DNA of 64,000 nt, from the NCBI GenBank assembly GCA_965214705.1, contig CBDCCI010000002.1, forward strand, positions 2,176,001 through 2,240,000. The letters are read 5' to 3'. This stretch comes from Alphaproteobacteria bacterium. Lineage in GTDB: Bacteria > Pseudomonadota > Alphaproteobacteria > UBA828. The notes under the pieces were generated by a model. It made no database searches. It saw nothing but the letters and a program-made list of their open reading frames with translations, and was not told the DNA's origin. The translations under genes and the position numbers were made by a program. This document shows, one piece after another, positions 1 through 64,000 of the stretch (within the stretch, counting starts at the first letter, position 1; the number at the start of each line of letters is the position of its first letter).

Positions 1-62
1 CCGATCAGGCTCTCGCGCTCGGCCGCCGAAGCGCTCAGTTCGTTCGTTGAGTGGTCGTCCAT
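1..62 (-). CDS. 5' fragment of a gene running off the window, possibly 23S rRNA methyltransferase RlmN
   Basis: ATG at 62 gives MDDHSTNELSASAAERESLIG. The rlmN guess rests only on the usual ialB-rlmN synteny in Alphaproteobacteria. Confidence 0.35.
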   Translation of the reverse strand, partial: MDDHSTNELSASAAERESLI

Positions 63-94
63 AACGGGCCCGGAGCCCGTCGCGGAACTATCCG

Positions 95-631
95 CTACGG
101 GCACGCCCTGACGATGGCGTCGTGGATCTTGGTAAAGCCGATCAGGGAGTAGCTGTCTTCGGAAAAGGTGTTCTTGAGAGACACCCCGCGCACCTTCATC
201 TCGCGGCCGCGTATCATGGCCTTGACGACCGTGGCGTCCGCCTCTTCGTCACTCACCCAGGCGTGCTCTCCATGGGTCAGGTCGAAGCTGAATTGGCGGC
301 CGTCGATGGTCACCTTCACGACCTTTCCCTCCGGATAGGGATAGCCCGAGGTCACGCTGACTTCCTCGGTCGTCCTCGCCGCCTGGCGGCGGGTCACCAT
401 GACGTTGGGCGCGCCGCGCCGCTTGTAATTGCCCTTGGACTTCGCCGGTTTGGCATGCATGTAGCAGACCTTATTACCGTCCCGGACGTAGCTGTGCGCC
501 TTCCAATTTGCGTTCTCGGCCAAGGGCTCAGGCTTCACCTGCGCGTCCGCCCCCTGGGGGCCGGCGAGCAGTGAAACACACAGAACGGCGGAAAACAGGA
601 GCGCCGGCGTCGCGGCGATGCGTCGGTTCAT
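95..631 (-). CDS. Invasion-associated locus B (IalB) family exported protein
   Basis: Signal peptide (MNRRIAATPALLFSAVLCVSLL), W...KVCYM...P motif, and C-terminal D.YSLIGFTK...C typical of the family. Confidence 0.75.
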   Translation of the reverse strand: MNRRIAATPALLFSAVLCVSLLAGPQGADAQVKPEPLAENANWKAHSYVRDGNKVCYMHAKPAKSKGNYKRRGAPNVMVTRRQAARTTEEVSVTSGYPYPEGKVVKVTIDGRQFSFDLTHGEHAWVSDEEADATVVKAMIRGREMKVRGVSLKNTFSEDSYSLIGFTKIHDAIVRACP

Positions 632-815
632 GGCCTTTGGAAGCTTATGGGCGACGGCGGCGCAGCATAACCAAAATGATGCCGGGCCGCCAGTACCTCT
701 CCCGCCGGTTCGAATCACGATTTCGACGCCGGCTGCCCAACGTGCTTTGCGCCCTCCTTCGACACTCGGGCACCAAGCAGTTTACGACGGGCCCGGCGCA
801 GGCCATATAGAGAGC

Positions 816-1379
816 ATGGCGATACTCAAGATCGCGCGCATGGGCCACCCCGTACTGAGCCGCGCCGCGTTGCCGGTGGCCGACCCGACCGCACCGGCGA
901 TCGCGCGACTGATCGAGGACATGATGGAGACGTTGGAGGACGCAAACGGGGCCGGCCTCGCGGCGCCCCAGGTCCACATGCCGCTGCGACTCGTGCTCTT
1001 CCGCGTGCCGCCCGGCCGCGAGACGGCGGAGGAAGAGAGCGCGGACGGCGAGCCAGCGCCTTCGTCGGAGCTCGAGTCGCCGACGGTTCTCATCAACCCA
1101 GCAATCGAGCCGATCGGCGAGCGCATGGTGGAGGACCTGGAAGCCTGCCTCTCTCTCCCCGGCCTCGCCGGCATCGTGCCGCGCTACAACCACATTCTCT
1201 ATCGCTGGACGGACACCGAAGGCCGCAGCCACGAATGCGAAGCGCGGGGCTTCCATGCGCGCGTGGTGCAGCATGAGTGCGACCACCTGGACGGTATCCT
1301 TTATCCGATGCGGATGACCGACCTCTCGACCCTCACCTTCACGAGCGAGCTCGGCCGCCCGGCGGCCGTGGAAGCCTGA
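816..1379 (+). CDS. def: Peptide deformylase
   Basis: Motifs GAGLAAPQ, EACLS and QHECDHLDG; start MAILKIARMGHPVL. Confidence 0.95.
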   Translation: MAILKIARMGHPVLSRAALPVADPTAPAIARLIEDMMETLEDANGAGLAAPQVHMPLRLVLFRVPPGRETAEEESADGEPAPSSELESPTVLINPAIEPIGERMVEDLEACLSLPGLAGIVPRYNHILYRWTDTEGRSHECEARGFHARVVQHECDHLDGILYPMRMTDLSTLTFTSELGRPAAVEA

Positions 1380-1382
1380 GCC

Positions 1383-2072
1383 ATGTGGCGAGCGCTGCCT
1401 GCGGACGAGACCCGCGACCGGCTGCTGGTCGCGGTTCTCCCCCACGTGCCCTTCGACGGCTGGTCCGAGAAGGCGCTGGCTGCGGCAGCGGCGGAGCTCG
1501 GTATCGAGACCGAAGAGGCGCACCAGGCCTTTCCCGGCGGGGCCGTAGCGCTCGTCACCTACCACGCGGGCTACGCCGACCGGCGCATGGAAGAGGCGCT
1601 GAAAGAGTCCGATCTGACGGAGATGCGGCTGCGGGAGCGCATCGCCCATGCCGTGCGTCTCAGGCTCGAGCAGAACGTGGCACACCGCGAGGCGATCCGC
1701 GCGGCGTTGCCGATCCTGGCCCAGCCCGCCAACGGCCCGCACGCGCTCGCGTCCCTCTACCGCACCGTGGACACGGTCTGGTTCGCAGTCGGCGACAAGT
1801 CGACGGATTTCGGCTTCTACACCAAGCGCGCCCTGCTCGCCGGCGTCTACCTCTCCACCCTGCTCTACTGGCTGAACGACGGCTCCGAGGATACGCAAGC
1901 GACCTGGGGCTTCCTCGACCGCCGTATCGCAGACGTCATGCGCATCCAGACGGCTCGGGGGCAATTCGCCCGCTTCCGCCCACCCGGCTTCGGGCTACTG
2001 CGGCGCCTGCGCGAGGCGGCCCGCGCCGCCGCGAATCCCATGCAGACGGGCGGCCCACAGAGCCCGTCGTAG
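1383..2072 (+). CDS. COQ9 family protein (ubiquinone biosynthesis-associated)
   Basis: HVPFDGW and GDKSTDFGFYTKRALL...FLDRRI motifs. Confidence 0.85.
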   Translation: MWRALPADETRDRLLVAVLPHVPFDGWSEKALAAAAAELGIETEEAHQAFPGGAVALVTYHAGYADRRMEEALKESDLTEMRLRERIAHAVRLRLEQNVAHREAIRAALPILAQPANGPHALASLYRTVDTVWFAVGDKSTDFGFYTKRALLAGVYLSTLLYWLNDGSEDTQATWGFLDRRIADVMRIQTARGQFARFRPPGFGLLRRLREAARAAANPMQTGGPQSPS

Positions 2073-2100
2073 CACGCGGACCCGGCGTGATTGCCTGCTC

Positions 2101-3288
2101 CTACACAAGCAACTCGGCCAGCAGACTGTTGAGCAGCGGCCGGCCGGCGGCGGTCGTGCGGAACCGCCCGCCCCGACGCTCCAGATAGCCGGCCTCGACG
2201 AGGCGTGTGAGGCCATCGCGGTCGATTACCCGGTCCGGCTCACAGCCGGTGCGCTGCCTGAGCCGGGATTCCGGCACCCCTTCGGCGAGCCTGAGTCCCA
2301 TCATCAGCATCTCGCGCGCCTGTTCATCGGGGGCGAGGGAGCGCGTCTCGGCGGTGCCGTGGCCGTCGCGCTCGACGGCGGCAAGCCAGGCTTCGGGAGC
2401 GGCGTGTTGGCGCGTCGCCTGCCGCCCCTCCCCTGCCGGCGCGATACGGCCGTGGGCGCCCGGCCCGATGCCCACGTAGTCGTCGTAGCGCCAGTAGGCG
2501 AGGTTGTGGCGGCAGGCATCGCCGCCGCGCGCATGGTTCGAGACCTCGTAGGCCGCAAAGCCGGCGGCCTCCATGATCTCCTGGGTCAAGTCGTACAGAG
2601 CGCGGCCGGTATCGTCGTCGGGCACCGCGAACGCGCCTTCGCGCGCCTGCCGCCAGAACGGCGTGCCCTTCTCGATGGTGAGCTGGTAGAGCGAGAGGTG
2701 ATTGTCGGCGAACGACATCGCCTCCGACAGCTCGTCGCGCCAGGCCCCCACAGTCTGGCCGGGCCTCGCGTAGATCAGATCGAAAGAGCTGCGCGGCATG
2801 ATGCGCTGCGCCAGTGCCACCGCTTGGCGCGCCTCCGCCGCGTCGTGTCCGCGCCCGAGGAAGTTGAGAGCGTCGTCGTCCAGCGCCTGCACGCCCAGCG
2901 AGACCCGGTTGATGCCGGCCGTGCGGAAGTCCTCGAGCCGCGCCGCCTCGGTCGAGGTCGGATTGGCTTCGAGGGTGATCTCCACGTCCGCTGTGGGGAT
3001 CCAATGCGCCGCCGCCCGGTCGATGACGGCGGCTGCGGTCGCGGGCGGCATCAGCGAGGGCGTGCCCCCACCGAAGAAGATGCTGTTGACCGTCGCCCGC
3101 GGCAGCAGCGCCGCGAAGTGGTCGAGCTCGCGCAGTAGCGCGCCCCGCCATCTGGCCTGATCCACGCTCTCCTTGACGTGGCTGTTGAAGTCGCAATAGG
3201 GGCACTTGGAGAGGCAGAACGGCCAGTGGACGTAGAGAGCGAGCGCCTGTTGCGCTCCGGCAGAAGACGGCTCGGGCTCGCCGCTCAC
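2101..3288 (-). CDS. hemW: Radical SAM heme chaperone HemW
   Basis: [19 protein letters not shown] (CxxxCxxC), FGGGTPS, HNLAYW; co-oriented with rdgB and rph. Confidence 0.92.
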
Positions 3289-3899
3289 GGCCGAGGCGGC
3301 AGATAAGCCGCGAGTTGCTCGAAGGCCCGCGCCCGATGGGTCAGCGGCTGCTTCTCTTCCGGCGGCATTTCGCCGAAGCTGCGTCCGTGGCCGTCGGGGA
3401 CGAAGATCGGATCATAACCAAACCCGTGCCCACCGCGCGGCGGAAACGTGAGTATTCCATTCACGCGGCCCTCGACGGTCTCGCAGTGACCGTCCGGCCA
3501 GCCGAGGGAGAGCGCGCAGACGAAATAGGCCGCTGCGCCGATGGTCTCACGCCCCCGCGCCGCAAGCTCCGCCTCGATCCGGTCCATCGCCACGCGAAAA
3601 TCCTTCCCCGGCCCCGCCCAGCGGGCGGAATAGATGCCGGGGGCGCCGTCGAGCGCCGGCACCACGAGGCCGGAATCGTCGGCGAGCGCAGGCTCGCCGC
3701 TCGCCTCGGCCGCTGCGCGGGCCTTGAGGGCCGCGTTGGCGATGAACGTGTCGCCGGTCTCCTCCGGCTCCGCGAGGCCCAGCGCCGAGGCGCCCACCGC
3801 CTCGATGCCGAGGGGGTCCAGCAGCGCTGCGATCTCGCGCACCTTGCCGGCGTTATGGCTCGCCACGATCAGGCGCGCCGCCGTGAGACGACGGGCCAT
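3285..3899 (-). CDS. rdgB: Non-canonical purine NTP pyrophosphatase (RdgB/HAM1)
   Basis: [35 protein letters not shown]. Confidence 0.95.
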
Positions 3900-3904
3900 G
3901 CCGT

Positions 3905-4627
<723 letters not shown>

Positions 4628-4761
4628 GAAGGGCCCTCCCCCGCTGGCGGCGCGACACTATCGCGGGGCCCTAAGAGCGTCCACCCCCGCCCCGCTCGCG
4701 CGGGCGGTAAGGCTGCAGAGCCTGTAGACTTGGCACCTCGTTCGCGCCGCGGAGCCCCGCC

Positions 4762-7700
4762 ATGCCTTACCGCATCGCCGTCGACACTGGCGGCACCTTT
4801 ACCGATGTCGTCGTCGCAGCACCCGGCGGCGCGCTCACCGTCGGCAAGGCGCCGTCCACGCCCTTGCGTAGCGCGGACGGGGTCAAGGCGGGCCTCGCCG
4901 ATGCGGCACGGAGCATGGGCATCCCGGTCGAAGCACTGATCGGGGAGGCGGACGTTCTGATCTACGGCACGACCTGGGCGACCAACGCGATCGTCACCGG
5001 GACCACCGCGAAGACCGCCCTTCTGGTGACCGAGGGCTTTCCCGACATCCTGGTCTATCGCCAGGGCGGCAAGCTGCACCCTTTCGAGCTCCACATCGAC
5101 CCGCTCAAGCCCTACGTGCCGCGCCGGCTCACCGCCGAGATCCCCGAGCGGGTGACGGCCGAAGGCGAGGTGGAACGCGCACTGGATGAGGACGCTGCGC
5201 GCGCAGCGCTGACCCGGCTCGCCCGGCAGGGCGTGGAGGCGGTTGCCGTCTGCCTGCTCTGGTCGATCAAGAACCCGACACACGAGGAGCGGTTGGGCGC
5301 CCTGATCGAGGAGACGATGCCGGGCGTCCCCTACACGCTCTCGCACCGGCTCAACCCGATCCTACGCGAGTACCCGCGCGCCTCCTCGGCTGCCATCGAC
5401 GCCTCGTTGAAGCCGCTGATGCAGCGCCATCTACGGGCGCTCCGCGATGACCTCGGCGCCGCCGGGTTTGCCGGCGAGCTCCTGGTCAGCACGGTCTCTG
5501 GCGGCCTGATGCACGTGGAGGATGTCGCCGACCGTCCAATCTTCATGGTCAAGTCGGGCCCGGCGATGGCGCCGCTCGCCGGCATCGCCTACGCGGAGGC
5601 TGAGGGGCTCGGGCGCGACGTGCTGGTGGTCGATGCCGGCGGCACCACCTTTGACGTCAGTATGGTGCGCGACGGCGCGGTCAAATACACCCGCGAGACG
5701 TGGCTGGGCGGGCTCTTCTCCGGCCACAACCTCGGGCTCTCCTCGGTCGACGTGCGGAGCGTGGGTGCGGGCGGCGGCTCGATCGCCTGGATCGACCCCG
5801 GCGGGTTGATGCGCGTGGGGCCCGAGAGCGCCGGTGCCGACCCCGGCCCCGCCTGCTACGGCCGGGGCGGGAACGCGGCGACCGTGACCGACGCCGCCGT
5901 GGTGCTCGGCTACATCGACCCGGACGCCTTCCTCGGCGGGCGCATGAAACTCGACGTGGCCGCCGCCCGGTGCGCCGTGGACGCGCTGGCCGAGCAGCTC
6001 GACATGACGATCGAGGAGACAGCCTCGGCAATCCTCACCCTCGCCAGCGAGACCATGATCAAGGCGATCGAGGAAATCACGGTCAACGAGGGGGTCAATC
6101 CGCGCGAGAGCGTGCTCGTGGCGGGCGGCGGGGCCGCCGGCCTCAACATCCTGCCGATTGCCTCGGCGCTCGGCTGCGAACGGGTGCTACTGCCCAAGAC
6201 GGCGGGCGCGCTCAGCGCCTGCGGCGCGCAGTATTCCGACATCGTCGCCGAGTTCAGCGCGAGCCACTACGTCCGCACCGACCACTGGGACGAAGCGGCG
6301 GTCAACGAAACCCTCGGCGATATCGACGCGCGCATGGAGGCGTTCGCCGACGGCTTGCGGACGCGGGGTATCGCGCGCTTCCGCAAAGATCACTTCGTCG
6401 ACGCCCGCTACCTCAACCAGCAATGGGAAACCGAGATCGCGATGCCGGCCCCGCGCTTCGCGGGCCGCGGCGCCGTCAACGCGCTCATCGGGCATTTCCA
6501 CGAGGTGCACGAGCGGCTCTACGGCGTGAAGGAAGAGAACGGGCTGCTCGAATGCCTGAACTGGAAGGGCCGGCTCACGGCCTTCCTCGACCGGCCCCAG
6601 CCAGCAACGGCGGCAGAGGGCGGCGCTCGCAGCGGGCCGCCTGTACCACGCCGCACGACGCAGGCCTTCTTCGGCGACGCTGGATTCCTGGAGACGCCGG
6701 TCTTTGAGGGCGCGACGCTCGCGGCGGGCGATGCGATCGCCGGCCCCGCCATCATCGAGGAGCCGACCACCACGGTTGTGGTTTACCCCCGGACGCGGGC
6801 GCGGGTCTCGTCCGGCGCCAACTACGTTCTGGAACCGGCGGAAGAGACGGCACGGGCGCCGGCGGAGGGCGCGGAAGAGCTCGACCCGGTGCAGGTCGCG
6901 ATCATGGCCAACCGGATCGACGCGATCCTGCGCGAGATGACCGGCGTGGTGATGCGTACCGCGCGTTCGGCCGTGATCGGCCAGTCACGCGATTTCTCCT
7001 GCGCCATCGTGACGGCCGACAACGAGCTGCTTGCCGCTGCCGAGGGCATCCCTGCCCACATCTACGGCGCCCATCTGCAGACCAGGACCATGTGCCGGGT
7101 GCATCCGGACTTCCGCGAGGGCGACGCCTACCTCCACAACGACCCCTACGACGGCAACAGCCACGCCGCCGACTGGTCGATCATCGTGCCGGTCTTCTGC
7201 GACGGTGAGCACCTGTTCAACGTCACCGTGAAGGGCCATCAGGCCGACTGCGGCGACAGCATCCCCACCACCTACACGCCGCGCGCCCGCGATGTGTACG
7301 AGGAAGGCGCGCTGATCTTCCCCTGCGTGCGCGTGCAGCGCGACTTCCGCGACAATGAGGACATCGTGCGCATGTGCCGCCGGCGCATCCGGGTGCCGGA
7401 CCAGTGGTACGGCGACTATCTCTCGCAGCTCGGCGCGGCGCGCATTGGCGAGCGCCGACTCAAGGCCTTTGCTGCCAAGCATGGCGTGGATCAGATGCGG
7501 CGTTTCATCGAGGCCTGGTTCGACTATGCCGAGCGACGCGCCGATCACGCCATCCGCAGGCTGCCCAGGGGCACGTTGGTCAACAAGGGAATGCACGACC
7601 CGGTGCAGCCCTTCCTGCCCGAGAGCCTGGAGATCACGGTCAAGGTCGGGATCGACCCCGATGAAGGCCGCATCACCGTGGATCTCCGCGACAACCCGGA

Positions 7701-8685
7701 TTGCATCGACGCGGGCCTCAACCTCACCGAGGCTTGCGCGACCGCCAACTGCATCCAGGGCGTGTTCGAGAACCTGGAGTCCGATATCCCGCCCAACGCC
7801 GGCAGCTTCCGCCGCCTCGAGGTCAAGCTGCGCGAGGGCTGCGTCGTGGGCATCCCGCGCTTCCCGCATAGCTGCTCGCTCGCCACCACCAACATGGCGG
7901 ACGTGGTGGTGAACCTGGTGCAATCGGCCTTCACCCAGCTCGGGGACGGCCACGGGCTCGCCCAGGGCAATCTCTGCTTTTCCGCCGGTATGGGCGTGGT
8001 CTCAGGCAGGGACTGGCGGCGCGGCGGGGCCGAGTACATCAACCAGGTGTATCTGATGGGCGGCGGCGGACCGGCGCTGCCCGAGCACGACGGCATGATC
8101 TACCTGCTGACGCCGGGGGGCTGCGGATTGCTGCATCGGGACAGCATCGAGTTCGACGAGCAGCGCTTTCCCATGCTGATTCGCTCGCAGCGGCTCCTCC
8201 CTGATTCGGGCGGCGCGGGGCGCAGGCGGGGTGGGCCTGCGACCGAGGTGATCTTCGGTCCGCGCCGCGACCAGATGACCGTGAGCATCATGGGCGGCGG
8301 GACGATCAACCCGCCCAGAGGCGTGCGCGGCGGCAGCGACGCCAACCACGCCTACCACGGCCACCTGCATGCCGACGGCTCCGAGGACTCGGTTCCGAAC
8401 GGCGTGATGCTGGCACTGGCGCCCGGCGAGTTCGTGCGCTCGGTGGATAACGGCGGCAGCGGCTATGGCGACCCGCTCACCCGCGAGACTGGGCGCGTGC
8501 TGGAAGACGTGGTCGAGGGCTACGTGACCCTAGACCATGCGGAGGCGGTGTATGGCGTGAGGCTCACCGGGCGAGCGGAAGAGGGCACGCTCGCCGTCGA
8601 CGAGTCCGGCACCGCGGAGCACCGCGCCGCATTGGCCGGCGGCGCGGTGCCGCCGCGTAGCGTCAGCCGGTTCGGGCAAGGGTAG
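4762..8685 (+). CDS. Fused hydantoinase A/B (5-oxoprolinase-like) ATP-dependent amidohydrolase
   Basis: N-terminal DTGGTFTD, DAGGTTFDV, VGPESAGADPGPACYG (HyuA part); C-terminal RTARS..I...RDFSCAI, HNDPYDGNSH, GGSGYGDP (HyuB part); 1307 aa. Confidence 0.92.
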   Translation: MPYRIAVDTGGTFTDVVVAAPGGALTVGKAPSTPLRSADGVKAGLADAARSMGIPVEALIGEADVLIYGTTWATNAIVTGTTAKTALLVTEGFPDILVYRQGGKLHPFELHIDPLKPYVPRRLTAEIPERVTAEGEVERALDEDAARAALTRLARQGVEAVAVCLLWSIKNPTHEERLGALIEETMPGVPYTLSHRLNPILREYPRASSAAIDASLKPLMQRHLRALRDDLGAAGFAGELLVSTVSGGLMHVEDVADRPIFMVKSGPAMAPLAGIAYAEAEGLGRDVLVVDAGGTTFDVSMVRDGAVKYTRETWLGGLFSGHNLGLSSVDVRSVGAGGGSIAWIDPGGLMRVGPESAGADPGPACYGRGGNAATVTDAAVVLGYIDPDAFLGGRMKLDVAAARCAVDALAEQLDMTIEETASAILTLASETMIKAIEEITVNEGVNPRESVLVAGGGAAGLNILPIASALGCERVLLPKTAGALSACGAQYSDIVAEFSASHYVRTDHWDEAAVNETLGDIDARMEAFADGLRTRGIARFRKDHFVDARYLNQQWETEIAMPAPRFAGRGAVNALIGHFHEVHERLYGVKEENGLLECLNWKGRLTAFLDRPQPATAAEGGARSGPPVPRRTTQAFFGDAGFLETPVFEGATLAAGDAIAGPAIIEEPTTTVVVYPRTRARVSSGANYVLEPAEETARAPAEGAEELDPVQVAIMANRIDAILREMTGVVMRTARSAVIGQSRDFSCAIVTADNELLAAAEGIPAHIYGAHLQTRTMCRVHPDFREGDAYLHNDPYDGNSHAADWSIIVPVFCDGEHLFNVTVKGHQADCGDSIPTTYTPRARDVYEEGALIFPCVRVQRDFRDNEDIVRMCRRRIRVPDQWYGDYLSQLGAARIGERRLKAFAAKHGVDQMRRFIEAWFDYAERRADHAIRRLPRGTLVNKGMHDPVQPFLPESLEITVKVGIDPDEGRITVDLRDNPDCIDAGLNLTEACATANCIQGVFENLESDIPPNAGSFRRLEVKLREGCVVGIPRFPHSCSLATTNMADVVVNLVQSAFTQLGDGHGLAQGNLCFSAGMGVVSGRDWRRGGAEYINQVYLMGGGGPALPEHDGMIYLLTPGGCGLLHRDSIEFDEQRFPMLIRSQRLLPDSGGAGRRRGGPATEVIFGPRRDQMTVSIMGGGTINPPRGVRGGSDANHAYHGHLHADGSEDSVPNGVMLALAPGEFVRSVDNGGSGYGDPLTRETGRVLEDVVEGYVTLDHAEAVYGVRLTGRAEEGTLAVDESGTAEHRAALAGGAVPPRSVSRFGQG

Positions 8686-8768
8686 GCGCCCAGCCGTCCT
8701 CCATCGGCTTACGTTGTCTTGCCCGAACCAACTGGGTGGACATCTGCACTGTCGTTCTTGGCGGGAAT

Positions 8769-8876
8769 GTCTCACCACGGTCATGGTCTGCGCGGCGCTG
8801 TCCGGCCTGCAGGGAGGGACAGGCGGGCAGCGGGTCGAGCGCCAGGGAGGGGCGCAGACCATGACCGTGGTGAGAC
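8769..8876. repeat. 108-bp MITE-like element with perfect 25-bp terminal inverted repeats
   Basis: GTCTCACCACGGTCATGGTCTGCGC (8769-8793) is the exact reverse complement of 8852-8876. Intergenic; no TSD recognised. Confidence 0.6.
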
Positions 8877-9417
8877 GTACGGGTCGAGGGCGTCACGCGG
8901 CCTATGCTCCCGCTGTCGAGAGAAGGAGCGCCGCGAGAATGAGGCACACGCCCGTGAGCCAAGCCGCGAATACGGAATACGTCCACATCATCGAGGCGGC
9001 TCCTCACGGCAGAAGCAGATAATTGCCGTTGCAATCAGCCATTTGCTCCGCCTAAACGAGACGGGTACTCCGAACTCACTCATGGGCTTCTCACCTCACA
9101 ACCGGTGCCGTTCTCGAGAATCGAGACCGCGCGTCAGCATCGCAGTGTCAAAGTCGACGGAGACTGGGATCACTGGATAGAGAGAAAGTAGATATAAATT
9201 GGCAAGAAATGTACACAGAATCAATATACTTTGTTGATCTTGAGCTATATCCGTATTGACATATCTAACAACCTAATACTTTGTAATAACAAGATAAAAC
9301 ATATTAGTATATAAATTACATCTTAGAAACTGGCCCGACCAATGCGAAATTGATATGGAGTGGAAAGACCAATGCTCTCTTTCAAACAAGAGAGCATACC
9401 ATCATGGCATATCAACC

Positions 9418-9422
9418 ATGTT
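9418..9422 (+). repeat. Left copy of the 5-bp direct repeat ATGTT (probable TSD of the IS at 13360-15903)
   Basis: ATGTT abuts the 3' end of intron A1 here and recurs at 20483-20487 abutting the 3' end of intron A2. Confidence 0.75.
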
Positions 9423-9498
9423 ATCGCGGTAGGGAACCGGGTTGCCCCGGTCCCCCCGCACAGATCCGGACGGGCGCTGTTCGCATCCGGCTCCTCCC

Positions 9499-12400
9499 TC
9501 AGGTCCTGACGACAAGCCGCTGGTTCGGCCACGGATGACGGATGCTGGCCTTGGGCCAGTGGGCAGCAGTGAGGGGATTGATATCCTCCCACGCGGTGCG
9601 GTCCCGTTGGGACCTTCGCCGCAGGGCACGCATGAGCAGCCGTTTGCATTGGTGCACGAACCGCACCAGATAGCGGCCGCTCCCGGGTACGCCGTAGTAG
9701 TTGAGCCAGCCGTCGATGACCCTTCCCAGCCACTTCGCTGTCTCGTGCCGGTTGTCGTGCCAGCGCTTGCGCAGCCTTTCCGCGATCCCCCGCAGAGTGC
9801 GGTTGACCCGTTTCCGGGATGGCCTGCGGCCGACCCTGAACCGTCCCTTCCTCGACTGGTCGCAGAAGTGCGTCATGCCAAGGAAGTCGAACGTCTCCGG
9901 CTTGCCCTGCCCCCGTGTCCGGCGGTTCGCTTTCGCGTAGCGGCCGAATTCGATGAGCCGGGTCTTGCCCGGATGCAGTTCCAGTCCGTACTGGGCCAGC
10001 CTCTCGCCGAGGTCCCGGAGGAAACGCTTCGCGTCGCCCTCGTGCTGGAAGCCGCACACAAAATCATCGGCGTATCGCACGATGATTGTGTCGCCTCCTG
10101 CCGTCCGTTTGCGCCATGTGTTGTGGAACCAGTCGTCGAGCACGTAATGCAGGTAAACGTTGGCGAGGCAGGGTGAGATTATCCCACCCTGCGGAACGCC
10201 CCTGCCGGTGTCCGTCCAGTCGGTCCCTTCCATGACGCCGGCGTTCAGCCACTTGACGATCAGCCGCATGACCCGCGTGTCTCCGATGCGCCTTTCGAGC
10301 ATCCCGACCAGGTGGTCCCGCCCGAGATTGTCGAAGAACCCGCGGATGTCGGCGTCAACGACCCAGTTGACCTTCCGCCGTTCCATTCCAACCGCCACGG
10401 CGTCGAGCGCGTTATGCGTCCCCCGCCCCGGCCGGAAGCCGTAGCTGAAGCCGAGGAACTCCGTCTCGTAGATCGGCACCAGAATCGTATCCGTCACCGC
10501 CCGCTGGAGTATCTTGTCCTCCAGCGAGGCGATGCCGAGCGGTCGTTGTCCCCCGTCCTCTTTGGGTATGTAGACCCGCCGCGACGGCGGCGCCCGATAC
10601 GCCCCCCTGTGCACACGCCCGTGCAGGTCGACCAAGCGATCTTCCAGCCCGTCGGCGTATGCCTCCCACGTGACGCCGTCCACCCCCGCTGCCGCGTCCT
10701 TTCTCAGCGAATGGTACGCGTCGCGCAGGCAGTCAACCGTCACATGGTGGAGGAGCGCCACGAGACACTCATCCGGGTTCCTCTTTGCAGCCTGTCGTAT
10801 CCGGTCGGCCGCCTGTGACTCGCTTCCCCGCTTCTGCGCGCGGCGCGAGCTTTGGCCTTTCGGATTGCCCTTGGGTCCGCCCCTTCGCTCCCCCGGCTCC
10901 GCCGGCCCCGAGGGGCCGTTGTTCGCCGGCTTCATTGCTGTCGGGTCGGAGGAGGCGCCCCGCGAGGCTAGCCTCCGTCCGCCGCTCAAACGGCCCGTAC
11001 GGTTTTCCCGTAAGCCGCTTTCACAAAGGTGTCTCAACGAAGGTTCAAGGACGGAACCAGTGAGATCAGGCGAACAAGCCCGTATTCGTCGATCAGCTTG
11101 CGCTCCGGCAACTGTTTCCAGCCAGCGTTGCGCCAGCGCTTGCGACGATGCGACCAGAGCCGCCGCACGATCCAGCCGTCAAGCTGGTGGAAGAGCCCGC
11201 GGACGTGGGCCTTGCAATAGTATTGGCCCCATCCCCGAATGATCGGGTTGATCTCGTCAATCAGCTCCTGCGTGCTGACAGGAGCCTTGCGCCGGGTACG
11301 CTGGCGAATCTGGTCCTTGAAGTGCCGGATGGATTTCTCACGCGGAACCGCGTAGCGCGCTCCCCCGCGAACCCCGCTCTTGATCTTGGAGGACGACAGC
11401 CGGAGAGGCCGCTCGCCCTGCTTGATCTTGTAGCCGAGGAACTCAAACCCGTGCCTGACATGGACAATGCGGGTCTTCCCGGCGTTGAGGGACACACCCA
11501 GCTTTGCCAGAATCCGCCTGGCCGTCTCCAGTGCTGCGCGGGCTTCCCCGCGTGTGCGGCACGTGATCAGCCAATCATCGGCGTATCGCGTTAGTCGATA
11601 GCCGCGACGACGCATTTCCCAATCGAACGGGGTCAGCAAGATATTGCTGAGCAGCGGTGAAACGATGCCGCCCTGCGGAGTGCCCTGTTCGGTCGGCAGC
11701 CTCTTACCGTCGGCCACCACCCCGGCCGTGAGCATCTGCCTGAGCAGACCTAATACCCGGCCATCCGAGACTCGCTGGTTGACGAGTTCGAGGAGCTTTT
11801 CGTGGTCCACGGACCCGAAAAAGTCTTTCAAATCCGCATCGAGAACCCACTCGTTGCCCTCGTCCAGTTCCCTCCATATCTTGCGTAACGCTCCATGGGC
11901 AGACCTTCCTTGCCGGTACCCGTAGTTGGCATCGTCGAACACCGGCTCGAAGATCGGTTCCAGCCGGTTCAGCAGCGCCTGCTGGCACACCCGGTCGTAG
12001 ATTGTCGGGATGCCGAGCGGGCGGAACTTCCCCGGCTGGCCCGCCTTGGGGATCAGGCATTGGAGAACCGGCTGCGGGTGATACTCACCGTCCCGCAACT
12101 CCCGGTGCAGGCGATCGAGATTTGCATCCAGCGATGCCTCGAACGCCGCTAAATCCTCTCCGTCCACGCCACCGGCACCCCGGTTGCGCTTCACCTTTTC
12201 CCAGGCCACCTCAAGGTTCTTCCGCTTGTACACCTTGTCCACCAGTGAGTGGACCTTCCTGTCACCCGCCGGGTTGATCCAGTCGATGAGTCTCCTCGGG
12301 CCATGATGTCCGGGTCTTTCGCTCAAGGAACTTGTCCGCGTCATGGTCCTTACTCACTCATCGCTGTCTCTCGCCGACCACCTCTGCCAACCGACTTCCC

Positions 12401-13001
12401 CGGCCCACACGGCCGCCGCTCGCGCGGTCACCCGGCTTTCGCCGGGCTTCAGGTACTATTCGGTTGTCCGATTGCTCGCCGCGCATCCTTTCCCATTTCG
12501 CCTTTCGGCTTATAGGGTCCGTTATCCCGGTGCCACCCGGGAACGCGGCGAGCCCTCCTGGGGTCACGTCCAGATCTTCCGTACCGTGCCGCTCGCAAAC
12601 ACCTTGGTGCGACGGGTGGGTAAGAACGCCTTCGCCGCCATAGTGCCGGCTCGACCTTGCCCCGTCTTTGGCCGACCGATTCATCATGGGGTGGCCCCCT
12701 CGATTACGGCCCGGTACTTCTCCGCAAGCCCTTCAGATTCCACCTCGCGGTGGACACCCTGCCTTCCGGTTGTCTTTCGACAGTGGACCAACTTAGCTCC
12801 TCCCTTGGCTGTCTCCGCCGTTTCCGGCTTCGTGCCCGTTTAGAGTTTCGCTTATCGGCTCACTCCGGCCAGTGAGGAATTACCCCCACTTTTGGATATG
12901 GCGCCCCTTACCCGAGCGCCAGTGGGACTTGAACCCACCTGATCTGGGCGCTGCCCAGCACACACTATGGGCGAATCTGATTTCTTCGAACCGTACATCA
13001 T
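9499..13001 (-). CDS. Group II intron A reverse transcriptase/maturase, join(13001..12964,10939..9499), 492 aa after intron B splicing
   Basis: ALLHHVT, AAAGVDG, RPLGIASLEDK, PQGGIISPCLANVYLHY, RYADDF, FDFLGMTH. No C-terminal HNH endonuclease domain. Frame is restored when 10940-12963 is removed. Confidence 0.88.
10940..12963 (-). mobile_element. Group II intron B (2024 bp) nested inside intron A copy 1
   Basis: 5' GTGTG at 12963. Domain V GAAAGCGGCTTACGGGAAAACCGTACGGGCCGTTTG and 3' end CCGACCCGAC at 10940. Removing it rejoins CCCATAGT|AGCAATGAAG exactly as in copy 2. Confidence 0.93.
11034..12344 (-). CDS. Group II intron B reverse transcriptase/maturase (no endonuclease domain)
   Basis: HSLVDKVY, RGAGGVDG, RPLGIPTIYDR, GTPQGGIVSPLLSNI, RYADDW, FEFLGY, maturase X motif INPIIRGWGQYY. 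Confidence 0.93.
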   Translation of the reverse strand: MTRTSSLSERPGHHGPRRLIDWINPAGDRKVHSLVDKVYKRKNLEVAWEKVKRNRGAGGVDGEDLAAFEASLDANLDRLHRELRDGEYHPQPVLQCLIPKAGQPGKFRPLGIPTIYDRVCQQALLNRLEPIFEPVFDDANYGYRQGRSAHGALRKIWRELDEGNEWVLDADLKDFFGSVDHEKLLELVNQRVSDGRVLGLLRQMLTAGVVADGKRLPTEQGTPQGGIVSPLLSNILLTPFDWEMRRRGYRLTRYADDWLITCRTRGEARAALETARRILAKLGVSLNAGKTRIVHVRHGFEFLGYKIKQGERPLRLSSSKIKSGVRGGARYAVPREKSIRHFKDQIRQRTRRKAPVSTQELIDEINPIIRGWGQYYCKAHVRGLFHQLDGWIVRRLWSHRRKRWRNAGWKQLPERKLIDEYGLVRLISLVPSLNLR

Positions 13002-13359
13002 TGGGTTGCGGTATAGCTCCTTTCCTTAGCGGCCCCGCACGACCGCGGGGCAGTTCGAAGACCTCCCAGGTCCCGGTGGACTGCTTCGGCACGTGCCATG
13101 GTTCTTAGACCCCGCAGAGCCCCTGCTCGCCTCACCAAAACGGCTCACAGGGTGTTGCCTTCGGCTAATCTGACAGCCTCGGCACCCCGGTTGAATCAGG
13201 TTTCGTGGCTCAATAGCCCGGCCCGTGCCTGCCGCTTCCCAACGCTTCGCCTGCCGCCTCGCGACGACCGGCGCATGGGTCGCGGAGAAAGTGGTCGGTT
13301 CACCTCTCTTTCTGCCGGGACTTCCACCCGGCGACATTCCACCAGTTTGCCTGGCGCAC

Positions 13360-15749
13360 CAGACTTCCTGACCTCTGCTGATTTGGGGTGATGCGGTTTG
13401 CGTGGATTCCGGGGCTGCGGCGACCTCGTAGACCATGCGCAGTTCGGTCCCGGGGAAGACGGTTTCGGTGGCGTTGAGCTCGCTCAGGAGGGCATCGATC
13501 TGGCGGTCGCAGGCGTCATTTGCGAGGCCGAGAATATGGACCCGGAGAACGCCGTTGGCGGGGTCCGGCAGGATGTCGGCATCGGCGGCCAAGAGAGCCT
13601 GAAGCAGTTTCCGGGGATGAGGCTTCTTGCCTTGTCCCTGCATGACGGGGAGCATCATGCGGGTTTCGGCGCGGTAGGCGATCATGCGGATGACGTCGAG
13701 GAGGAGACGGTCGCGTGAGGGCAGGGCATCGAGCTGTCGGTCTTCGTCGAGGTCGCCGGCCCGACAGTGCTTCGGCACGTTCCTGCGGCTGGCCTTGGCG
13801 ATCTCGAGGGCGCCCTCGAGGTCCCTGACCTCGCTCCTGAGCTGCGCCGTCGGCCTCTTTTTCCTGGCCGCGCCGGCGATCCGGTTGCGCAGGCGGGCGA
13901 GCCGGCGTTCGGCGCTGCGGATTGCCTTGTCGTAGGCCCGCCGGAGCGGGTTGACGACCATGGTGTCGGGAGCGAGCGGCTCGAGTTGGTGGGTCGGCAG
14001 GGCGTCGAGGTTGAACTCGTCGCGCATGTACTTGAAGAAGTTTTCCTGCGACCAGCGCGAGACCATGGCGCCTGCGGCCTCGCCCATCGGTTTGTGCGGA
14101 TCGGTGACGATGAAGGGGATCTGGCGGCCGTTGTCCAGCAGGCGGCGGATCTGGCGCACCCTGAAGCCGTTCGGCAACGTCACCGGCTTTTCGGCCAGCC
14201 GCAAGGCGGCGGTGCCGCTCGTCGCCGGTCCGTGAATAGGAACGGTCGTCGCGCTGAAGTCCTCGACCGGCCAATCCTCGCCGCTGAAGTTCTTGTGCCA
14301 GGTCAGGCAAGCGATGCCGCGCCTCGCCAGCCGGCGGAACAGCTCCGGGCTCCAGCCCTCGCGGTCGAAGACCAGGGTGAGCGCGGGGTGGCCGGGCGCC
14401 TGTGCGGTCAGGTCCGGCGCCTGAGCATCGACGATCCCGAGCTCCTGCAGCGCCGCCACCACGTCGGCTTCGATGGCGGCGACCATCTTCGGATCCAGCG
14501 TCTTGTGCAGACAGAGCAGGGGTTTGCCGCCCAGGGCATTGATCCAGTAGCTGGCGCTGGCCGGCAGGCACAGCTTCTGGCGCGAGACGAAGTGTTTCGG
14601 CAGGCGTCCCTTGCGGCCGGCGTAGACCTTGACGTGCCCGTCGACGGCCAGCGTCGCCCAGAGCTCCGGCTCGTCGGCCTGCCAGCGCCTGGCAAGGGCG
14701 AGCTGCCAGGCCCGCACGCCGGCCTCGTCGTTGGCGATCAGCGCGATCTTGCGCCGCAGCGTCTTGACCTCGGGGCAGCGGTCGAGGCCGAGAATGGCGC
14801 CCCATTCGCCCGGCGGCCGGTAGCGCAGGCTCTCGGGATTGCGCACCCGCGCCAAGCTCATGAAGGCCAGGAAGAGCAGGATCGTGTTCAGGCCGTAATA
14901 GCCCTTCGGCAGCGGTGGCAGGACCTCGGTCGCGGCCAGCAGGCCTTCCTTGAGCAGAGCCGGCAGGGCGGTGAGAACGCCACCTGAGCGCACCCCGCGG
15001 GCGGCGCTGCCGAACTGCGGATCGACCGGCCCCGCCTGCCCGCAGCTGGCCAGCACCCGGCCCGAAACATCGCAGGTCGCGCGCCCCATCGGCGCCTGCC
15101 GGTCGCGCCGGTCGCGTGCGGTGCGATCGGTCTGCGGCCCGGCGTCGATGGGGCCTGGTGAGCGGCTCTGCGCCGGTTCCGTCAGGGGCGGCGCTTCCGG
15201 TCGTACCGTCTCGGACCCGGGGGCGCCGGCACCGTCATCGTCGACGCGCCGCTCAACCGCATCGGGCGGTGGACCCTGCGCCGAACCCCCGGGCTCCTGC
15301 GCCGCCTTGCCGATCAGCCCCTGCCGGCGCCACTTGTTGACCGACGCCACCGACACGCCCAGAACCCGGGCCACCGCAGAGCCGCTCAGGCCCGCTTCCA
15401 GCAACGCTGTCGCCTTCTCGGCCAGTTCCGGTGTGAACACCGACGGCCCGCGACCGCGCCGGGGTTTCAGAAACGCCGCTTCACCCTCGGCCAGGTAGCG
15501 CCGCCGCGCGCGCAGCACGGTCGCGCGCGAGACACCGAACGCGTCGACCAGATCCCGTTGCGCGATGTCGCTGACCACCGCGAGCCGGCCAATCCGCATG
15601 AGCATGGCGGCACGGTCATCGGCGGGGTGGCTGTCGAACGGAACGAGATTGGAGAAGTAGGTGAAGGTGTCGTCGGAGATCAGGACGGCGAAGCAGCTGT
15701 TGCCGATCGGAACCGCTTCTGGGGGGCAAATCGGGAGGGTGATGGGCAT
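13360..15749 (-). CDS. Putative DDE transposase, 796 aa; stop codon TG|A split by intron A1 (the A is at 9422)
   Basis: Two HTH-like segments (GVSRATVLRARR; SAVARVLGVSVASVNKW). Acidic motifs VDGH, FDREG, RWSQENFFKY. ORF ends ...RGQEV inside the IR. Confidence 0.82.
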
Positions 15750-15903
15750 GGCTCAGGCCGCCGAATCTGCGTCACCATAAAATAGCAGATTCCGCCGTGC
15801 CGATCAACGAAAACCTGGCCTGAAACGGGAAGAAAGCGGGGAATTTCAACGAGTTCCCGACGCACCGATCCGCATCGCCAAGGCCATGAGGTCAGGAAGT
15901 CTG
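13360..15903 (-). mobile_element. Insertion sequence (2544 bp), large DDE transposase, family not assigned
   Basis: Perfect 16-bp terminal IRs CAGACTTCCTGACCTC (13360-13375; 15888-15903). Single transposase ORF. ATGTT repeats lie outside the flanking introns. Confidence 0.85.
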
Positions 15904-17602
15904 GTGCGCCAGGCAAACTGGTGGAATGTCGCCGGGTGGAAGTCCCGGCAGAAAGAGAGGTGAACCGACCACTTTCTCCGCGACCCATGCGCCGGTCGTC
16001 GCGAGGCGGCAGGCGAAGCGTTGGGAAGCGGCAGGCACGGGCCGGGCTATTGAGCCACGAAACCTGATTCAACCGGGGTGCCGAGGCTGTCAGATTAGCC
16101 GAAGGCAACACCCTGTGAGCCGTTTTGGTGAGGCGAGCAGGGGCTCTGCGGGGTCTAAGAACCATGGCACGTGCCGAAGCAGTCCACCGGGACCTGGGAG
16201 GTCTTCGAACTGCCCCGCGGTCGTGCGGGGCCGCTAAGGAAAGGAGCTATACCGCAACCCAATGATGTACGGTTCGAAGAAATCAGATTCGCCCATAGTA
16301 GCAATGAAGCCGGCGAACAACGGCCCCTCGGGGCCGGCGGAGCCGGGGGAGCGAAGGGGCGGACCCAAGGGCAATCCGAAAGGCCAAAGCTCGCGCCGCG
16401 CGCAGAAGCGGGGAAGCGAGTCACAGGCGGCCGACCGGATACGACAGGCTGCAAAGAGGAACCCGGATGAGTGTCTCGTGGCGCTCCTCCACCATGTGAC
16501 GGTTGACTGCCTGCGCGACGCGTACCATTCGCTGAGAAAGGACGCGGCAGCGGGGGTGGACGGCGTCACGTGGGAGGCATACGCCGACGGGCTGGAAGAT
16601 CGCTTGGTCGACCTGCACGGGCGTGTGCACAGGGGGGCGTATCGGGCGCCGCCGTCGCGGCGGGTCTACATACCCAAAGAGGACGGGGGACAACGACCGC
16701 TCGGCATCGCCTCGCTGGAGGACAAGATACTCCAGCGGGCGGTGACGGATACGATTCTGGTGCCGATCTACGAGACGGAGTTCCTCGGCTTCAGCTACGG
16801 CTTCCGGCCGGGGCGGGGGACGCATAACGCGCTCGACGCCGTGGCGGTTGGAATGGAACGGCGGAAGGTCAACTGGGTCGTTGACGCCGACATCCGCGGG
16901 TTCTTCGACAATCTCGGGCGGGACCACCTGGTCGGGATGCTCGAAAGGCGCATCGGAGACACGCGGGTCATGCGGCTGATCGTCAAGTGGCTGAACGCCG
17001 GCGTCATGGAAGGGACCGACTGGACGGACACCGGCAGGGGCGTTCCGCAGGGTGGGATAATCTCACCCTGCCTCGCCAACGTTTACCTGCATTACGTGCT
17101 CGACGACTGGTTCCACAACACATGGCGCAAACGGACGGCAGGAGGCGACACAATCATCGTGCGATACGCCGATGATTTTGTGTGCGGCTTCCAGCACGAG
17201 GGCGACGCGAAGCGTTTCCTCCGGGACCTCGGCGAGAGGCTGGCCCAGTACGGACTGGAACTGCATCCGGGCAAGACCCGGCTCATCGAATTCGGCCGCT
17301 ACGCGAAAGCGAACCGCCGGACACGGGGGCAGGGCAAGCCGGAGACGTTCGACTTCCTTGGCATGACGCACTTGAACGAAGCCGCTACGCGGAGTTAGCG
17401 GCGTAGAGTTCATTCATTTCCGAGGCGTCGCGGGTGCCGTTTGTTCTGTGCGTTCGCTTCCCGGTTGCGTCAGTGGCGCTCCGCCCGTCGGGTGGCGGAT
17501 CCCCAGCAGCCTCCCGATCACCAGTGGTTAGCATCGACCCCTGCGACGGACCGTCGCCGGATCGGTCCGGCGGCGCGCCGTCGCGATCCAGGGAGATCGA
17601 TA

Positions 17603-18481
17603 ATGACCGGGACCGCGTGCGACACGAACACCGTCACCCCTCTTCGCCAGCGCATGGAGGAGCAGCTCCGCATCGCCAATCTGGCCGCGAGCACGTCCAA
17701 GGCCTACATCTGCGAGATCAAGAACCTGGCCAGGTACTACGACGCCTCGCCGGACGAGCTCGACGCCGAGCAGGTGCGCCAGTGGTACCTGGGGCGGATC
17801 GACAAGGGGCTCAGTCCGGGCACGACCAACGTCTCCTTCGCCGCGCTGAACTTCCTCTACATCGACACACTCGGCTGGCCTGACCATGTCGCCGGCCTGC
17901 GCTCCCGCAAGAAGCCCGGCAAGCTGCCGCGCTACATGTCGGAGCAGGAGGTCGAGCACCTCATCCTTGCGACACCCGACCTCCGCCACCGTGCTGCCAT
18001 TGTCACCGGCTATGGCGGCGGGCTCCGCATCTCCGAGACCTTGGCCATCAAGGTCGGCGACATCCTGTCGGAGAAGAAGCTGCTGCACATCCCCTCCGGC
18101 AAAGGCGGCACCGAGAGAATGGCACCGTTGCCGGACATCGTCATCCACTACTTGCGCGTCTACTACAGGAACATCTGGCCGCGTCCGACGAGCTGGCTCT
18201 TCTACGGCGTCTCGCTCGACAGGCCCATCGCAACGGAGACCTTGCAGGCCGCCTTCAGGAGGGCGCGCGACATTGCCGAGCTCGACCGCAGCTACACCTT
18301 CCATTGCCTGCGCCATTCGGCGGCGACCCATCTCCTCGAGCGCGGCGGCGATATCGAGGTGATCCGGGACATGCTCGGCCATCGAAGCGCGAACACGACC
18401 CGTCACTACGCCCGCGTCACCGGCAAGATGTTCGAGGGCCTCGACCACCCGATCTCAGGCTTCGCAGCGTTGCGCAACTGA
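17603..18481 (+). CDS. Tyrosine recombinase/integrase
   Basis: Catalytic set GLRISE (R), GKGG (K), HCLRH (HxxR), LGH, TRHY (Y). Confidence 0.92.
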   Translation: MTGTACDTNTVTPLRQRMEEQLRIANLAASTSKAYICEIKNLARYYDASPDELDAEQVRQWYLGRIDKGLSPGTTNVSFAALNFLYIDTLGWPDHVAGLRSRKKPGKLPRYMSEQEVEHLILATPDLRHRAAIVTGYGGGLRISETLAIKVGDILSEKKLLHIPSGKGGTERMAPLPDIVIHYLRVYYRNIWPRPTSWLFYGVSLDRPIATETLQAAFRRARDIAELDRSYTFHCLRHSAATHLLERGGDIEVIRDMLGHRSANTTRHYARVTGKMFEGLDHPISGFAALRN

Positions 18482-18487
18482 CGGCGC

Positions 18488-19729
18488 GTGGAGGCCGAAC
18501 GCGCGGGCGTGGCGGAGATCTTCCGCCGCGCCGGCGCCGCTTTCCGTGAGCGCCACAAAGGGCGCATCGACGCCGCCCGGCTCAAGGTCATGGGCGCCAT
18601 CGAGGCGTGCCGCACCGCCGTGCTCGGCGGCCACATGTACGCCTGCGAGGGCTGCGGGCGCGAGCATCCGCTCTTCAACTCCTGCCGCAACCGCCACTGC
18701 CCCACCTGCCAGGGTCTCGCCGCCAACCTCTGGAGCGAGGAGCGCGCCGGGGACATCCTGCCGGTGCCCTACTTCCATGTGGTCTTCACCCTGCCCAAGG
18801 AGGTTGCCGCCATTGCCTTCTGCAACCGCAGGGTGGTGTTCGACATCCTCTTCCGGGCCGTCGCCGAGACCCTGCGCACCATCGCCGCCGATCCCCGCCA
18901 CGGCGGCATGCGCATCGGCGGCACCGCGGTCCTCCATACCTGGGATCAGAAGCTCCGCTTCCACCCGCACCTGCACGTGGTCGTGCCCAACGCGGGCTTC
19001 GACGTAGACAGTGGCGAGTGGAAGACGGGGAGCACCACCTTCCTCGCCCCCGTCAAGGTCCTCGGCAGCCTGTTCCGCCGCCTCTTCCTCGAGGAGCTCG
19101 CCCGCGCCCACGGCCGGGGGGACCTGGAGTTCCACGGCACCGTCGCCCACCTCGCCAATCCCGGCGAGTTCCACGCCACGCTTGCCGCCGCCCGGGCCAG
19201 GGACTGGGTGGTCTACGCCAAGCGGCCCTTCCGCGGGCCTGAGCAGGTCTTCCGGTACCTCTCGCACTACACGCACAGGATCGCCATCTCCGACAGCCGC
19301 ATCGTCTCCTTCGACGGCGAGACGGTCTCCTTCCGCCACCGAAAGCCCAAGGCGCCGGGGCAGAGAAAGCCGCGCTACGGCATCGCCACCGTGAGCGCCG
19401 ACGAGTTCATCCGCCGCTTCCTGAGGCACGTCCTGCCGGACGGCATGCACCGCATTCGCTACTTCGGCATCCTCGCCAACGGCTGCCGCGCCAGCACGCT
19501 GGAGAGAGCACGCCAGGCTCTCGGCGCCCTCGGCTGCGCCGCCCCCGAGGGAAGCGTGGACGGCGCTCAGGCCGAGCCCGACGAAGAGCCCGAGATCGGC
19601 ACCGCGCCCGTGGCCTGCCCCCACTGCGGCGGCGTCATGCGCCTCGTCCGCGAAATCCGCCGCCGCCATGAGCCCCGCTCGACGCGCGGCCCGCCGGCGC
19701 TGCCGCCGACCCACAGGGGGAAACCGTGA
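18488..19729 (+). CDS. IS91-family transposase (Y2 HUH) with Zn-binding N-terminal domain
   Basis: CEGC...SCRNRHCPTCQ, YFHVVFTLP, HPHLH (HUH), YLSHY (YxxxY), HRIRYFG. Confidence 0.92.
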   Translation: MEAERAGVAEIFRRAGAAFRERHKGRIDAARLKVMGAIEACRTAVLGGHMYACEGCGREHPLFNSCRNRHCPTCQGLAANLWSEERAGDILPVPYFHVVFTLPKEVAAIAFCNRRVVFDILFRAVAETLRTIAADPRHGGMRIGGTAVLHTWDQKLRFHPHLHVVVPNAGFDVDSGEWKTGSTTFLAPVKVLGSLFRRLFLEELARAHGRGDLEFHGTVAHLANPGEFHATLAAARARDWVVYAKRPFRGPEQVFRYLSHYTHRIAISDSRIVSFDGETVSFRHRKPKAPGQRKPRYGIATVSADEFIRRFLRHVLPDGMHRIRYFGILANGCRASTLERARQALGALGCAAPEGSVDGAQAEPDEEPEIGTAPVACPHCGGVMRLVREIRRRHEPRSTRGPPALPPTHRGKP

Positions 19730-20482
19730 GACGGCCGCTCGCTTCGGCCCCGCGCAACGGCGCCAAAGCGCCGACGCACGACCGAACCTGTCTCCGCTTG
19801 AGCCGGGCTGACAGCCCTCGGCTCACACCCCGCTCAGTCCTCGCAGCGTGCGCCCGCATGCCTGCCGAAAGACCGGCGCGAGCGTCGATTTTATGCGCAA
19901 CTCTGCTGCCGGTGGATGCCGCCTGACGCTGACATCAGCGCACTTTCCACATAGCTCAACTTCGCCTCTCGTGGCCCGCGGCTTCGTTCAAAAGGGTTGG
20001 GCAGGCTCTCGAGAGAGAGCCTGCCCAACCCTTAACCTTCTGCGACCAGTCGAGGAAGGGACGGTTCAGGGTCGGCCGCAGGCCATCCCGGAAACGGGTC
20101 AACCGCACTCTGCGGGGGATCGCGGAAAGGCTGCGCAAGCGCTGGCACGACAACCGGCACGAGACAGCGAAGTGGCTGGGAAGGGTCATCGACGGCTGGC
20201 TCAACTACTACGGCGTACCCGGGAGCGGCCGCTATCTGGTGCGGTTCGTGCACCAATGCAAACGGCTGCTCATGCGTGCCCTGCGGCGAAGGTCCCAACG
20301 GGACCGCACCGCGTGGGAGGATATCAATCCCCTCACTGCTGCCCACTGGCCCAAGGCCAGCATCCGTCATCCGTGGCCGAACCAGCGGCTTGTCGTCAGG
20401 ACCTGAGGGAGGAGCCGGATGCGAACAGCGCCCGTCCGGATCTGTGCGGGGGGACCGGGGCAACCCGGTTCCCTACCGCGAT

Positions 20483-20487
20483 ATGTT
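20483..20487 (+). repeat. Right copy of the ATGTT direct repeat
   Basis: Immediately follows the 3' end of intron A2; matches 9418-9422. Confidence 0.75.
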
Positions 20488-20673
20488 ACAGCGTAATCTC
20501 TTGGGAACACCATGAGATTTCATGGGAATTTCATCACCTAATAGTCTTGATTCTAGAGGGAAAACCGGCCCGACCTTCCATGCCACGTGTGCGACTCGGG
20601 GCGCGGTGGAGACGGGGCAACTGGTCGACTACCATTGGGGTCGAACGGGAAAGCCTCGGGGAGGGCCGGTGCC

Positions 20674-21849
20674 ATGCGTTACAGCGACTCTAGGATCCTC
20701 ACCACGCACGCCGGCAGCCTGGCGCGGAACCCGGAGCTTAGCGCCCTGCTGATCCGGCAGGACCACGGCAAGCCGGTCGACCCTGCGGCGCTCGACGCTG
20801 CGATTCGCGCGCGCACCCGGCACGTCGTCGCGCGCCAGCTTGAGAGCGGCATCGACATCGGCGGGGACGGCGAGCAGGCCCGCGCCGGCTATTCGACCTA
20901 TCCGGCCCAGCGCATGAGCGGCTTCGGCGGGAGCTCCAGCCGCAACGACCTGCTCGACTTCGAGAAGTTCCCCCTCTACGCCGAGGCCTACCGCGAGGCC
21001 TTTCGCACCAACCCGGAGGAACGCACGCGCATCGTCAACGCGCCGCAGGCGGTGGCCGAGGTGAGCTACGACTCGGCCTGCGCCGGCGTGCGCGCGGAGT
21101 GCGATGCCTTCGATGATGCGCTCGCTGGGCAGGAAGCGGGCTTCGCCGAGACCTTCGTGACCGCCGCCTCCCCAGGCTGCGTGCTGACCATCATGCACAA
21201 TGCCCACTATGCGTCGGACCGTGACTACCTCTTCGCGCTCGCACGGGAGCTGAAGACGGAATACGAGTTCATCGTCTCGCGCGGCCACCTGCTGCAGATC
21301 GACGCGCCGGACCTCGCCATGGAGCGCTATCTATACTTCCGCGATGCGCCGGATGCCGCCTTCCTCGCCAGCGTGGAAGACCACATCGAGGCGCTCAACA
21401 TGGCGCTCGCCGATGTGCCGCGCGAGCGTGTGCGTCTGCACGTGTGCTGGGGTACCTGGGACGGGCCGCATGCCGACGACACGCCGCTCGCGCCCCTCCT
21501 GCCCCGCCTCTACGAGGCCAAGGTGGGCGCGCTCAACATCCCCTTCGCCAATCCCGGCCACCAGCACGAGTACGAGACGGTGCGCAGGAACCCGCCGCCC
21601 GAGTCGATGGTGCTGATCCCCGGCGTGATCGACAACATGACCAAGCACCTGGAGCATCCGGAGGTCGTGGCCGAGCGCATCCAGCGCGCGGTGGACGCGG
21701 TAGGAGAGCGCGAACGCGTGATCGCGGGCGTGGACTGCGGCTTCGCCGTCTTCACCGACAACGCGATGATGACCGAGGACATCTGCTGGGCGAAGTTCCG
21801 CGCGCTGCGCGCCGGTGCGGATCTCGCCAGCAGCCGACTGTGGGGTTAG
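20674..21849 (+). CDS. Cobalamin-independent methionine synthase II family protein
   Basis: ILTTHAGSL, LLQIDAPDL, LHVCWG, PGVID, DCGF motifs. Confidence 0.85.
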   Translation: MRYSDSRILTTHAGSLARNPELSALLIRQDHGKPVDPAALDAAIRARTRHVVARQLESGIDIGGDGEQARAGYSTYPAQRMSGFGGSSSRNDLLDFEKFPLYAEAYREAFRTNPEERTRIVNAPQAVAEVSYDSACAGVRAECDAFDDALAGQEAGFAETFVTAASPGCVLTIMHNAHYASDRDYLFALARELKTEYEFIVSRGHLLQIDAPDLAMERYLYFRDAPDAAFLASVEDHIEALNMALADVPRERVRLHVCWGTWDGPHADDTPLAPLLPRLYEAKVGALNIPFANPGHQHEYETVRRNPPPESMVLIPGVIDNMTKHLEHPEVVAERIQRAVDAVGERERVIAGVDCGFAVFTDNAMMTEDICWAKFRALRAGADLASSRLWG

Positions 21850-21866
21850 GGCGCGGGTCCGGCGGG

Positions 21867-22802
21867 TCAGGCCGAGGCGAGCGCGTCCTTGAGCGCCTCT
21901 TCGTGGTCGAGGCCGAGGATCCAGGCCTCTTCGGTCTCGATGATGCGGCGTTCTTCAGCGGTAAGGCATGGAGCGCCGGCGAAGAGGGGCGCGAGCCCGC
22001 CCAGCGCATCCAGCCGAGCGAAGGCCTCCGCATTCACCCGCACCTGGGCGCTGTCGAGGATTTCGTCCCCATGCCTGCGCGTGCGGATCTGGTCTCGGAG
22101 AAGCGAGGGGTAGACCTCGGCAATCACCGCAGGTGCGTCGGGCGTTTGCAAGCCGATCTGGAAGGGCCAGATTGCCGTGCGGCCCGCGATGCGCGGGTCC
22201 TCGACCAAGCGCTTGAGCGCTGGCAGTCCCAGCAGCATTTGCGAGCCGACGGAGCCGGCATACGCCAACTGCCAGACCGTCTTGGCGCCGCTGGCGCGGA
22301 TGTCGCAGATGCGACGCTCCGGCGGGTGTGCCTTCTGCTCCGTGCGCGCGGATGCCCGCACCGGAATCGTCGGGTAATCCCAGGTGCCAGGACGGCCCCA
22401 GAACGGGCCAACACCTGGATAAGCCGCATTGATGGCGGCCGCCACGTCGTAGAGATTGTTGTCGTTGTCCGGCGCGTCCTTGATTTGCACCGCGAGCCAG
22501 TCCCACAAGGCCAGGGCAGATGCCTTGCCGGTCAGATGTTCGGCGACGCCCGCCGGATAGCCGAAGGGAAAGTCGAAGCCCACGAGTACCCGCCGGCCGG
22601 TATCCAGCTCGTCCGCGATCAAGCGGCCAAGTCGGTCCAGTGCCCTGTACCGGGTGCAAGCGTATTCCGGTGCCTCTACGACGACCTTGCCGCTGTCGTT
22701 TCGGGTAACGGCCCACCAGATCGAGTCCTTCGTAGGATTCTTGGGACCCGGCTTCGACCGCGCCGACCAGTCGACGACGACGTGGGTTTGGAAGTGCGGC
22801 AT
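21867..22802 (-). CDS. Conserved hypothetical protein (DUF429-like, RNase H-like fold)
   Basis: VVDWSA, GFDFPFGYP, GSVGSQ, WPF, AEVYPS, EEAWIL motifs. Confidence 0.6.
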   Translation of the reverse strand: MPHFQTHVVVDWSARSKPGPKNPTKDSIWWAVTRNDSGKVVVEAPEYACTRYRALDRLGRLIADELDTGRRVLVGFDFPFGYPAGVAEHLTGKASALALWDWLAVQIKDAPDNDNNLYDVAAAINAAYPGVGPFWGRPGTWDYPTIPVRASARTEQKAHPPERRICDIRASGAKTVWQLAYAGSVGSQMLLGLPALKRLVEDPRIAGRTAIWPFQIGLQTPDAPAVIAEVYPSLLRDQIRTRRHGDEILDSAQVRVNAEAFARLDALGGLAPLFAGAPCLTAEERRIIETEEAWILGLDHEEALKDALASA

Positions 22803-23745
22803 TGCGGCCTCTGTTGCTTTGATTGCCGGCGACAGCGTGACAGCGGCGCGGCGGTCCGTCACCCTTGGCTCACGCCGTCAGCGGTATATGCGAGAGCGAC
22901 CCATGCACACATGCCGCCGTCTGAGAGAGTTCACGCGCGCCACATCAGTCGCCGCAGCGTTCGTCGTCTTGTTGGGCGCGGCTGCCCCCGCCGTTCTGGC
23001 CGCGCCGCTTTCCCTCACCCTCGTTCACGTGAACGACTGGGACCAGATGGCGGGGATCGACGGCGCAGGCGGCGCCGCGAAGATCGCGACCGTGGTCGCC
23101 GAAGAACGTGCGCGGGCGGAGGCCGAGAGCGGTCTGGCGGTGGTGACCTTCGGCGGCGACATGATCTCGCCCTCCGTGCTCTCCGGGATCGACAAGGGCG
23201 CGCACATGATCGACCTCGCCAACGCCGTCGGCTTCAACGTGGCGGTCCTCGGCAACCACGAATTCGATTTCGGCCCGGACGTGCTGCGGGAGCGGCTCGC
23301 GGAGTCGGAAACGGTCTGGCTCGCGAGCAATGTGACGATCGCGGGCGGTGGCTTCCCCGGCACCACGGCCACGACGGTGGTGGAGAGGGACGGCTACCGA
23401 ATCGGCTTCCTCGGCCTGGTCACGACGGAGACCCCGGTGATTTCGAGTCCCGGCCCCGACGTCGCCTTCGCACCGGTGGCGGAGGCGGGCGCCGCGCTGG
23501 CCGAAGAGTTGAGGGCGGAGGGCGCGGACATCGTGGTCGCGCTAACCCATCAGGGGCTTGGCGCGGACCTGGAGCTGCTACGCCAAGTCAAGGGAATCGA
23601 CGTGGTGCTCGGCGGCCACGATCATCTCCTCCTCGCCCACCATGACGGCCGCCGGGCGGTGATGAAGGCGGGTTCCCAAGGACGCCACGTGGGCGTTCTG
23701 ACCCTCATGATCGACCGCATCGAGGGGCGCGGCGGAGTACCCAAG

Positions 23746-25905
23746 CCCAAGTTGGCACTTTTTCCGACCAGCCGAGCCTGTTCGAGCCAGTTTTGCGGCG
23801 CTGAACCACTAGATGTTGGGGTTGGAGGACACCTGAGACCCACATTTGCCATTCGTGGTCCTGGAAGCCAATTGTGGGGCCAGGACTTTGGAGTTGAGTC
23901 GATATCCCTCTTGCCAGATGCCGCGAACGCCGTGTATGCGAAACAGGCATCGCAGAAACGGCGCCGCCATGTACATCAAGGCAACCAGGACACACACCGA
24001 CAAGGCCGGCCAGCCGGTCCGAAGCCATCGCCTCGTGCTCGCCCAGCGCGTCGGCGACAAGGTGCGCCACAGGACGCTGCTCAATCTCGGCACCGACTAT
24101 CCGGTGCCGCGCGAGAAGTGGAAGGCCGTCACCGAACTCGCCGAGGCGCTGCTTCACGGCAAGCCGCCGCTGTTCGAGGGCGAGGCGGATGTGCGGGCCG
24201 CAGCCGAGGACATCGTCGCCAAGCTCAGGGCCAGGGGGTTCCGCGTCGAGGCGATGCAGGAAGAGGCGCGCAAGCCCGACATCGCCACCGTCGACCTCGA
24301 TACCCTGGAGCACGAGAACCCGCGCACGGTCGGCTGCGAGCGCCTGTGCCTCAAGGCCCTCGACGCCCTCGGCTTCGCCGAAATCCTCCACGGCCTCGAC
24401 ATCAAGGGCCGCGACGGGCGCATCGCCAGCGCGCTGATCGTCGCCAGGATGGTCCATCCCGCCAGCGAGCGTGATACCAGCCGCTGGCTCCGCCACGACA
24501 GCGCGGCCGCCGAGCTCCTGGGCCTGGAGGGCGACCGCAAGGCGCTGCGGCGCAAGACGCTCTACCGCATCGGCGACCTGCTCTGGCGCCACCGCGCCGC
24601 CATCCAGCGGGAGCTGTTCAACCGTGAGCGCGCACTGCTCGACCTGCCCGAGACGATCGCCTTCTACGATCTCACCAACGTCCACTACCACGGCCACACG
24701 GGCGGCGAGCTTCCCAGGTTCGGGCGCTCCAAGCAGAAGCGCGACGACTGTCCCCTCATCACGCTGGCGCTGGCGCTCGACGGCGCGGGCTTCCCGCGCA
24801 GTTGCGAGATCCTGCCGGGCAACGTGAGCGAGCCGGGCACGCTGCACGAGGCGCTGGCGCGGCTCGAGGCGGTGTGCGGCGGCACGGCGCCGAAGCCCAC
24901 GGTGGTCATGGACGCGGGCATCGCCACCGAGAAAAACATCGCGTGGCTGGGCGAGCAGGGCTACGACTGGATCGCGGTCAGCCGCGGTGCCAGGCCTGCG
25001 CCGCCCGAGGGCGGACCCGAGGCCCTGCTGATCACCAGCGCGCGCCACGAGGTGCGGGCCTGGCGGCTTGCCAGCGAGGACGGCGAGGCGCGGCTCTACG
25101 TCGTCAGCGAGGGCAAGAAGAAGGCCGAGAACGCGATCATCGGCCTGAGGCGGAACCGCTTCGAGGCGGCGCTGGAAAGGCTCCACGGCGGCCTTGCGGT
25201 CAAGGGCCGCCTCAAGCGCTACGACAAGGTGCTGGAGAGCATAGGCCGCCTCAAGCAGCGCTTCTCCGCCGTCGCCAGGCACTACGAGATCACGGTCGAG
25301 AGGGCGAAAACCGGCCCCAATGCCACCGCCGTGCGCTTCAAGCGCAGGCCGCGATACGACGAGGCCGATGAGGGCGCCGGTGCCTATGTGCTGCGCACCA
25401 GCCACGTCGACTGGGACATCGAGACGGTCCTGCGGACGTACTGGCGGATCACGGATATCGAGGCGACATTCCGGAGCCTGAAATCCGAGCTCGGCCTTCG
25501 CCCGATCTGGCACCAGCTCGACCGGCGCATCGCGGCCCACCTGCTGATCGCCGTGCTGGCCTACCACGCCGTGCATCTGATCCGTACCCGGCTGGCCGCG
25601 CGCGGCATCCACAAGTGCTGGGCGTCGATCCGCGAGAGCATGCGGACCTGGGTGCGGATCACCACGCGCCTGCGCCAGACCGACGGCACCTTGATCGTCA
25701 ACCGCCAGGACACGCGCCCGGCCGCCGAGGTTGCCGCAATCTCCTCGGCGGCGGGCGTGGACCCCGCCATCCACCGCACGAGGACCCGTCTGATGAGCTG
25801 ACAGAATCTCACAAAATGTGGGGCCATGTTGGAATCGACCGAGAAAAATATCGCGTTGAATCAAACCAATAGGGAACACAGGCAGCGGAAAAGTGCCAAC
25901 TTGGG
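23746..25905 (+). mobile_element. IS1634-family element, copy 1 (2160 bp)
   Basis: IRs CCCAAGTTGGCACTTTT / AAAAGTGCCAACTTGGG; 4-bp TSD CAAG (23742-23745; 25906-25909). Confidence 0.92.
23969..25801 (+). CDS. IS1634-family transposase
   Basis: RTLLNLG, FYDLTN, FGRSKQKRDD, VMDAGI, IEATFRSLKSELGLRPIWH. Confidence 0.92.
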   Translation: MYIKATRTHTDKAGQPVRSHRLVLAQRVGDKVRHRTLLNLGTDYPVPREKWKAVTELAEALLHGKPPLFEGEADVRAAAEDIVAKLRARGFRVEAMQEEARKPDIATVDLDTLEHENPRTVGCERLCLKALDALGFAEILHGLDIKGRDGRIASALIVARMVHPASERDTSRWLRHDSAAAELLGLEGDRKALRRKTLYRIGDLLWRHRAAIQRELFNRERALLDLPETIAFYDLTNVHYHGHTGGELPRFGRSKQKRDDCPLITLALALDGAGFPRSCEILPGNVSEPGTLHEALARLEAVCGGTAPKPTVVMDAGIATEKNIAWLGEQGYDWIAVSRGARPAPPEGGPEALLITSARHEVRAWRLASEDGEARLYVVSEGKKKAENAIIGLRRNRFEAALERLHGGLAVKGRLKRYDKVLESIGRLKQRFSAVARHYEITVERAKTGPNATAVRFKRRPRYDEADEGAGAYVLRTSHVDWDIETVLRTYWRITDIEATFRSLKSELGLRPIWHQLDRRIAAHLLIAVLAYHAVHLIRTRLAARGIHKCWASIRESMRTWVRITTRLRQTDGTLIVNRQDTRPAAEVAAISSAAGVDPAIHRTRTRLMS

Positions 25906-26637
25906 CAAGGTGATCTGGACCCCGGAGTTCCGCCTCCGCTCGACTGCTGACACCGAAGGCGATGCCAAACTCGCCGCCAAGGTTCGCGACTATCAAGCAA
26001 ACCTCGACGAGACCCTGGACGTGGTGATCGGCGAGACCGCGGTGGAGCTCAGCACCCGCGGCTTCCAGCACGGATCGGCCGAGACCGCCTTCGGCAATCT
26101 GCTGGCAGACGCCATGCGCGAGGCGACCGGCGCCGACATCGCGCTCACCAACGGTGGCGGCATTCGCGGCGACACGGTCTATCCGCCCGGCACCAGACTC
26201 ACCCGCAAGATGGTGCTGACCGAGCTTCCCTTCGGCAACAAGACCGTGGTGCTTCGCCTGACCGGCGCCCAGGTGCAGGAGGCACTGGAGAACGGCGTAA
26301 GCCGGGCCGAGAACCCCTCGGGCCGGTTCCCGCAGGTCTCTGGCTTTGCCTTCACCTTCGATGCGCGCAGGCCACCGGGCGAACGGGTGACGAGCGTCAC
26401 GGTGGGCGGTGTGCCGCTGGAGGACGGCAAGACCTACACGCTCGCCACCAACAGCTTCCTCGCGAACGGCGGCGACGACTATCGCGTGTTCAAGGTCGGC
26501 GAGGTGTTGATCGATTCTGCGTCCGGCGAGCTCATGGCGGGGCAGCTCATCGACCACATCATCGCGGCCGGCAGTGTCGCGCCGAAGATCGAAGGGCGGA
26601 TTACCCGCGAGGACTGACGCGCATCGCGATTGCACGA

Positions 26638-28797
26638 CCCAAGTTGGCACTTTTTCCGGTTGCTCAATGCCGGTCTGCCCATATTTTGCGGACCGAAGTA
26701 CCACATATTGGGGTAGCTCCGAGATGATGCCACTATATGTGTAATTGAGGCGCTGGAAGCGCGTTGTAGTGCCAGGAGTTGTTAGGTATTGACGATTTTC
26801 CCTTGACCCCAGACCCCAAGCCGACAAATCTTGGCCCCTCGCAACAATCTCGCGACGGGCGACATGTTCATCAGGGCAACCAAGACCCACACCACCGACG
26901 GCAAGCCCGTCCGAAGCCATCGCCTCGTGCTCTCCCAGCGCATCGGCGACAAGGTCAGGCAGCGCACGCTCCTCAACCTCGGCACCGACTATCCGGTGCC
27001 GAAGGAGAAATGGCGCGAAGTGGCCGAACTCGCCGAGGCGCTGCTGCACGGCCGCCCGCCGCTGCTCCAAGCCGTCCCGGACGTGCAGGCCGCAGCCGAG
27101 GACATCGTCGCCAAGCTCAGGGCCAGGGGGTTCCGCGTCGAGGCGATGCAGGAAGAGGCGCGCAAGCCCGAGATCGCCACCGTCGACCTCGATACCCTGG
27201 AGCACGAGAACCCGCGCACCGTCGGCTGCGAGCGCCTGTGCCTCAAGGCCCTCGACGACCTTGGCTTCGCCGACATCCTCCACGGCCTTGGCATCAAAGG
27301 CCGAGACGGGCGCATCGCGAGCGCGCTGATCGTCGCCAGGATGGTCCATCCCGCCAGCGAGCGTGATACCAGCCGCTGGCTCCGCCACGACAGCGCGGCC
27401 GCCGAGCTCCTGGGCCTGGAGGGCGACCGCAAGGCGCTGCGGCGCAAGACGCTCTACCGCATCGGCGACCTGCTCTGGCGCCACCGGGCCGCCATCCAGA
27501 GGGAACTGTTCAACCGTGAGCGCGCGCTGCTCGACCTGCCCGAGACGATCGCCTTCTACGATCTCACCAACGTCCACTACCACGGCCACACGGGCGGCGA
27601 GCTTCCCAGGTTCGGGCGCTCCAAGCAGAAGCGCGACGACTGTCCCCTCATCACGCTGGCGCTGGCGCTCGACGGCGCGGGCTTCCCGCGCAGTTGCGAG
27701 ATCCTGCCGGGCAACGTGAGCGAGCCGGGCACGCTGCACGAGGCGCTGGCGCGGCTCGAGGCGGTGTGCGGCGGCACGGCGGCGAAGCCCACGGTGGTCA
27801 TGGATGCGGGCATCGCCACCGAGGAAAACATCGTCTGGCTGGGCGAGCAGGGCTACGACTGGATCGCGGTCAGCCGCGGTGCCAGGCCTGCGCCGCCCGA
27901 GGGCGGACCCGAGGCCCTGCTGATCACCAGCGCGCGCCACGAGGTGCGGGCCTGGCGGCTTGCCAGCGAGGACGGCGAGGCGCGGCTCTACGTCGTCAGC
28001 GAGGGCAAGAAGAAGGCCGAGAACGCGATCATCGGCCTGAGGCGGAACCGCTTCGAGGCGGCGCTGGAAAGGCTCCACAGCGGCCTCCCGGTCAAGCGCC
28101 GCCTCAAGCGCTACGACAAGGTGCTGGAGAGCATAGGCCGCCTCAAGCAGCGCTTCTCCGCCGTCGCCAGGCACTACGAGATCACGGTCGAGAAGGCGAA
28201 AACCGGCCCCAATGCCACCGCCGTGCGCTTCAAGCGCAGGCCGCGATACGACGAGGCCGATGAGGGCGCCGGCGCCTATGTGCTGCGCACCAGCCACGTC
28301 GACTGGGATATCGAGACGGTCCTGCGGACGTACTGGCGGATCACGGATATCGAGGCGACATTCAAGAGCCTAAAATCCGAGCTCGGCCTTCGCCCGATCT
28401 GGCACCAGCTCGACCGGCGCATCGCGGCCCACCTGCTGATCGCCGTGCTGGCCTACCACGCCGTGCATCTGATCCGTACCCGGCTGGCCGCGCGCGGCAT
28501 CCACAAGTGCTGGGCATCGATCCGCGAGAGCATGCGGACCTGGGTGCGGATCACCACGCGCCTGCGCCAGACCGACGGCACGTTGATCGTCAATCGACAG
28601 GACACGCGCCCGGCCGCTGAGGTAGCCGCAATCTCCTCGGCGGCGGGCGTGGAACCCGCCATCCACCGCACGAGGACCCGCCTGCCGAACTGACAGAATC
28701 CAACAAAATGTAGTGCCATGTTGGAATCGGCCGAGAGAAATATCGCGTTACATCAACATGATAAAGGACATGGGTAGGACAAAAGTGCCAACCTGGG
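26638..28797 (+). mobile_element. IS1634-family element, copy 2 (2160 bp)
   Basis: Same IRs; TSD ACGA (26634-26637; 28798-28801). Intergenic between the nucleotidase and nucleosidase genes. Confidence 0.92.
26864..28693 (+). CDS. IS1634-family transposase
   Basis: Near-identical core to 23969-25801; protein identical to 38430-40259. Confidence 0.92.
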   Translation: MFIRATKTHTTDGKPVRSHRLVLSQRIGDKVRQRTLLNLGTDYPVPKEKWREVAELAEALLHGRPPLLQAVPDVQAAAEDIVAKLRARGFRVEAMQEEARKPEIATVDLDTLEHENPRTVGCERLCLKALDDLGFADILHGLGIKGRDGRIASALIVARMVHPASERDTSRWLRHDSAAAELLGLEGDRKALRRKTLYRIGDLLWRHRAAIQRELFNRERALLDLPETIAFYDLTNVHYHGHTGGELPRFGRSKQKRDDCPLITLALALDGAGFPRSCEILPGNVSEPGTLHEALARLEAVCGGTAAKPTVVMDAGIATEENIVWLGEQGYDWIAVSRGARPAPPEGGPEALLITSARHEVRAWRLASEDGEARLYVVSEGKKKAENAIIGLRRNRFEAALERLHSGLPVKRRLKRYDKVLESIGRLKQRFSAVARHYEITVEKAKTGPNATAVRFKRRPRYDEADEGAGAYVLRTSHVDWDIETVLRTYWRITDIEATFKSLKSELGLRPIWHQLDRRIAAHLLIAVLAYHAVHLIRTRLAARGIHKCWASIRESMRTWVRITTRLRQTDGTLIVNRQDTRPAAEVAAISSAAGVEPAIHRTRTRLPN

Positions 28798-28887
28798 ACG
28801 AGAGCATTGCGAACCGGTGGGTTTCGCACCACGCTCGTGCCACCCCAGCCTCCCGAACGGCATCCCTCCAATGAGGAGCACGCGTCG

Positions 28888-29838
28888 ATGACACTTCTTA
28901 GGTACATGCCCCGCGCGGTGCGCATCATGATCGCCGGCCTTGTCACCGCCCTCCTGCTGGCGACGACCGCGCCGGCAGACGCGCACGGCATCCGCGACGA
29001 GATCCCGCGCACTGCTGTGGTCTCCGCCTTCGCGCCGGAGCTCGCGATCTTGCAGGCGGAGCTGGAGGGCGCGTCGGCGCAATCGGTCAACGGGGTCGCC
29101 TTCACCACCGGCACCCTGGAGGGGCGCGACGTGGTGCTCTTCCTGAGCGGGATCAGCGTGGTCAACGCGGCCATGACGGTGCAGCTGGCGCTGGACCATT
29201 TCGCCATCGAGCGCATCGTGTTCTCGGGCATCGCCGGCGGCGTGGATCCCGGACTCAACATCGGCGATGTCGTGATCGCGGACCGCTGGGGGCAATACCT
29301 GGAAATGCTCTTCGCCCGCGAGGTGGACGGCGGCTGGATGACGATGCCGTTCTTCGAGTACCCCTACGCGAACTTCGGCATGATGTTCCCGCGCTCGGTC
29401 ACCGTGCTCCGCCCCGGTGCCGAGGCGCCCGAGACCCGCTTCTGGTTCCCGGTGGATGAGGCGTTGCTCGCCAGCGCCGGCAGCGCGGCGAACGACGTGA
29501 CGCTCGCCCACTGCACGGCCGAGGACCGCTGCCTGGACCAGGCGCCCCGGATTGTCGTCGGCGGCTCCGGGGTCTCGGGCGGCGCCTTCATCGACAACGC
29601 GGCCTTCCGCACCTGGGCCTTCGAGACCTTCGGCGCGCGCGTGCTGGACATGGAGAGTGCGGCCGTCGCCCACGTCGCCTACGCCAACGACGTGCCCTTT
29701 ATCGCCGTTCGCAGCCTCGCGGACCTTGCCGGCGGCGGCGAAGGCGCGAACCAGATGGAGGTTTTTCTGGGCCTCGCGGCCGGCAACGCGGCGGCGGTGG
29801 TCAAGGCGCTGCTGCGGGCGATGCCGGGCGAGAACTGA
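28888..29838 (+). CDS. Exported 5'-methylthioadenosine/S-adenosylhomocysteine nucleosidase family protein
   Basis: Signal peptide; SGISVVNAAM, FSGIAGG, LDMESAAVAHVA, RSLADLAGG. Confidence 0.85.
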   Translation: MTLLRYMPRAVRIMIAGLVTALLLATTAPADAHGIRDEIPRTAVVSAFAPELAILQAELEGASAQSVNGVAFTTGTLEGRDVVLFLSGISVVNAAMTVQLALDHFAIERIVFSGIAGGVDPGLNIGDVVIADRWGQYLEMLFAREVDGGWMTMPFFEYPYANFGMMFPRSVTVLRPGAEAPETRFWFPVDEALLASAGSAANDVTLAHCTAEDRCLDQAPRIVVGGSGVSGGAFIDNAAFRTWAFETFGARVLDMESAAVAHVAYANDVPFIAVRSLADLAGGGEGANQMEVFLGLAAGNAAAVVKALLRAMPGEN

Positions 29839-29871
29839 CCGTGCCAGTGCTTGCGCAGTCCCCTCCCCCGC

Positions 29872-30501
29872 TCAGGTGACGAACGGAATCAGCACCATGA
29901 TGCCGAGGGTAAGGACGGCGAGCCCGATCGCGGCAACCGCGCCGTAGCGGTGCTCGAGGATGCGCCGAGCCTTGGGTCCCAGATACCAGAGTATCGCCGC
30001 CTCCACATAGAAGCGCATGCCTCTGGCGACGAGCGACGCCGCGATGAAGGCGCCCACGTTGAGATTAGCGGCGCCGCTCGCGACGGCGACCAGCTTGTAA
30101 GGTAGCGGCGTCAGCGCACCGGCGGCGACGAACCAGGCGCCCCACTTGTCGCGATACTCGTAGAAGGTCTCGAGGTCGCCGGCGTGGCCGGAGATTGCGA
30201 GAAGTGGCTCGCCCAGCCAGTCGTAGAGAAAGTAGCCGATCAGGTAGCCGGTGAGGCCGCCGCCGACCGACGAGACCGTGGCGATGCCGGCGAAGAGCCA
30301 CGCCTTCGCGCGCTTCGCCAGCACCATGGGGATGAGCAGCAGGTCCGGCGGCACCGGCAGGAACAGACTCTGCAGGTAGCAGAGGCCCGCCAGCACCCAG
30401 ACGGCGCGGCGCGTGCCGGCGCTCTCGATCGCCCAGTCGTAGAGCCGGCGGAGGAGATGGCGCTGCCCTCTCGCCGCAGGCGTGGCGCTGTCGTCGGTCA
30501 T
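29872..30501 (-). CDS. YqaA family (DedA/VTT domain) membrane protein
   Basis: SLFLPVPPDLLLIPM, TPLPYKL, RGMRF. Confidence 0.85.
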   Translation of the reverse strand: MTDDSATPAARGQRHLLRRLYDWAIESAGTRRAVWVLAGLCYLQSLFLPVPPDLLLIPMVLAKRAKAWLFAGIATVSSVGGGLTGYLIGYFLYDWLGEPLLAISGHAGDLETFYEYRDKWGAWFVAAGALTPLPYKLVAVASGAANLNVGAFIAASLVARGMRFYVEAAILWYLGPKARRILEHRYGAVAAIGLAVLTLGIMVLIPFVT

Positions 30502-30562
30502 GTCGGATACGTGTGAACGGCCCCGGAGCTGCGGCCCGCGCGCGGATGGTGGGAGCCGGAGT

Positions 30563-31870
30563 CTACCCCCTAAAGAGCTTGCGGTCTTTGCGCTTGTTCC
30601 ACGCCACCGCGAGCGGCAGGAACCAGGGGCGGCCGGTGTAGAACGGCCAGGTCGGGAAGGGCCGGCCGTCGAAGGGGCTCGCGGCCTCGGGGTCGCCCAG
30701 CACCCGGAGCGCCGTCTTGTGGCCGAGGTAGGTGCCCATGGGCACGCCGGAGCCGCACCAGCCCATGGCGTACTCGACGCCGTCGTGGCTCCCGGTGTGC
30801 GGCATCATGTCGAAGGTGAAGGCGGTCTTGCCGGTCCAGCAATGGCTGATCTTCACGCCTTCCAGTGAGGGGACGACTTGCACCATGGCATCGCGCAGGA
30901 TGCGGGCCTTCTGCGCGAGGTCAGCGGGCGGCTCGGCGCTGAGGCCGCCGAAGAGGATGCGCGTGCCGTCCTCGTTGGGCCTGATCCAGCAGGGCGAGTA
31001 GCGGTGCTCGACCATCGGCTTGCCGCCCGGCGCGATGTGCTCCACCCGATCCTCGGGCAAGGGCTCGGTCGCAATCATGAAGGCGTCGACCGGCACCACA
31101 CGGCGGCGCAGCCATTGGGCGGCCTTGGGCGTGTAGCCGTTGGTCGCGACGATCACGTGTCCGGCCTTCACTGCGCCGCGCGACGTCGACACGCGGAAGC
31201 CGCTGCCTGAGCGCTCGATCGCCTGCACCGGACAGTGGCCGATGATGCGCGCGCCGTCTCGCGCCGCCCGCTCCAGCAGGCCCGCGTGGTAGAGGCCCGC
31301 GTGGATCGTGCCGTTGCCGCGCAGGATCTGGCCGCCGTAATAGTGTCCTTTTCTGTAGGCCGGCGGTGCCTCGTCGGGCTCGACCATCTCCGCGTCCACC
31401 GGCACGCCGTCCTCTCGCATCATGGCGAGGTCCCGCGCGAGCCCGTCGAACACGCGCTTGGAGGGCGCCGCGATGAAGCGGCCGGTGTTGCGGTAGAAGC
31501 AGGCGATCTGCTCGGTTTCGATCAGGGAAGCTGCGTAGTCATGGGCCGCGATCGCCGCACGGCAGACCTCCGCCGCCCGCTCGCGCCCGAGCTTCGGCAC
31601 CATGTCGCCGTACTTGTGCCAGACCTGGCGACCGAGGTAGCCGGCGTTGCGGGTGCTGGCGCCGTGGCCTGCGGCCTCGGCGTCGAGCACCACCGCGTCC
31701 GTGCCCCGGCGCGCGAGCGTGAGCGCTGCGGAAAGCCCCACGTTGCCCGCGCCCACGATCACGACTTCGGCCTCGACCGGCGGCGCCTCGTCGGTGATGT
31801 CCGGCCGCGGCGCGAGGTCCCACCAATAAGGCATGGCCTTGAAGTCGTCGGTCAGCACTTCCCGCGCCAT
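30563..31870 (-). CDS. FAD-dependent oxidoreductase (DAO/PuuB-like)
   Basis: VIVGAGNVG, GASTRNAG, VATNGYT, MGWCGSGV. Confidence 0.85.
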   Translation of the reverse strand: MAREVLTDDFKAMPYWWDLAPRPDITDEAPPVEAEVVIVGAGNVGLSAALTLARRGTDAVVLDAEAAGHGASTRNAGYLGRQVWHKYGDMVPKLGRERAAEVCRAAIAAHDYAASLIETEQIACFYRNTGRFIAAPSKRVFDGLARDLAMMREDGVPVDAEMVEPDEAPPAYRKGHYYGGQILRGNGTIHAGLYHAGLLERAARDGARIIGHCPVQAIERSGSGFRVSTSRGAVKAGHVIVATNGYTPKAAQWLRRRVVPVDAFMIATEPLPEDRVEHIAPGGKPMVEHRYSPCWIRPNEDGTRILFGGLSAEPPADLAQKARILRDAMVQVVPSLEGVKISHCWTGKTAFTFDMMPHTGSHDGVEYAMGWCGSGVPMGTYLGHKTALRVLGDPEAASPFDGRPFPTWPFYTGRPWFLPLAVAWNKRKDRKLFRG

Positions 31871-32062
31871 CGCACCCTCCGGGACTCGACGCGCGCCAAG
31901 GTAACGCAGCCGGAGCATCCAAGACTAGGCCGATGAAGAAAGCCGCCTGCCCCACCACCCCGCCCGGAGCGGCAACTGTCATGCCATTACCCTATCTGTA
32001 CACACGCTAAATCCTCTCATTGTGCAACCTTCTAGTACGCATATTCTCCGCACATGCAATCA

Positions 32063-33193
32063 TCACAGACTTTTCAAGAAACTTATCAACGCTTCTTGAT
32101 CGGCAACGCCTAAATCTGAGTATGCACTTGCCGCCATCCTTCCTTCTCCATCATGTGCCCTTATCGCCTCGTCAATATCAGCACTCCTGCCATCATGCAT
32201 GTACGGTGGGCCCGTTGATATCAAGCCCCAGAGAGCGGGAGTTCGAATTTCCCTTTTAGTTGCGCGTCCTTCAGTCACCAACGGGCCATTTCCTGGACCC
32301 ATGTCGTGCAATAGTAAATCCGTGTAAGCACGGAACACCCTATCCGAAAGCGACTTCACCTCCGAGTCTCCAGTCTTCAGCTCCGCTCTATGGCACAATT
32401 CACAGCCGATATCTCTGAACACCTTGGCTCCATGCTGTTCGGAATGTGTCATCCAACTCGTTACCGGAGGTGGCTTCAATAACCTAATGTATTCAGCTAT
32501 ACTATTCATCGCGACTTTCTCAAGCTTCCCTATCCCGATCCCCCCACTACTTTCCACCATTTCTGATCTTTCAATTCCCAACTCAGAAAAAAAAGCGGAT
32601 GCGACAGCTTCGTCGATAGTTCCTGTGCGGCCAGTCCATCCAAAACGCCCATACACTCCCGATACATTTGGAAGACGACCCGATATGCCGTCTTTGTTCA
32701 AATCCGCCGCATCTGCATATTCCAAAAAAGCGTTGGTGGCCACCGCCTCCAGCAAGCCGAGGCCAAATAGGGGGGGTGCCTTTCGACGAACGAAGCCCTT
32801 TGGCGGAAATCTTTCTATCGTCCGATCATCTTCACTAATGATCTTAAATTTTTGAAATATACTTTCCTCTCTGTCTGAATTTCCAATTGAGTGAAACGCA
32901 AACGTAGCATCTGTTGTTCCGCTTCCTGAAATCACTGGTTCTGCATGACACGACGCACAACTTTTAGCATTGTAGTATGGTCCTAATCCATCTTTTTCGC
33001 CCCATATGCGAACGAAATACCGGAAGCCTTCGTCAAAATTTTTTTTCTGTTCTGCGGAAATATCCTTGAATGGTAAACCAAATATGCTCGACTTGCGACT
33101 CGACAGATCGCTCTGCGAATCTAGGCCACTGCCAACACTCGACTGCAACATTAAGGCAAACGTGAGTACACTGACTCTCGCTATATGCTTCAT
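32063..33193 (-). CDS. Di-heme oxidoreductase (DHOR) family c-type cytochrome
   Basis: GLGPYYNAKSCASCH and CELCH heme motifs, LFGLGLLEA, GRFGW, YTDLLLHDMG, RTPALWG, YMHDGR; low GC. Confidence 0.85.
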   Translation of the reverse strand: MKHIARVSVLTFALMLQSSVGSGLDSQSDLSSRKSSIFGLPFKDISAEQKKNFDEGFRYFVRIWGEKDGLGPYYNAKSCASCHAEPVISGSGTTDATFAFHSIGNSDREESIFQKFKIISEDDRTIERFPPKGFVRRKAPPLFGLGLLEAVATNAFLEYADAADLNKDGISGRLPNVSGVYGRFGWTGRTGTIDEAVASAFFSELGIERSEMVESSGGIGIGKLEKVAMNSIAEYIRLLKPPPVTSWMTHSEQHGAKVFRDIGCELCHRAELKTGDSEVKSLSDRVFRAYTDLLLHDMGPGNGPLVTEGRATKREIRTPALWGLISTGPPYMHDGRSADIDEAIRAHDGEGRMAASAYSDLGVADQEALISFLKSL

Positions 33194-33370
33194 CCGAAGT
33201 TCGCAACCCGTGGCCACATGCTCCAAACATTTTCGTGACAAAAGACTCCCACGTCCACGCATTTGCGCCGCATTGACATAATCAGGCTGGTTATCACAGC
33301 GCCGTCGTCGCTTTCACTACCAATTCGCTGTCCGCGAGTAAACTGGATTTATCCTCGATTGAGCGTCCGC

Positions 33371-34453
33371 CTACTGTGGCATTCTAGCCGCTCCAAAAAA
33401 CGCGAGACCATACGGCGCCTTGCCCACCGGAATAGAGCGTATAACACTGAGTTCATTGGGATCAACAACAAGTATCTCGTTAATGGCGAGCTCGCTAACC
33501 ACAAGCAAATCCCCTGAAGGGGTGAATGCGACGTTCTTCGCGGCACGTGCGCGTTGATGACTAGATTGAGCCAGATCCAATACCCGAGCGTTTTCTCCGC
33601 GCATTGCGTTTCGAATCGATATTTTTCCCGAATAGAAACCTGCTACAGCCAGCTGCGGCTCATCATCGGTTGATAGGGCAATACCCCAAGGCGAGCGAGG
33701 CACAGTGATATTTTCTGCTATTCTGATTGTGTTAGCTAATCCGCTACCGCTATCCCAGCTTATCAAGGCAAGGGAATTGGACCCAAACTCACTAACATAA
33801 GCTAGCGGCGCATGGGGCAAAGCCACAACAGTGTAAGGCAGAGAGCCGACGTCGATTTCGCTTAATATGTCGCCGCTTTCTTCTCCCAGAGCCACTACTG
33901 AGACGGTGTTCGCCCCCCAATTGGTGACTAACGCAACCTGATCGTTGTCTACTAACGCTACGCCGTAGGGTATGGCTCCAACCTGGACACGATACAGTTC
34001 TCTTCCACTTTCGAGATTAACAATCGAAATTGAGTCGTCTCCCGCATTCGCCACAACCGCCCGGCTCCCATCTCTAAATAGGGCAATATCACGTGGGCTT
34101 CTGCCAACCTCAATTTTTGAGTCTTCCAAGACGGCTTGAATATCTACTACCGAAAGCGAAGATGAACCCGAGTTTGTGACGTATGCGAAGCGGCCGTTGG
34201 GGCTTACCTTTACATCGTATGGGTTTTTGCCTACATCAATGACGGCAAATTGCTCCCCTGAATCTACATTAACAAGAGAGACCGTATCGTCCCCCCAGTT
34301 TGTAACTATTAGGGTTCGATGTGATGAAGAGCTCTCACCATGCCCACCTCCTGCTGTAGCTATAGTCAGGTTCGCACAAATGACAGACATGGTGAGACAC
34401 AAAAAAACTAATGCTTGTAGAGCAAACTTCCTAGTCAACGCATTCGTCATCAT
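33371..34453 (-). CDS. Exported YVTN/YncE-family beta-propeller protein
   Basis: Repeated VTNWGDDTVS / YVTNSGSSSLS / VGxxPYG blades; low GC. Confidence 0.85.
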   Translation of the reverse strand: MMTNALTRKFALQALVFLCLTMSVICANLTIATAGGGHGESSSSHRTLIVTNWGDDTVSLVNVDSGEQFAVIDVGKNPYDVKVSPNGRFAYVTNSGSSSLSVVDIQAVLEDSKIEVGRSPRDIALFRDGSRAVVANAGDDSISIVNLESGRELYRVQVGAIPYGVALVDNDQVALVTNWGANTVSVVALGEESGDILSEIDVGSLPYTVVALPHAPLAYVSEFGSNSLALISWDSGSGLANTIRIAENITVPRSPWGIALSTDDEPQLAVAGFYSGKISIRNAMRGENARVLDLAQSSHQRARAAKNVAFTPSGDLLVVSELAINEILVVDPNELSVIRSIPVGKAPYGLAFFGAARMPQ

Positions 34454-35329
34454 GAGATTAGGCTCCCGTAGTTGGACATTAAGAACTTGGGGATGCGAAA
34501 TGCTTGCCAGATCGCGTCTCAAAATGAGTTCGTTGGGGAGGGGACGGCATCATCGTTAGGCAATCACGGCACCCCCAGCGTCTCGTCAGCGCAGATGCTG
34601 GGGATTAGCCAACGGAGAGGTGCTTGTCCCCATCGCCATGTCCGTTTGGTTCCCTCCCCAGACATGCCATTTTATAAATATCAGACATGATATGTGTGCC
34701 AAGGCATTAGTCAAGGAGGTGGATTTCAGGCGGCGGGAAGGCTAGCCGTGAGCCTTCTAAGGTGGACCACAGCCGCTCGCCGTGGGTCACGCGGACGCGC
34801 GCTGTCTCCGTGCCGCGGAGGTTGTGCTGGCAGCTGCGGTGCCTCCAGGGCACGCGGCCGAGCGAGTAGGCTAGACGGGTCGCACATCCAAGATGCCAGC
34901 GCCGCACCCGATCACAAGTGAGCGGGCTCCCGCTTTTCACAGTAGCCAATCGCCGGCGTGCCCCTTTCCCCAGGCTGGGGCCAGAAAACGACCGACCACG
35001 CCGAGCGCTATTGGAGTTGGCGGTATCGAGTGCCGGCCGTTTCGGCGGATTTGGAGGGCGGGTCGACTCGATCGGGCGCGTGAGGGCGCTCCCTAAGCAA
35101 TTGGACCGGCTGGTCGTCGTAACCGGTTGAAGCGGGCCGCCAATTCGAGCGCGCCACAAGAATCGACCGGCAAGCGGACATGGGCCAAACCGCCCGTGCC
35201 CGAGAGGCACGATGACCGCGATATCTCTCGGGTCGCCTTGACAGTCCGGGCGGGTGGGTGCCAGCGTCACCCAAGCCGGCCATGCGACAATCACCGATAA
35301 GCGGCCGGCACGCGACGGTGGAGGCTGGG

Positions 35330-35770
35330 ATGAGGACAGGCTTGGTGTGCGGCGCGCTGGCGGGCGCGCTGATCGTTGGCGGTTTCACGAGCGGTGCGCT
35401 CGGGGCGGATCCTTACGGCGTCTGGCTCAACGAGCGGCAGGACGCGCACGTTAAACTCTATTCCTGCAACGGTGACGAGCTGTGCGGCCAGATCGTGTGG
35501 CTCAAGCGTCCCCTGGGCGACGACGGCAAGCGGAGGCGGGACGTCAAGAACGACGACGAATCCCTCCGCGATCGGCCGATGTTGGGTATCCAGGTGCTGT
35601 TTGACCTGGAGGACCAAGGCGGCGGTCAGTGGGAAGACGGCGAGGTCTACAATGCCAGGGACGGCGACACCTACGACGCGGAGCTCGAGGTCATCGATGC
35701 GAACACGGTCAAGATGAGCGGCTGCATCTGGTTCGTCTGCAAGACCGAGACCTGGACCCGCGTCGAGTAA
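35330..35770 (+). CDS. DUF2147 domain exported protein
   Basis: GVW...LCGQIVWL, DVKN...RDRPMLG, WEDGEVYN..DG.TY, GC...CKTETWTRV. Confidence 0.85.
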   Translation: MRTGLVCGALAGALIVGGFTSGALGADPYGVWLNERQDAHVKLYSCNGDELCGQIVWLKRPLGDDGKRRRDVKNDDESLRDRPMLGIQVLFDLEDQGGGQWEDGEVYNARDGDTYDAELEVIDANTVKMSGCIWFVCKTETWTRVE

Positions 35771-35792
35771 TCGGACGGCGACGCCGTCCGAT
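35770..35792. terminator. GC-rich hairpin directly after the DUF2147 stop (possible terminator)
   Basis: ATCGGACGGCG-A-CGCCGTCCGAT; no clear U-tract. Confidence 0.3.
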
Positions 35793-35937
35793 AAACTCTC
35801 CTTATATCCCTCAATCGCCGGGCGCCCGCTCTGCTCGGTCGCGCGCCCTGCGCGCGTGGCGCAGTCGCGCCGTCCGGGCCTGACGGCCCGGCCCTCTTAT
35901 TGTTGTACTTCACGCTGGTTGCCGGTCAGACGTCTAG

Positions 35938-37584
35938 CCCGGATTTCTCACGAGTATGGTGTGCATCGGGGCTCTGCTCGTGAGAAAGTTCTTCTGCAAC
36001 AAAGACTTCACCGGCTGCAGAGGAGTTCCCCGATGCCCGCAGAGTGTAGTCCTCCCGCGATGCAGTTTGCACGCCTGAACGGGCGTGATGTGGTGGCCGA
36101 CTTCGGCGGCGGGGTGATGACCTCGGACGCGGGCGCCCTGCTGCTGGGCGCCACGGACCGGGCGATCGGACTGGTGGATTGCTTCGCCGCCTGCTTCTCG
36201 GACGGGCGCGCGGCCTCTCGTGTGGTGCACGACGTTGCCACCCTGGTGGGCCAGCGGGTGTTCGGGATCGCGCTGGGCTACGAGGACTTGATCGACCACG
36301 ACGCGCTGCGCCACGACCCCGTGCTGGGGGTGGTGCTGGGGCGTCTGGAGGCCGGGCGTGCGGGCTGTGCGCCGCTTGCCGGCAAGTCGACGCTGAACCG
36401 GCTGGAGCACGCGCCTTCGGGCGCCCATCGCTATCGCCGGATCGGTCATGAGCCTGAGGCGATCGAGACGCTCTTCGTCGATCTCTTCCTCGACGCCCAC
36501 GGGCAGGCCCCTGAGCGGTTGATCCTCGACCTCGACGCCACCGACGACCCGCTGCACGGCCATCAGGAAGGCCGCTTCTTCCACGGCTACTACGACTGCT
36601 ACTGCTACCTGCCGCTCTACGTCTTCTGCGGCGATCACCTGCTGGCCGCCAAGCTGAGGCGGGCCGACATCGACGCCAGCGCCGGCGCGGCCGAAGAGGT
36701 GGCGCGCATCGTCGCGCGCATCCGCGCCCGCTGGCCGGCAGTGGAGATCGTGCTGCGCGCAGACTCAGGCTTCGCCCGCGAGGGACTGATGGCCTGGTGC
36801 GAGGCGAACGGGGTGGACTATGTCTTCGGGCTCGCCCGGAACCCGCGGCTCACGGACCGCCTGCAACCGGCCCTGGACCTGGCCGAAGCCCGCTCGCGGG
36901 AGAGCGGCCAGCCGGCGCGGCTGTTCACCGAGTTCCGCTACCGCACGTGCAAGACTTGGTCGCGCCCGCGCCGTGTCGTCGGCAAGGCGGAGTGGATGCC
37001 GGGCCGCGCCAACCCCCGCTTCGTCGTCACCTCGCTGAGCGCGGCCGCCATCGACCGGCGGGAACTCTACGAGACCCTCTACTGCGCCCGCGGCGACATG
37101 GAGAACCGCATCAAGGAGTGCCAGCTCGACCTCTTCGCCGACCGCACCTCGGCTCAGACCATGCGCGCCAACCAGCTCCGTCTCTGGTTCGCCGCCATGG
37201 CCTACGTGCTGCTCGCAGCGCTCAGGCGCATCGCGCTCGCCGGAACTCGCCTTGCCCGCGCTACCTGCGGCTCGATCCGCCTCAAGCTGCTGAAGATCGG
37301 CGCCCAGGTCCGCCTGAGTACCCGCCGCATCCGCATCGCCATGGCCTCAGGCGCACCCCACGCGCCCGAGTTCGCACGCGCTCACGCCCGATTATGCACC
37401 TGAGCCGAGCCTCAGGCCCGCTGCCACCCTCCCGCCAACAACCAAAAACCCGCTCCAGCCTCAACCGCGCCCCCGGCGCCACCGCCACTCCTGCGTCATT
37501 ACCCGGACCACACCGCAAGGCTACCAACCAAACCCACGACAAACGCCAAACAACCCAACAATGGACGCTCGTGAGAAATCCGGG
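35938..37584 (+). mobile_element. IS1380-family element 1 (1647 bp)
   Basis: Perfect 17-bp IR CCCGGATTTCTCACGAG; CTAG on both sides (35934-35937; 37585-37588). Confidence 0.92.
36033..37403 (+). CDS. IS1380-family transposase
   Basis: TSDAGALLL, LGYEDLIDH, LDLDATDDPLHG, RADSGF, YCARGDMENRIKE, ANQLRL. Confidence 0.93.
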   Translation: MPAECSPPAMQFARLNGRDVVADFGGGVMTSDAGALLLGATDRAIGLVDCFAACFSDGRAASRVVHDVATLVGQRVFGIALGYEDLIDHDALRHDPVLGVVLGRLEAGRAGCAPLAGKSTLNRLEHAPSGAHRYRRIGHEPEAIETLFVDLFLDAHGQAPERLILDLDATDDPLHGHQEGRFFHGYYDCYCYLPLYVFCGDHLLAAKLRRADIDASAGAAEEVARIVARIRARWPAVEIVLRADSGFAREGLMAWCEANGVDYVFGLARNPRLTDRLQPALDLAEARSRESGQPARLFTEFRYRTCKTWSRPRRVVGKAEWMPGRANPRFVVTSLSAAAIDRRELYETLYCARGDMENRIKECQLDLFADRTSAQTMRANQLRLWFAAMAYVLLAALRRIALAGTRLARATCGSIRLKLLKIGAQVRLSTRRIRIAMASGAPHAPEFARAHARLCT

Positions 37585-37588
37585 CTAG

Positions 37589-38082
37589 ACGGCGTGTTTT
37601 CCAGTCGGCTCATGGTGGGCTGGGAACACAGGTCGCGGCCGCTCTCCGGCGCCTTGCCTCAGGCCAACTTGAACAGAGGGTCCGCGCGGAGCGCGTCGTA
37701 GTCGTCGGCGTTTTCGTACCCGCAGGCGATGGCCAGCATGCGAAAGCGCAACATGGCCGAGAGCGAGTGGACCACCTGCGCCTGATTGCGTCGGTCGCGG
37801 ATGCAGCCTGCCAGGGTCTCGGCAAGACGTAAGCGGCGCTCCGCCTCTCGCAACAGGACCAGGTCGCCGTCAGAGGAGATCAGACCGCCGTCGAAGGCGG
37901 CACTCACCTTCTTGCGTCGGACGCTTGGCAGATCGAGGGGGAGAAGGCTACCGTCGGTCATGGCGGGCGTGGCGCTTCGTTGTTCGGAGAGGAAGACGCC
38001 TCGACAACGAATTCCTACTCGATGGCAACGGCTTACGCTACGTCCGCCACACCAAAGCCAGACCAGACGTGAATAATCCGGG
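37589..38082 (-). pseudogene. Truncated IS1380-family element 2 (5' IR and transposase N-terminus with a nonsense codon)
   Basis: IR end GTGAATAATCCGGG at 38082. ATG at 37961 (MTDGSLLPLDLP), similar to 40487-41827. TGA at 37659 replaces Ser. Homology stops at the CTAG next to element 1. Confidence 0.85.
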
Positions 38083-38203
38083 TTAGCGACAAGTCCGATG
38101 ATTGAGGGCCAACTCACCGGCAGGGTTCTCTCGGTGCTGACGCGGTGGTATGCTTGCGTAGCATAGACTAGCCCGACCTATTCATGGAGAGCCTTGCACT
38201 TGA

Positions 38204-40363
38204 CCCAAGTTGGCACTTTTTCCGGTTGCTCAATGCCGGTCTGCCCATATTTTGCGGACCGAAGTACCACATATTGGGGTAGCTCCGAGATGATGCCACT
38301 ATATGTGTAATTGAGGCGCTGGAAGCGCGTTGTAGTGCCAGGAGTTGTTAGGTATTGACGATTTTCCCTTGACCCCAGACCCCAAGCCGACAAATCTTGG
38401 CCCCTCGCAACAATCTCGCGACGGGCGACATGTTCATCAGGGCAACCAAGACCCACACCACCGACGGCAAGCCCGTCCGAAGCCATCGCCTCGTGCTCTC
38501 CCAGCGCATCGGCGACAAGGTCAGGCAGCGCACGCTCCTCAACCTCGGCACCGACTATCCGGTGCCGAAGGAGAAATGGCGCGAAGTGGCCGAACTCGCC
38601 GAGGCGCTGCTGCACGGCCGCCCGCCGCTGCTCCAAGCCGTCCCGGACGTGCAGGCCGCAGCCGAGGACATCGTCGCCAAGCTCAGGGCCAGGGGGTTCC
38701 GCGTCGAGGCGATGCAGGAAGAGGCGCGCAAGCCCGAGATCGCCACCGTCGACCTCGATACCCTGGAGCACGAGAACCCGCGCACCGTCGGCTGCGAGCG
38801 CCTGTGCCTCAAGGCCCTCGACGACCTTGGCTTCGCCGACATCCTCCACGGCCTTGGCATCAAAGGCCGAGACGGGCGCATCGCGAGCGCGCTGATCGTC
38901 GCCAGGATGGTCCATCCCGCCAGCGAGCGTGATACCAGCCGCTGGCTCCGCCACGACAGCGCGGCCGCCGAGCTCCTGGGCCTGGAGGGCGACCGCAAGG
39001 CGCTGCGGCGCAAGACGCTCTACCGCATCGGCGACCTGCTCTGGCGCCACCGGGCCGCCATCCAGAGGGAACTGTTCAACCGTGAGCGCGCGCTGCTCGA
39101 CCTGCCCGAGACGATCGCCTTCTACGATCTCACCAACGTCCACTACCACGGCCACACGGGCGGCGAGCTTCCCAGGTTCGGGCGCTCCAAGCAGAAGCGC
39201 GACGACTGTCCCCTCATCACGCTGGCGCTGGCGCTCGACGGCGCGGGCTTCCCGCGCAGTTGCGAGATCCTGCCGGGCAACGTGAGCGAGCCGGGCACGC
39301 TGCACGAGGCGCTGGCGCGGCTCGAGGCGGTGTGCGGCGGCACGGCGGCGAAGCCCACGGTGGTCATGGATGCGGGCATCGCCACCGAGGAAAACATCGT
39401 CTGGCTGGGCGAGCAGGGCTACGACTGGATCGCGGTCAGCCGCGGTGCCAGGCCTGCGCCGCCCGAGGGCGGACCCGAGGCCCTGCTGATCACCAGCGCG
39501 CGCCACGAGGTGCGGGCCTGGCGGCTTGCCAGCGAGGACGGCGAGGCGCGGCTCTACGTCGTCAGCGAGGGCAAGAAGAAGGCCGAGAACGCGATCATCG
39601 GCCTGAGGCGGAACCGCTTCGAGGCGGCGCTGGAAAGGCTCCACAGCGGCCTCCCGGTCAAGCGCCGCCTCAAGCGCTACGACAAGGTGCTGGAGAGCAT
39701 AGGCCGCCTCAAGCAGCGCTTCTCCGCCGTCGCCAGGCACTACGAGATCACGGTCGAGAAGGCGAAAACCGGCCCCAATGCCACCGCCGTGCGCTTCAAG
39801 CGCAGGCCGCGATACGACGAGGCCGATGAGGGCGCCGGCGCCTATGTGCTGCGCACCAGCCACGTCGACTGGGATATCGAGACGGTCCTGCGGACGTACT
39901 GGCGGATCACGGATATCGAGGCGACATTCAAGAGCCTAAAATCCGAGCTCGGCCTTCGCCCGATCTGGCACCAGCTCGACCGGCGCATCGCGGCCCACCT
40001 GCTGATCGCCGTGCTGGCCTACCACGCCGTGCATCTGATCCGTACCCGGCTGGCCGCGCGCGGCATCCACAAGTGCTGGGCATCGATCCGCGAGAGCATG
40101 CGGACCTGGGTGCGGATCACCACGCGCCTGCGCCAGACCGACGGCACGTTGATCGTCAATCGACAGGACACGCGCCCGGCCGCTGAGGTAGCCGCAATCT
40201 CCTCGGCGGCGGGCGTGGAACCCGCCATCCACCGCACGAGGACCCGCCTGCCGAACTGACAGAATCCAACAAAATGTAGTGCCATGTTGGAATCGGCCGA
40301 GAGAAATATCGCGTTACATCAACATGATAAAGGACATGGGTAGGACAAAAGTGCCAACCTGGG
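38204..40363 (+). mobile_element. IS1634-family element, copy 3 (2160 bp)
   Basis: Appears identical to copy 2; TSD TTGA (38200-38203; 40364-40367). Confidence 0.92.
38430..40259 (+). CDS. IS1634-family transposase
   Basis: Protein identical to 26864-28693. Confidence 0.92.
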   Translation: MFIRATKTHTTDGKPVRSHRLVLSQRIGDKVRQRTLLNLGTDYPVPKEKWREVAELAEALLHGRPPLLQAVPDVQAAAEDIVAKLRARGFRVEAMQEEARKPEIATVDLDTLEHENPRTVGCERLCLKALDDLGFADILHGLGIKGRDGRIASALIVARMVHPASERDTSRWLRHDSAAAELLGLEGDRKALRRKTLYRIGDLLWRHRAAIQRELFNRERALLDLPETIAFYDLTNVHYHGHTGGELPRFGRSKQKRDDCPLITLALALDGAGFPRSCEILPGNVSEPGTLHEALARLEAVCGGTAAKPTVVMDAGIATEENIVWLGEQGYDWIAVSRGARPAPPEGGPEALLITSARHEVRAWRLASEDGEARLYVVSEGKKKAENAIIGLRRNRFEAALERLHSGLPVKRRLKRYDKVLESIGRLKQRFSAVARHYEITVEKAKTGPNATAVRFKRRPRYDEADEGAGAYVLRTSHVDWDIETVLRTYWRITDIEATFKSLKSELGLRPIWHQLDRRIAAHLLIAVLAYHAVHLIRTRLAARGIHKCWASIRESMRTWVRITTRLRQTDGTLIVNRQDTRPAAEVAAISSAAGVEPAIHRTRTRLPN

Positions 40364-40486
40364 TTGAGGCTCGGCTGAGGGGTCGCGTCGTGGCCTGACG
40401 CGGTTTGGCGCCGGGATCTGAGGATGGGTCGCTATTGGGTTGAGGGTTGAACGAGCCTGGGTTGTCGGGGCACATCGCCCCGGCGC

Positions 40487-41827
40487 TCAGGGGCCTGCTG
40501 CGGCGAGGCGGCCTGCGAGCAGTCGGAAGAGAGCGGCGTCCGGGCAGGCCGAGGCGAAGTGGATGCGGACGCGGGTGGCCTTCTCGATGACGCGGGCGCC
40601 GATCTTGAGGAGGCGCAGCCTGAGGGTTGCAAACTCGGCGCGGGCGAGCGGCGCTGTGCGGGGAATGGCGTCGCGGAGCGCGAGCATCAGCCAGTAGGCT
40701 GCGGTGTGGAGCACCAGCCTGAGCTGGTTGGCGAGCGGGCTCTGGCAGGAGGTGCGGTCCGAGGCGAGCTGGCCCTTGTGCATCTTGATCAGGTTTTCGG
40801 CCTGGCCGCGGGCGCAGTAGATGTCTTCGTAGAGGTGGCGGGGCTCGCCCTTGAGCGAGGTGACGACATAGCGGGCATCGAAGCCGCGCGTCGTCGCCTC
40901 CAGCCGAGCCACGACCCGGCGTTCGCGGCTCCAGGAGCGGGCGGCATAGGCGAAGGCGGCGAAGCTGCGCATCCTGTCCGCGCCGGCCTCGGCGCGGCGG
41001 ACCTTGAGATCGTCGGCCACCTCGTAGGCCAAGGCGTTGAGCGCGCGGTTGCCCGCGAGGCCGAAGATGTAGTCGACGCCGTTCTGCTCGCACCAGGCCA
41101 TGGCTTGCGCGCGGCCATAGTGGCTGTCTCCCCGGAAGACGATCCGAGTGTGCGGCCAGTGGCGGCGGATGCGGCGGACCAGGTGCTTGATGAGGGTGCG
41201 GACCTCGATCCCCGAGGGCGTCTTGCCGGGGCGCAGGAGGACCGCCACCGGCTTGCCGCTTTCCACGTGATAGACGTGGATGGGGAGGAAGCAGCGGGTG
41301 TCGTAATGAGCGTTGAACAGCGACAGCTGCTGGTGCCCGTGCACGGCATCGCAGGTGTCGTCGATATCCAGCGTGATGGCGGCGGGTGGGGCTGAGAAGG
41401 AGCGGCAGAAGAGATCGACCAGGGCGGCCGTCATGCGCGCCACCTCGATGCGAGACGGAGCGTTCTCCAGGCGGCTCATGGTGGGCTGGGAACAGAGATC
41501 GCGGCCGTTCTCCGGCGCCCGGCCTGAGGCCAGCTTGAACAGAGGGTCCGCGCGCAGCGTGTCGCAGTCGTCGGCGTCCTCGTACCCGCAGGCGATGGCC
41601 AACATGCGAAAGCGGAGCATGGCCGAGAGCGAGTGGATCACCTGCGCCTGATTGCGCCGGTCCCGGATGCAGCCCGCCAGGGTCTCGGCGAGACGCAAGC
41701 GGCGTTCCGCTTCGCGCAGCAGGACGAGGCCGCCGTCAGACGAGATCAGGCCGCCGTCGAAGGCGGCGCTCACCTTCTTGCGCGCGACGGCTGGCAGATC
41801 GAAGGGGAGAAGGCTATCGTCGGTCAT
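40487..41827 (-). CDS. IS1380-family transposase
   Basis: ISSDGGLVLL, CGYEDADD, LDIDDTCD, RGDSHY, YCARGQAENLIK, ANQLRL. Confidence 0.93.
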   Translation of the reverse strand: MTDDSLLPFDLPAVARKKVSAAFDGGLISSDGGLVLLREAERRLRLAETLAGCIRDRRNQAQVIHSLSAMLRFRMLAIACGYEDADDCDTLRADPLFKLASGRAPENGRDLCSQPTMSRLENAPSRIEVARMTAALVDLFCRSFSAPPAAITLDIDDTCDAVHGHQQLSLFNAHYDTRCFLPIHVYHVESGKPVAVLLRPGKTPSGIEVRTLIKHLVRRIRRHWPHTRIVFRGDSHYGRAQAMAWCEQNGVDYIFGLAGNRALNALAYEVADDLKVRRAEAGADRMRSFAAFAYAARSWSRERRVVARLEATTRGFDARYVVTSLKGEPRHLYEDIYCARGQAENLIKMHKGQLASDRTSCQSPLANQLRLVLHTAAYWLMLALRDAIPRTAPLARAEFATLRLRLLKIGARVIEKATRVRIHFASACPDAALFRLLAGRLAAAGP

Positions 41828-42190
41828 GGCGGGCGTGGCGTGGCGTGGCTCGGAGAGGAAGACGCTCGGACAACGAATTCCTACCCGATGGCAACGGCTT
41901 ACGCTACGTTCGCCACCCCAAAATCAGACCTGCCATGAATAATCCGGGCTAGAGTCACTTCATGAGGAAGCTCCTCGGAATGGCCGATAGCAGGCTCTGT
42001 AAACCTTGTGCAAGCTCAGGTGAGTGCGCACGACTAACTGAAGGCGCAGAGGCTTGTTCCCCTCTGATACCAGTCCATTCGGGCAAGATTCCCTGACTAT
42101 CAGGCCGCGCTGGACTCAAGTCGGCTAGGATGAACAGGCAAGAATTGGTGCTCGAGTAGTCGCTTGGCCCCCTAGACAGGAGAATCGACA

Positions 42191-42682
42191 ATGGCCCATA
42201 TGACGAGAATGACCACGGTCATGCTGGCAACGGTTGCTCTTGGGTTTGGTATTGCCGGATGCCAACCGCAGGGAGGTGCTCCTGCGAGCGAAGCAACCGA
42301 ATCTACCGCCGCTGAAGCCGCCGCCGCCGCTGTCGAGACCACGAATGTGATGAATGCGGCAGAAATAAGCGAGTTACTTGTTGGAAACACCGTCATAGGT
42401 GTCTACGACGCTTGGAATTTGACGTGGGCCGAATATTTTGCTCCCGATGGAACGACAAAGCTATTGCTAAGATTTGAGGGCAAGGATGATATAGAGGCTG
42501 CTGGAAAACACTATTCGAACAATAAGGGTCAGTACTGCACAGAAGATCCCGAGCAAAATGCTTATTGCAACAAACTTGTTTCTCTAGGGGATGGCAGGTA
42601 TCAACAGGTGTATGAGGGTGGCGAAAGAGGAGCCATTTACAACCAGATCCTGGAGGGTGATCAGATCGAGGCGTTCAGGTAG
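42191..42682 (+). CDS. Hypothetical lipoprotein
   Basis: Signal peptide with lipobox IAGC; LLVGNTV...EYFAPDG segment; lower GC than the flanks. Confidence 0.65.
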   Translation: MAHMTRMTTVMLATVALGFGIAGCQPQGGAPASEATESTAAEAAAAAVETTNVMNAAEISELLVGNTVIGVYDAWNLTWAEYFAPDGTTKLLLRFEGKDDIEAAGKHYSNNKGQYCTEDPEQNAYCNKLVSLGDGRYQQVYEGGERGAIYNQILEGDQIEAFR

Positions 42683-43174
42683 GATTTCGATGGTCGCTCT
42701 GCGAAAACAGAGCGGCGTCGTGACGGATCCTTCTGGAAGGCTAGGCAGGCCCTTTTAGCCTTCCCAGCCCGATCTTCGGTAATGGGGCGATTGCCGTCAA
42801 GCGCGTTGTTTATTGTAGCAGTAGTGGCGGCACGTTTGTTCGCTCGCAGACAATAAGCTTTCGCTGAATGCATCCTCGCTTCGAGCCTCGAGCAGGGATG
42901 CATTGGGCTTTAGGTGGAAGGATGCCAGTATTGTCGGCATTTTCCGATCGCATTTTTGGTGCGCTCACCTTAACTATGTCCGTCGCCAAGCTCTCGCTTC
43001 CGTCCGTGTTCAGCGCAGTGGCTGCCAATTTTTCCTGGTCCAAGTCGATTCCAGAGTGCCAATCTATTCAGCGTGCTCGTAACTGCCCAGGTCTGATTCC
43101 GCCGAGCACTCACGCGTGATGGACTGATGCCTCTGGCCTGGTGCCGCTGACGTGGAGCGGAGCGGCGGGGGATT

Positions 43175-44737
43175 TCAGAAGCGCAGTACCGGGATTAGCT
43201 GCATGGGATCGGGGTGCGCCAGGGTTTCGAGGACATTCCAGCGCTGTTTTCGAGCGGTGGCGATGACGGACCGCAGGTTGGCGAAGTCGCAGGCACCTTG
43301 CATCGAGCGGAAGCCGCCTGAGATTTTCTGACGCAGCTTGCCCATTCGCAGATCGCGCTCCGCCTCATTGTTCGAGAACGGGGTTCGCGGGTCGGTGAGG
43401 AAGCGCAGGCACCCCTCCTTGTACTTCTGGAGCCGGAGCGCGAGGTTGTGACCGATGCGGCGCTTTTGTCGTCCGCGCTTTCCGGTCTGGAGCGGCGGCA
43501 TCTCTTCGTGAGCGGCGATGGCACGTTCGAGGATGCGGTCCCAGGCTCGCGAGATGCGGGCGACCAGTGATGCGGGCACGTCGCGATCATTCTTGCGGGC
43601 GAAGCGGGCGGCTCTGTTGGCACGGGAGAGCAGCTGGTGCGTGCTCGTTGCCCAGTCTTCCTTCTCGATCTCGATCAGGGCCTGGAGCTCACGCAGGTGA
43701 TGGGCGTTGCAGGCCCCGTGGCGCACGCCCTCGAGAGCGAAGTAGGTGGCATAGTCGTCATGGATGACGATGCCGTTGAGCTTCTCGTCGAAATGGCCGC
43801 GCCCGCTGGCGACGCGCAGGATGGTCAGCAACGGGGTGCACAGCACGTGGAGCCAATGGGTCCGGGCGGCGATGCGGATGCCGGTCTCGTCGAGGTGTTT
43901 GACCGGGGCTTCGGTGCGGATGATCTCTGCGACACGATCGAGGAAGCCCTCGAAGCGCCGGGCGGTGCGCCGGCCCATGGCGGCGATGGTGGCCGTTGAG
44001 ATCTTGACCGCGAAGAGATCGCTCATGACCTCGGCGACGCGCTTCTCCGGAATGAACTGAGCGTGCAGCAGGTAGGTCACCCACGCGGTGATGCGCGGCC
44101 CGTACTGGACCGGGGCGCTCACGCCGTTCGGGAAGGCGGCTGTTGTCATGGTACCGCAGGCGGCGCAGAGGCAGCGATGGCCGCGATGCTCGGTGGCCTC
44201 GAGGGGCTGCGGCTCGGGCACATCGAAGACCTGCCGGCAGACGGGGGCTCCGTGACGGTCGGCGTCCGACAGCGGCGCGCCGCAGCCCTCACAGGCGGAC
44301 GGATCATGATCCACGACGTGGTCCGGGTTCTCGGTCCGCTCCAGGGTGGTTCCCTTGTGGCCCGGCTGACCGCCGCTGGGCCTGTCGGATTTGCCGCGCC
44401 GGCTCCGGGTGCGCTTCTCCTGGTCTCCGCTCTTCTTCTCCTGGTCTCCGCTCTTCTTCTTCAGGCCGTCGCTGGCCGGCGGCTTGGAGCTGGTGGTGCT
44501 GTCGAGCGCGGCGCTGCGCTCAAGTTCGGCGATCCGCTCGCGCAAGCGGGCGTTCTCCCGCTCCAGCGCGTCGTTCTCCTTGACCAGCGCCGCGCTCAGG
44601 CGAAGCAGCCCCTGGCCCCATTCCCGGATGGCTTTGACGGCGGTCATCGCGAAGGATTGTGGGGTGAAAAGGTCCTGCAGGCACGCGAAAGCCTCGTCGT
44701 GAGCGGCGAGGTCCGCGTGCCAGCGCGACACTGTCAC
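43175..44737 (-). CDS. IS66-family transposase (TnpC-like)
   Basis: Coiled coil then SSKPPASD, GGQPGHKG, CxxC zinc finger, HLDETG, HDDY, CNAHHLREL, NNEAERDLR. Confidence 0.92.
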   Translation of the reverse strand: MTVSRWHADLAAHDEAFACLQDLFTPQSFAMTAVKAIREWGQGLLRLSAALVKENDALERENARLRERIAELERSAALDSTTSSKPPASDGLKKKSGDQEKKSGDQEKRTRSRRGKSDRPSGGQPGHKGTTLERTENPDHVVDHDPSACEGCGAPLSDADRHGAPVCRQVFDVPEPQPLEATEHRGHRCLCAACGTMTTAAFPNGVSAPVQYGPRITAWVTYLLHAQFIPEKRVAEVMSDLFAVKISTATIAAMGRRTARRFEGFLDRVAEIIRTEAPVKHLDETGIRIAARTHWLHVLCTPLLTILRVASGRGHFDEKLNGIVIHDDYATYFALEGVRHGACNAHHLRELQALIEIEKEDWATSTHQLLSRANRAARFARKNDRDVPASLVARISRAWDRILERAIAAHEEMPPLQTGKRGRQKRRIGHNLALRLQKYKEGCLRFLTDPRTPFSNNEAERDLRMGKLRQKISGGFRSMQGACDFANLRSVIATARKQRWNVLETLAHPDPMQLIPVLRF

Positions 44738-45402
44738 AAACCCTCGTCAGCCTCGACGGCCATGATCGCGGCCAGCACCGCCAGGCGTTCGCCCGCCGGC
44801 ATGGCCTCGTAGCGCCGGCCCCAGTTGGCCGCCTTGCGCTTGATGCGCTGGCGGTCGGTGAAGTTGCGGCCCGCGCAGCTCGCCCAGTGCACCCGGTCGG
44901 GCGCGAAGTTGAACCACACCACCTCGGTCCGCACCTGGGCCTGGGTCGTCACCTGCAGCGCCAGCCGGCGCCAGCCCGCCAGCAACTCGTCATAGAGCGC
45001 AGACGGGTGGCCCGAGACCATCACCTGGCAGGGCAGACCCTTGAGCAGTTCGAGGAGCGCGACGTGGTCGGCCTCCTCGTACTCGAAGCGGTAGCGCTGC
45101 GACGAACGCCGGGTCGCGTGCAGATAGGGCGGATCGCTGTAGACCAGCTCCGGGCCCAGGAACGGGAACGAGGCCAGAAAGGAGTGGGCGCAGCCGTGCA
45201 CCAACTCCACCGGGTAGCCACAGTCGAAGGACTCAAGCGCCCGCTCGTCGCGGTCAATCCCGATCGAGCGCACGGCCGCAGGCTTGCGCTTCATCAGCGC
45301 CCCGCCCCCCAAGTGGCTCTCGATATAGACAGAGTGCGGGGGCATCAGCGCAATCAGCGCCTGGCTCAGACCGGTCGTCGCCTTCGATCCGAAATACCCC
45401 AC
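44734..45402 (-). CDS. Compact DNA adenine methyltransferase (Dam/D12-like)
   Basis: YFGSK, YIESHLGGGA (SAM binding), GIDRD, YSDPPY (catalytic), EVVWFNF. Stop overlaps the transposase start (GTGA). Confidence 0.85.
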   Translation of the reverse strand: MGYFGSKATTGLSQALIALMPPHSVYIESHLGGGALMKRKPAAVRSIGIDRDERALESFDCGYPVELVHGCAHSFLASFPFLGPELVYSDPPYLHATRRSSQRYRFEYEEADHVALLELLKGLPCQVMVSGHPSALYDELLAGWRRLALQVTTQAQVRTEVVWFNFAPDRVHWASCAGRNFTDRQRIKRKAANWGRRYEAMPAGERLAVLAAIMAVEADEGL

Positions 45403-45781
45403 CGGCTGCTCCTCTCATGCGAGAGAGCAACCCATAGGCGAGCGCGCCTATACAGTCAAGGGGCAGATCATCGATGCGCCGACGGCCAAACGGCACCGGC
45501 GGCGACCAACATCAGCACGCACTCAGATCTGGCGGCGGGGTACCTGGGTAGTTACGCGTGCTCGAACACTGTAAGGGGGTTCGGCAAACAGGTCGGGCTA
45601 CGTGCATCATCAGGAACCGCGTCCTGGCGCGGGGACAGAGGTGGGTTGTTGAATCCAAGCCATGCACCTTGTCCACCCAAGCTAAACCGGACAGCAGTGG
45701 GACAAGCCCGGCCATGACGTGTGGGGGTGCGGCGCAGATGGATTGAAACTTCTCGAACAGCACACTAGCGACGACATGGAT

Positions 45782-46693
45782 CTACGGCCCGTCCCCCCTC
45801 GCCCGCCAGTGGCGGGCGATGTCGATGCCGCGGCAGAGCCACACGCGGTCGTGGGCCAGCACGTGGTCGACGAAGCGCCTGAGCGCGGCGAAGCGCCCCG
45901 GCCGGCCCACCAGCCGGCTGTGCAGGCCGATGCTCATCATACCGGGCTGCTCGGCGCCCTCCTCGTAGAGCACGTCGAAGGCATCGCGCAGGTAGGCGAA
46001 GAAGGGCTCGCCCCAGTCGAAGCCCGGCGCGGTCGCGAAGCGGTGGTCGTTGTGGTCCGCCGTGTAGGGGACCATCAGCAGGCGCCGTCCGGCCTCCTCC
46101 ACCCAGTAGGGCAACTCGTCGGCGTAGGAATCCTGGCTGTAGAGGAAGCCCCCCTCCTCCGCCACGAGCCGCACGGTGTTGGGGCTGCGGCGGCCGAGGA
46201 AGTAGCCGAGCGGGCGCGTGCCGGTAAGCGCCTGCTGGATCGCGATCACCTTCCCGATATGCGCGCGCTCCTCGGCCTCGGGCACGGCGTGATAGTCGAT
46301 CCAGCGATAGCCGTGGCTCGCGATCTCCCAATCCGCCTCCACCATCGCGGCGACCGCCTCCGGGTTGCGGGCGAGCGCCATGGCGACGCCGAAGATCGTG
46401 ACCGGCACGCCGCGCTCCGTGAACAGACGATGGAGGCGCCAGAAGCCGACCCGGCTGCCGAACTCGTACATCGATTCGATGGGGAGCGCGCGCTCGCCGA
46501 TGCGGGGCTCGGCGAAGCCGAACTCGGTCAGCAGCGTCTCCGAGCCCGCATCGCCGTGGAGGATGCTGTTCTCCGCGCCCTCCTCGTAGTTGATGACGAA
46601 CTGTACCGCGATGCGCGCATCGCCCGGCCAGCGCGGATGCGGCCGGCTGCGGCCGTAGCCTACCATGTCGCGGGGGTAGGGGGTGTCGCTCAT
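45782..46693 (-). CDS. puuE: Allantoinase PuuE (polysaccharide deacetylase fold)
   Basis: YPRDMVGYG, AVQFVINYEEGAE, ESMYEFGSRVGFWR, EIASHGYRW, MSIGLH..GRPGR. Confidence 0.85.
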   Translation of the reverse strand: MSDTPYPRDMVGYGRSRPHPRWPGDARIAVQFVINYEEGAENSILHGDAGSETLLTEFGFAEPRIGERALPIESMYEFGSRVGFWRLHRLFTERGVPVTIFGVAMALARNPEAVAAMVEADWEIASHGYRWIDYHAVPEAEERAHIGKVIAIQQALTGTRPLGYFLGRRSPNTVRLVAEEGGFLYSQDSYADELPYWVEEAGRRLLMVPYTADHNDHRFATAPGFDWGEPFFAYLRDAFDVLYEEGAEQPGMMSIGLHSRLVGRPGRFAALRRFVDHVLAHDRVWLCRGIDIARHWRARGDGP

Positions 46694-46706
46694 CGGCCGC
46701 GCCGCC

Positions 46707-47561
46707 CTATCGGAAGAGAGCCGCGTTCTCGCGGGCGAAGGTGCGGAAGTCACGGGGCGCACGCCCGGTCACACGCTCGACCACGTCGGTCACCGGCGCG
46801 CCGAAGCCCGTGCGGAACAGGCCGTCGATCTCGACCAGTGCATGCGCCGCCTTGGGCCCGATGCCCGCCTCGACCAGCGCAGCCCGCGCATCCTCGTCGC
46901 TGACGGAGACGTAGCGCACCTCCCGGCCTAGCTCCTCCGAGAGGATGGCCGCGCACTCCGCATAGGAGATCGCCTCCGGCCCGGTGATCTCGTAGGTCTC
47001 GCCATCGTGCCCGTCGTCCGCCAGCGCCGCGACCGTCACGGCGGCCACGTCCTCGATCTCCACCAGCGAGATCCGGGCGTCCCCCACCGGCGCGTAGAAC
47101 TCGCCGCGCTCCCGAATGAGCGGGGCGAAGCGCCGGAAATTCTGCATGAAAGCGTTGGGCCAGAGGTGGGTGCGGGGGATGCCGCTCTCGTCGATGCGCT
47201 GCTCGATCTCCCCGTGCCAGCGGCGGATGGTGGTGGGCGCGTCGGGCGCGGCCTTGATCGCCGACATCTTGACGATGCGGCGGATGCCCGCGCGCTTGGC
47301 GGCCTCCACCGCGTTCAGCTCCAGCTCGACCATCGCTTCGGAGAAGGCGCAGAGCAGCGAGAGGGTCTCGATCCCCTCGAACGCGGCGTCGAGGGTCCGG
47401 GGCTCGGCGAAGTCGCCTTCGACATAGTCGAGGTCCTCGCCGAACTGCCGCCTCGCGCGCGCCACGTCGCGGCTCATGATCCGGAACGGCCGGCCCGTCG
47501 CACGCAGCTGCGCGACGGTCGGGCTGCCGGTGGTTCCGGTCGCTCCGGTCACGAGGATCAT
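46707..47561 (-). CDS. NmrA/SDR family NAD(P)-binding oxidoreductase
   Basis: ILVTGATGTTG, FMQN, YEITGPEA. Confidence 0.85.
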   Translation of the reverse strand: MILVTGATGTTGSPTVAQLRATGRPFRIMSRDVARARRQFGEDLDYVEGDFAEPRTLDAAFEGIETLSLLCAFSEAMVELELNAVEAAKRAGIRRIVKMSAIKAAPDAPTTIRRWHGEIEQRIDESGIPRTHLWPNAFMQNFRRFAPLIRERGEFYAPVGDARISLVEIEDVAAVTVAALADDGHDGETYEITGPEAISYAECAAILSEELGREVRYVSVSDEDARAALVEAGIGPKAAHALVEIDGLFRTGFGAPVTDVVERVTGRAPRDFRTFARENAALFR

Positions 47562-47646
47562 GGCAAGCACCCGACGGGATCAGCCCTCGCCCGGATGCTA
47601 GTCGATGCCCGTGTTACCCTCCAGCGTCGCGGCGCCGCGGTGCCTC

Positions 47647-49215
47647 CTAGTGGTCGTGACCGGCGTGGCCGCCCAGGCTCACCGTGTATTGCAGGATCAC
47701 CTGATCGTCCTCCGCGCCTGACATCAGCGATTCCCGGTTGTATTGCAGGCGCAGCTGCCCGAAGCGGTCGCTGGTCCAGTCGCCCATGACGGCGAGCGCG
47801 CTCGGGTCGTGATCGATGTGCGCCGCGCTTGACGGGCTGAGACGCGCATAGCGCGCGCCGATCCGCCACTGAGGCGCGAACTTGTAGACCGCCTGCGCGT
47901 ACCAGCCGGCGCTCCTGCCGTCGGTCGTCAGCTCGTGCTCCTCCATTGCATCGTCCTCCAGCGTGTAGACGCCGTCGTCCGTCTGCCAGAGGTACTCGCC
48001 CTGGAAGATCAGCTGGCTCTGCCTCGCATTGCCGGTCGGCGCCCAGGCAAAGCGGAAATCGGTCCCAAACAGCGCACGGTCACCGCTGAACACGCCGCTG
48101 GAGAAGAAGTCCGACGGCGCGAAGTCCTCGTCGGCGTGGTCGTGCTCGTCGTCATGATCGTCTTCGTGCTCGTCGGCATGATCGTCGTCGTGGTCGTCGT
48201 CGTGGTCGTCGTCGTGGTCGTCGTCGTGGTCGTCGTCGGCGTGATCGTCTTCGTGCTCGTCGTCGTGGCCGTGCGCGTGGCCGCCGGCGCCGCCCACGAC
48301 CTCTCCGCTCAAGACGGACGCGCCGATTCGCCAAGACGAGTCTTGCCCCATGTCGCCGCCGACCCGCGCATAGGCCGAGAGCGCCCGGCGCCCGTTGTCG
48401 GACCCGCCGAACGGTTGATCGTCGCCGCGGAAGAGACCGCCGCCAATCTCCGTGCGGACGTCACCGGGCAACGCGAGCGAAAGCTGGATGCCGTCGTCGT
48501 TGAAGCCGTTGTCGAGAAAGGCCCGGTAAGGCAAGGGGCGATCGGCGAAGTCGTCCTCGTGCGCGTGGCGCTCGTTGAGGTAGCCGAACGACCACAGCTT
48601 GCGGCCTGCCGTCACGGTGACTGCCTCGAGCAGGTCCGAGCTCGGCAGGGTCTGGACGTAGGCCTCCTCGAGCTCAAGCTCTGCCGGCTCGCCGGGGTGC
48701 GCGCCGATGCCGAGCACGAGACTGGCGCGAGCCGCCGTACCGACATCGCTCGACACGCTCAACTCGCTATGACCGACCGAGAAGCCCTCCGCCGCGCGCT
48801 CGCTCTCGTGGCCGAGTTGGAAGCCTGCAATCTCCGAGTCTTCGGCGGAGTAGGACGTGAACATGCCCCTAAGCACCACGCCGACTTGGGGCTCGAGCAT
48901 GGCCCCGTGGTCGTCGTGCTCAGCCATTCCCTCATCGTGACCGTGGTCGTCGTCCATGTGGTCGTCGTGGCCGTGATCGTCATGGTCGGCCATCTCGCCG
49001 GCGGAGCCGGACTGCAGCGCCCTGACCTGCTCTTCCAGCGCTCTGATGCGCGCCTCGTATTGCTCCCGCAGGGTCGCGATCTCGACGGCAAGGATGGCGG
49101 CCATCGGCGTATCGTCGTCCGACTGAGCTTGTGCCGGAGGCGGTGCCAGGGAGACCGCCATCGCCGCGACCGCAGCGGTCATCGCAGTCGTGCCAAGGAG
49201 CATCTTGTAGCGCAT
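47647..49215 (-). CDS. His/Asp-rich outer-membrane beta-barrel protein, probably a zinc-regulated metal uptake receptor
   Basis: Signal peptide, coiled coil, ELEEAYVQT, YLNERHAHEDDF.DRPL, GWYAQ.VY, LQY...LG.H..H terminus, and long HD tracts. Confidence 0.75.
   Translation of the reverse strand: MRYKMLLGTTAMTAAVAAMAVSLAPPPAQAQSDDDTPMAAILAVEIATLREQYEARIRALEEQVRALQSGSAGEMADHDDHGHDDHMDDDHGHDEGMAEHDDHGAMLEPQVGVVLRGMFTSYSAEDSEIAGFQLGHESERAAEGFSVGHSELSVSSDVGTAARASLVLGIGAHPGEPAELELEEAYVQTLPSSDLLEAVTVTAGRKLWSFGYLNERHAHEDDFADRPLPYRAFLDNGFNDDGIQLSLALPGDVRTEIGGGLFRGDDQPFGGSDNGRRALSAYARVGGDMGQDSSWRIGASVLSGEVVGGAGGHAHGHDDEHEDDHADDDHDDDHDDDHDDDHDDDHADEHEDDHDDEHDHADEDFAPSDFFSSGVFSGDRALFGTDFRFAWAPTGNARQSQLIFQGEYLWQTDDGVYTLEDDAMEEHELTTDGRSAGWYAQAVYKFAPQWRIGARYARLSPSSAAHIDHDPSALAVMGDWTSDRFGQLRLQYNRESLMSGAEDDQVILQYTVSLGGHAGHDH
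48182..48238 (-). repeat. 12-bp in-frame tandem repeat encoding (DDDH)n
   Basis: TCGTCGTCGTGG x4 plus a partial copy on the + strand. Confidence 0.85.
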
Positions 49216-49268
49216 GTCACCACTCCATCGCTGGTGGTTAGGGTCGCTCGAAGGAAGGGCAATCGATA

Positions 49269-49300
49269 TGAAATATTATAACACTACAGAATAACGTTGC
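49269..49300 (-). promoter_or_regulatory. Zur-box-like operator
   Basis: AT-rich GCAACGTTATTCTGTAGTGTTATAATATTTCA on the - strand resembles TGTTAT-N3-ATAACA; about 55 bp upstream of the His-rich receptor gene. Confidence 0.55.
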
Positions 49301-49351
49301 AAGAGTGGCCGTCGACGCAGGCCCCGGCGTCAGTGTCTGGCTTTGTCTTGC

Positions 49352-50008
49352 TCAGTAAGGCGCGCCCGAGAGCGCCATCGCAACGGTATGCTCGATGTCG
49401 GAAATCGCGTTCGCCAGCTCGCGGCCGATCAGGTCCATCTTTCGCAACTGATCGATGCGCGGGCGGCACTGCTCCATGTCCTTGCTGGGGAAGATCTCGT
49501 CCAGAATATCGCAGGCATCCACCAGGCCGATCAGGGCGACATCCCGGGGATCGGGAATATCTTCGGAGAACAGCACCTCCCCGATCCGCAGCTTGACCTC
49601 CTGCTCCACGTTGCCGTCGATCGTGGGATAGCGGCGCGTGCGGAACGCCCACATCACCCTTTCTTCGCGCACCTGCACGATGCCGCGCGCGACGAGGCTC
49701 TCCAGCGCCTGCTCGCGAATGGCGGGCGCGTCTTCGACCGAGAGCACCCTGATCCAGGTCCGCGTATCCGACTCGCTCCCCTGTGCCGCGATCTTCGCGA
49801 GCGTGTCGTCGAGCATGGGGTTGCCGGTCGGCGTCGGATCGTTAACCACGAGTGCCTTCGGGTCGGTGTCGATGCGATAGGCGAACGCCAGGTCCATCAG
49901 CACGGCGCCCCCGATGGCACACCCGAGGTTGGCGTTCGGGATCGGCACAAACGTGCCGTCGTCGTCGTCCAGCAGCAGAAGCAGAATTTCTTCGGTGAAG
50001 GTCAGCAT
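49352..50008 (-). CDS. GPP34/GOLPH3 family phosphoprotein
   Basis: LTFTEEILLLLLDDDDG, GAVLMDLA...RI, TRRYP, PDPRDVALI. Confidence 0.8.
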   Translation of the reverse strand: MLTFTEEILLLLLDDDDGTFVPIPNANLGCAIGGAVLMDLAFAYRIDTDPKALVVNDPTPTGNPMLDDTLAKIAAQGSESDTRTWIRVLSVEDAPAIREQALESLVARGIVQVREERVMWAFRTRRYPTIDGNVEQEVKLRIGEVLFSEDIPDPRDVALIGLVDACDILDEIFPSKDMEQCRPRIDQLRKMDLIGRELANAISDIEHTVAMALSGAPY

Positions 50009-50132
50009 GTTGAAATCCAGTCGGGTCGTCGCGGCGAATGTCGATACGATCAATGGACGCGGCACACGGGTCTGTCAACGGCCACCCCGCGCTGTCGCAT
50101 CGAGCAGAAGGCCTCGCTAAAGCCGAACGGCA

Positions 50133-51344
50133 TCAGATGCAGGGGCGGCGGTCGGTTGCGATCAGGCCCGCCACGAGGCCGAGGCCGGCGCCCGAGACCG
50201 CGAGCATCACCCACCAGGAGGCAGCCCAACTGCCGAGACCCTCGACCGCAGCGGCCATCACCGGAGGGCCGAGCAGGCTGCCGATCGCCGCACCCTGCAC
50301 CACGAAGCCGCTCGCCATGGCGACGAAGGCGGCGCGCGGCGCATGGGCAGCGGCACCCGCGATCGCCGCCGCCGGCAGCAGGCCGCCGACGCCGCTGAAC
50401 ACGAAGGCCAGCACGATCTTGAGATCGCCAGGCGTGCCGGAGAGAAAGACCCCGGCGGAAGAGCCGCCCATGGCGCAGTAGGCGATCCCGATCAGCAGCC
50501 AGCGCGGCACCCGCCGGTGCATCAGCCAAGCGGCGGCGAAGTTGCCGAGGGCGTTGGCCGCCACCACCATGGCGCCCCAGATCGCCGCGCCGGCCGCGCT
50601 GCGCCCCTGCGTCTCGATCAGGAAGGTGGGCAGCCAAGCCGTGATGGCGAACCACTGCAGCGTGTAGAAGGCGAACGAGAGGCCGAAGAGCCAGAGCGCA
50701 GCCCGTGCCAGGGTCTCCCCCACGCCGCGCCAATCCAGCGCCTGGGCGTCGAAAGCGACCGGCCAGCGCCTGGGGTGCAGGCTCCAGCCGAGCGCTGCCA
50801 TGAAGAGCGCGACCAGCGCCGCGCTCACCAGCCAGAAGCCCCGCCAGCCGATGGCATCGAGCAGCGCCGGCGCGATGAGCATGGCGATTGCCATGCCGAG
50901 CGGCATGTAGGCGCCCCAGATGCCGAAGGCGAGGCCGTAGTCGCGGGGCCGCGCCGCCGAGGCGATCAGCTTGGGCGCGGTCACCGTGACGCCCACGAAC
51001 CCAAAACCCTCGATGAAGCGCGCGACCAGCAGCCAGGCGCTGCCGCTCACCAGCCCGCCCATCAGGCTGCCCGCACCGAGGAAGGCCACACCCGCCAGCA
51101 TCAGCCGGCGCGGGCCGGCGCGGTCGGAGAGCAGCCCGACCGCGACGCCGACGGCGGCGCCGATCGCATAGTAGATCGAGGTGAGCCAGCCTGCGGTGAC
51201 GAGATCGAGACCCAGGGTCTCGCGCAGCACCGGCAGGGCCGGCGGCACCTTGCCGACCTGAAAGCCGGCGAGGATGCCGGCGCCCAGGGCCATCAGCACG
51301 ATGTCCCATCGGGTCACCGTCGCGTGTGCTGGTTCCTGACTCAT
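50133..51344 (-). CDS. MFS transporter (CynX/NimT-like)
   Basis: About 12 hydrophobic segments; GLLSDRAGPRR motif A; GKVPPALP. Confidence 0.85.
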   Translation of the reverse strand: MSQEPAHATVTRWDIVLMALGAGILAGFQVGKVPPALPVLRETLGLDLVTAGWLTSIYYAIGAAVGVAVGLLSDRAGPRRLMLAGVAFLGAGSLMGGLVSGSAWLLVARFIEGFGFVGVTVTAPKLIASAARPRDYGLAFGIWGAYMPLGMAIAMLIAPALLDAIGWRGFWLVSAALVALFMAALGWSLHPRRWPVAFDAQALDWRGVGETLARAALWLFGLSFAFYTLQWFAITAWLPTFLIETQGRSAAGAAIWGAMVVAANALGNFAAAWLMHRRVPRWLLIGIAYCAMGGSSAGVFLSGTPGDLKIVLAFVFSGVGGLLPAAAIAGAAAHAPRAAFVAMASGFVVQGAAIGSLLGPPVMAAAVEGLGSWAASWWVMLAVSGAGLGLVAGLIATDRRPCI

Positions 51345-51362
51345 GACGGTGGCGGCGCGTCG

Positions 51363-52517
51363 TCACCCCGTCGTCGCGTCCCGCACCGCGCGTGCGATAC
51401 GCATGGCCGTCGCATCGCCGAGGTCAGCATGCATCGGCAGGCACAGCACCTGCCGGCTCAGGCGCTCACTCACCGGCAGCGAGCTGGGGCCCTCGCCGTA
51501 ATCACGATAGGCCGGTTGCAGGTGCATCGGCACCGGGTAGTGGATTGCGGTCGGGATCCCCTGCTCCGCCAGCGCCGCCTGAACCGCATCGCGCGCTTCC
51601 AGCCGGACGGTGTACTGCGCCCAGGTCGAGCGCCGCCCCGGCAGTCGTCCCGGCAGCCCGACCGCCCCAGCCAGCACAGAATCGTATGCTCTAGCGACCC
51701 GTTCCCGCGCGTCGATCTCGGCATCGAAGGCGGCGAGCTTGACCAGAAGCACCGCCGCCTGAAGGGTATCGAGGCGGCTGTTGAGGCCGACCCGAACGAT
51801 GTCGTACTTGCCCTCGCCCTGGCCGTGTTGGCGGATCGAGCGCCAGCGCGCCGCCCGCGCCGCATCGTCGGTGAAGAGCGCGCCGCCATCGCCATAGCCG
51901 CCGAGGGGCTTGGCCGGATAGAAGCTGGTGGTGGTGGCCGGGGCCAGCGCGCCCACCGGCCGGCCACCGCTCGCTCCCCCAAAGCTTTGGGCCGCGTCGT
52001 CGATCAGCAGCAGGCCCCGCTCGGCGGTGAGCGGCGCGAGCGCGTCGTAGTCCGCCGCCTGGCCGAACAGGTCCGCCGCGATCACCGCCCTGGGCGCGAG
52101 CCGACCCTCCGCCGCCACGCGGTCGATGCGCGCCGCAAGGTCGGCGGGGTCCATCATGCAGCTCTCCTCCGCCACGTCGACGAAGATCGGCGTCGCTCCT
52201 ACCAGGGCCACCACGCCCGCCGTCGCGGGAAAGGTGAAACCGGGGACGAAGACCGCATCGCCCGGCCCGATGCCCTCAGCCATCAACGCGATCTGGAGGG
52301 CGTCGGTGCCGCTCGCGCAGGTGACCGCGTGGGCGACGCCGGCGCGCGCGGCGAGCGCCGTTTCCAGCTCCGCCACCGCCGGGCCCAGGACGAAACGGCC
52401 GTCTTCGAGCACCCGCGCGATGGCGGCGTCGATATCGGCCTTGAGGCGCCGGTACTGCGCATCCAGGTCGATGAAGGCGATGGGGTCGCGACTGGCATCG
52501 TGATCGGCGGGTAACAT
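51363..52517 (-). CDS. DegT/DnrJ/EryC1/StrS family PLP aminotransferase
   Basis: FIDLDAQY, SGTDAL, DDAAQSFG, SFYPAKPLGGYGDGG, NSRLDTLQAA. Confidence 0.92.
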   Translation of the reverse strand: MLPADHDASRDPIAFIDLDAQYRRLKADIDAAIARVLEDGRFVLGPAVAELETALAARAGVAHAVTCASGTDALQIALMAEGIGPGDAVFVPGFTFPATAGVVALVGATPIFVDVAEESCMMDPADLAARIDRVAAEGRLAPRAVIAADLFGQAADYDALAPLTAERGLLLIDDAAQSFGGASGGRPVGALAPATTTSFYPAKPLGGYGDGGALFTDDAARAARWRSIRQHGQGEGKYDIVRVGLNSRLDTLQAAVLLVKLAAFDAEIDARERVARAYDSVLAGAVGLPGRLPGRRSTWAQYTVRLEARDAVQAALAEQGIPTAIHYPVPMHLQPAYRDYGEGPSSLPVSERLSRQVLCLPMHADLGDATAMRIARAVRDATTG

Positions 52518-52724
52518 GCGGCTCCGTCTTTGTCGGTCGTGTCGGGAGACGCCGCGGCGGTCGCAGCCTCGGCATCGTGGGCGGTGCGCCGGTGCGCGTC
52601 GCACTCCCAATGAGGGCAGGGTTCAGGGCGCCGCATTGCATCGGCACCGGCTTGTCGTTACCCTTTTATATCACCGCGATACGTCAGGTTCATGGACGAA
52701 CGGGCGGCGAACCGGCGATTTCTC

Positions 52725-54389
52725 ATGGCGGCGAGACTACCCATCGGCAGCGCCGAGGCGCAGAGCGAGCCGGCCTCCAAGGCCGGGCGTCTGCGCGCCC
52801 TGCTGCAGGCCCCTGCGCTCTCCTTCATCATGGAGGCGCATAACGGCCTCTCCGCCAAGATCGTGGAAGAGGCCGGATTCGAGGGCATCTGGGCCTCGGG
52901 CCTCTCCATGTCCGCAGCGCTCGGCGTGCGCGACAACAACGAGGCCTCCTGGACCCAGGTCCTGGAGGTGCTGGAGTTCATGGCCGACGCCACCACGATC
53001 CCCATCCTGGTGGACGGCGACACCGGCTACGGCAACTTCAACAACGTCCGCCGCCTGGTGCGGAAGCTCTGCCAGCGCGGCATCGGCGGGGTCTGCATCG
53101 AGGACAAGCTGTTCCCCAAGACCAACTCCTTCATCGGTGAGAACCAGCCGCTGGCGGATGTCGAGGAATTCTGCGGCCGCATCAAGGCGGGCAAGGACAG
53201 CCAGAGCGACGACGACTTCCAGCTCGTCGCCCGCGTCGAGGCGCTGATCGCCGGCTGGGGCATGGAGGAGGCGCTGCGCCGCGCCGAGGCCTACCATGAG
53301 GCCGGCGCCGACGCGGTGCTGATCCACTCCAAGAAGGCGACTGCCGACGAGATCACCGGCTTCTGCGAATCCTGGGGCGGCCGTGCGCCGGTGGTGATCG
53401 TGCCGACCATGTATCACCGCACGCCGACGCAGACCTTCCGCGACGCCGGCGTCTCCATGGTGATCTGGGCGAACCACAACATGCGGGCCGCGGTGTCCGC
53501 CATGCGCTCGGTGTGTCAGGCCATCAAGGAGAGCGAATCGCTCGTCGCCGTCGAGGAAGAGATCGCGCCGGTGCGGGAGGTGTTCGCGCTCACCGGCCAG
53601 GAGGAGCTTGCCGCGGCCGAGGCCCGTTACCTCGCCGCCGCCGGCGGCCCCCGCGCCATCCTGCTCGCGGCCTCGCGCGGCGAGGAGCTCGGCCCGCTCA
53701 CCGAGCGGCGCCCGAAGTGCATGATCGACGTGCGCGGCGAGCCCCTGCTTCAACGCCTGGTCCGAACGCTGACCGGGAGCGGCCTGCGCGACGTGACCGT
53801 GGTGCGCGGCTACCGCAAGGAGGCGATCGATCTCGCCGGCATCGAGTCGGTGGACAACGACCGCTACGACGAGACCGGCGAGGCCGCCTCCCTCGCCTGC
53901 GCCCACAACCGGCTTTACGGGCCGTGCCTGGTCTCCTACGGCGACATCCTGTTTCGCCGGCACGTGCTTGACGGGCTTCTCGCCGCCGAAGGCGACATCG
54001 TGACGGTGGTCGATGCCCGGCGGCGCAGCGACAGTGCCCGCTCACCCGACCGCGCGGTCGACTGGGTGCGCTGCTCGCGCCCCTTCACCGGCAGCTACCT
54101 CGACGACGAGCGCGTGACGCTGGAGGCGATCGGGAGCGATGCGGCGGAGCCTGAGTCCGCCCACGGCGAGTTCATCGGCCTCACCAAGCTGAGCGAGCAC
54201 GGCGCCACCCTGGTGCGGGGCGCGCTGGATGCCATGAGCAAGGACGGCAGCCTCGATTCCGCCGACCTGCCGGAGCTCCTGGCCCGCCTCGTCGCCCAGG
54301 GCGCGGCCATCGACGTGCTCTACGTCACCGGCCACTGGCTCGACGTGGACGACGCCTTCGACCTCGCGTCCCTGCGCAACCTAGTCTAG
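52725..54389 (+). CDS. aepX: Phosphoenolpyruvate mutase fused to a C-terminal nucleotidyltransferase domain
   Basis: [15 protein letters not shown], diagnostic [10 protein letters not shown]; C-terminal LAASRG...PKCM, YGDILF. Confidence 0.92.
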
Positions 54390-54490
54390 CGGCTCTTCTA
54401 CCCTCCCCAGGCCCGTAGCCCATCGAGACGCCGGGCCTGCAGGTGTTCACGAGGGTTGCGCCGCGCGCCGATACCGGAGAAAGAAGGGCC

Positions 54491-55327
54491 ATGCCCAAAG
54501 TGCTGACAGAGTCTGCGGTCGCGCAGTACGGACGGGACGGCTATTGCGCGCCGTTCGGCCTGCTCGAGCCGGAGGAAGCGGCCGCGATGCGCGGCGCGCT
54601 GGAGCGGTTGGAGGCGGAACGCGGAGGGCCTCGCAAGGACGCATTTCGCATCAAGGGCCACCTGCTCCTGCGCTGGATGACGGACTTGGTCCGCAATCCC
54701 CGCCTGCTCGATGCGGTGGAGGACCTCATCGGCCCCGACATCCTGTGCTGGACCAGCCAGTGGTGGATCAAGGAGCCGCGCTCGCCCCAGTACGTCTCCT
54801 GGCATCAGGACAGCAACTACTGGGGCCTGGATACGGACCACCTGGTCAGCGCCTGGATCGCCCTCTCGCCGGCGACGGTGGCGAGCGGCTGCATGCGCTT
54901 CATGCCCGGCAGCCACCGCGGCCCCAGGCTGCCGCACCGCGAGACCTGGCACGACGACAACATGCTCTCCCGCGGCCAGGAGATCAGCGCGGGGATCGAC
55001 GAAGCCCGTGCCGTCAACATGGAAGTCGCCACCGGTGAGGCGGCGCTCTTCTCGTACCGCCTCGCGCATGCCTCTCACCCCAATCGCAGCGACGACCGAC
55101 GCATTGGCATCGCCATTCGCTACATGCCGCCCGACACGCGTCAGACCCTGGCCGACTGGGACAGCGCGACCCTGGTCAGAGGCGAGGATCGGTTCGGCTA
55201 CTTCGAGCACGAGCCGACGCCGGCCTGCGACTTCGATCCGGTCGCGGTCGCGTGCCACAAGCGCACGGAACTCAATCACCGCCGTATCGTCTACCACGGC
55301 TCGGTCCGGACGGAGCACCGTATCTAG
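54491..55327 (+). CDS. Phytanoyl-CoA dioxygenase (PhyH) family Fe(II)/2OG oxygenase
   Basis: WHQD (HxD), AWIAL, GCMRFMPGSH, HAS.PN.S..RR. Confidence 0.88.
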   Translation: MPKVLTESAVAQYGRDGYCAPFGLLEPEEAAAMRGALERLEAERGGPRKDAFRIKGHLLLRWMTDLVRNPRLLDAVEDLIGPDILCWTSQWWIKEPRSPQYVSWHQDSNYWGLDTDHLVSAWIALSPATVASGCMRFMPGSHRGPRLPHRETWHDDNMLSRGQEISAGIDEARAVNMEVATGEAALFSYRLAHASHPNRSDDRRIGIAIRYMPPDTRQTLADWDSATLVRGEDRFGYFEHEPTPACDFDPVAVACHKRTELNHRRIVYHGSVRTEHRI

Positions 55328-55467
55328 CCCGCACGATCCAACGTTAGCCCGCCGAATCCCGGTTCCGGTCAGCGCGCAGCCGGCCTGCCGATGGACGGCA
55401 GCGCGTGAATTTGGCACTCTCGCTGGCGCCCGGCCGAGCCCGCGCCGGGCCTTCGGGAATTGCCGCC

Positions 55468-57315
55468 ATGGAAGACCTGCCCTACTCCGAATCGGACACG
55501 ATCACCGTCGGCGGCGATGCCATGTCGGCCGCAGCGCCGGACTTCGACCCGATGCTGCTCTCGGTGCTCTCCAGCCGCTTCGGCGCGATCCTGCGCGAGA
55601 TGAGCAACGGCGTGCTGCGCGCGAGCAAGTCGGGCGTCATCAAGATCGCGCGCGACATGTCCTGCGCCATCCTCACCTACGACCACCGGCTGGTCTGCAT
55701 CGAGGAGTGTATCCCCGTGCACGCGGCAGCCATCGACCTCACCACCCGGCCGCTCACCGAGCTCTTCGACGACATCGAGGAGGGCGACGCCTTCCTCAAC
55801 AACTGCCCGTACACCGGCGTCACCCACCACGCGGACCTCACGCTCTGCGTGCCCGTCTTCTTCGACGGCAAGCCACTCTTCTGGACCGTCTCGCGCGCCC
55901 ACCACGCCGATGTCGGCGCGCCGATCCCGTCCACCTACCTGCCCTACGCCAAGACCATCTTCGAGGAAGGCCTGCACTTCCCCGGCGTGCGGGTGGAGCG
56001 GGGCTACAAGGAAATCCGCGACATCATCCGCATGGCCAAGATCAAGGTGCGGGTGCCCGACCTCTGGTACGGCGACTATCTGGCGCAGGTGGGCGCCTGC
56101 CGCACCGCCGAGCGCCGGATCAAGGAGCTGGTGGAGAAGTACGGGCCGGAGACCATCGCCGCGTTCGTCGAGGCCTGGATGGCCTACGGCGAGCGCCGCG
56201 CCGCCGCCGCCATCCGGACGCTGCCGGCGGGCACCTGGTCCTACGAGAACCGGCACGACCCACTGCCGGGCGTCGCCGACGAGGGCATTCCGGTCCGGGC
56301 GCAGGTGACGGTCGACCCCGACGCGGCGACAATCACGGTGGACGTGCGCGACAATATCGATTGCATCCCCGGCGGGCTGAACCTGAGCGAGACCTGCTCC
56401 ATCGCCGCCTGCCGCGCCGGCGTCTTCTACAACATCGACCACACCATCCCGCACAACGAGGGCAGCGCGCGGCGCATCCGGGTGCTGCTGCGCGATGGCT
56501 GCATCGTCGGCCGGCCGCGCTATCCGGTCGGCACCTCGGTCGCCACCACCAACGTCACCGACCGGCTGGTCAACGCGGTCTCCTGCTGCTTCGCCCAGAT
56601 CGGGCCGACGCACGGCATGGCCGAGGGCGGCTACCAACAGGCCCTGGGTCTCGCCGTGATCTCGGGCGAAGATCCGCGCCGCGACGGCCAGACCTACGTC
56701 AACCAGATGTTCATCGGCTTCGGCGGCGGGCCGGGGCTGCCGGGGCACGACGGCTGGGTTACCTTCGGCGGCCCGGTTGATGGCGGCATGCAGATCCTCT
56801 CCCCCACCGAGGTGGACGAGAGCATGTTCCCCATCCACTTCGAGTGCCGGGAGCTCGCCATCGACACCTTGGGCCACGGCGAGTGGGACGGCGCGCCCGG
56901 CACGCTCGCCGTCTACGGCCCCGTCGCGGGCGAGATGACCGCGGTCTATTGCAGCGACGGCGACACCTACCCGTCCAAGGGCGTGCGCGGCGGCAGCGAC
57001 GGCACGCCCTCGGTCAACCAGAAGCGCGGCGCCGATGGCGCCCTCGTCACCCTCCCCTCCTTCCACGAGGAGCGCTGCGCGCCCGGCGAGATGTTCCGCT
57101 TCGTCACCACCGCCGGCGGCGGCTACGGCGATCCCGCCCGGCGCGATCCGGCGGCGGTCGCGCGCGCGGTGGACAACGGCTGGCTCAGCCCGGAGAAGGC
57201 GGAGGATGTCTACGCCGTCTCGCTCGGCCTCGCCGCCGACGGCATCCGGCACGAGGTGGACCCGGGCGAGACCGCGCGGCTGCGGCAGGCGCGCAACGGC
57301 GGGGCCGAGACCTAG
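55468..57315 (+). CDS. Hydantoinase B/oxoprolinase family protein
   Basis: RASKS.VI...RDMSCAI, FLNNCPYTG..HHAD, AHHADVG, GGGYGDP. Confidence 0.9.
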   Translation: MEDLPYSESDTITVGGDAMSAAAPDFDPMLLSVLSSRFGAILREMSNGVLRASKSGVIKIARDMSCAILTYDHRLVCIEECIPVHAAAIDLTTRPLTELFDDIEEGDAFLNNCPYTGVTHHADLTLCVPVFFDGKPLFWTVSRAHHADVGAPIPSTYLPYAKTIFEEGLHFPGVRVERGYKEIRDIIRMAKIKVRVPDLWYGDYLAQVGACRTAERRIKELVEKYGPETIAAFVEAWMAYGERRAAAAIRTLPAGTWSYENRHDPLPGVADEGIPVRAQVTVDPDAATITVDVRDNIDCIPGGLNLSETCSIAACRAGVFYNIDHTIPHNEGSARRIRVLLRDGCIVGRPRYPVGTSVATTNVTDRLVNAVSCCFAQIGPTHGMAEGGYQQALGLAVISGEDPRRDGQTYVNQMFIGFGGGPGLPGHDGWVTFGGPVDGGMQILSPTEVDESMFPIHFECRELAIDTLGHGEWDGAPGTLAVYGPVAGEMTAVYCSDGDTYPSKGVRGGSDGTPSVNQKRGADGALVTLPSFHEERCAPGEMFRFVTTAGGGYGDPARRDPAAVARAVDNGWLSPEKAEDVYAVSLGLAADGIRHEVDPGETARLRQARNGGAET

Positions 57316-59394
57316 ATGGCCGCTGCGCCCCCGCCCGGCGACTACCGGGTCTGTATCGATATCGGCGGCACCTTTACCGACTGTGTCGTCTCGGACCCGG
57401 ACCAGCGCCTCCGCATCTTCAAGACGCCGTCCACCCCCGCCGCGTTCGAGCAGGGGTTCATGAACGCGCTCGGCCTCGCGGCCGAGGGCTACGGGCTTGG
57501 CCTCTCTGATTTCATGGCGCGGGTGGCGCGCATCGTCCACGGCACCACGGTCTCCACCAACGCGCTGCTGGAGGGTAAGCACGCGAGCGTCGGGCTGATC
57601 TGCACCCACGGCTTTCGCGATATCCTCACGCTGCGCGAAGCGCCCCGCAAGCCGCCGTTCCAGTGGCGCCTCACCTACCCCGAGCCCTTCGTGCCCCGGA
57701 TCCGGACCCGCGGCGTGCGCGGGCGGATCGACGCCACCGGCGCGGAACACACGGCGCTGCAGGAAGACGACGTGCGCGCGGCGGTCGAGGATTTCCGCAA
57801 GCTCGGCGTGGAGGCGGTCGCGGTCTGCCTGCTCTGGTCGGTGGTAAACGGCAGCCACGAGCGGCGCGTGGGCGAGATCGTGCGCGACGCCTGGCCCAAT
57901 GTTCCGGTGACCCTCAGCCACCGGCTCAACCCAATCGCCCGCGAATACCGCCGCGCGGTCTCCGCCGCCATCGACGCCGCGTTGCGCCCGGTGGTGAGCG
58001 CCTACGTCCACGCGCTCGACCGGGGCCTGCGCGAGGGCGGCTACGCCAACGAGCTGATGATCGCGAATTGCCTGGGCGGCATGATGCCGCCGGACGATAT
58101 CGCCGAGCGGCCGATCTACAGCGTCATGTCGGGGCCGACGCTGGCGCCGGTCGCGGCGCGCAAGCTCGCAGACGCGCCCGATCTCGTGGTGGTCGACATG
58201 GGCGGCACCTCGTTCGATGTCTCGGCTGTGCGCGACGGCCAGCTCGTGATCTCGCCCGAGGCGATGCTGACCGAGTTCGACATGCTGGGCATCCCCAAGG
58301 TGGACGTGCGCTCGGTGGGCGCCGGCGGCGGCTCCATCGCCCATGTCGATGCCGGCGGTCTGCTCCGCGTCGGGCCGGAGAGCGCGGGCGCCGACCCCGG
58401 CCCCGCCTGCTACGGCCTCGGCGGCACGCGGCCCACGGTCACCGACGCCGACGTGGTGCTCGGCATCATCGACCCCGAGTACTTCCTCGGCGGCAGGATG
58501 CGCCTCGACAAGCAGGCGGCGGAGCGGGCTGTGGGCACCATCGCCGATGCGCTCGGCATCGAGCTTGCGGCCGCCGCCCGCGCCATCGCCAGCACGGTCG
58601 ATCACACCATGATCGCCGCCATCGAGGACATCACCGTGCAGGAGGGGATCGACCCGCGCGAGAGCTACTTCGTGGCCGGCGGCGGCGCCACCGCCATCCA
58701 CATGGGCCAGATGGCGCGGGTGCTCGGCATCAGGGGCTACATGGTGCCGAAATTCTCCGCAGGGCTCAGCGCCTTCGGCGGCCTCATCTCCGACATCGTG
58801 TGGGAGGAGACCGCGACTCTGGTAACCGACGCCGTGCGCTTCGACGCAGACGGCGTCAACCGGGTGCTGGCCACGCTGGTGAAGCGGGGCCGCGCCTTCC
58901 TCGCCCGCGCAGGCATCGCCGAGGCCGACCAGCGCTTCGAGTACGCCTATCTCGGCCGCTACCAGTACCAGTCATGGGAGATCGAGGTACCGTTCGGAAC
59001 CACGGACGGCGCGCTCGCCGCCGATGACGTGGAAGGGCTCGCCGAGGGCTTCCACCGGATGCACGAGCGCATCTACACCATCAAGAACGAGAACGACCTG
59101 GTCGAGTTCACCACCTGGAAGGTGCGCGCCATTGGCCCGGCCGCCGCGGACCTCGCACCGGCAGAAGGCTCGGGGGCAGTGCAGGCGCCGGAGCCCCACG
59201 GCACGCGCCGGGTTCACCTGCCCGGCCGGGGCGCGCCCGAGGAAGTTCCGGTCTATCGCGGCAACGACCTCACGCCCGGTACGCGGGTCGTAGGCCCCGC
59301 CATCGTCGAGGAAGCCACCACCACCGTCCTCGTGCCCGAGGACGCCAACGCCGTCATCGACGCTCTCGGCAACTACCGCGTGACGCTGAACTGA
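57316..59394 (+). CDS. Hydantoinase A/oxoprolinase family protein
   Basis: DIGGTFTD, HGTTVSTN, DMGGTSFDV, VGPESAGADPGPACYG. Confidence 0.92.
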   Translation: MAAAPPPGDYRVCIDIGGTFTDCVVSDPDQRLRIFKTPSTPAAFEQGFMNALGLAAEGYGLGLSDFMARVARIVHGTTVSTNALLEGKHASVGLICTHGFRDILTLREAPRKPPFQWRLTYPEPFVPRIRTRGVRGRIDATGAEHTALQEDDVRAAVEDFRKLGVEAVAVCLLWSVVNGSHERRVGEIVRDAWPNVPVTLSHRLNPIAREYRRAVSAAIDAALRPVVSAYVHALDRGLREGGYANELMIANCLGGMMPPDDIAERPIYSVMSGPTLAPVAARKLADAPDLVVVDMGGTSFDVSAVRDGQLVISPEAMLTEFDMLGIPKVDVRSVGAGGGSIAHVDAGGLLRVGPESAGADPGPACYGLGGTRPTVTDADVVLGIIDPEYFLGGRMRLDKQAAERAVGTIADALGIELAAAARAIASTVDHTMIAAIEDITVQEGIDPRESYFVAGGGATAIHMGQMARVLGIRGYMVPKFSAGLSAFGGLISDIVWEETATLVTDAVRFDADGVNRVLATLVKRGRAFLARAGIAEADQRFEYAYLGRYQYQSWEIEVPFGTTDGALAADDVEGLAEGFHRMHERIYTIKNENDLVEFTTWKVRAIGPAAADLAPAEGSGAVQAPEPHGTRRVHLPGRGAPEEVPVYRGNDLTPGTRVVGPAIVEEATTTVLVPEDANAVIDALGNYRVTLN

Positions 59395-59404
59395 ACGGGT
59401 GAGG

Positions 59405-60235
59405 TCAGGGCTTCCGCCCGATCGCCTCGCCCCAGGCGAACGCAGCGAAGGCGCCGGGCTCCTTCACCCACTCCTCCAGGGATTGACGCCAGGCCTCGAA
59501 CTGCTCCTCGCTCGCGAGACCATGCTTGATGGCCGCTTCCATGGTCGTTGGCGCAAAGAACCAGCCGATGATCAAGCCCCGCAGAAACGCGAGGTCGTCG
59601 GCCGTGTTGTAGGGTTCGAAGGACGCGGTCGCGTGGATGTCCGTGAAACCGGCATCGAAGAGAGCGCGCTTCAGCTCCTTGCCCATCTGCGGGTGGCCGC
59701 CATTGGCCGCAAGCATCTTGAGGAACGTCGACCACCCGCTGATCCCCATTTCGAACGCCGGCTCGAAGAGTGATGAGTCGCCGATCACCTCCCGCGCGGC
59801 GAAGAGTCCGCCGGGCTTCAGCACGCGCTTGACCTCGGCGAGCACCGCCTGCGTGTCGGGGGCATGGTTGAGCAGGGCGTGGCAGTGGGCCACGTCGAAG
59901 GACGCGTCCTCGAAGGGAAGGTCGGTTGCATCGCCCACTTGAAAGACCGCTTTGCCGTGCCCGCCGGCCTTGGCGGCTGCGTTGGCCATCTCGATCTGGG
60001 AGGCCTCCATGTCGATGCCATGCAGCGCGCCGGGCGCGACGGCAGCCGCCAGCCCCACCGAAATCGTGCCAGGGCCGCAGCCGAGGTCGAGCAGGCGCAT
60101 GCCGGGTCTGAGGTATGGCAGCAGATGGGCGGCGCAGTCCGCCGCGTTCCTGCGCTCAAGCATTTTCTGGAATTCGGGGCCGTAGCCCATGGTGTAGGTG
60201 GGCGTGGACGCGCCCCTTGCGTCGTCGCGGCTCAT
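59405..60235 (-). CDS. Class I SAM-dependent methyltransferase
   Basis: LLDLGCGPG, LPFEDASFDV, RVLKPGG. Confidence 0.88.
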   Translation of the reverse strand: MSRDDARGASTPTYTMGYGPEFQKMLERRNAADCAAHLLPYLRPGMRLLDLGCGPGTISVGLAAAVAPGALHGIDMEASQIEMANAAAKAGGHGKAVFQVGDATDLPFEDASFDVAHCHALLNHAPDTQAVLAEVKRVLKPGGLFAAREVIGDSSLFEPAFEMGISGWSTFLKMLAANGGHPQMGKELKRALFDAGFTDIHATASFEPYNTADDLAFLRGLIIGWFFAPTTMEAAIKHGLASEEQFEAWRQSLEEWVKEPGAFAAFAWGEAIGRKP

Positions 60236-60354
60236 CGATGGCTCCCTGTCCGTGACTGTCGGCTTTACGGGCATACGGCGATTGCGCGACGCTGCGCAAG
60301 TGACGTGTCGCGGGTCGACGCGAAGGCGCCGTGACGGCGAAGGGAGAATTTTCC

Positions 60355-60786
60355 GTGGCAAAGACTTTGGAAGGCGCCTGTCATTGCGGCGCGATCGGCG
60401 TCGCGCTTGAGGTCGAGGACGACACCCCCCTCTCCCCGCGCCATTGCGGCTGCAGCTTCTGCCGGAAGCACGGCAGCCTCTACGTCTCGGCGCCGTCCGG
60501 CCGCCTCACGATCACGCTGGCCGAGACCGACCGCGTGAGCCGCTATGCCTTCGGCCACGAGACTGCGACCTTTCTCGTCTGCGGCCGCTGCGGCGTCATC
60601 GCCGCGGCGGTGTGCGAGATGGAGGGGCGCCTCTACTCGGTGCTGAACTCAAACCTGCTGGAGCCGCCGCTCGACGTGGACCGAGCGTCCGTCCCCATCG
60701 CCGACTACGAGGCGGAGGACGTGCCCGGCCGGCTCGCGCGGCGTAAGCAGCGCTGGATCAGCAACGTCACCATCGTCGAACGGTAG
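60355..60786 (+). CDS. GFA (CENP-V) family Zn-binding protein
   Basis: GACHCG, CGCSFCRKHG, CGRCG. Confidence 0.85.
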   Translation: MAKTLEGACHCGAIGVALEVEDDTPLSPRHCGCSFCRKHGSLYVSAPSGRLTITLAETDRVSRYAFGHETATFLVCGRCGVIAAAVCEMEGRLYSVLNSNLLEPPLDVDRASVPIADYEAEDVPGRLARRKQRWISNVTIVER

Positions 60787-60797
60787 CCCCGCTGGGA

Positions 60798-61619
60798 TCA
60801 GAGAGCTGAGAGGAACTCCGAAAGACTCTCGTTAAACCGCTCCGGATACTCCCAAAACATCATATGGCCGCCGAAGGCCTCGACGCGCGAATTGGGGCAG
60901 TGCTTGGCCAGGAACGGCTTGGCGGTCTCGGCCCAGTGATCGGCGACGTAGAAGATCGACGGAATGCTCGCGTCCACCTGCTTCGCCTCTTCCAGATAGT
61001 TCGCGAAGCATACGTCGGCGATGAGATTGGCGGCGATGAGCGGCGGCGTCGCGAGCGACTGCTCGACGATCCAGGCGGTCACCTCCGGCGACATCTCGCC
61101 CTCGATCATCACGTTGTCGGCGTACCAGATGACGACGCCGCGCTGCCCTTGCGCGGTCTGCACCCCCTGGAAGAACCCGGCGAGAGCGTCGATCGCCCCC
61201 TCGACCCAATCGCTCTTGTCGTAGCTCATGCCGAGCGGCGGCATGTCGATGGAGACGAGCGCGCGAATGCCGTCCGTGCCCCGGTTGCGGACATGGTGCC
61301 ACGCGGTCAGCGAGCCCGCAGACCAGCCTGCAATAACCGGATTCTCGACTTCGAGGTGTTCGAGAAGCGCGGCGAGATCGGCGGCTTGGGTGGCGTAGTT
61401 GTTGCCGTCGCTCGTGACGGTCGAGCGCCCGTGGCTGCGCGGGTCGAACGAGATCACCCTATAGCTGTCCGAGAAGGCGGCGAACTGGTGGTCGAAGACC
61501 CTGGTCGTGAAGGTCCAGCCGGGAATCAGGACCAGCGGCGGACCCTCCCCTTCGTCCTCGTAGTAGATGTCGACGCCGGGAGCGACTTCGACATAGGCAC
61601 CGACGCGTTGAGTGGCCAT
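60798..61619 (-). CDS. Alpha/beta hydrolase (non-heme haloperoxidase/arylesterase-like)
   Basis: LIPGW, DPRSHGRS, nucleophile GWSAG, GGHMMFWE.PERFN. Confidence 0.85.
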   Translation of the reverse strand: MATQRVGAYVEVAPGVDIYYEDEGEGPPLVLIPGWTFTTRVFDHQFAAFSDSYRVISFDPRSHGRSTVTSDGNNYATQAADLAALLEHLEVENPVIAGWSAGSLTAWHHVRNRGTDGIRALVSIDMPPLGMSYDKSDWVEGAIDALAGFFQGVQTAQGQRGVVIWYADNVMIEGEMSPEVTAWIVEQSLATPPLIAANLIADVCFANYLEEAKQVDASIPSIFYVADHWAETAKPFLAKHCPNSRVEAFGGHMMFWEYPERFNESLSEFLSAL

Positions 61620-61664
61620 GACACCCTCCTGCATGGGATCGATGAGCAGCGCTGCCGATATCGG

Positions 61665-62678
61665 CTAGCCGTTGCGATAGATGTAGCTGTAGCCGTTGAT
61701 GGCGGGCACGCCGCCGAGATGGGCGTAGAGAATCTTGGAGCCTGCCGGGAAGTACCCCTTCCGCACGAGATCGATCATGCCCTGCATGGATTTGCCCTCG
61801 TAGACCGGGTCGGTCATCAGCCCTTCCGTGCGGGCGGCGAGGCGGATGGCATCGTTAGTCTCGGCGGACGGCACGCCGTAGGCGGGATAGGCGTAGTCCT
61901 CAATGAGGACGAGATCGTCGTCGGTGATGGCGCGGCCGAGTTCCACCAGCGCCGCCGTGTTGCGGGCGATCTCCATCACCTGCGCGCGGGTCTGCGCCGG
62001 CGTCCCCGACGCGTCGATGCCGATGACCCTGTCGGCGCGGTCGTCCTTCGCGAAGCCGACCAGCATGCCGGCATGGGTCGAGCCGGTGACCGTGCAGACG
62101 ATGATGTAATCGAACCTGATGCCGAGCTCCGCCTCCTGCGCCCGCACCTCCTCGGCGAAGCCGACGTAGCCGAGCCCGCCGAACTTGTGTACCGAGGCGC
62201 CGGCGGGGATGGCATAGGGCTTGCCGCCCTTCGCCTTCACGTCCTCGAGCGCCCGCTCCCAGCTCTCCCGAATTCCGATGTCGAAGCCTTCGTCGACCAG
62301 CTCGATCTCCGCCCCCATCACGCGGCTCATCAGGATGTTTCCCACCCGGTCGTAGACGGCGTCCTCGAACGGCACCCAGCTCTCCTGCACCAGGCGGCAC
62401 TTCATGCCGAGCTTGGCGGCGACCGCCGCGACCTGCCGCGTATGGTTCGACTGCACCCCGCCGATGGTGACCAGGGTGTCGGCGTTGGACGCGATGGCGT
62501 CGGGCACGATGTATTCGAGCTTGCGGATTTTGTTGCCGCCGAAGGCGAGGCCCGAATTACAATCGTCGCGCTTGGCATAGAGCTCGACCGCGCCGCCCAG
62601 ATGCTCGGTGAGCCGCTCCAGCTTCTCGATGGCCGTCGGCCCGAAGGTCAGCGGGTAGCGTTCGAATTTCTCCAGCAT
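61665..62678 (-). CDS. acdS: 1-aminocyclopropane-1-carboxylate deaminase
   Basis: [40 protein letters not shown] (Glu) and HLGG (Leu), the residues that distinguish AcdS from D-cysteine desulfhydrase. Confidence 0.93.
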
Positions 62679-62839
62679 TGGGCTCTCCGCTCCCCTCCGG
62701 GTCCGTGCTCGCTCCGTCCGATGCCGCGTCCGCCGCGCTCATACGGCCGAAGAAAGGGACGATGGTATGATTTATCGAATGGGGTGACGCGCCGCAACGC
62801 GGCCCTGTTCCCTGGGTGGCAAGCATAGAGGCGTCGCTC

Positions 62840-64000
62840 GTGCCGGATCGTGAAGAGGACAGGCTGACCGGGCGGGTGCGCCGCTACGCGCGGGTCGGCA
62901 CCTCCGTGGGCGGCATCGCTGCGCGCATGGCGGGCCAGCGCTATCTTGGCCTGCCAGCCGACCGGGAGCGGAATGCCGAGGACCTGAGGCGTGCCCTCGG
63001 CGGCCTCAAGGGGCCGCTGATGAAGGTCGCGCAACTGCTGTCGACGATTCCCGGCGGCCTGCCGGACGAGTACGCCGACGCCCTCGGCGCCCTCCAGTCG
63101 CGGGCGCCAGCGATGGGCTGGGGCTTCGTCAAGCGGCGCATGGCCGCCGAGCTCGGCCCCGACTGGCGCTCCGCATTCGCTGACTTCGAGACGGAGGCGG
63201 TGGCCGCGGCCTCTCTCGGCCAGGTTCACCGCGCCACGGCGCACGACGGCACCGCGCTCGCCTGCAAGTTGCAATACCCGGACATGGCGTCCGCCGTGGC
63301 GGCCGACATCCGTCAGCTCAAGCTGATCTTCGCCGTCTATGCCCGCTACGATCCGGCCATCGACACCGGCGAGATCCACGCCGAGATCGCGGCGCGGCTG
63401 CGCGAAGAGCTCGACTACGAGCGCGAGGCCCGCCACATGGCCCTCTACGGCGAGATGCTGCGCGACGATCCCGGCGTTCACGTGCCGGTGGTGGACGCCG
63501 CCCTCTCGACGCGACGGCTGCTCACCATGAACTGGCTCGACGGCGCCCCGCTACTCGACTTCAAGGAGGCTCCGGCCGAGCAGCGTAACGACATCGCGCG
63601 CCACATGTTCGACGCCTGGTACGTGCCGCTGTACCGCTATGGCGTTCTCCACGGCGATCCGCATCTCGGCAACTACACGGTGCGCGAGGACGGCACGGTC
63701 AATCTCCTCGACTACGGCTGCATCCGCGTGTTCGAAAGCCGCTTCGTGCAAGGCATTATCGACCTCTACTACGCGGTGCGGGACGAGGACCGCGACCTCG
63801 CGGTGCACGCCTACGAGACATGGGGCTTCAGCGATCTCTCCAACGAGATGGTCGACGCGCTCAACATCTGGGCCAATTACATTTACGGGCCGCTGATCGA
63901 CGACCGCGCCCGGCTGATCGACGAATCGGGGAACGCACGCTACGGCGGCGCGGTCGCGGCCAAGACCCACCGGGAGATCCGGCGCCTCGGCGGCGTCACG
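62840..64000 (+). CDS. AarF/ABC1/UbiB family atypical kinase (runs off the window; not in the ORF track)
   Basis: GTG start, then LGGLKGPLMKVAQ, AAASLGQVH, ACKLQYP, EELDY, HGDPHLGNY, LLDYG. Confidence 0.88.
   Translation, partial: MPDREEDRLTGRVRRYARVGTSVGGIAARMAGQRYLGLPADRERNAEDLRRALGGLKGPLMKVAQLLSTIPGGLPDEYADALGALQSRAPAMGWGFVKRRMAAELGPDWRSAFADFETEAVAAASLGQVHRATAHDGTALACKLQYPDMASAVAADIRQLKLIFAVYARYDPAIDTGEIHAEIAARLREELDYEREARHMALYGEMLRDDPGVHVPVVDAALSTRRLLTMNWLDGAPLLDFKEAPAEQRNDIARHMFDAWYVPLYRYGVLHGDPHLGNYTVREDGTVNLLDYGCIRVFESRFVQGIIDLYYAVRDEDRDLAVHAYETWGFSDLSNEMVDALNIWANYIYGPLIDDRARLIDESGNARYGGAVAAKTHREIRRLGGVT

Follow-up and report, generated by a model that had tools for sequence, protein, structure and literature searches.

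How does an IS come to carry the same group II intron, facing outward, at both of its tips? The question is raised by a locus of Alphaproteobacteria bacterium (UBA828; GCA_965214705.1) on contig CBDCCI010000002.1, of which we analyzed positions 2,176,001-2,240,000 of the forward strand, a stretch of 64,000 nt referred to here as the window. At 9418-20487 of the window, a copy of ATGTT is followed by intron A on the minus strand, a 2544-bp IS, intron A on the plus strand and a second ATGTT (Table 1). The symmetry of this block is visible in three inverted repeats, each 100% identical: 12964-13375 versus 15888-16299 (412 nt, comprising the 16-bp IR and the first 396 nt of intron A), 9866-10939 versus 16300-17373 (1074 nt) and 9422-9868 versus 20037-20483 (447 nt). 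From left to right, the left outer junction (9418-9422/9423) reads ...CAACC ATGTT / ATCGCGG..., the left intron/IS junction (13359/13360) ...GGCGCAC / CAGACTTCCTGACCTC, the right IS/intron junction (15903/15904) GAGGTCAGGAAGTCTG / GTGCGCC and the right outer junction (20482/20483) ...CCGCGAT / ATGTT ACAGCG. These reads bear out the first-pass annotation, which had described a 2544-bp IS with perfect 16-bp IRs, abutted at both ends by intron 5' ends. Neither copy of intron A in the window is contiguous: the left one is interrupted by a second intron (intron B), the right one by an IS91-family element.

Table 1. Features of the capped IS locus, in positions of the window.
Feature	Positions	Strand	Remarks
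Target-site duplication ATGTT, left copy, 5 bp	9418..9422	.	Sequence read
Intron A, left copy, 3' segment (intron positions 397-1913)	9423..10939	-	IEP ORF and domain V/VI
Domain V/VI of left intron A	9423-9495	-	
IEP ORF in left intron A	10935->9499	-	478 aa; RT and maturase X, without endonuclease domain
Intron B, nested in intron A	10940..12963	-	2024 bp
Intron A, left copy, 5' segment (positions 1-396)	12964..13359	-	
EBS2 and EBS1 of left intron A	13194-13200; 13167-13172	-	
IS	13360..15903		2544 bp; IRL 13360-13375, IRR 15888-15903, perfect 16 bp
Transposase ORF	13361..15749	-	796 codons; N-terminal HTH domains and PF21804 Transposase_29
Intron A, right copy, 5' segment (positions 1-1470)	15904..17373	+	IEP ORF truncated by IS91-family insertion
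EBS2 and EBS1 of right intron A	16063-16069; 16091-16096	+	
IS91-family element	17374..20036	+	Boundary ambiguous by 3 nt (CTT)
Intron A, right copy, 3' segment	20037..20482	+	Domain V/VI at 20410-20482
Target-site duplication ATGTT, right copy, 5 bp	20483..20487	.	First base is +1 (A) of right 3' exon

The element between the two introns carries the hallmarks of an IS, namely 16-bp IRs, 5-bp duplications (in four copies in this genome), a transposase and an empty site. Its transposase matches PF21804 (Transposase_29; 1.3e-105), while NCBIfam offers no more than a weak hit to the IS630 HTH (31.5 bits; cut-off 100). Among the 120 listed of 2294 matches, none gives a source name for the transposase homologues, and a search for the IS in 72,556 plasmids returned no match. 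The genome holds five copies of the IS and three MITE-like pairs. Ten of the 11 clean IS duplications, taken from this genome and from a Paracoccaceae MAG with related IS copies (G061), begin with A. The ATGTT repeat outside both introns had been taken to mark a clean IS insertion beneath them; the duplication agrees with this, and the predicted empty allele (...caacc ATGTT acagcg...) occurs uninterrupted in four of the 20 congeners searched. An alternative description of the IS ends, with a 17-bp IR and a 3-bp duplication, was rejected because a further IS copy lies in an AAATG duplication, where G instead of T adjoins the left IR. The duplications AACAT and AATTT of the related copies in G061 also speak against a 3-bp duplication.

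Intron A has a length of 1913 nt (1470 + 446 - 3), and at all copies its boundaries are GTGCG...CGAT, which fit the conserved 5' GUGYG and 3' AY. The Rfam model for group II domains D1-D4 (RF02005) is matched over positions 1-225 of 225 with 154.2 bits (gathering threshold 49), at 13100-13324(-) and 15939-16163(+). Domain V/VI (RF00029) scores 34.2 bits (E 0.0012), under the gathering threshold of 40, with the hit located where expected at each 3' end. The IEP matches RVT_1 (1.8e-34), GIIM (2.1e-5) and TIGR04416 (339.6 bits; cut-off 300); no match to a nuclease domain was found in it, and just 29 residues extend beyond the Pfam GIIM match. EBS3 was not located in intron A, and no outward promoter was detected that would serve the right-hand copy. 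The lone uninterrupted copy of intron A in the genome is 1909 nt long owing to a 4-nt deletion, which frameshifts its IEP. As all copies in the genome are either interrupted or damaged, present-day activity would require that intron B be spliced out first.

The first-pass annotation had left room for 5' exons of intron A that are mostly unrelated to the IR elsewhere. Genome-wide, every one of the five copies that retain a 5' end lies against the IR GAGGTCAGGAAGTCTG, with the left IR used three times and the right IR twice; the sixth copy lacks its first 396 nt. EBS2 and EBS1 of intron A pair with 13 of the 14 terminal IR bases: EBS2 (CCUGAUU, intron positions 160-166) with -14..-8 in seven pairs and EBS1 (CAGAUU, 188-193) with -6..-1 in six. 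The IR thereby supplies IBS2 (GGUCAGG), one unpaired A and IBS1 (AGUCUG), and in the RF02005 consensus EBS2 and EBS1 fall in an internal loop and a terminal loop, respectively. The EBS1 pairing covaries with the target. In five intron subfamilies of the genome the hexamer of the EBS1 column pairs 6/6 with its own 5' exon, against one to four pairs in the twenty cross-combinations of hexamer and exon, with one exception of six. EBS2 pairing was not convincingly readable in the related subfamilies by manual reading. A homologous pair occurs in G061, where an intron of 87% identity, with EBS1 CAGACG, separates the tip of an IS of 57% identity from its AATTT duplication. In that MAG, 4 of 11 tips ending in CGTCTG (6/6 EBS1 match) are capped, compared to 1 of 42 tips ending in CGTGTG (5/6 match). 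That intron A targets the junction of IR tip and flank, leaving the IRs intact and finding two homing sites per IS, as had been suggested at first, is well supported by the shared junction of the five copies, the EBS/IBS pairing and its covariation, the empty allele and the homologous pair in G061.

Downstream of the tip, the +1 base of the 3' exon is A in all six copies of intron A. The genome contains 18 exact target sites, five of which are occupied; those followed by A are occupied in 5 of 14 cases, with nine free, and those followed by another base in none of four. Since those nine offer a suitable +1 base as well, either a target needs more than the 14-nt match and A, or the invasion was brief. 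The A at +1 could also reflect merely the target preference of the IS itself. In a congener with 241 such tips, a junction scan and an intron search both failed to detect intron A.

The position of the intron at the exact tip also affects the coding frame of the transposase. This frame has no stop inside the IS but ends in TG at the tip, where the first base of the flank completes TGA. At one end intron A splits this stop codon (TG/A); on the minus strand, the last base of the left ATGTT is both the +1 base (A) of the 3' exon of the left intron and the third base of the transposase stop. Unspliced, the frame reads TGG and continues for 111 codons into the intron, to 13026. At this transposase-distal end, the intron has the same orientation as the transposase gene, so that read-through transcription from that gene could express it; the stop would be regained on splicing. 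In IS870 of Agrobacterium the stop codon of the transposase is completed by the target, and the groEL intron of Azotobacter is inserted in a stop codon. The locus resembles both, the former in that TG and a flanking A make TGA and the latter in that the intron lies between G and A. A target-completed stop and an intron-split stop in one locus were not found in the literature searched.

We consider it highly probable that the IS inserted at ATGTT and that intron A then retrohomed in two independent events into the junctions between tip and duplication. A DDE-type IS of the Transposase_29 type would have entered the ATGTT site and duplicated it, after which the endonuclease-less intron A would have retrohomed twice, separately, presumably by replication-fork priming, at the two junctions of IS tip and duplicated target. 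The homing site would comprise the terminal 14 nt of the IR and the first base of the flank, which is always A. With two IRs that are inverted copies of each other, an inserted IS presents two such sites, one per strand, and the introns face outward, outside an intact IS. Intron B would later have homed into the left intron A, and the IS91-family element would have entered the right one. A singly capped copy of the IS (C3:23898-26441), with an intron at its left tip and a bare right tip within a single AGCCT duplication, indicates that introns are added one tip at a time, between tip and duplication.

The same singly capped copy bears on the idea that homologous recombination or gene conversion between IS copies distributed the capped tips, or that the intron-IS-intron block transposes as a unit, so that the copies would not stem from independent retrohoming; we regard this as improbable. 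The intron A copies across the genome are 99.7-100% identical, intron B occupies one and the same position in the left-end introns of two IS copies, and the introns lie inside the 5-bp duplication, which a composite unit would also show. However, the AGCCT duplication around one capped and one bare tip must have been made by a bare IS, the 3' ends of the intron bear no resemblance to the IR on which a transposase might act, and the 3' exon differs at each of the five junctions, all of which fall exactly at tip and duplication. Intron B, moreover, has a homing site of its own in A-like introns. The interiors of the introns may still have been converted, yet this leaves the junctions unexplained. 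An assembly artefact, in which 1.9-kb inverted repeats were wrongly joined around the IS and no single double-capped molecule exists, is harder still to credit. Almost the whole locus consists of multi-copy elements, and the lone public short contig over the left flank/intron junction reaches 27 nt into the intron, which does not bridge it. Nonetheless, the outer flanks are contiguous around a single ATGTT in four congeners, the same pentamer stands on both sides of the block, and its two intron A copies carry different nested insertions. A second double-capped IS with independent flanks (C3:2098295-2105300) has its own duplication AACTT and, again, different nested insertions. Although the genome contains 66 full-length copies of a 2.7-kb element, its assembly consists of 3 contigs and is free of N, which suggests that long reads were probably used. 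The reversed order of events, in which the IS entered two introns already standing head to head, or has a target preference for the 5' ends of introns, seems the most far-fetched. A copy of the IS in one congener (G012) appears to lie inside an A-like intron, so insertion of the IS into introns does seem to occur. Against this order, the empty alleles of the congeners contain neither intron nor IS, the duplication lies outside the introns instead of beside the IR, the genome contains no head-to-head intron pair (0 found), and bare IS copies and MITE-like derivatives sit in ordinary AT-rich 5-bp duplications.

Insertion of the IS followed by two retrohoming events has a close parallel in Sinorhizobium meliloti GR4, where the natural copies of RmInt2 are described as all located at the left or right IR of ISRm17 (Martinez-Rodriguez et al. 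2014, PMC4615759; PMC5894124). Its authors state that such an IS offers two opposite-strand sites and tested retrohoming into an IR target, so RmInt2/ISRm17 is, as described there, the published proof of principle for IR-directed retrohoming (PMC4615759). On pRmeGR4d of GR4, a 1632-bp core encoding a 444-aa DDE_Tnp_1 transposase is framed by two RmInt2 copies as inverted arms of 1909 nt, so that one IS copy is doubly occupied there too; the first-pass annotation, which knew of no symmetric double occupation, has to be corrected on this point. The arrangement in the window is thus real but not unprecedented, being another IR-directed intron/IS pair. Both introns encode a reverse transcriptase/maturase without endonuclease, and the natural copies of both are confined to the two IRs of one IS. 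RmInt2, however, points into the IS and sits about 19 nt in from its tip (5' exon TAGCTAGTGCCCRTCCATA); it therefore lies within the IS, parting tip from body. Intron A, by contrast, reads away from an IS that it leaves intact, joins that IS at its very last base and draws its +1 base from the duplicated target. The intron lineages also differ (RF01999 for RmInt2, RF02005 for intron A; IEP identity 35-36%). A regular-expression search of the intron A IEP gave no match to the C-terminal motif LX3AX3PXLF[V/A]HW described for IEPs of class D, to which RmInt1 and RmInt2 belong (PMC4615759). The IS families are distinct as well, DDE_Tnp_1/DUF772 in the ISRm17 system and Transposase_29 here. RmInt1 likewise uses a multi-copy IS, ISRm2011-2 (IS630 family), as homing site; the cited account describes one site within each IS and does not place it at the IRs or the tip (PMC5894124). 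IStrons, in which a group I intron is fused to an IS200/IS605-type transposon, are described as single chimeric elements that move as DNA by means of the transposase (PMC4227781), whereas intron and IS are separate here, each with its own mechanism.

The locus thus provides a second, independent case of a group II intron that uses the IRs of an IS as a doubled homing site, in a geometry that is the mirror image of RmInt2/ISRm17. Since both intron lineage and IS family differ, the strategy appears to have arisen more than once. An intron outside an intact IS could neither hitch-hike on the IS nor block it by separating tip from body; intron A must re-home after each transposition. We would infer a 'partnership' of intron and transposon with restraint, given the occupation of 5 of 18 sites and the congener with 241 tips and no intron A. 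One possibility that goes further, and that we consider rather doubtful, is that the intron A lineage co-evolved with the IS family as an extreme-tip specialist, with reciprocal regulatory coupling beyond mere parasitism. If so, the preference of the IS for A-N3-T would provide the TG/A stop and the +1 base of the intron at both ends, each transposition would create two fresh homing sites, and the C-terminus of the transposase would depend on splicing (796 aa spliced, 907 aa unspliced). The system offers a natural test bed, with 18 identical sites here and 241 in the intron-free congener, tip variants in G061 that match or mismatch EBS1, and a stop codon that is present only after splicing. 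For annotation, the interleaving of IS ends, intron ends and duplications means that automated IS and intron callers will mis-set boundaries.

The nested insertions add a further layer. Intron B (GTGTG...GAC ends; 436-aa RT/maturase) splits the left intron A at position 396/397, 4 nt upstream of the IEP start codon of intron A. A-like introns contain a homing site for it: in the same genome it also occurs immediately ahead of position 397 in a relative of 73% identity and immediately behind position 396 in one of 69% identity. Nested group II introns (twintrons) have been described in cyanobacteria and in Methanosarcina; intron B within intron A is a twintron as well, similar to these in its one fixed position within intron A and A-like introns, and represents a side feature of the locus. 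The right intron A is split at about position 1470 by the 2663-bp IS91-family element, which encodes a tyrosine recombinase (17441-18481) and an IS91 Y2 transposase (18488-19729) of the HUH type (NF033538, 382.8 bits against a cut-off of 125; Y2_Tnp, 3.3e-54) and is present in 66 full-length copies in the genome.

The double-capped structure is real. Three perfect inverted-repeat pairs in the window (12964–13375 with 15888–16299, 9866–10939 with 16300–17373 and 9422–9868 with 20037–20483), together with the sequence read, give the order described in the first-pass annotation: a 2544-bp Transposase_29-type insertion sequence (IS) that carries an outward-facing copy of one 1913-nt group II intron (intron A) at each tip. 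The GTGCG 5′ ends of both copies adjoin the terminal inverted repeats (IRs) without any spacer. To that first reading we add that both intron A copies are discontinuous. The left one is split by a second group II intron (intron B), which encodes a 436-aa RT/maturase (TIGR04416, 383.8 bits), and the right one by an IS91-family element with a tyrosine recombinase upstream of its Y2 transposase (NF033538, 382.8 bits). The latter element has 66 full-length and 62 partial matches of at least 95% identity in the 7.9-Mb genome, an unusually large expansion.

Coordinates of the double-capped locus (window positions) and of the related small elements elsewhere in the genome (contig positions)
Feature	Position	Strand	Remarks
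Left flank ...CAACC, then ATGTT	9418-9422		
Intron A, left copy	9423-13359	minus	
Intron B	10940-12963		2024 bp; splits left intron A at position 396/397
IS	13360-15903		perfect 16-bp IRs CAGACTTCCTGACCTC and GAGGTCAGGAAGTCTG
Intron A, right copy	15904-20482	plus	
IS91-family element	17374-20036		2663 bp; splits right intron A near position 1470
ATGTT	20483-20487		followed by right flank ACAGCG...
MITE-like derivative	C3:590416-590652		~250 bp, IS-type IR tips; duplication AGTCT
MITE-like derivative	C3:3022310-3022546		~250 bp, IS-type IR tips; duplication CAATG
MITE-like derivative	C1:4118918-4119165		~250 bp, IS-type IR tips; duplication AACTT

The genome is assembled into three contigs (7.92 Mb, 67% G+C, zero N), and the window corresponds to C3:2176001–2240000. 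The empty allele, for which a search in relatives had been proposed, is present in four of the 20 congeneric genomes searched (G017, G006, G008 and G001), where one ATGTT copy alone separates the two flanks. Combined with a second double-capped locus, this is a strong argument against misassembly. None of the listed short contigs from public sequencing runs spans a junction with 31 nt on each side, in a comparison that covered the left side of the locus only (window 8000–10900). Two runs from another organism contain intron A at 100% identity, beside a different flank that is missing from the genome under study. Within an imperfect 44-nt inverted repeat (80%) at window 8750–8895, contig depth in the public runs rises to 10–50 times that of the surroundings (~8770–8870), and loose ends occur at 8770 and at 8807. 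The region looks like a small dispersed repeat.

The IS transposase comprises 796 codons, with N-terminal HTH domains and a Transposase_29 domain (Pfam PF21804, 1.3e-105). Homologues are numerous in metagenomes (2294 matches among 8000 candidates scored), and ten full-coverage homologues among the matches listed are 78–96% identical, with lengths of 776–797 aa. Neither the IS DNA nor the transposase protein has a match among 72,556 plasmids, and profile search and these plasmids place the IS in no named IS family. Five IS copies are present in the genome. Its ends could alternatively be read as a 17-bp IR with a 3-bp TGT duplication, as the first-pass annotation had noted. The empty site cannot separate the two readings because both predict an identical string. 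An intron-free copy (C3:563094–565628, 93.7% identical) with the duplication AAATG can, as it has G instead of T beside its left IR; this copy and the duplications of the other copies rule out the alternative and leave a 16-bp IR with a 5-bp duplication. Among 11 clean duplications, A is the first base in ten and T the last base in nine. This tally takes in four IS copies of the genome, the three MITE-like derivatives and four copies from a Paracoccaceae MAG (G061); a copy with tandem left ends and two G061 copies, whose flanks are unequal by an offset or one mismatch, were left out.

Intron A matches the group II model RF02005 (D1-D4-6) with 154 bits for both window copies, while the domain V/VI model RF00029 scores 34 bits at both 3′ ends, under its threshold of 40. 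The intron-encoded protein (IEP), of 478 aa, combines an RT with a maturase domain (TIGR04416, 339.6 bits). It lacks an endonuclease domain, as no nuclease domain was matched and the Pfam GIIM match ends just 29 residues before the C-terminus. In the sole uninterrupted copy (1909 nt), the IEP is frameshifted by a 4-nt deletion. A promoter scan of the IS returned no sigma-70-like sites and is thus uninformative on the expression of the right-hand copy. Intron B is represented by 11 full-length and 20 partial matches of at least 95% identity, including C3:92749–94772 and one from C3:1610004 onward. Its fixed site lies 4 nt before the start codon of the IEP, in intron A as well as in A-like introns of 69–73% identity to it. 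Intron B forms twintrons, homing to the domain IV region of introns from a different family. For the two copies with an intact intron B, splicing out of intron B would be required before an intact intron A RNA could be regenerated.

The proposal that intron A targets the IS tip itself is well supported by the copy junctions, by EBS pairing and by EBS1 covariation, and intron A very probably retrohomes to the tip junction. Rather than having unrelated 5′ exons, all five intron A copies with a retained 5′ end adjoin an IR (three left, two right); the sixth, whose end lies at C1:1699510, is missing the first 396 nt. Mapping of the IS copies, another suggestion of the first-pass annotation, yielded bare, single-capped and double-capped copies. 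Both tips are capped in the copy at C3:2098295–2105300, which has its own duplication AACTT, while at C3:23898–26441 the left tip alone is capped, within an AGCCT duplication. Such copies, each with its own duplication, indicate that insertion proceeds one tip at a time and exactly at the boundary between tip and duplication. EBS2 (CCUGAUU, intron 160–166) pairs with positions −14 to −8 of the 5′ exon and EBS1 (CAGAUU, 188–193) with positions −6 to −1; they are located in an internal loop and a terminal loop that are variable in the RF02005 consensus. In five intron subfamilies of the genome, the hexamer in the EBS1 alignment columns forms 6/6 pairs with the 5′ exon of its own intron, while the 20 cross-combinations give one to four pairs, save one with six. 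Covariation of EBS2 in related subfamilies, inspected by eye, is unconvincing. The 3′ exon starts with A in all six intron A copies. The exact 14-nt target occurs at 18 sites, of which five are occupied, nine are free with A at +1 and four are free with another +1 base. The three MITE-like derivatives all lack the intron, even though +1 is A at four of their six tips. Contig C3 shows a weak GC skew, with its minimum close to 0 and its maximum close to 1.88 Mb; taken at face value, the skew offers no more than a hint that all three capped IS copies have one intron co-directional with the fork and that the two extra caps lie on the opposite strand.

Insertion at the left tip also affects the end of the transposase gene. 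Within the IS its frame meets no stop codon and runs out at TG on the left tip (window 13360–13362, completed by 9422), which becomes TGA only where the adjoining target base is A. After in-silico intron removal, this TG and the first flank base A form TGA at all three capped left tips. With the intron present, TGG replaces the stop and the frame extends by 111 codons. The AAATG copy reads TGC instead and its frame extends ~100 codons into the flank. The transposase of the G061 relative does have a stop codon of its own, located 37 nt inside the IS; a target-completed stop is therefore not general to the IS family.

G061 is the sole other genome recovered by a scan for the tip/intron junction in one genome per species, and two degenerate forms of the junction pattern gave no matches in metagenome contigs. 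It harbors 21 copies of an IS with a transposase 57–58% identical to that of the window IS, with the IR tip GAGGTCAGGACGTGTG and the duplications AACAT and AATTT. One tip is followed by GTGCGCCAGGCTAA, ~5 kb of other inserted elements, the rest of the intron and the matching AATTT. This intron is 84–87% identical to intron A and has CAGACG as EBS1. Tips ending in CGTCTG, which pair 6/6 with this EBS1, are capped in four of 11 cases, and CGTGTG tips (5/6) in one of 42. The sole AAGTCTG tip is capped by a degenerate copy (L001), with no transposase within 1.27 kb upstream. These counts cover 54 tips; one more capped CGTGTG tip, without the preceding A, was left out. Between the two genomes, the change from A to C at exon position −6 is matched by U to G in EBS1, and there are signs that EBS1 and tip co-vary. 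The congener G012 holds 241 exact 15-nt IR tips of the type studied here (e.g., L088, L090, L092), a massive expansion of the IS, and neither the junction scan nor an intron search found intron A in it. The IS thus spreads in the absence of the intron, and the arrival of intron A in the genome under study looks recent. Its copies there share 99.7–100% identity, and an older IS copy that has been interrupted is no exception. At ~733–742 kb on contig C8 of G012, the relationship appears reversed, with the IS inside an A-like intron.

The same principle has been described before, with experimental tests, for a different intron and IS. Martinez-Rodriguez et al. 2014 (PMC4615759) describe RmInt2 of Sinorhizobium meliloti GR4 as an endonuclease-less class D intron of which every copy lies within ISRm17 IRs. 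With these IRs, each IS offers a pair of sites that lie on opposite strands relative to replication, and retrohoming into the IR target was demonstrated (PMC4615759; both points recur in the review PMC5894124). In the GR4 replicons examined, pRmeGR4d carries two RmInt2 copies as inverted arms of 1909 nt, separated by a 1632-bp core with the gene for a DDE_Tnp_1 transposase of 444 aa. A published genome thus already contained a doubly occupied IS, and symmetric double occupation, of which the first-pass annotation knew no described case, is not novel. The geometry differs, however: RmInt2 faces inward with the outer ~19 nt of the IR as its 5′ exon and hence lies inside the IS, whereas intron A faces outward at the exact tip. 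The introns also fall into different Rfam families (that of RmInt2 taken from a separate search), their IEPs are 35–36% identical and the class D motif is absent from intron A, which on these sequence criteria is not a member of the RmInt2 class. RF02005 gave no matches on two GR4 plasmids, a result of low weight as control genomes likewise gave none. The new features are an intron lineage and an IS family that are both unrelated to the known pair, a geometry that mirrors it, with the intron pointing outward from the very tip, and a target duplication that supplies the transposase stop codon as well as the +1 base. Further literature searches found no description of an intron inserted at the tip junction or stop codon of an IS.

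Two further loci contain paired introns. L007 (G039:C18:509514–513981) is a 900-nt perfect inverted duplication with a pair of outward-facing introns from a related subfamily (GAGCGCC...), each preceded by 293 nt of an apparent IS6-type transposase 3′ fragment (family assigned by eye from the translated ORF), and looks like a palindromic rearrangement rather than IR targeting. At L003 and L019 (G013:C2:2311640–2320684), two copies of an A-like intron, 73% identical to intron A, lie inverted, ~6 kb apart, with 5′ exons that match exactly over 40 nt or more, possibly a further example of an intron on both arms of an inverted repeat.

Follow-up and report, generated by a model that had tools for sequence, protein, structure and literature searches.

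Nested mobile elements at a transposase stop codon: a group II intron at each end of an insertion sequence in an alphaproteobacterial genome

The insertion sequence, its introns and their guests

The window analyzed here, a stretch of 64,000 nucleotides from an Alphaproteobacteria bacterium (GCA_965214705.1 CBDCCI010000002.1:2176001-2240000), harbors one copy of an insertion sequence (IS) with a group II intron at each of its two ends (Table 1). The IS shows the features of a DDE-type element (class by Pfam Transposase_29), namely a transposase gene, inverted repeats, a target duplication and multiple genomic copies. Residues 231-776 of the transposase match Pfam PF21804 (Transposase_29, E 9e-106) and Pfam HTH domains are found N-terminal to them, while in NCBIfam the HTH part alone was matched. 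Its full-length homologues range from 776 to 805 aa. A literature search starting from Transposase_29 yielded nothing useful for naming the IS family. The 16-bp repeat GAGGTCAGGAAGTCTG occurs exactly twice in the window, in inverted orientation (13375..13360 and 15888..15903), and the last five residues of the transposase are a translation of this repeat. A scan for promoters and terminators between positions 13000 and 16300 was uninformative, with zero promoter-like sites and terminator-like sites at chance level.

Table 1. Mobile elements, genes and sites at the locus, in positions of the window
Feature	Position	Strand	Description
Insertion sequence (IS)	13360..15903	-	2544 bp, perfect 16-bp terminal inverted repeats at both ends
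Transposase CDS	13362..15749	-	796 codons, C-terminus ...SPQISRGQEV
Inverted repeat, gene 3' end	13360..13375	-	encodes (R)GQEV and TG of the stop codon; 5' exon (IBS2, IBS1) of A1
Other inverted repeat	15888..15903	+	5' exon of intron A2
Group II intron A1	9423..13359	-	3937 nt (1913 nt without intron B); transposase-sense; GTGCG...GAT
Domains V and VI of A1, with 3' splice site	9423..9495	-	RF00029, 34.2 bits, E 4e-4
Intron A RT/maturase gene	9499..10935	-	478 aa, intact; TIGR04416, 340 bits (cut-off 300)
Candidate EBS1 of intron A, CAGAUU	13167..13172	-	pairs with exon -6..-1 (AGUCUG)
Candidate EBS2 of intron A, CCUGAUU	13194..13200	-	pairs with exon -14..-8 (GGUCAGG), two G-U pairs; tentative
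Read-through extension	13026..13361	-	TGG and 110 codons, then TAA; overlaps ribozyme domain I
Group II intron B	10940..12963	-	2024 nt, nested in A1; GTGTG...GAC
Intron B RT/maturase gene	11034..12344	-	436 aa; TIGR04416, 384 bits, E 8e-115; RVT_1, GIIM
Group II intron A2	15904..20482	+	outward from the transposase 5' side; RF02005 at 15939..16163, RF00029 at 20410..20482
IS91-family element	17374..20036	+	2663 nt, inside A2; tyrosine recombinase gene and Y2 transposase gene
ATGTT, left copy of 5-bp duplication	9418..9422	+	base 9422 is the minus-strand A of TGA
ATGTT, right copy of 5-bp duplication	20483..20487	+	immediately after A2

The first copy of the intron, A1, begins with GTGCG at position 13359, directly abutting the repeat, and its 3' end reads ...CTACCGCGAT at 9423. 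The segment 13324..13100 matches Rfam family RF02005 (group-II-D1D4-6, E 2e-44), and the score is 154 bits in both A1 and A2 versus a gathering score of 49. The D1 match begins 35 nt past the 5' splice site of A1. At the other end of the intron, the RF00029 match in A1 lies below the gathering score of that family, which is 40. Intron A displays the sequence hallmarks of a group II intron: a domain V with AGC triad and bulge, a bulged A in domain VI, 5' GUGYG and 3' AY. Its reverse transcriptase (RT) gene is located between the D1-D4 and D5-D6 matches and therefore presumably resides in domain IV. Pfam recognized only RVT_1 and GIIM in the encoded protein; an endonuclease domain was not found, and about 30 residues remain after GIIM. 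In the Rfam alignment, the hairpin loop that holds the candidate EBS1 falls on the region of the EBS1 loop, and the U preceding the candidate could form a pair with exon base A at +1. The candidate EBS2 is not unique, as intron A contains many other complementarities of 5-7 nt.

The second copy, A2, starts directly after the other inverted repeat and is antisense to the transposase gene. The two copies are 100% identical across three blocks of 412, 1074 and 447 nt, which also cover the 16-nt repeat and one base beyond the intron. Two inserts are the only difference between the copies, intron B in A1 and an IS91-type element in A2. The latter is missing from A1, contains the Pfam domains Phage_integrase, Y2_Tnp and Zn_Tnp_IS91, and breaks the RT gene of A2.

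Relative to A2, intron B is a precise insert in A1, located 4 nt upstream of the ATG of the intron A RT (10935). It matches RF02001 weakly (21 bits, E 0.25) and has a candidate EBS1 of its own (ACUAUGG, 12644..12638), which lies in a hairpin loop and pairs with exon positions -7..-1 in intron A. It follows the Rfam D1-D4 match and is therefore presumably placed in domain IV of A1; neither the matched D1-D4 part nor the matched D5-D6 part of the ribozyme contains it. On this arrangement A1 together with intron B is a group II twintron, and it is plausible, though not supported as a requirement, that B would splice first and A afterwards.

Repeats that are 100% identical often break or misjoin assemblies, and one could imagine that identical inverted introns with nested inserts arose from misjoined repeats during assembly. 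We regard such an artefact as extremely improbable, because the junctions are exact and coherent (GTGCG follows directly after both repeats, and ATGTT is found outside both introns) and because the insertions of intron B and of the IS91-type element are precise, with intact ORFs.

The split stop codon and the read-through frame

The valine codon that ends the transposase finishes at position 13362 and is followed by TG at 13361-13360, the final two bases of both the repeat and the IS. The A that completes TGA is found at 9422, just past intron A1, so that joining of the exons would give GAA GTC TG/A. Intron A1 is inserted between bases 2 and 3 of the transposase stop codon (TG/A). Since its first base is G, TGA becomes TGG (Trp) in the unspliced sequence, and the minus-strand ORF continues from 15749 to 13026. 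After ...RGQEV this ORF reads W-C-A-R..., with 110 open codons following the TGG before a TAA at 13028-13026 is reached. The complete RF02005 match of A1 falls inside this extension. The first-pass annotation of this DNA had described a transposase ending in ...RGQEV plus TG with the missing A beyond A1, an unspliced product of 907 instead of 796 aa, and an A1 interrupted by intron B. We could verify every coordinate of the split stop codon, the ORF count gave the same 111 additional codons (907 - 796), and the interruption of A1 was confirmed by the 2024-nt insert missing from A2.

We also asked how unusual such a long open frame is. When the first 396 bases of the intron were shuffled, an open frame of 111 codons was equalled in 86 of 5000 shuffles. 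The frame is somewhat longer than expected, but only mildly unusual. Three related introns keep the same reading frame open as well. We read the open frame as a probable consequence of G+C richness and shared ancestry; however, as it is both open in related introns and longer than expected, it may have a function.

Relatives, target sites and a search for further cases

Scanning a single genome from each species, we obtained 68 loci with related IS copies, from metagenome-assembled genomes labelled Thalassobaculaceae, Alphaproteobacteria, Spirochaetia and Rhodobacterales. The related copies are 2416-2588 bp long and have the same ends as the IS in the window. The native transposase had been proposed in the first-pass annotation to end in GQEV followed by the stop codon, and two sets of sequences agree with this. 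Of the closest homologues, 18 proteins at 74-96% identity, 15 have the C-terminus RGQ(E/K/D)(V/L/I), with the variants RGQEV, RGQKV, RGQDV, RGQEL and RGQEI; the remaining three either are truncated or stop five residues sooner. At the DNA level, CTG is followed by A at 126 of the 127 distinct intron-free IS ends (...GTCTG, then A) and by C at one (L046). The TGA at the junction is thus effectively constant across related IS copies.

More distant members of the family are organized differently. Relatives at 57% identity have the same repeat, but their TGA lies on its inner edge (...PDSG, then a stop codon), at a distance of 15 nt from the end of the IS; the SPDSG end is present in 82 of 120 homologues among the matches listed. 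In a clade at 77% identity, a TAG stop codon is found 6 nt before the repeat. The RGQEV tail is missing in the relatives at both 57% and 77% identity, which indicates that the family as a whole does not keep one exact C-terminus and that the tail is dispensable. Exactly where the transposase ends therefore probably does not matter much, although an added tail of 111 residues would be a larger alteration. The stop codon was hit by the intron only because the transposase ORF of the IS in the window extends to the very last base of the element.

The flanks of the related copies revealed a target rule. A perfect 5-bp duplication of the form A-NNN-T was found in 30 of 59 non-duplicate complete IS copies. 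In the other 29 copies the two flanks do not match, a pattern suggestive of recombination between copies, yet they still conform to A-NNN-T, L046 excepted. All 127 IS ends have T as the fifth flank base. The ATGTT match in the window itself adds little, since once A and T are given it is expected by chance in about 1 of 64 cases. The A of TGA may be the first base of the 5-bp duplication, and the IS would then reliably obtain its last stop base from a constrained target, but it may also close a 17-bp repeat that is combined with a 3-bp duplication. Both models predict identical sequences, and sequence alone cannot separate them. The earlier suggestion that the IS borrows its stop codon from the target duplication is, for the last stop base, in agreement with the A-NNN-T flanks and the 30 perfect duplications, but the same sequences are obtained with the longer repeat and the shorter duplication.

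The choice between these two models bears on another reading of the locus. If the ends of the IS are actually T-CAG...CTG-A, both introns would sit one base inside the element, its terminal nucleotide would be detached from the rest, cutting by the transposase would fail at the DNA level, and splicing could not repair the damage. Indeed, the A that follows CTG and the T that precedes CAG vary as little as the bases of the IS itself (126 of 127 ends), and the 3-bp and 5-bp models give the same sequences, as noted above. However, the outer A at -5 (left) and T at +5 (right) show the same invariance (127 of 127), and all four positions are accounted for more simply by a single rule, the 5-bp duplication of an ANNNT target. 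We consider disabling of the IS in this manner unlikely.

Further instances of the arrangement were sought in several sequence sets. In the 68 related loci, all 127 IS ends are free of introns, so that occupation of the IS end does not recur in this set. A blastn search of these loci with parts of the intron detected only an intron of 71% identity in L003, which has a different exon, and in the 10 of the 68 loci that were scanned with Rfam, introns were present in L003 and L005 only, neither of them at an IS end. In a large protein set, the read-through tail was not found on any protein of 498-1588 aa. Four short proteins match the tail; they derive from related introns that are preceded by other sequences, that is, by other exons. 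As these matches come from other exons, a specialization of intron A on the IS rests on two insertions in one element. Among plasmids, tblastn with the transposase gave zero matches and the 5' part of intron A gave one weak partial match. The nearest plasmid relatives of the intron A RT (L069 and L070) show 50–57% identity and belong to the same Rfam family, but have unrelated exons.

Origin of the arrangement and comparison with known systems

The locus is most likely a stack of nested selfish elements, with the intron homing to the IS repeat and splitting the stop codon as a side effect. The same intron is present at the other repeat, where it points outward and is antisense to the transposase gene; the insertion site therefore appears to be set by the sequence of the repeat and not by the stop codon. 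As the target would consist essentially of the inverted repeat and the next base, insertion at both ends is what one would expect, and the position of the intron would reflect its target preference instead of chance. The pairing offered by the two candidate EBS sites would span the final 14 bases of the repeat, and a pair between the U beside EBS1 and the A at +1 would extend this recognition by one base.

We infer the following order of events, the mode of insertion and the occurrence of splicing itself from this anatomy. An IS of the Transposase_29 family would have entered an A-NNN-T target, here ATGTT. The mobile intron A, presumably without an endonuclease domain, would then have reached both IS ends by retrohoming, with insertion between ...GTCTG and A. 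Later, intron B would have inserted into A1 and the IS91-type element into A2. Translation of unspliced RNA would yield a transposase with a 111-residue tail encoded by ribozyme domain I, while in spliced RNA the TGA would be restored and the 796-aa protein produced. The predicted ligated junction is GAAGTCTG joined to AACATGG.

Parts of this arrangement have precedents. For RmInt2 from Sinorhizobium meliloti GR4, it was reported that all copies of the intron reside in the inverted repeats of ISRm17, which offers two opposite-strand sites per IS, and the target corresponds to IBS positions -14 to +1, with a U-A pair at +1 (PMC4615759). Intron A resembles RmInt2 in that an endonuclease domain is likewise lacking from what could be detected and in that both inverted repeats are occupied at the same position and in outward orientation, so that the association is of the same kind. 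The site used by intron A is the terminal base of its IS and falls on the transposase stop codon.

Insertion between bases 2 and 3 of a stop codon has been described for the groEL-type IIB1 introns Avi.groEL and EcKTE56.groEL (PMC12584367), and intron A shares this position. The first intron base G of the groEL introns turns UAA into UAG and the stop is kept, whereas in intron A it turns UGA into UGG and the stop is lost. The groEL introns are further characterized by a 5' subdomain Ia of 300–700 nt, an endonuclease-bearing RT and housekeeping genes as targets, none of which applies to intron A. We therefore considered and rejected membership of intron A in the groEL clade, since it has neither the large subdomain Ia nor the endonuclease domain of those introns and does not regenerate the stop codon.

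The twintron and the open-ended transposase gene also have counterparts. Sequential splicing was reported for a bacterial group II twintron of Trichodesmium (PMC4649490), which likewise consists of one group II intron nested in another, an arrangement that in our case is known from sequence alone. As a difference from the Trichodesmium report, the inner intron here sits immediately 5' of the outer RT start codon, and the host site of the pair is a transposase stop codon. For IS1239 of Streptococcus pyogenes, flanking DNA was described to set the C-terminus of the transposase (PMC13630536). The transposase ORF of the IS in the window similarly exits the element, so that the flank sets the C-terminus; but while the C-termini of IS1239 reportedly vary with the flank, here the invariant A of ANNNT gives a constant stop codon. 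Introns that home into IS inverted repeats and introns located between stop codon bases 2 and 3 are both already published. An intron that splits a transposase stop codon at the junction of IS and target was not described in the open-access literature that we searched, a search that was not exhaustive.

A regulatory reading deserves separate consideration. The first-pass annotation had proposed that splicing couples transposition to intron activity. In this scenario the 907-aa form would be inactive or altered, the native form would arise only after B and then A have been spliced out, and the mobility of the IS would follow the intron. Several features are compatible with it: unspliced RNA would have TGG in place of the stop codon, A1 is sense-oriented and directly continuous with the ORF, and intron B parts the start codon of the intron A RT from its upstream sequence. 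In addition, the authors of the work on RmInt1 and RmInt2 proposed that control of splicing could control IS mobility (PMC4615759; PMC3035460). However, an identical A2 occupies the other repeat and points away from the gene, where it has no coding consequence, so that no selection on the stop codon is needed to explain the site. Moreover, the C-terminal tail varies in the family, the Pfam domain already ends at residue 776, and the arrangement recurs neither among the related loci nor in the large protein set. We therefore found no support for the proposed coupling, and we judge a splicing-gated transposase quite unlikely.

RmInt1 is instructive in this respect. Like A1, it is a group II intron in an IS (ISRm2011-2) with sense orientation to the transposase gene (PMC3035460). 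It is reported to lie within ISRm2011-2, with no mention of the IS end or of a stop codon, whereas intron A1 is located at both. Ligated exons were measured at 0.07% for RmInt1, and such introns were proposed to hinder the spread of the IS (PMC3035460). If intron A were alike, it would act as a block on the transposase and not as a tunable gate, which speaks further against gating. An even more far-reaching variant is that intron A is a dedicated hyperparasite of the IS family, whose EBS sites would read the conserved repeat together with the invariant A of the target and so make every IS end a homing site, that its insertion at the 3' end of the gene converts the junction stop codon to Trp, and that two-step splicing of the twintron gates the transposase and thereby throttles the host element. 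This we consider very unlikely.

The by-product of homing thus remains our preferred explanation. The locus provides a clean natural example of an IS with one intron per end, a second intron in one of the copies and an IS91-type element in the other, although the present evidence leaves the understanding of either type of element unchanged. As a side result, the IS family has an A-NNN-T target (with L046 as the exception), and where the ORF crosses the repeat, the stop codon would span the junction between IS and target. If splicing does limit the transposase, the locus would be one more case for the proposal made for RmInt1 and RmInt2 that group II introns restrain ISs. In any case, it illustrates how a target preference for the end of an IS can incidentally rewrite the end of a transposase gene.

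Introns related to intron A

A relative of intron A is present in L003, one of the 68 loci with related IS copies in other genomes. It lies on the minus strand at 1800-10545 of that locus, is 71% identical to intron A and is broken up across approximately 8 kb. An IS copy sits within the span of this split intron, which indicates that the IS entered the intron, the reverse of the arrangement in the window. The apparent intron start is GAGCG, not GUGCG, both in L003 (about 10541) and in L070, a plasmid relative of intron A (about 3026); the Rfam family is the same.

The frame that gives rise to the 111-codon tail, the read-through extension of the transposase ORF into intron A1, likewise lacks stop codons in three relatives of the intron located at different sites (P0122-P0124). 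This open frame through ribozyme domain I probably reflects G+C richness together with shared ancestry.

Other elements and composition of the window

The IS91-family element inside intron A2 encodes a tyrosine recombinase and a zinc-binding/Y2 transposase. It is bordered at both sides by the trinucleotide CTT, the left junction reading CTTG. An additional repeated element is present in two copies, each with a 620-aa ORF, that are 100% identical across at least 300 nt; a third copy is 88% identical.

The composite of IS and introns occupies an A+T-rich patch with a G+C content of 0.49, versus 0.60-0.74 in the remaining 400-bp windows, and a perfect hairpin is found immediately left of its insertion site.

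Further features of the window
Feature	Position	Location
IS91-family element	17374-20036	RT gene of intron A2
Additional repeated element	26636-28700; 38202-40260; also 24007-24306	
A+T-rich patch	9200-9600; 20483-20580	site of the IS-plus-introns composite

IS flanks in related loci

Left and right flanks were mismatched in 29 of the 59 non-duplicate IS copies from the 68 related loci. Each flank of these mismatched copies nevertheless fits the target pattern A-NNN-T, the exception being L046. In another of these loci (L009, 5847-10873), two IS copies are arranged head to tail with the 5-mer AGACT as sole spacer; the first copy is flanked on its left by AGTCT, the reverse complement of this 5-mer. 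The mismatched flanks suggest frequent recombination between IS copies in these IS-rich genomes.

Follow-up and report, generated by a model that had tools for sequence, protein, structure and literature searches.

The window is the whole stretch of DNA that was analysed, 64,000 nucleotides corresponding to positions 2176001–2240000 of contig 3 of a 7.9-Mb genome with 67% G+C; positions given without a contig refer to it. The assembly has an estimated contamination of 8.7%, and 20 genomes of the same genus measure 2.8–6.3 Mb. At the locus, a 2544-bp insertion sequence (IS) is bordered on each side by a copy of one and the same group II intron, the two copies lying in inverted orientation and being identical in all shared parts, as found by repeat analysis (Table 1). 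The transposase of this DDE-type IS matched Pfam family PF21804 (Transposase_29; 354 bits, E = 1.3e-105) and has N-terminal HTH domains in addition. For both intron copies the first base is the base that follows the last base of the IS, and both are directed outward. The intron is 1913 nt long without secondary insertions, and each copy is disrupted by its own, different secondary insertion. The one in copy A encodes a tyrosine recombinase and an IS91-type transposase; the one in copy B is itself a group II intron, of 2024 nt, which interrupts the start of the protein gene of copy B and makes this copy a twintron. The pentanucleotide ATGTT at the two outer borders is the target duplication of the IS, displaced from it by the introns. 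The DNA flanking the intron-IS-intron block (9200–9420 and 20483–20560) is markedly A+T-rich.

Table 1. Features of the intron-IS-intron block, in window positions
Feature	Position	Strand	Remarks
Insertion sequence, 2544 bp	13360–15903	-	Transposase_29 gene, 16-bp inverted repeats (IRs), 5-bp duplication
IS transposase ORF	15749 down to 13362, then terminal TG	-	Pfam PF21804 Transposase_29
Left terminal IR, plus-strand CAGACTTCCTGACCTC	13360–13375	.	Perfect 16-bp repeat
Targets of copy B in left IR	IBS2 13373–13367; IBS1 13365–13360	-	
Right terminal IR, GAGGTCAGGAAGTCTG	15888–15903	.	Perfect 16-bp repeat
Targets of copy A in right IR	IBS2 15890–15896; linker 15897; IBS1 15898–15903		IBS2 GGTCAGG, linker A, IBS1 AGTCTG
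Group II intron copy A	15904–20482	+	RF02005 match 15939–16163; repeat arms
Ends of copy A	Putative DV-DVI 20410–20482		5' start GUGCG; terminates ...CGCGAU
EBS2 of copy A, CCUGAUU	16063–16069	+	Within 14-nt bulge 16060–16073
EBS1 of copy A, CAGAUU	16091–16096	+	Terminal loop of hairpin 16085–16100
Proposed EBS3 of copy A, bulged U	16156	+	Pairs with +1 A of the 3' exon
Intron-encoded protein	16262–17373 and 20040–20406	+	492 aa in total; RT and maturase; YADD present
Secondary insertion in copy A	17374–20039	+	Borders ambiguous by 3 nt (CTT)
Genes in this insertion	17441–18481; 18488–19729	+	Tyrosine recombinase; IS91-type Y2 transposase
Group II intron copy B	9423–13359	-	RF02005 match 13100–13324; same orientation as the transposase gene
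Guide sites of copy B	EBS2 13200–13194; EBS1 13172–13167; EBS3 13107	-	
Unrelated group II intron nested in copy B	10940–12963	-	2024 nt; RT/maturase ORF 11034–12344
Left target duplication ATGTT	9418–9422	.	+1 A (IBS3) for copy B at 9422, minus strand
Right target duplication ATGTT	20483–20487	.	+1 A (IBS3) for copy A at 20483

Both copies matched RF02005 (group-II-D1D4-6) over the full model (1–225) at 154.2 bits each (cut-off 49, E = 2.4e-44). RF00029 (domains V-VI) scored 34.2 bits at copy A (E = 1.7e-4), below its cut-off of 40, and the match ended exactly at 20482, the same 3' border as that deduced from the repeats; the intron termini are GUGCG and ...GAU. The intron-encoded protein contains the RVT_1 (1.8e-34) and GIIM domains of Pfam and matched TIGR04416 at 339.6 bits (cut-off 300). 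No endonuclease domain was found in it: GIIM ends 29 residues before the stop codon and no other Pfam family matched. Its C-terminus, RTAWEDINPLTAAHWPKAS (...NPLTAAHW...), departs from the class D motif LX3AX3PXLF[V/A]HW, of which only P, A and HW match. A tblastn search of plasmids with the protein returned solely unnamed 'ltrA' homologues at 50–57% identity, which do not indicate an ORF class, and no ORF class was given for the nearest homologues in the literature searched. A blastn search of plasmids with the 5' 396 nt of the intron gave one partial match. None of the six copies in the genome has an uninterrupted intact protein gene, the sole uninterrupted intron copy (contig 3, 2105301–2107209) having a 4-nt deletion; present-day mobility is therefore doubtful. 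Four of the six hold the nested intron at the identical point; in these, splicing of the nested intron, if it takes place, could still leave the protein gene intact.

The initial annotation had proposed that two guide sequences of copy A, CAGAUU and CCUGAUU, are complementary to the tip of the IS inverted repeat, and both pairings were borne out. The hairpin at 16085–16100, GGCT-GTCAGATT-AGCC (in RNA, GGCU-GUCAGAUU-AGCC), presents CAGATT in its loop, and the 5' exon of both intron copies ends in GAGGTCAGGA-AGTCTG directly before GTGCGCC. CAGAUU pairs with AGUCUG, the last six nucleotides of the IR (–6 to –1), at 6/6 positions with one G-U pair, and CCUGAUU pairs with GGUCAGG (–14 to –8) at 7/7 positions, with two G-U wobbles that the annotation had not mentioned. 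One linker base, the A at –7, separates IBS2 from IBS1. The 3' exons of both copies start with A, as the annotation had stated, and ATGTT has the form A-N3-T.

Such complementarity by itself proves nothing, because the 1913-nt intron contains 35 stretches of at least 6 nt complementary to the 16-nt IR when G-U pairs are allowed, including a second CAGATT at intron position 381. When the loop was shuffled with EBS1 kept in register, the observed pairing was attained in 1076/100000 trials, and for EBS2 in 743/100000 and 1697/100000 trials. The real support for the EBS assignment comes from position and covariation, not from pairing alone.

The EBS positions were taken from the covariance model rather than from a minimum free energy (MFE) fold, which for 16042–16160 alone was uninformative (z = –1.36) and had part of EBS2 paired locally. 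In the RF02005 alignment, 16091–16096 falls in a terminal hairpin loop, whereas 16063–16069 falls in the 14-nt bulge 16060–16073, between two helices of the domain I d-arm; the comparison with a group II intron model thus places the two stretches in a loop and a bulge. Covariation was examined among introns of the same class. In the genome, 27 matches to RF02005 exceed the cut-off and fall into about nine families by sequence; a search of 49 genomes of the order yielded relatives at 67–76% identity from seven genomes besides that of the window, with none above 76% identity. EBS1 was defined by a fixed rule as the last six bases of the loop, and three matches that lacked the anchor pattern were excluded. 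Among 27 distinct intron/exon combinations, EBS1 paired with its own –6 to –1 sequence at 6/6 positions in 18 and at 5/6 in 7, both failures being head-to-tail tandem copies; mismatched intron/exon controls gave 6/6 pairing in only 6/378. The stem closing the EBS1 loop is retained in 13/16 distinct hairpins, with 12 different stems. The alignment together with pairing in 25/27 combinations upholds CAGAUU as EBS1.

EBS2 is supported less strongly. The corresponding bulge of several sister introns pairs with –14 to –8/–9 through differing sequences (AUGGUC/GGCCGU, GACUC/GGGUC, GAUUU/GGAUC and UGCC/GGCA, read from the sequences), but in other sister families only 3–4 bp were found. It is possible, if rather unlikely, that EBS1 is right while EBS2 is shorter or unimportant, with CCUGA (5 Watson-Crick pairs) or fewer contributing, as in RmInt2. 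The seven pairs include two G-U wobbles, the bulge of sister families offers just 3–6 bp, and the RmInt2 selection data tolerate an EBS2 mismatch, 4 of 5 pairs being sufficient (PMC4615759). On the other hand, the 7-bp helix of the studied intron is the longest of the set, and a single-base linker (A at –7) is typical of RmInt1.

The base aligned with EBS3 is bulged, on the 3' strand of the basal d-arm helix, and varies among families. It is complementary to the +1 base in 4/4 families whose 3' ends could be placed (U/A, A/U, C/G and U/A), with U/A in 6/6 copies of the studied intron and C/G in 5/5 copies of the C/G family; one of the latter is a tandem copy, the '3' exon' of which is the G of the next intron. 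Position and covariation thus favour the view of the initial annotation that IR targeting is RNA-programmed rather than accidental, yet the same is true of every mobile group II intron. The covariation check that it had proposed turned out positive among related introns and their exons, whereas across IS relatives it found no intron to compare (0/130 ends, see below).

Four IS copies at 93.7% identity or more were found in the genome: two with both ends occupied by the intron (duplications ATGTT and AAGTT), one with one end occupied (AGGCT) and one without introns (CATTT). The free end of the AGGCT copy adjoins the duplication directly. All intron copies that keep their 5' end (5/5) directly follow the IS terminal base, the sixth copy being 5'-truncated; all 3' ends (6/6) are followed by A and then by unrelated sequence, with nothing past +1 in common. 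Because the duplications ATGTT, AAGTT and AGGCT lie outside the introns and the AGGCT copy is occupied at one end only, the IS came first and the intron later. The pattern fits repeated intron insertion after IS insertion and would not fit movement of a composite block. The one argument for past mobility is the presence of 100%-identical copies at cognate sites.

The opposite relation, in which the IS targeted introns or the intron-IS-intron block moves as a composite and the IR complementarity is incidental, could draw on the two intron copies that form long inverted repeats around the IS and on the identical 5-bp repeats outside them. We consider it highly improbable. IS copies with 2, 1 and 0 introns have the same duplication geometry, the free end of the singly occupied copy included, and the four intron copies at the two doubly occupied ISs carry different secondary insertions. 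Furthermore, 65 relatives of the IS in other genomes transpose in the absence of introns, with 5-bp duplications of the same kind, and the covariation of EBS1 and EBS3 shows that this class reads its flanks by pairing.

Site use was then compared with site availability. The exact 14-nt site occurs 18 times in the genome, a count that includes more diverged IS copies and two ~260-bp elements with both repeats: 5 sites are occupied, 9 are free with A at +1, and 4 are free with another +1 base. Two of the nine free +1 A sites equal occupied sites over ten upstream bases and +1; since such identical free sites exist, sequence alone does not explain site use. GC skew was noisy, and contig 3 was read as having its origin near 0 and its terminus near 1.89 Mb. 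By eye, the intron at the singly occupied IS is lagging-template oriented and the doubly occupied ISs have one intron in each orientation, which is too weak to count. The two ~260-bp elements (contig 3, about 590403–590665 and about 3022297–3022559) carry the terminal 14-mer inverted at both ends and have 5-bp duplications (AGTCT and CAATG); their make-up suggests miniature, non-autonomous elements derived from the IS.

IS relatives were collected at 79 loci in other genomes, from the best 80 of 518 candidate stretches encoding a relative. Both ends were present at 65 of these, which were used; the others either ran off a contig or were interrupted by an insertion. Identical 5-bp flanks were found in 57/65, with the form A-N3-T in 51 of these 57, and an A directly follows 123/130 IS ends. 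The claim of the initial annotation that an A-N3-T target provides the +1 A on both strands is thus borne out in the IS relatives, and U16156 is the proposed partner of this A in the intron. The same 16-mer IR is present at 80/130 ends, a variant GAGGTCCGGACATCTG also exists, and the IR tip is identical even among relatives with transposases of only 55–57% identity. The +1 A thus comes from the target preference of the IS, and therefore the homing site is complete only once the IS inserts.

None of the 130 ends of these 65 relatives is followed by an intron start. A search of metagenome contigs for the exact junction pattern gave one match, by chance, in an unrelated gene, and the IS transposase had no match among 72,556 plasmids. 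Co-variation of EBS and IR across hosts is accordingly not shown, because no intron stands at the 130 ends and the metagenome match is due to chance. Contigs of three public runs (X1, X5 and X7), of which X1 is possibly the source sample, agree fully with the 5' part of the intron and the 16-nt IR; no contig of these three runs spans the IR/intron joint with 31 letters on each side. In runs X1 and X8, IS ends are also joined to other flanks.

The transposase frame has no stop codon within the IS. In an intron-free relative the frame ends ...RGQEV*, the stop codon consisting of the IS-terminal TG and the flanking A. The stop codon of this IS family (window positions 13360–13362; locus L081, 5880–5882) is thus not encoded in the element but is made of the terminal TG and the first target base, which fits the strong A-N3-T preference. 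In the window, the frame continues into copy B (...RGQEVWCARQ), giving an ORF of 907 aa versus 796 aa, and copy B interrupts the stop codon as TG|A. Because copy B and the transposase gene share their orientation, splicing of a read-through transcript would restore TGA, and we infer that unspliced mRNA would yield a transposase with 111 extra residues.

Taken together, the element is very probably an endonuclease-less, IIB-like intron whose EBSs fit the 14-nt tip of the terminal IR of a Transposase_29-family IS. EBS2 (CCUGAUU) would pair with GGUCAGG, EBS1 (CAGAUU) with AGUCUG, and EBS3 (U16156) with the first base outside the IS. Because both ends of the IS carry the same sequence in inverted orientation, every insertion of the IS supplies a pair of complete homing sites, one per strand. 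Reverse splicing of the intron RNA would take place precisely where the terminal IS base meets the duplication, and the RT would copy the intron, most likely with the nascent strand of a replication fork as primer, as demonstrated for RmInt1 and RmInt2; the ends of the IS would remain intact after insertion. We infer this retrohoming pathway, as well as the priming mode and any effect on the transposase, from the arrangement of sequences.

Insertion might instead be coupled to transposition, the intron using the fresh strand-transfer product and thereby parasitising transposition itself. At each 3' end of the IS, the 5 adjoining target bases would then be single-stranded and the opposite 3'-OH, at about +6, would serve as primer; this free 3'-OH would replace the endonuclease cut, and the transposase would make the site, the single-stranded window and the primer at both ends. 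Such coupling would agree with the insertion point at the exact IS/target joint, on the strand ending in the transferred IS end, with the lack of an endonuclease domain in the intron protein, and with the existence in the genome of free sites identical over ten upstream bases, the 14-nt site and +1. Also, the occupied ends are all on the three most similar IS copies. However, with seven elements assumed to have two sites each, occupied ends of 2, 2, 1, 0, 0, 0 and 0 correspond to 210/2002 arrangements (P about 0.1, not significant; hand count), and one IS has a single occupied end. The reasoning is mechanistically coherent but purely geometric, while replication-fork priming is the route demonstrated for endonuclease-less introns (PMC4615759). 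We therefore regard coupling as improbable and retain retrohoming into the finished IS end, guided by the EBSs, as the preferred explanation.

The genome is very rich in group II introns, having others in addition to its RF02005 matches. The 2024-nt nested intron has the 5' end GUGUG and its own RT/maturase, and more than 20 full or partial copies of it occur genome-wide (e.g. contig 3, 92749–94772; contig 1, 2614328–2616351). No Rfam family matched it at E up to 0.01. By coordinates, several copies are nested in, or border on, introns from various RF02005 families, which looks like intron homing into other introns. In a sister intron family, represented in the genome by six 5' ends and 69% identical, two of the sites have ...GTTGAAGAGCGGA as 5' exon and TGCTCGC... 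as 3' exon; this sequence is also present unoccupied at 18660–18690 (minus strand), antisense to the zinc-finger region of the IS91-type gene (18488–19729). An ORF-less intron family of 671 nt (5' GAGCG) shares a 5' exon of about 20 nt, GTAAGAGGGGCAAATCCTGG, with unrelated DNA upstream. On contig 1 its copies are at 421561–422231 (+) with 424485 (–), at 2635805 (+) with 2638726 (–), and at 1859845–1861186; they are arranged as convergent pairs ~2.9 kb apart and once as a head-to-tail tandem, and an HTH protein is encoded in the interior. Here too an intron may be targeting the IR of an IS, in this case a different IS and some 20 nt in from its end. A Pfam search of the element holding the F1-family introns returned only an HTH protein, which gave no identity for that IS.

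The arrangement would be a clean natural case of specialisation among mobile elements, with the intron adapted to the IS. The homing site would be a composite, with 14 bases from the IR tip and one from the target preference of the IS, and the IR tip is a very stable address, identical across diverged IS relatives. With its ends undamaged by the intron, the IS may in principle have stayed mobile and so be able to provide further intron sites. An intron in the transposase stop codon would tie normal termination of the transposase to splicing. The intron would also offer a simple test system, with one target oligonucleotide in either orientation.

The closest known system is an endonuclease-less intron of ORF class D, RmInt2 of Sinorhizobium meliloti GR4, which lies in the IRs of ISRm17 (Martinez-Rodriguez et al., 2014; PMC4615759). 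According to that paper, its natural sites are the left and right ISRm17 IRs, two per IS and on opposite replication strands; it has a U-A EBS3/IBS3 pairing, forms tandem copies and shows a lagging-strand bias, and IR targeting was shown experimentally. Toro et al., 2018 (PMC5894124) repeat the point of RmInt2 targeting the ISRm17 IRs. The studied intron resembles RmInt2 in being endonuclease-less and of IIB type, in having two IR sites per IS, and in the U-A EBS3/IBS3 pair; head-to-tail tandems are formed by RmInt2 itself and here by a sister intron family. In contrast, the RmInt2 protein has 419 aa with an ORF of class D and the motif LX3AX3PXLF[V/A]HW, whereas the protein studied here has 492 aa and departs from that motif. 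The IS family and the IBS sequences differ as well. In its 3' exon, RmInt2 further selects for A+2 and A+7, whereas the 3' exons of the studied intron have nothing past +1 in common. The studied intron stands at the very last IS base with host DNA as its 3' exon, a contrast with the IR position of RmInt2 that is not fully established, and, unlike RmInt2, it splits a stop codon.

RmInt1, which resides in ISRm2011-2, is an intron of the same kind: its home is likewise an IS, it follows the same EBS1/2/3 logic, and one linker base separates its IBS2 from IBS1. Its insertion site, however, is within the transposase gene, so that each IS offers a single site, and its EBS3/IBS3 pair is G-C. Introns homing into other group II introns are familiar from archaeal and bacterial twintrons, a likeness that concerns the nested 2024-nt intron, found at the same host-gene point in many members of the class, and not the IR-targeting finding. 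A group II intron in a stop codon is likewise known, in groEL of Azotobacter vinelandii; there the stop codon belongs to a cellular gene, whereas here it is assembled from the IS end and a target base. No other intron at an IS/target joint was found in the literature searched. The principle of IR targeting is already published, since RmInt2 in ISRm17 has been described (PMC4615759); the studied intron extends the strategy known from RmInt2 to a further lineage of introns and a different family of IS.
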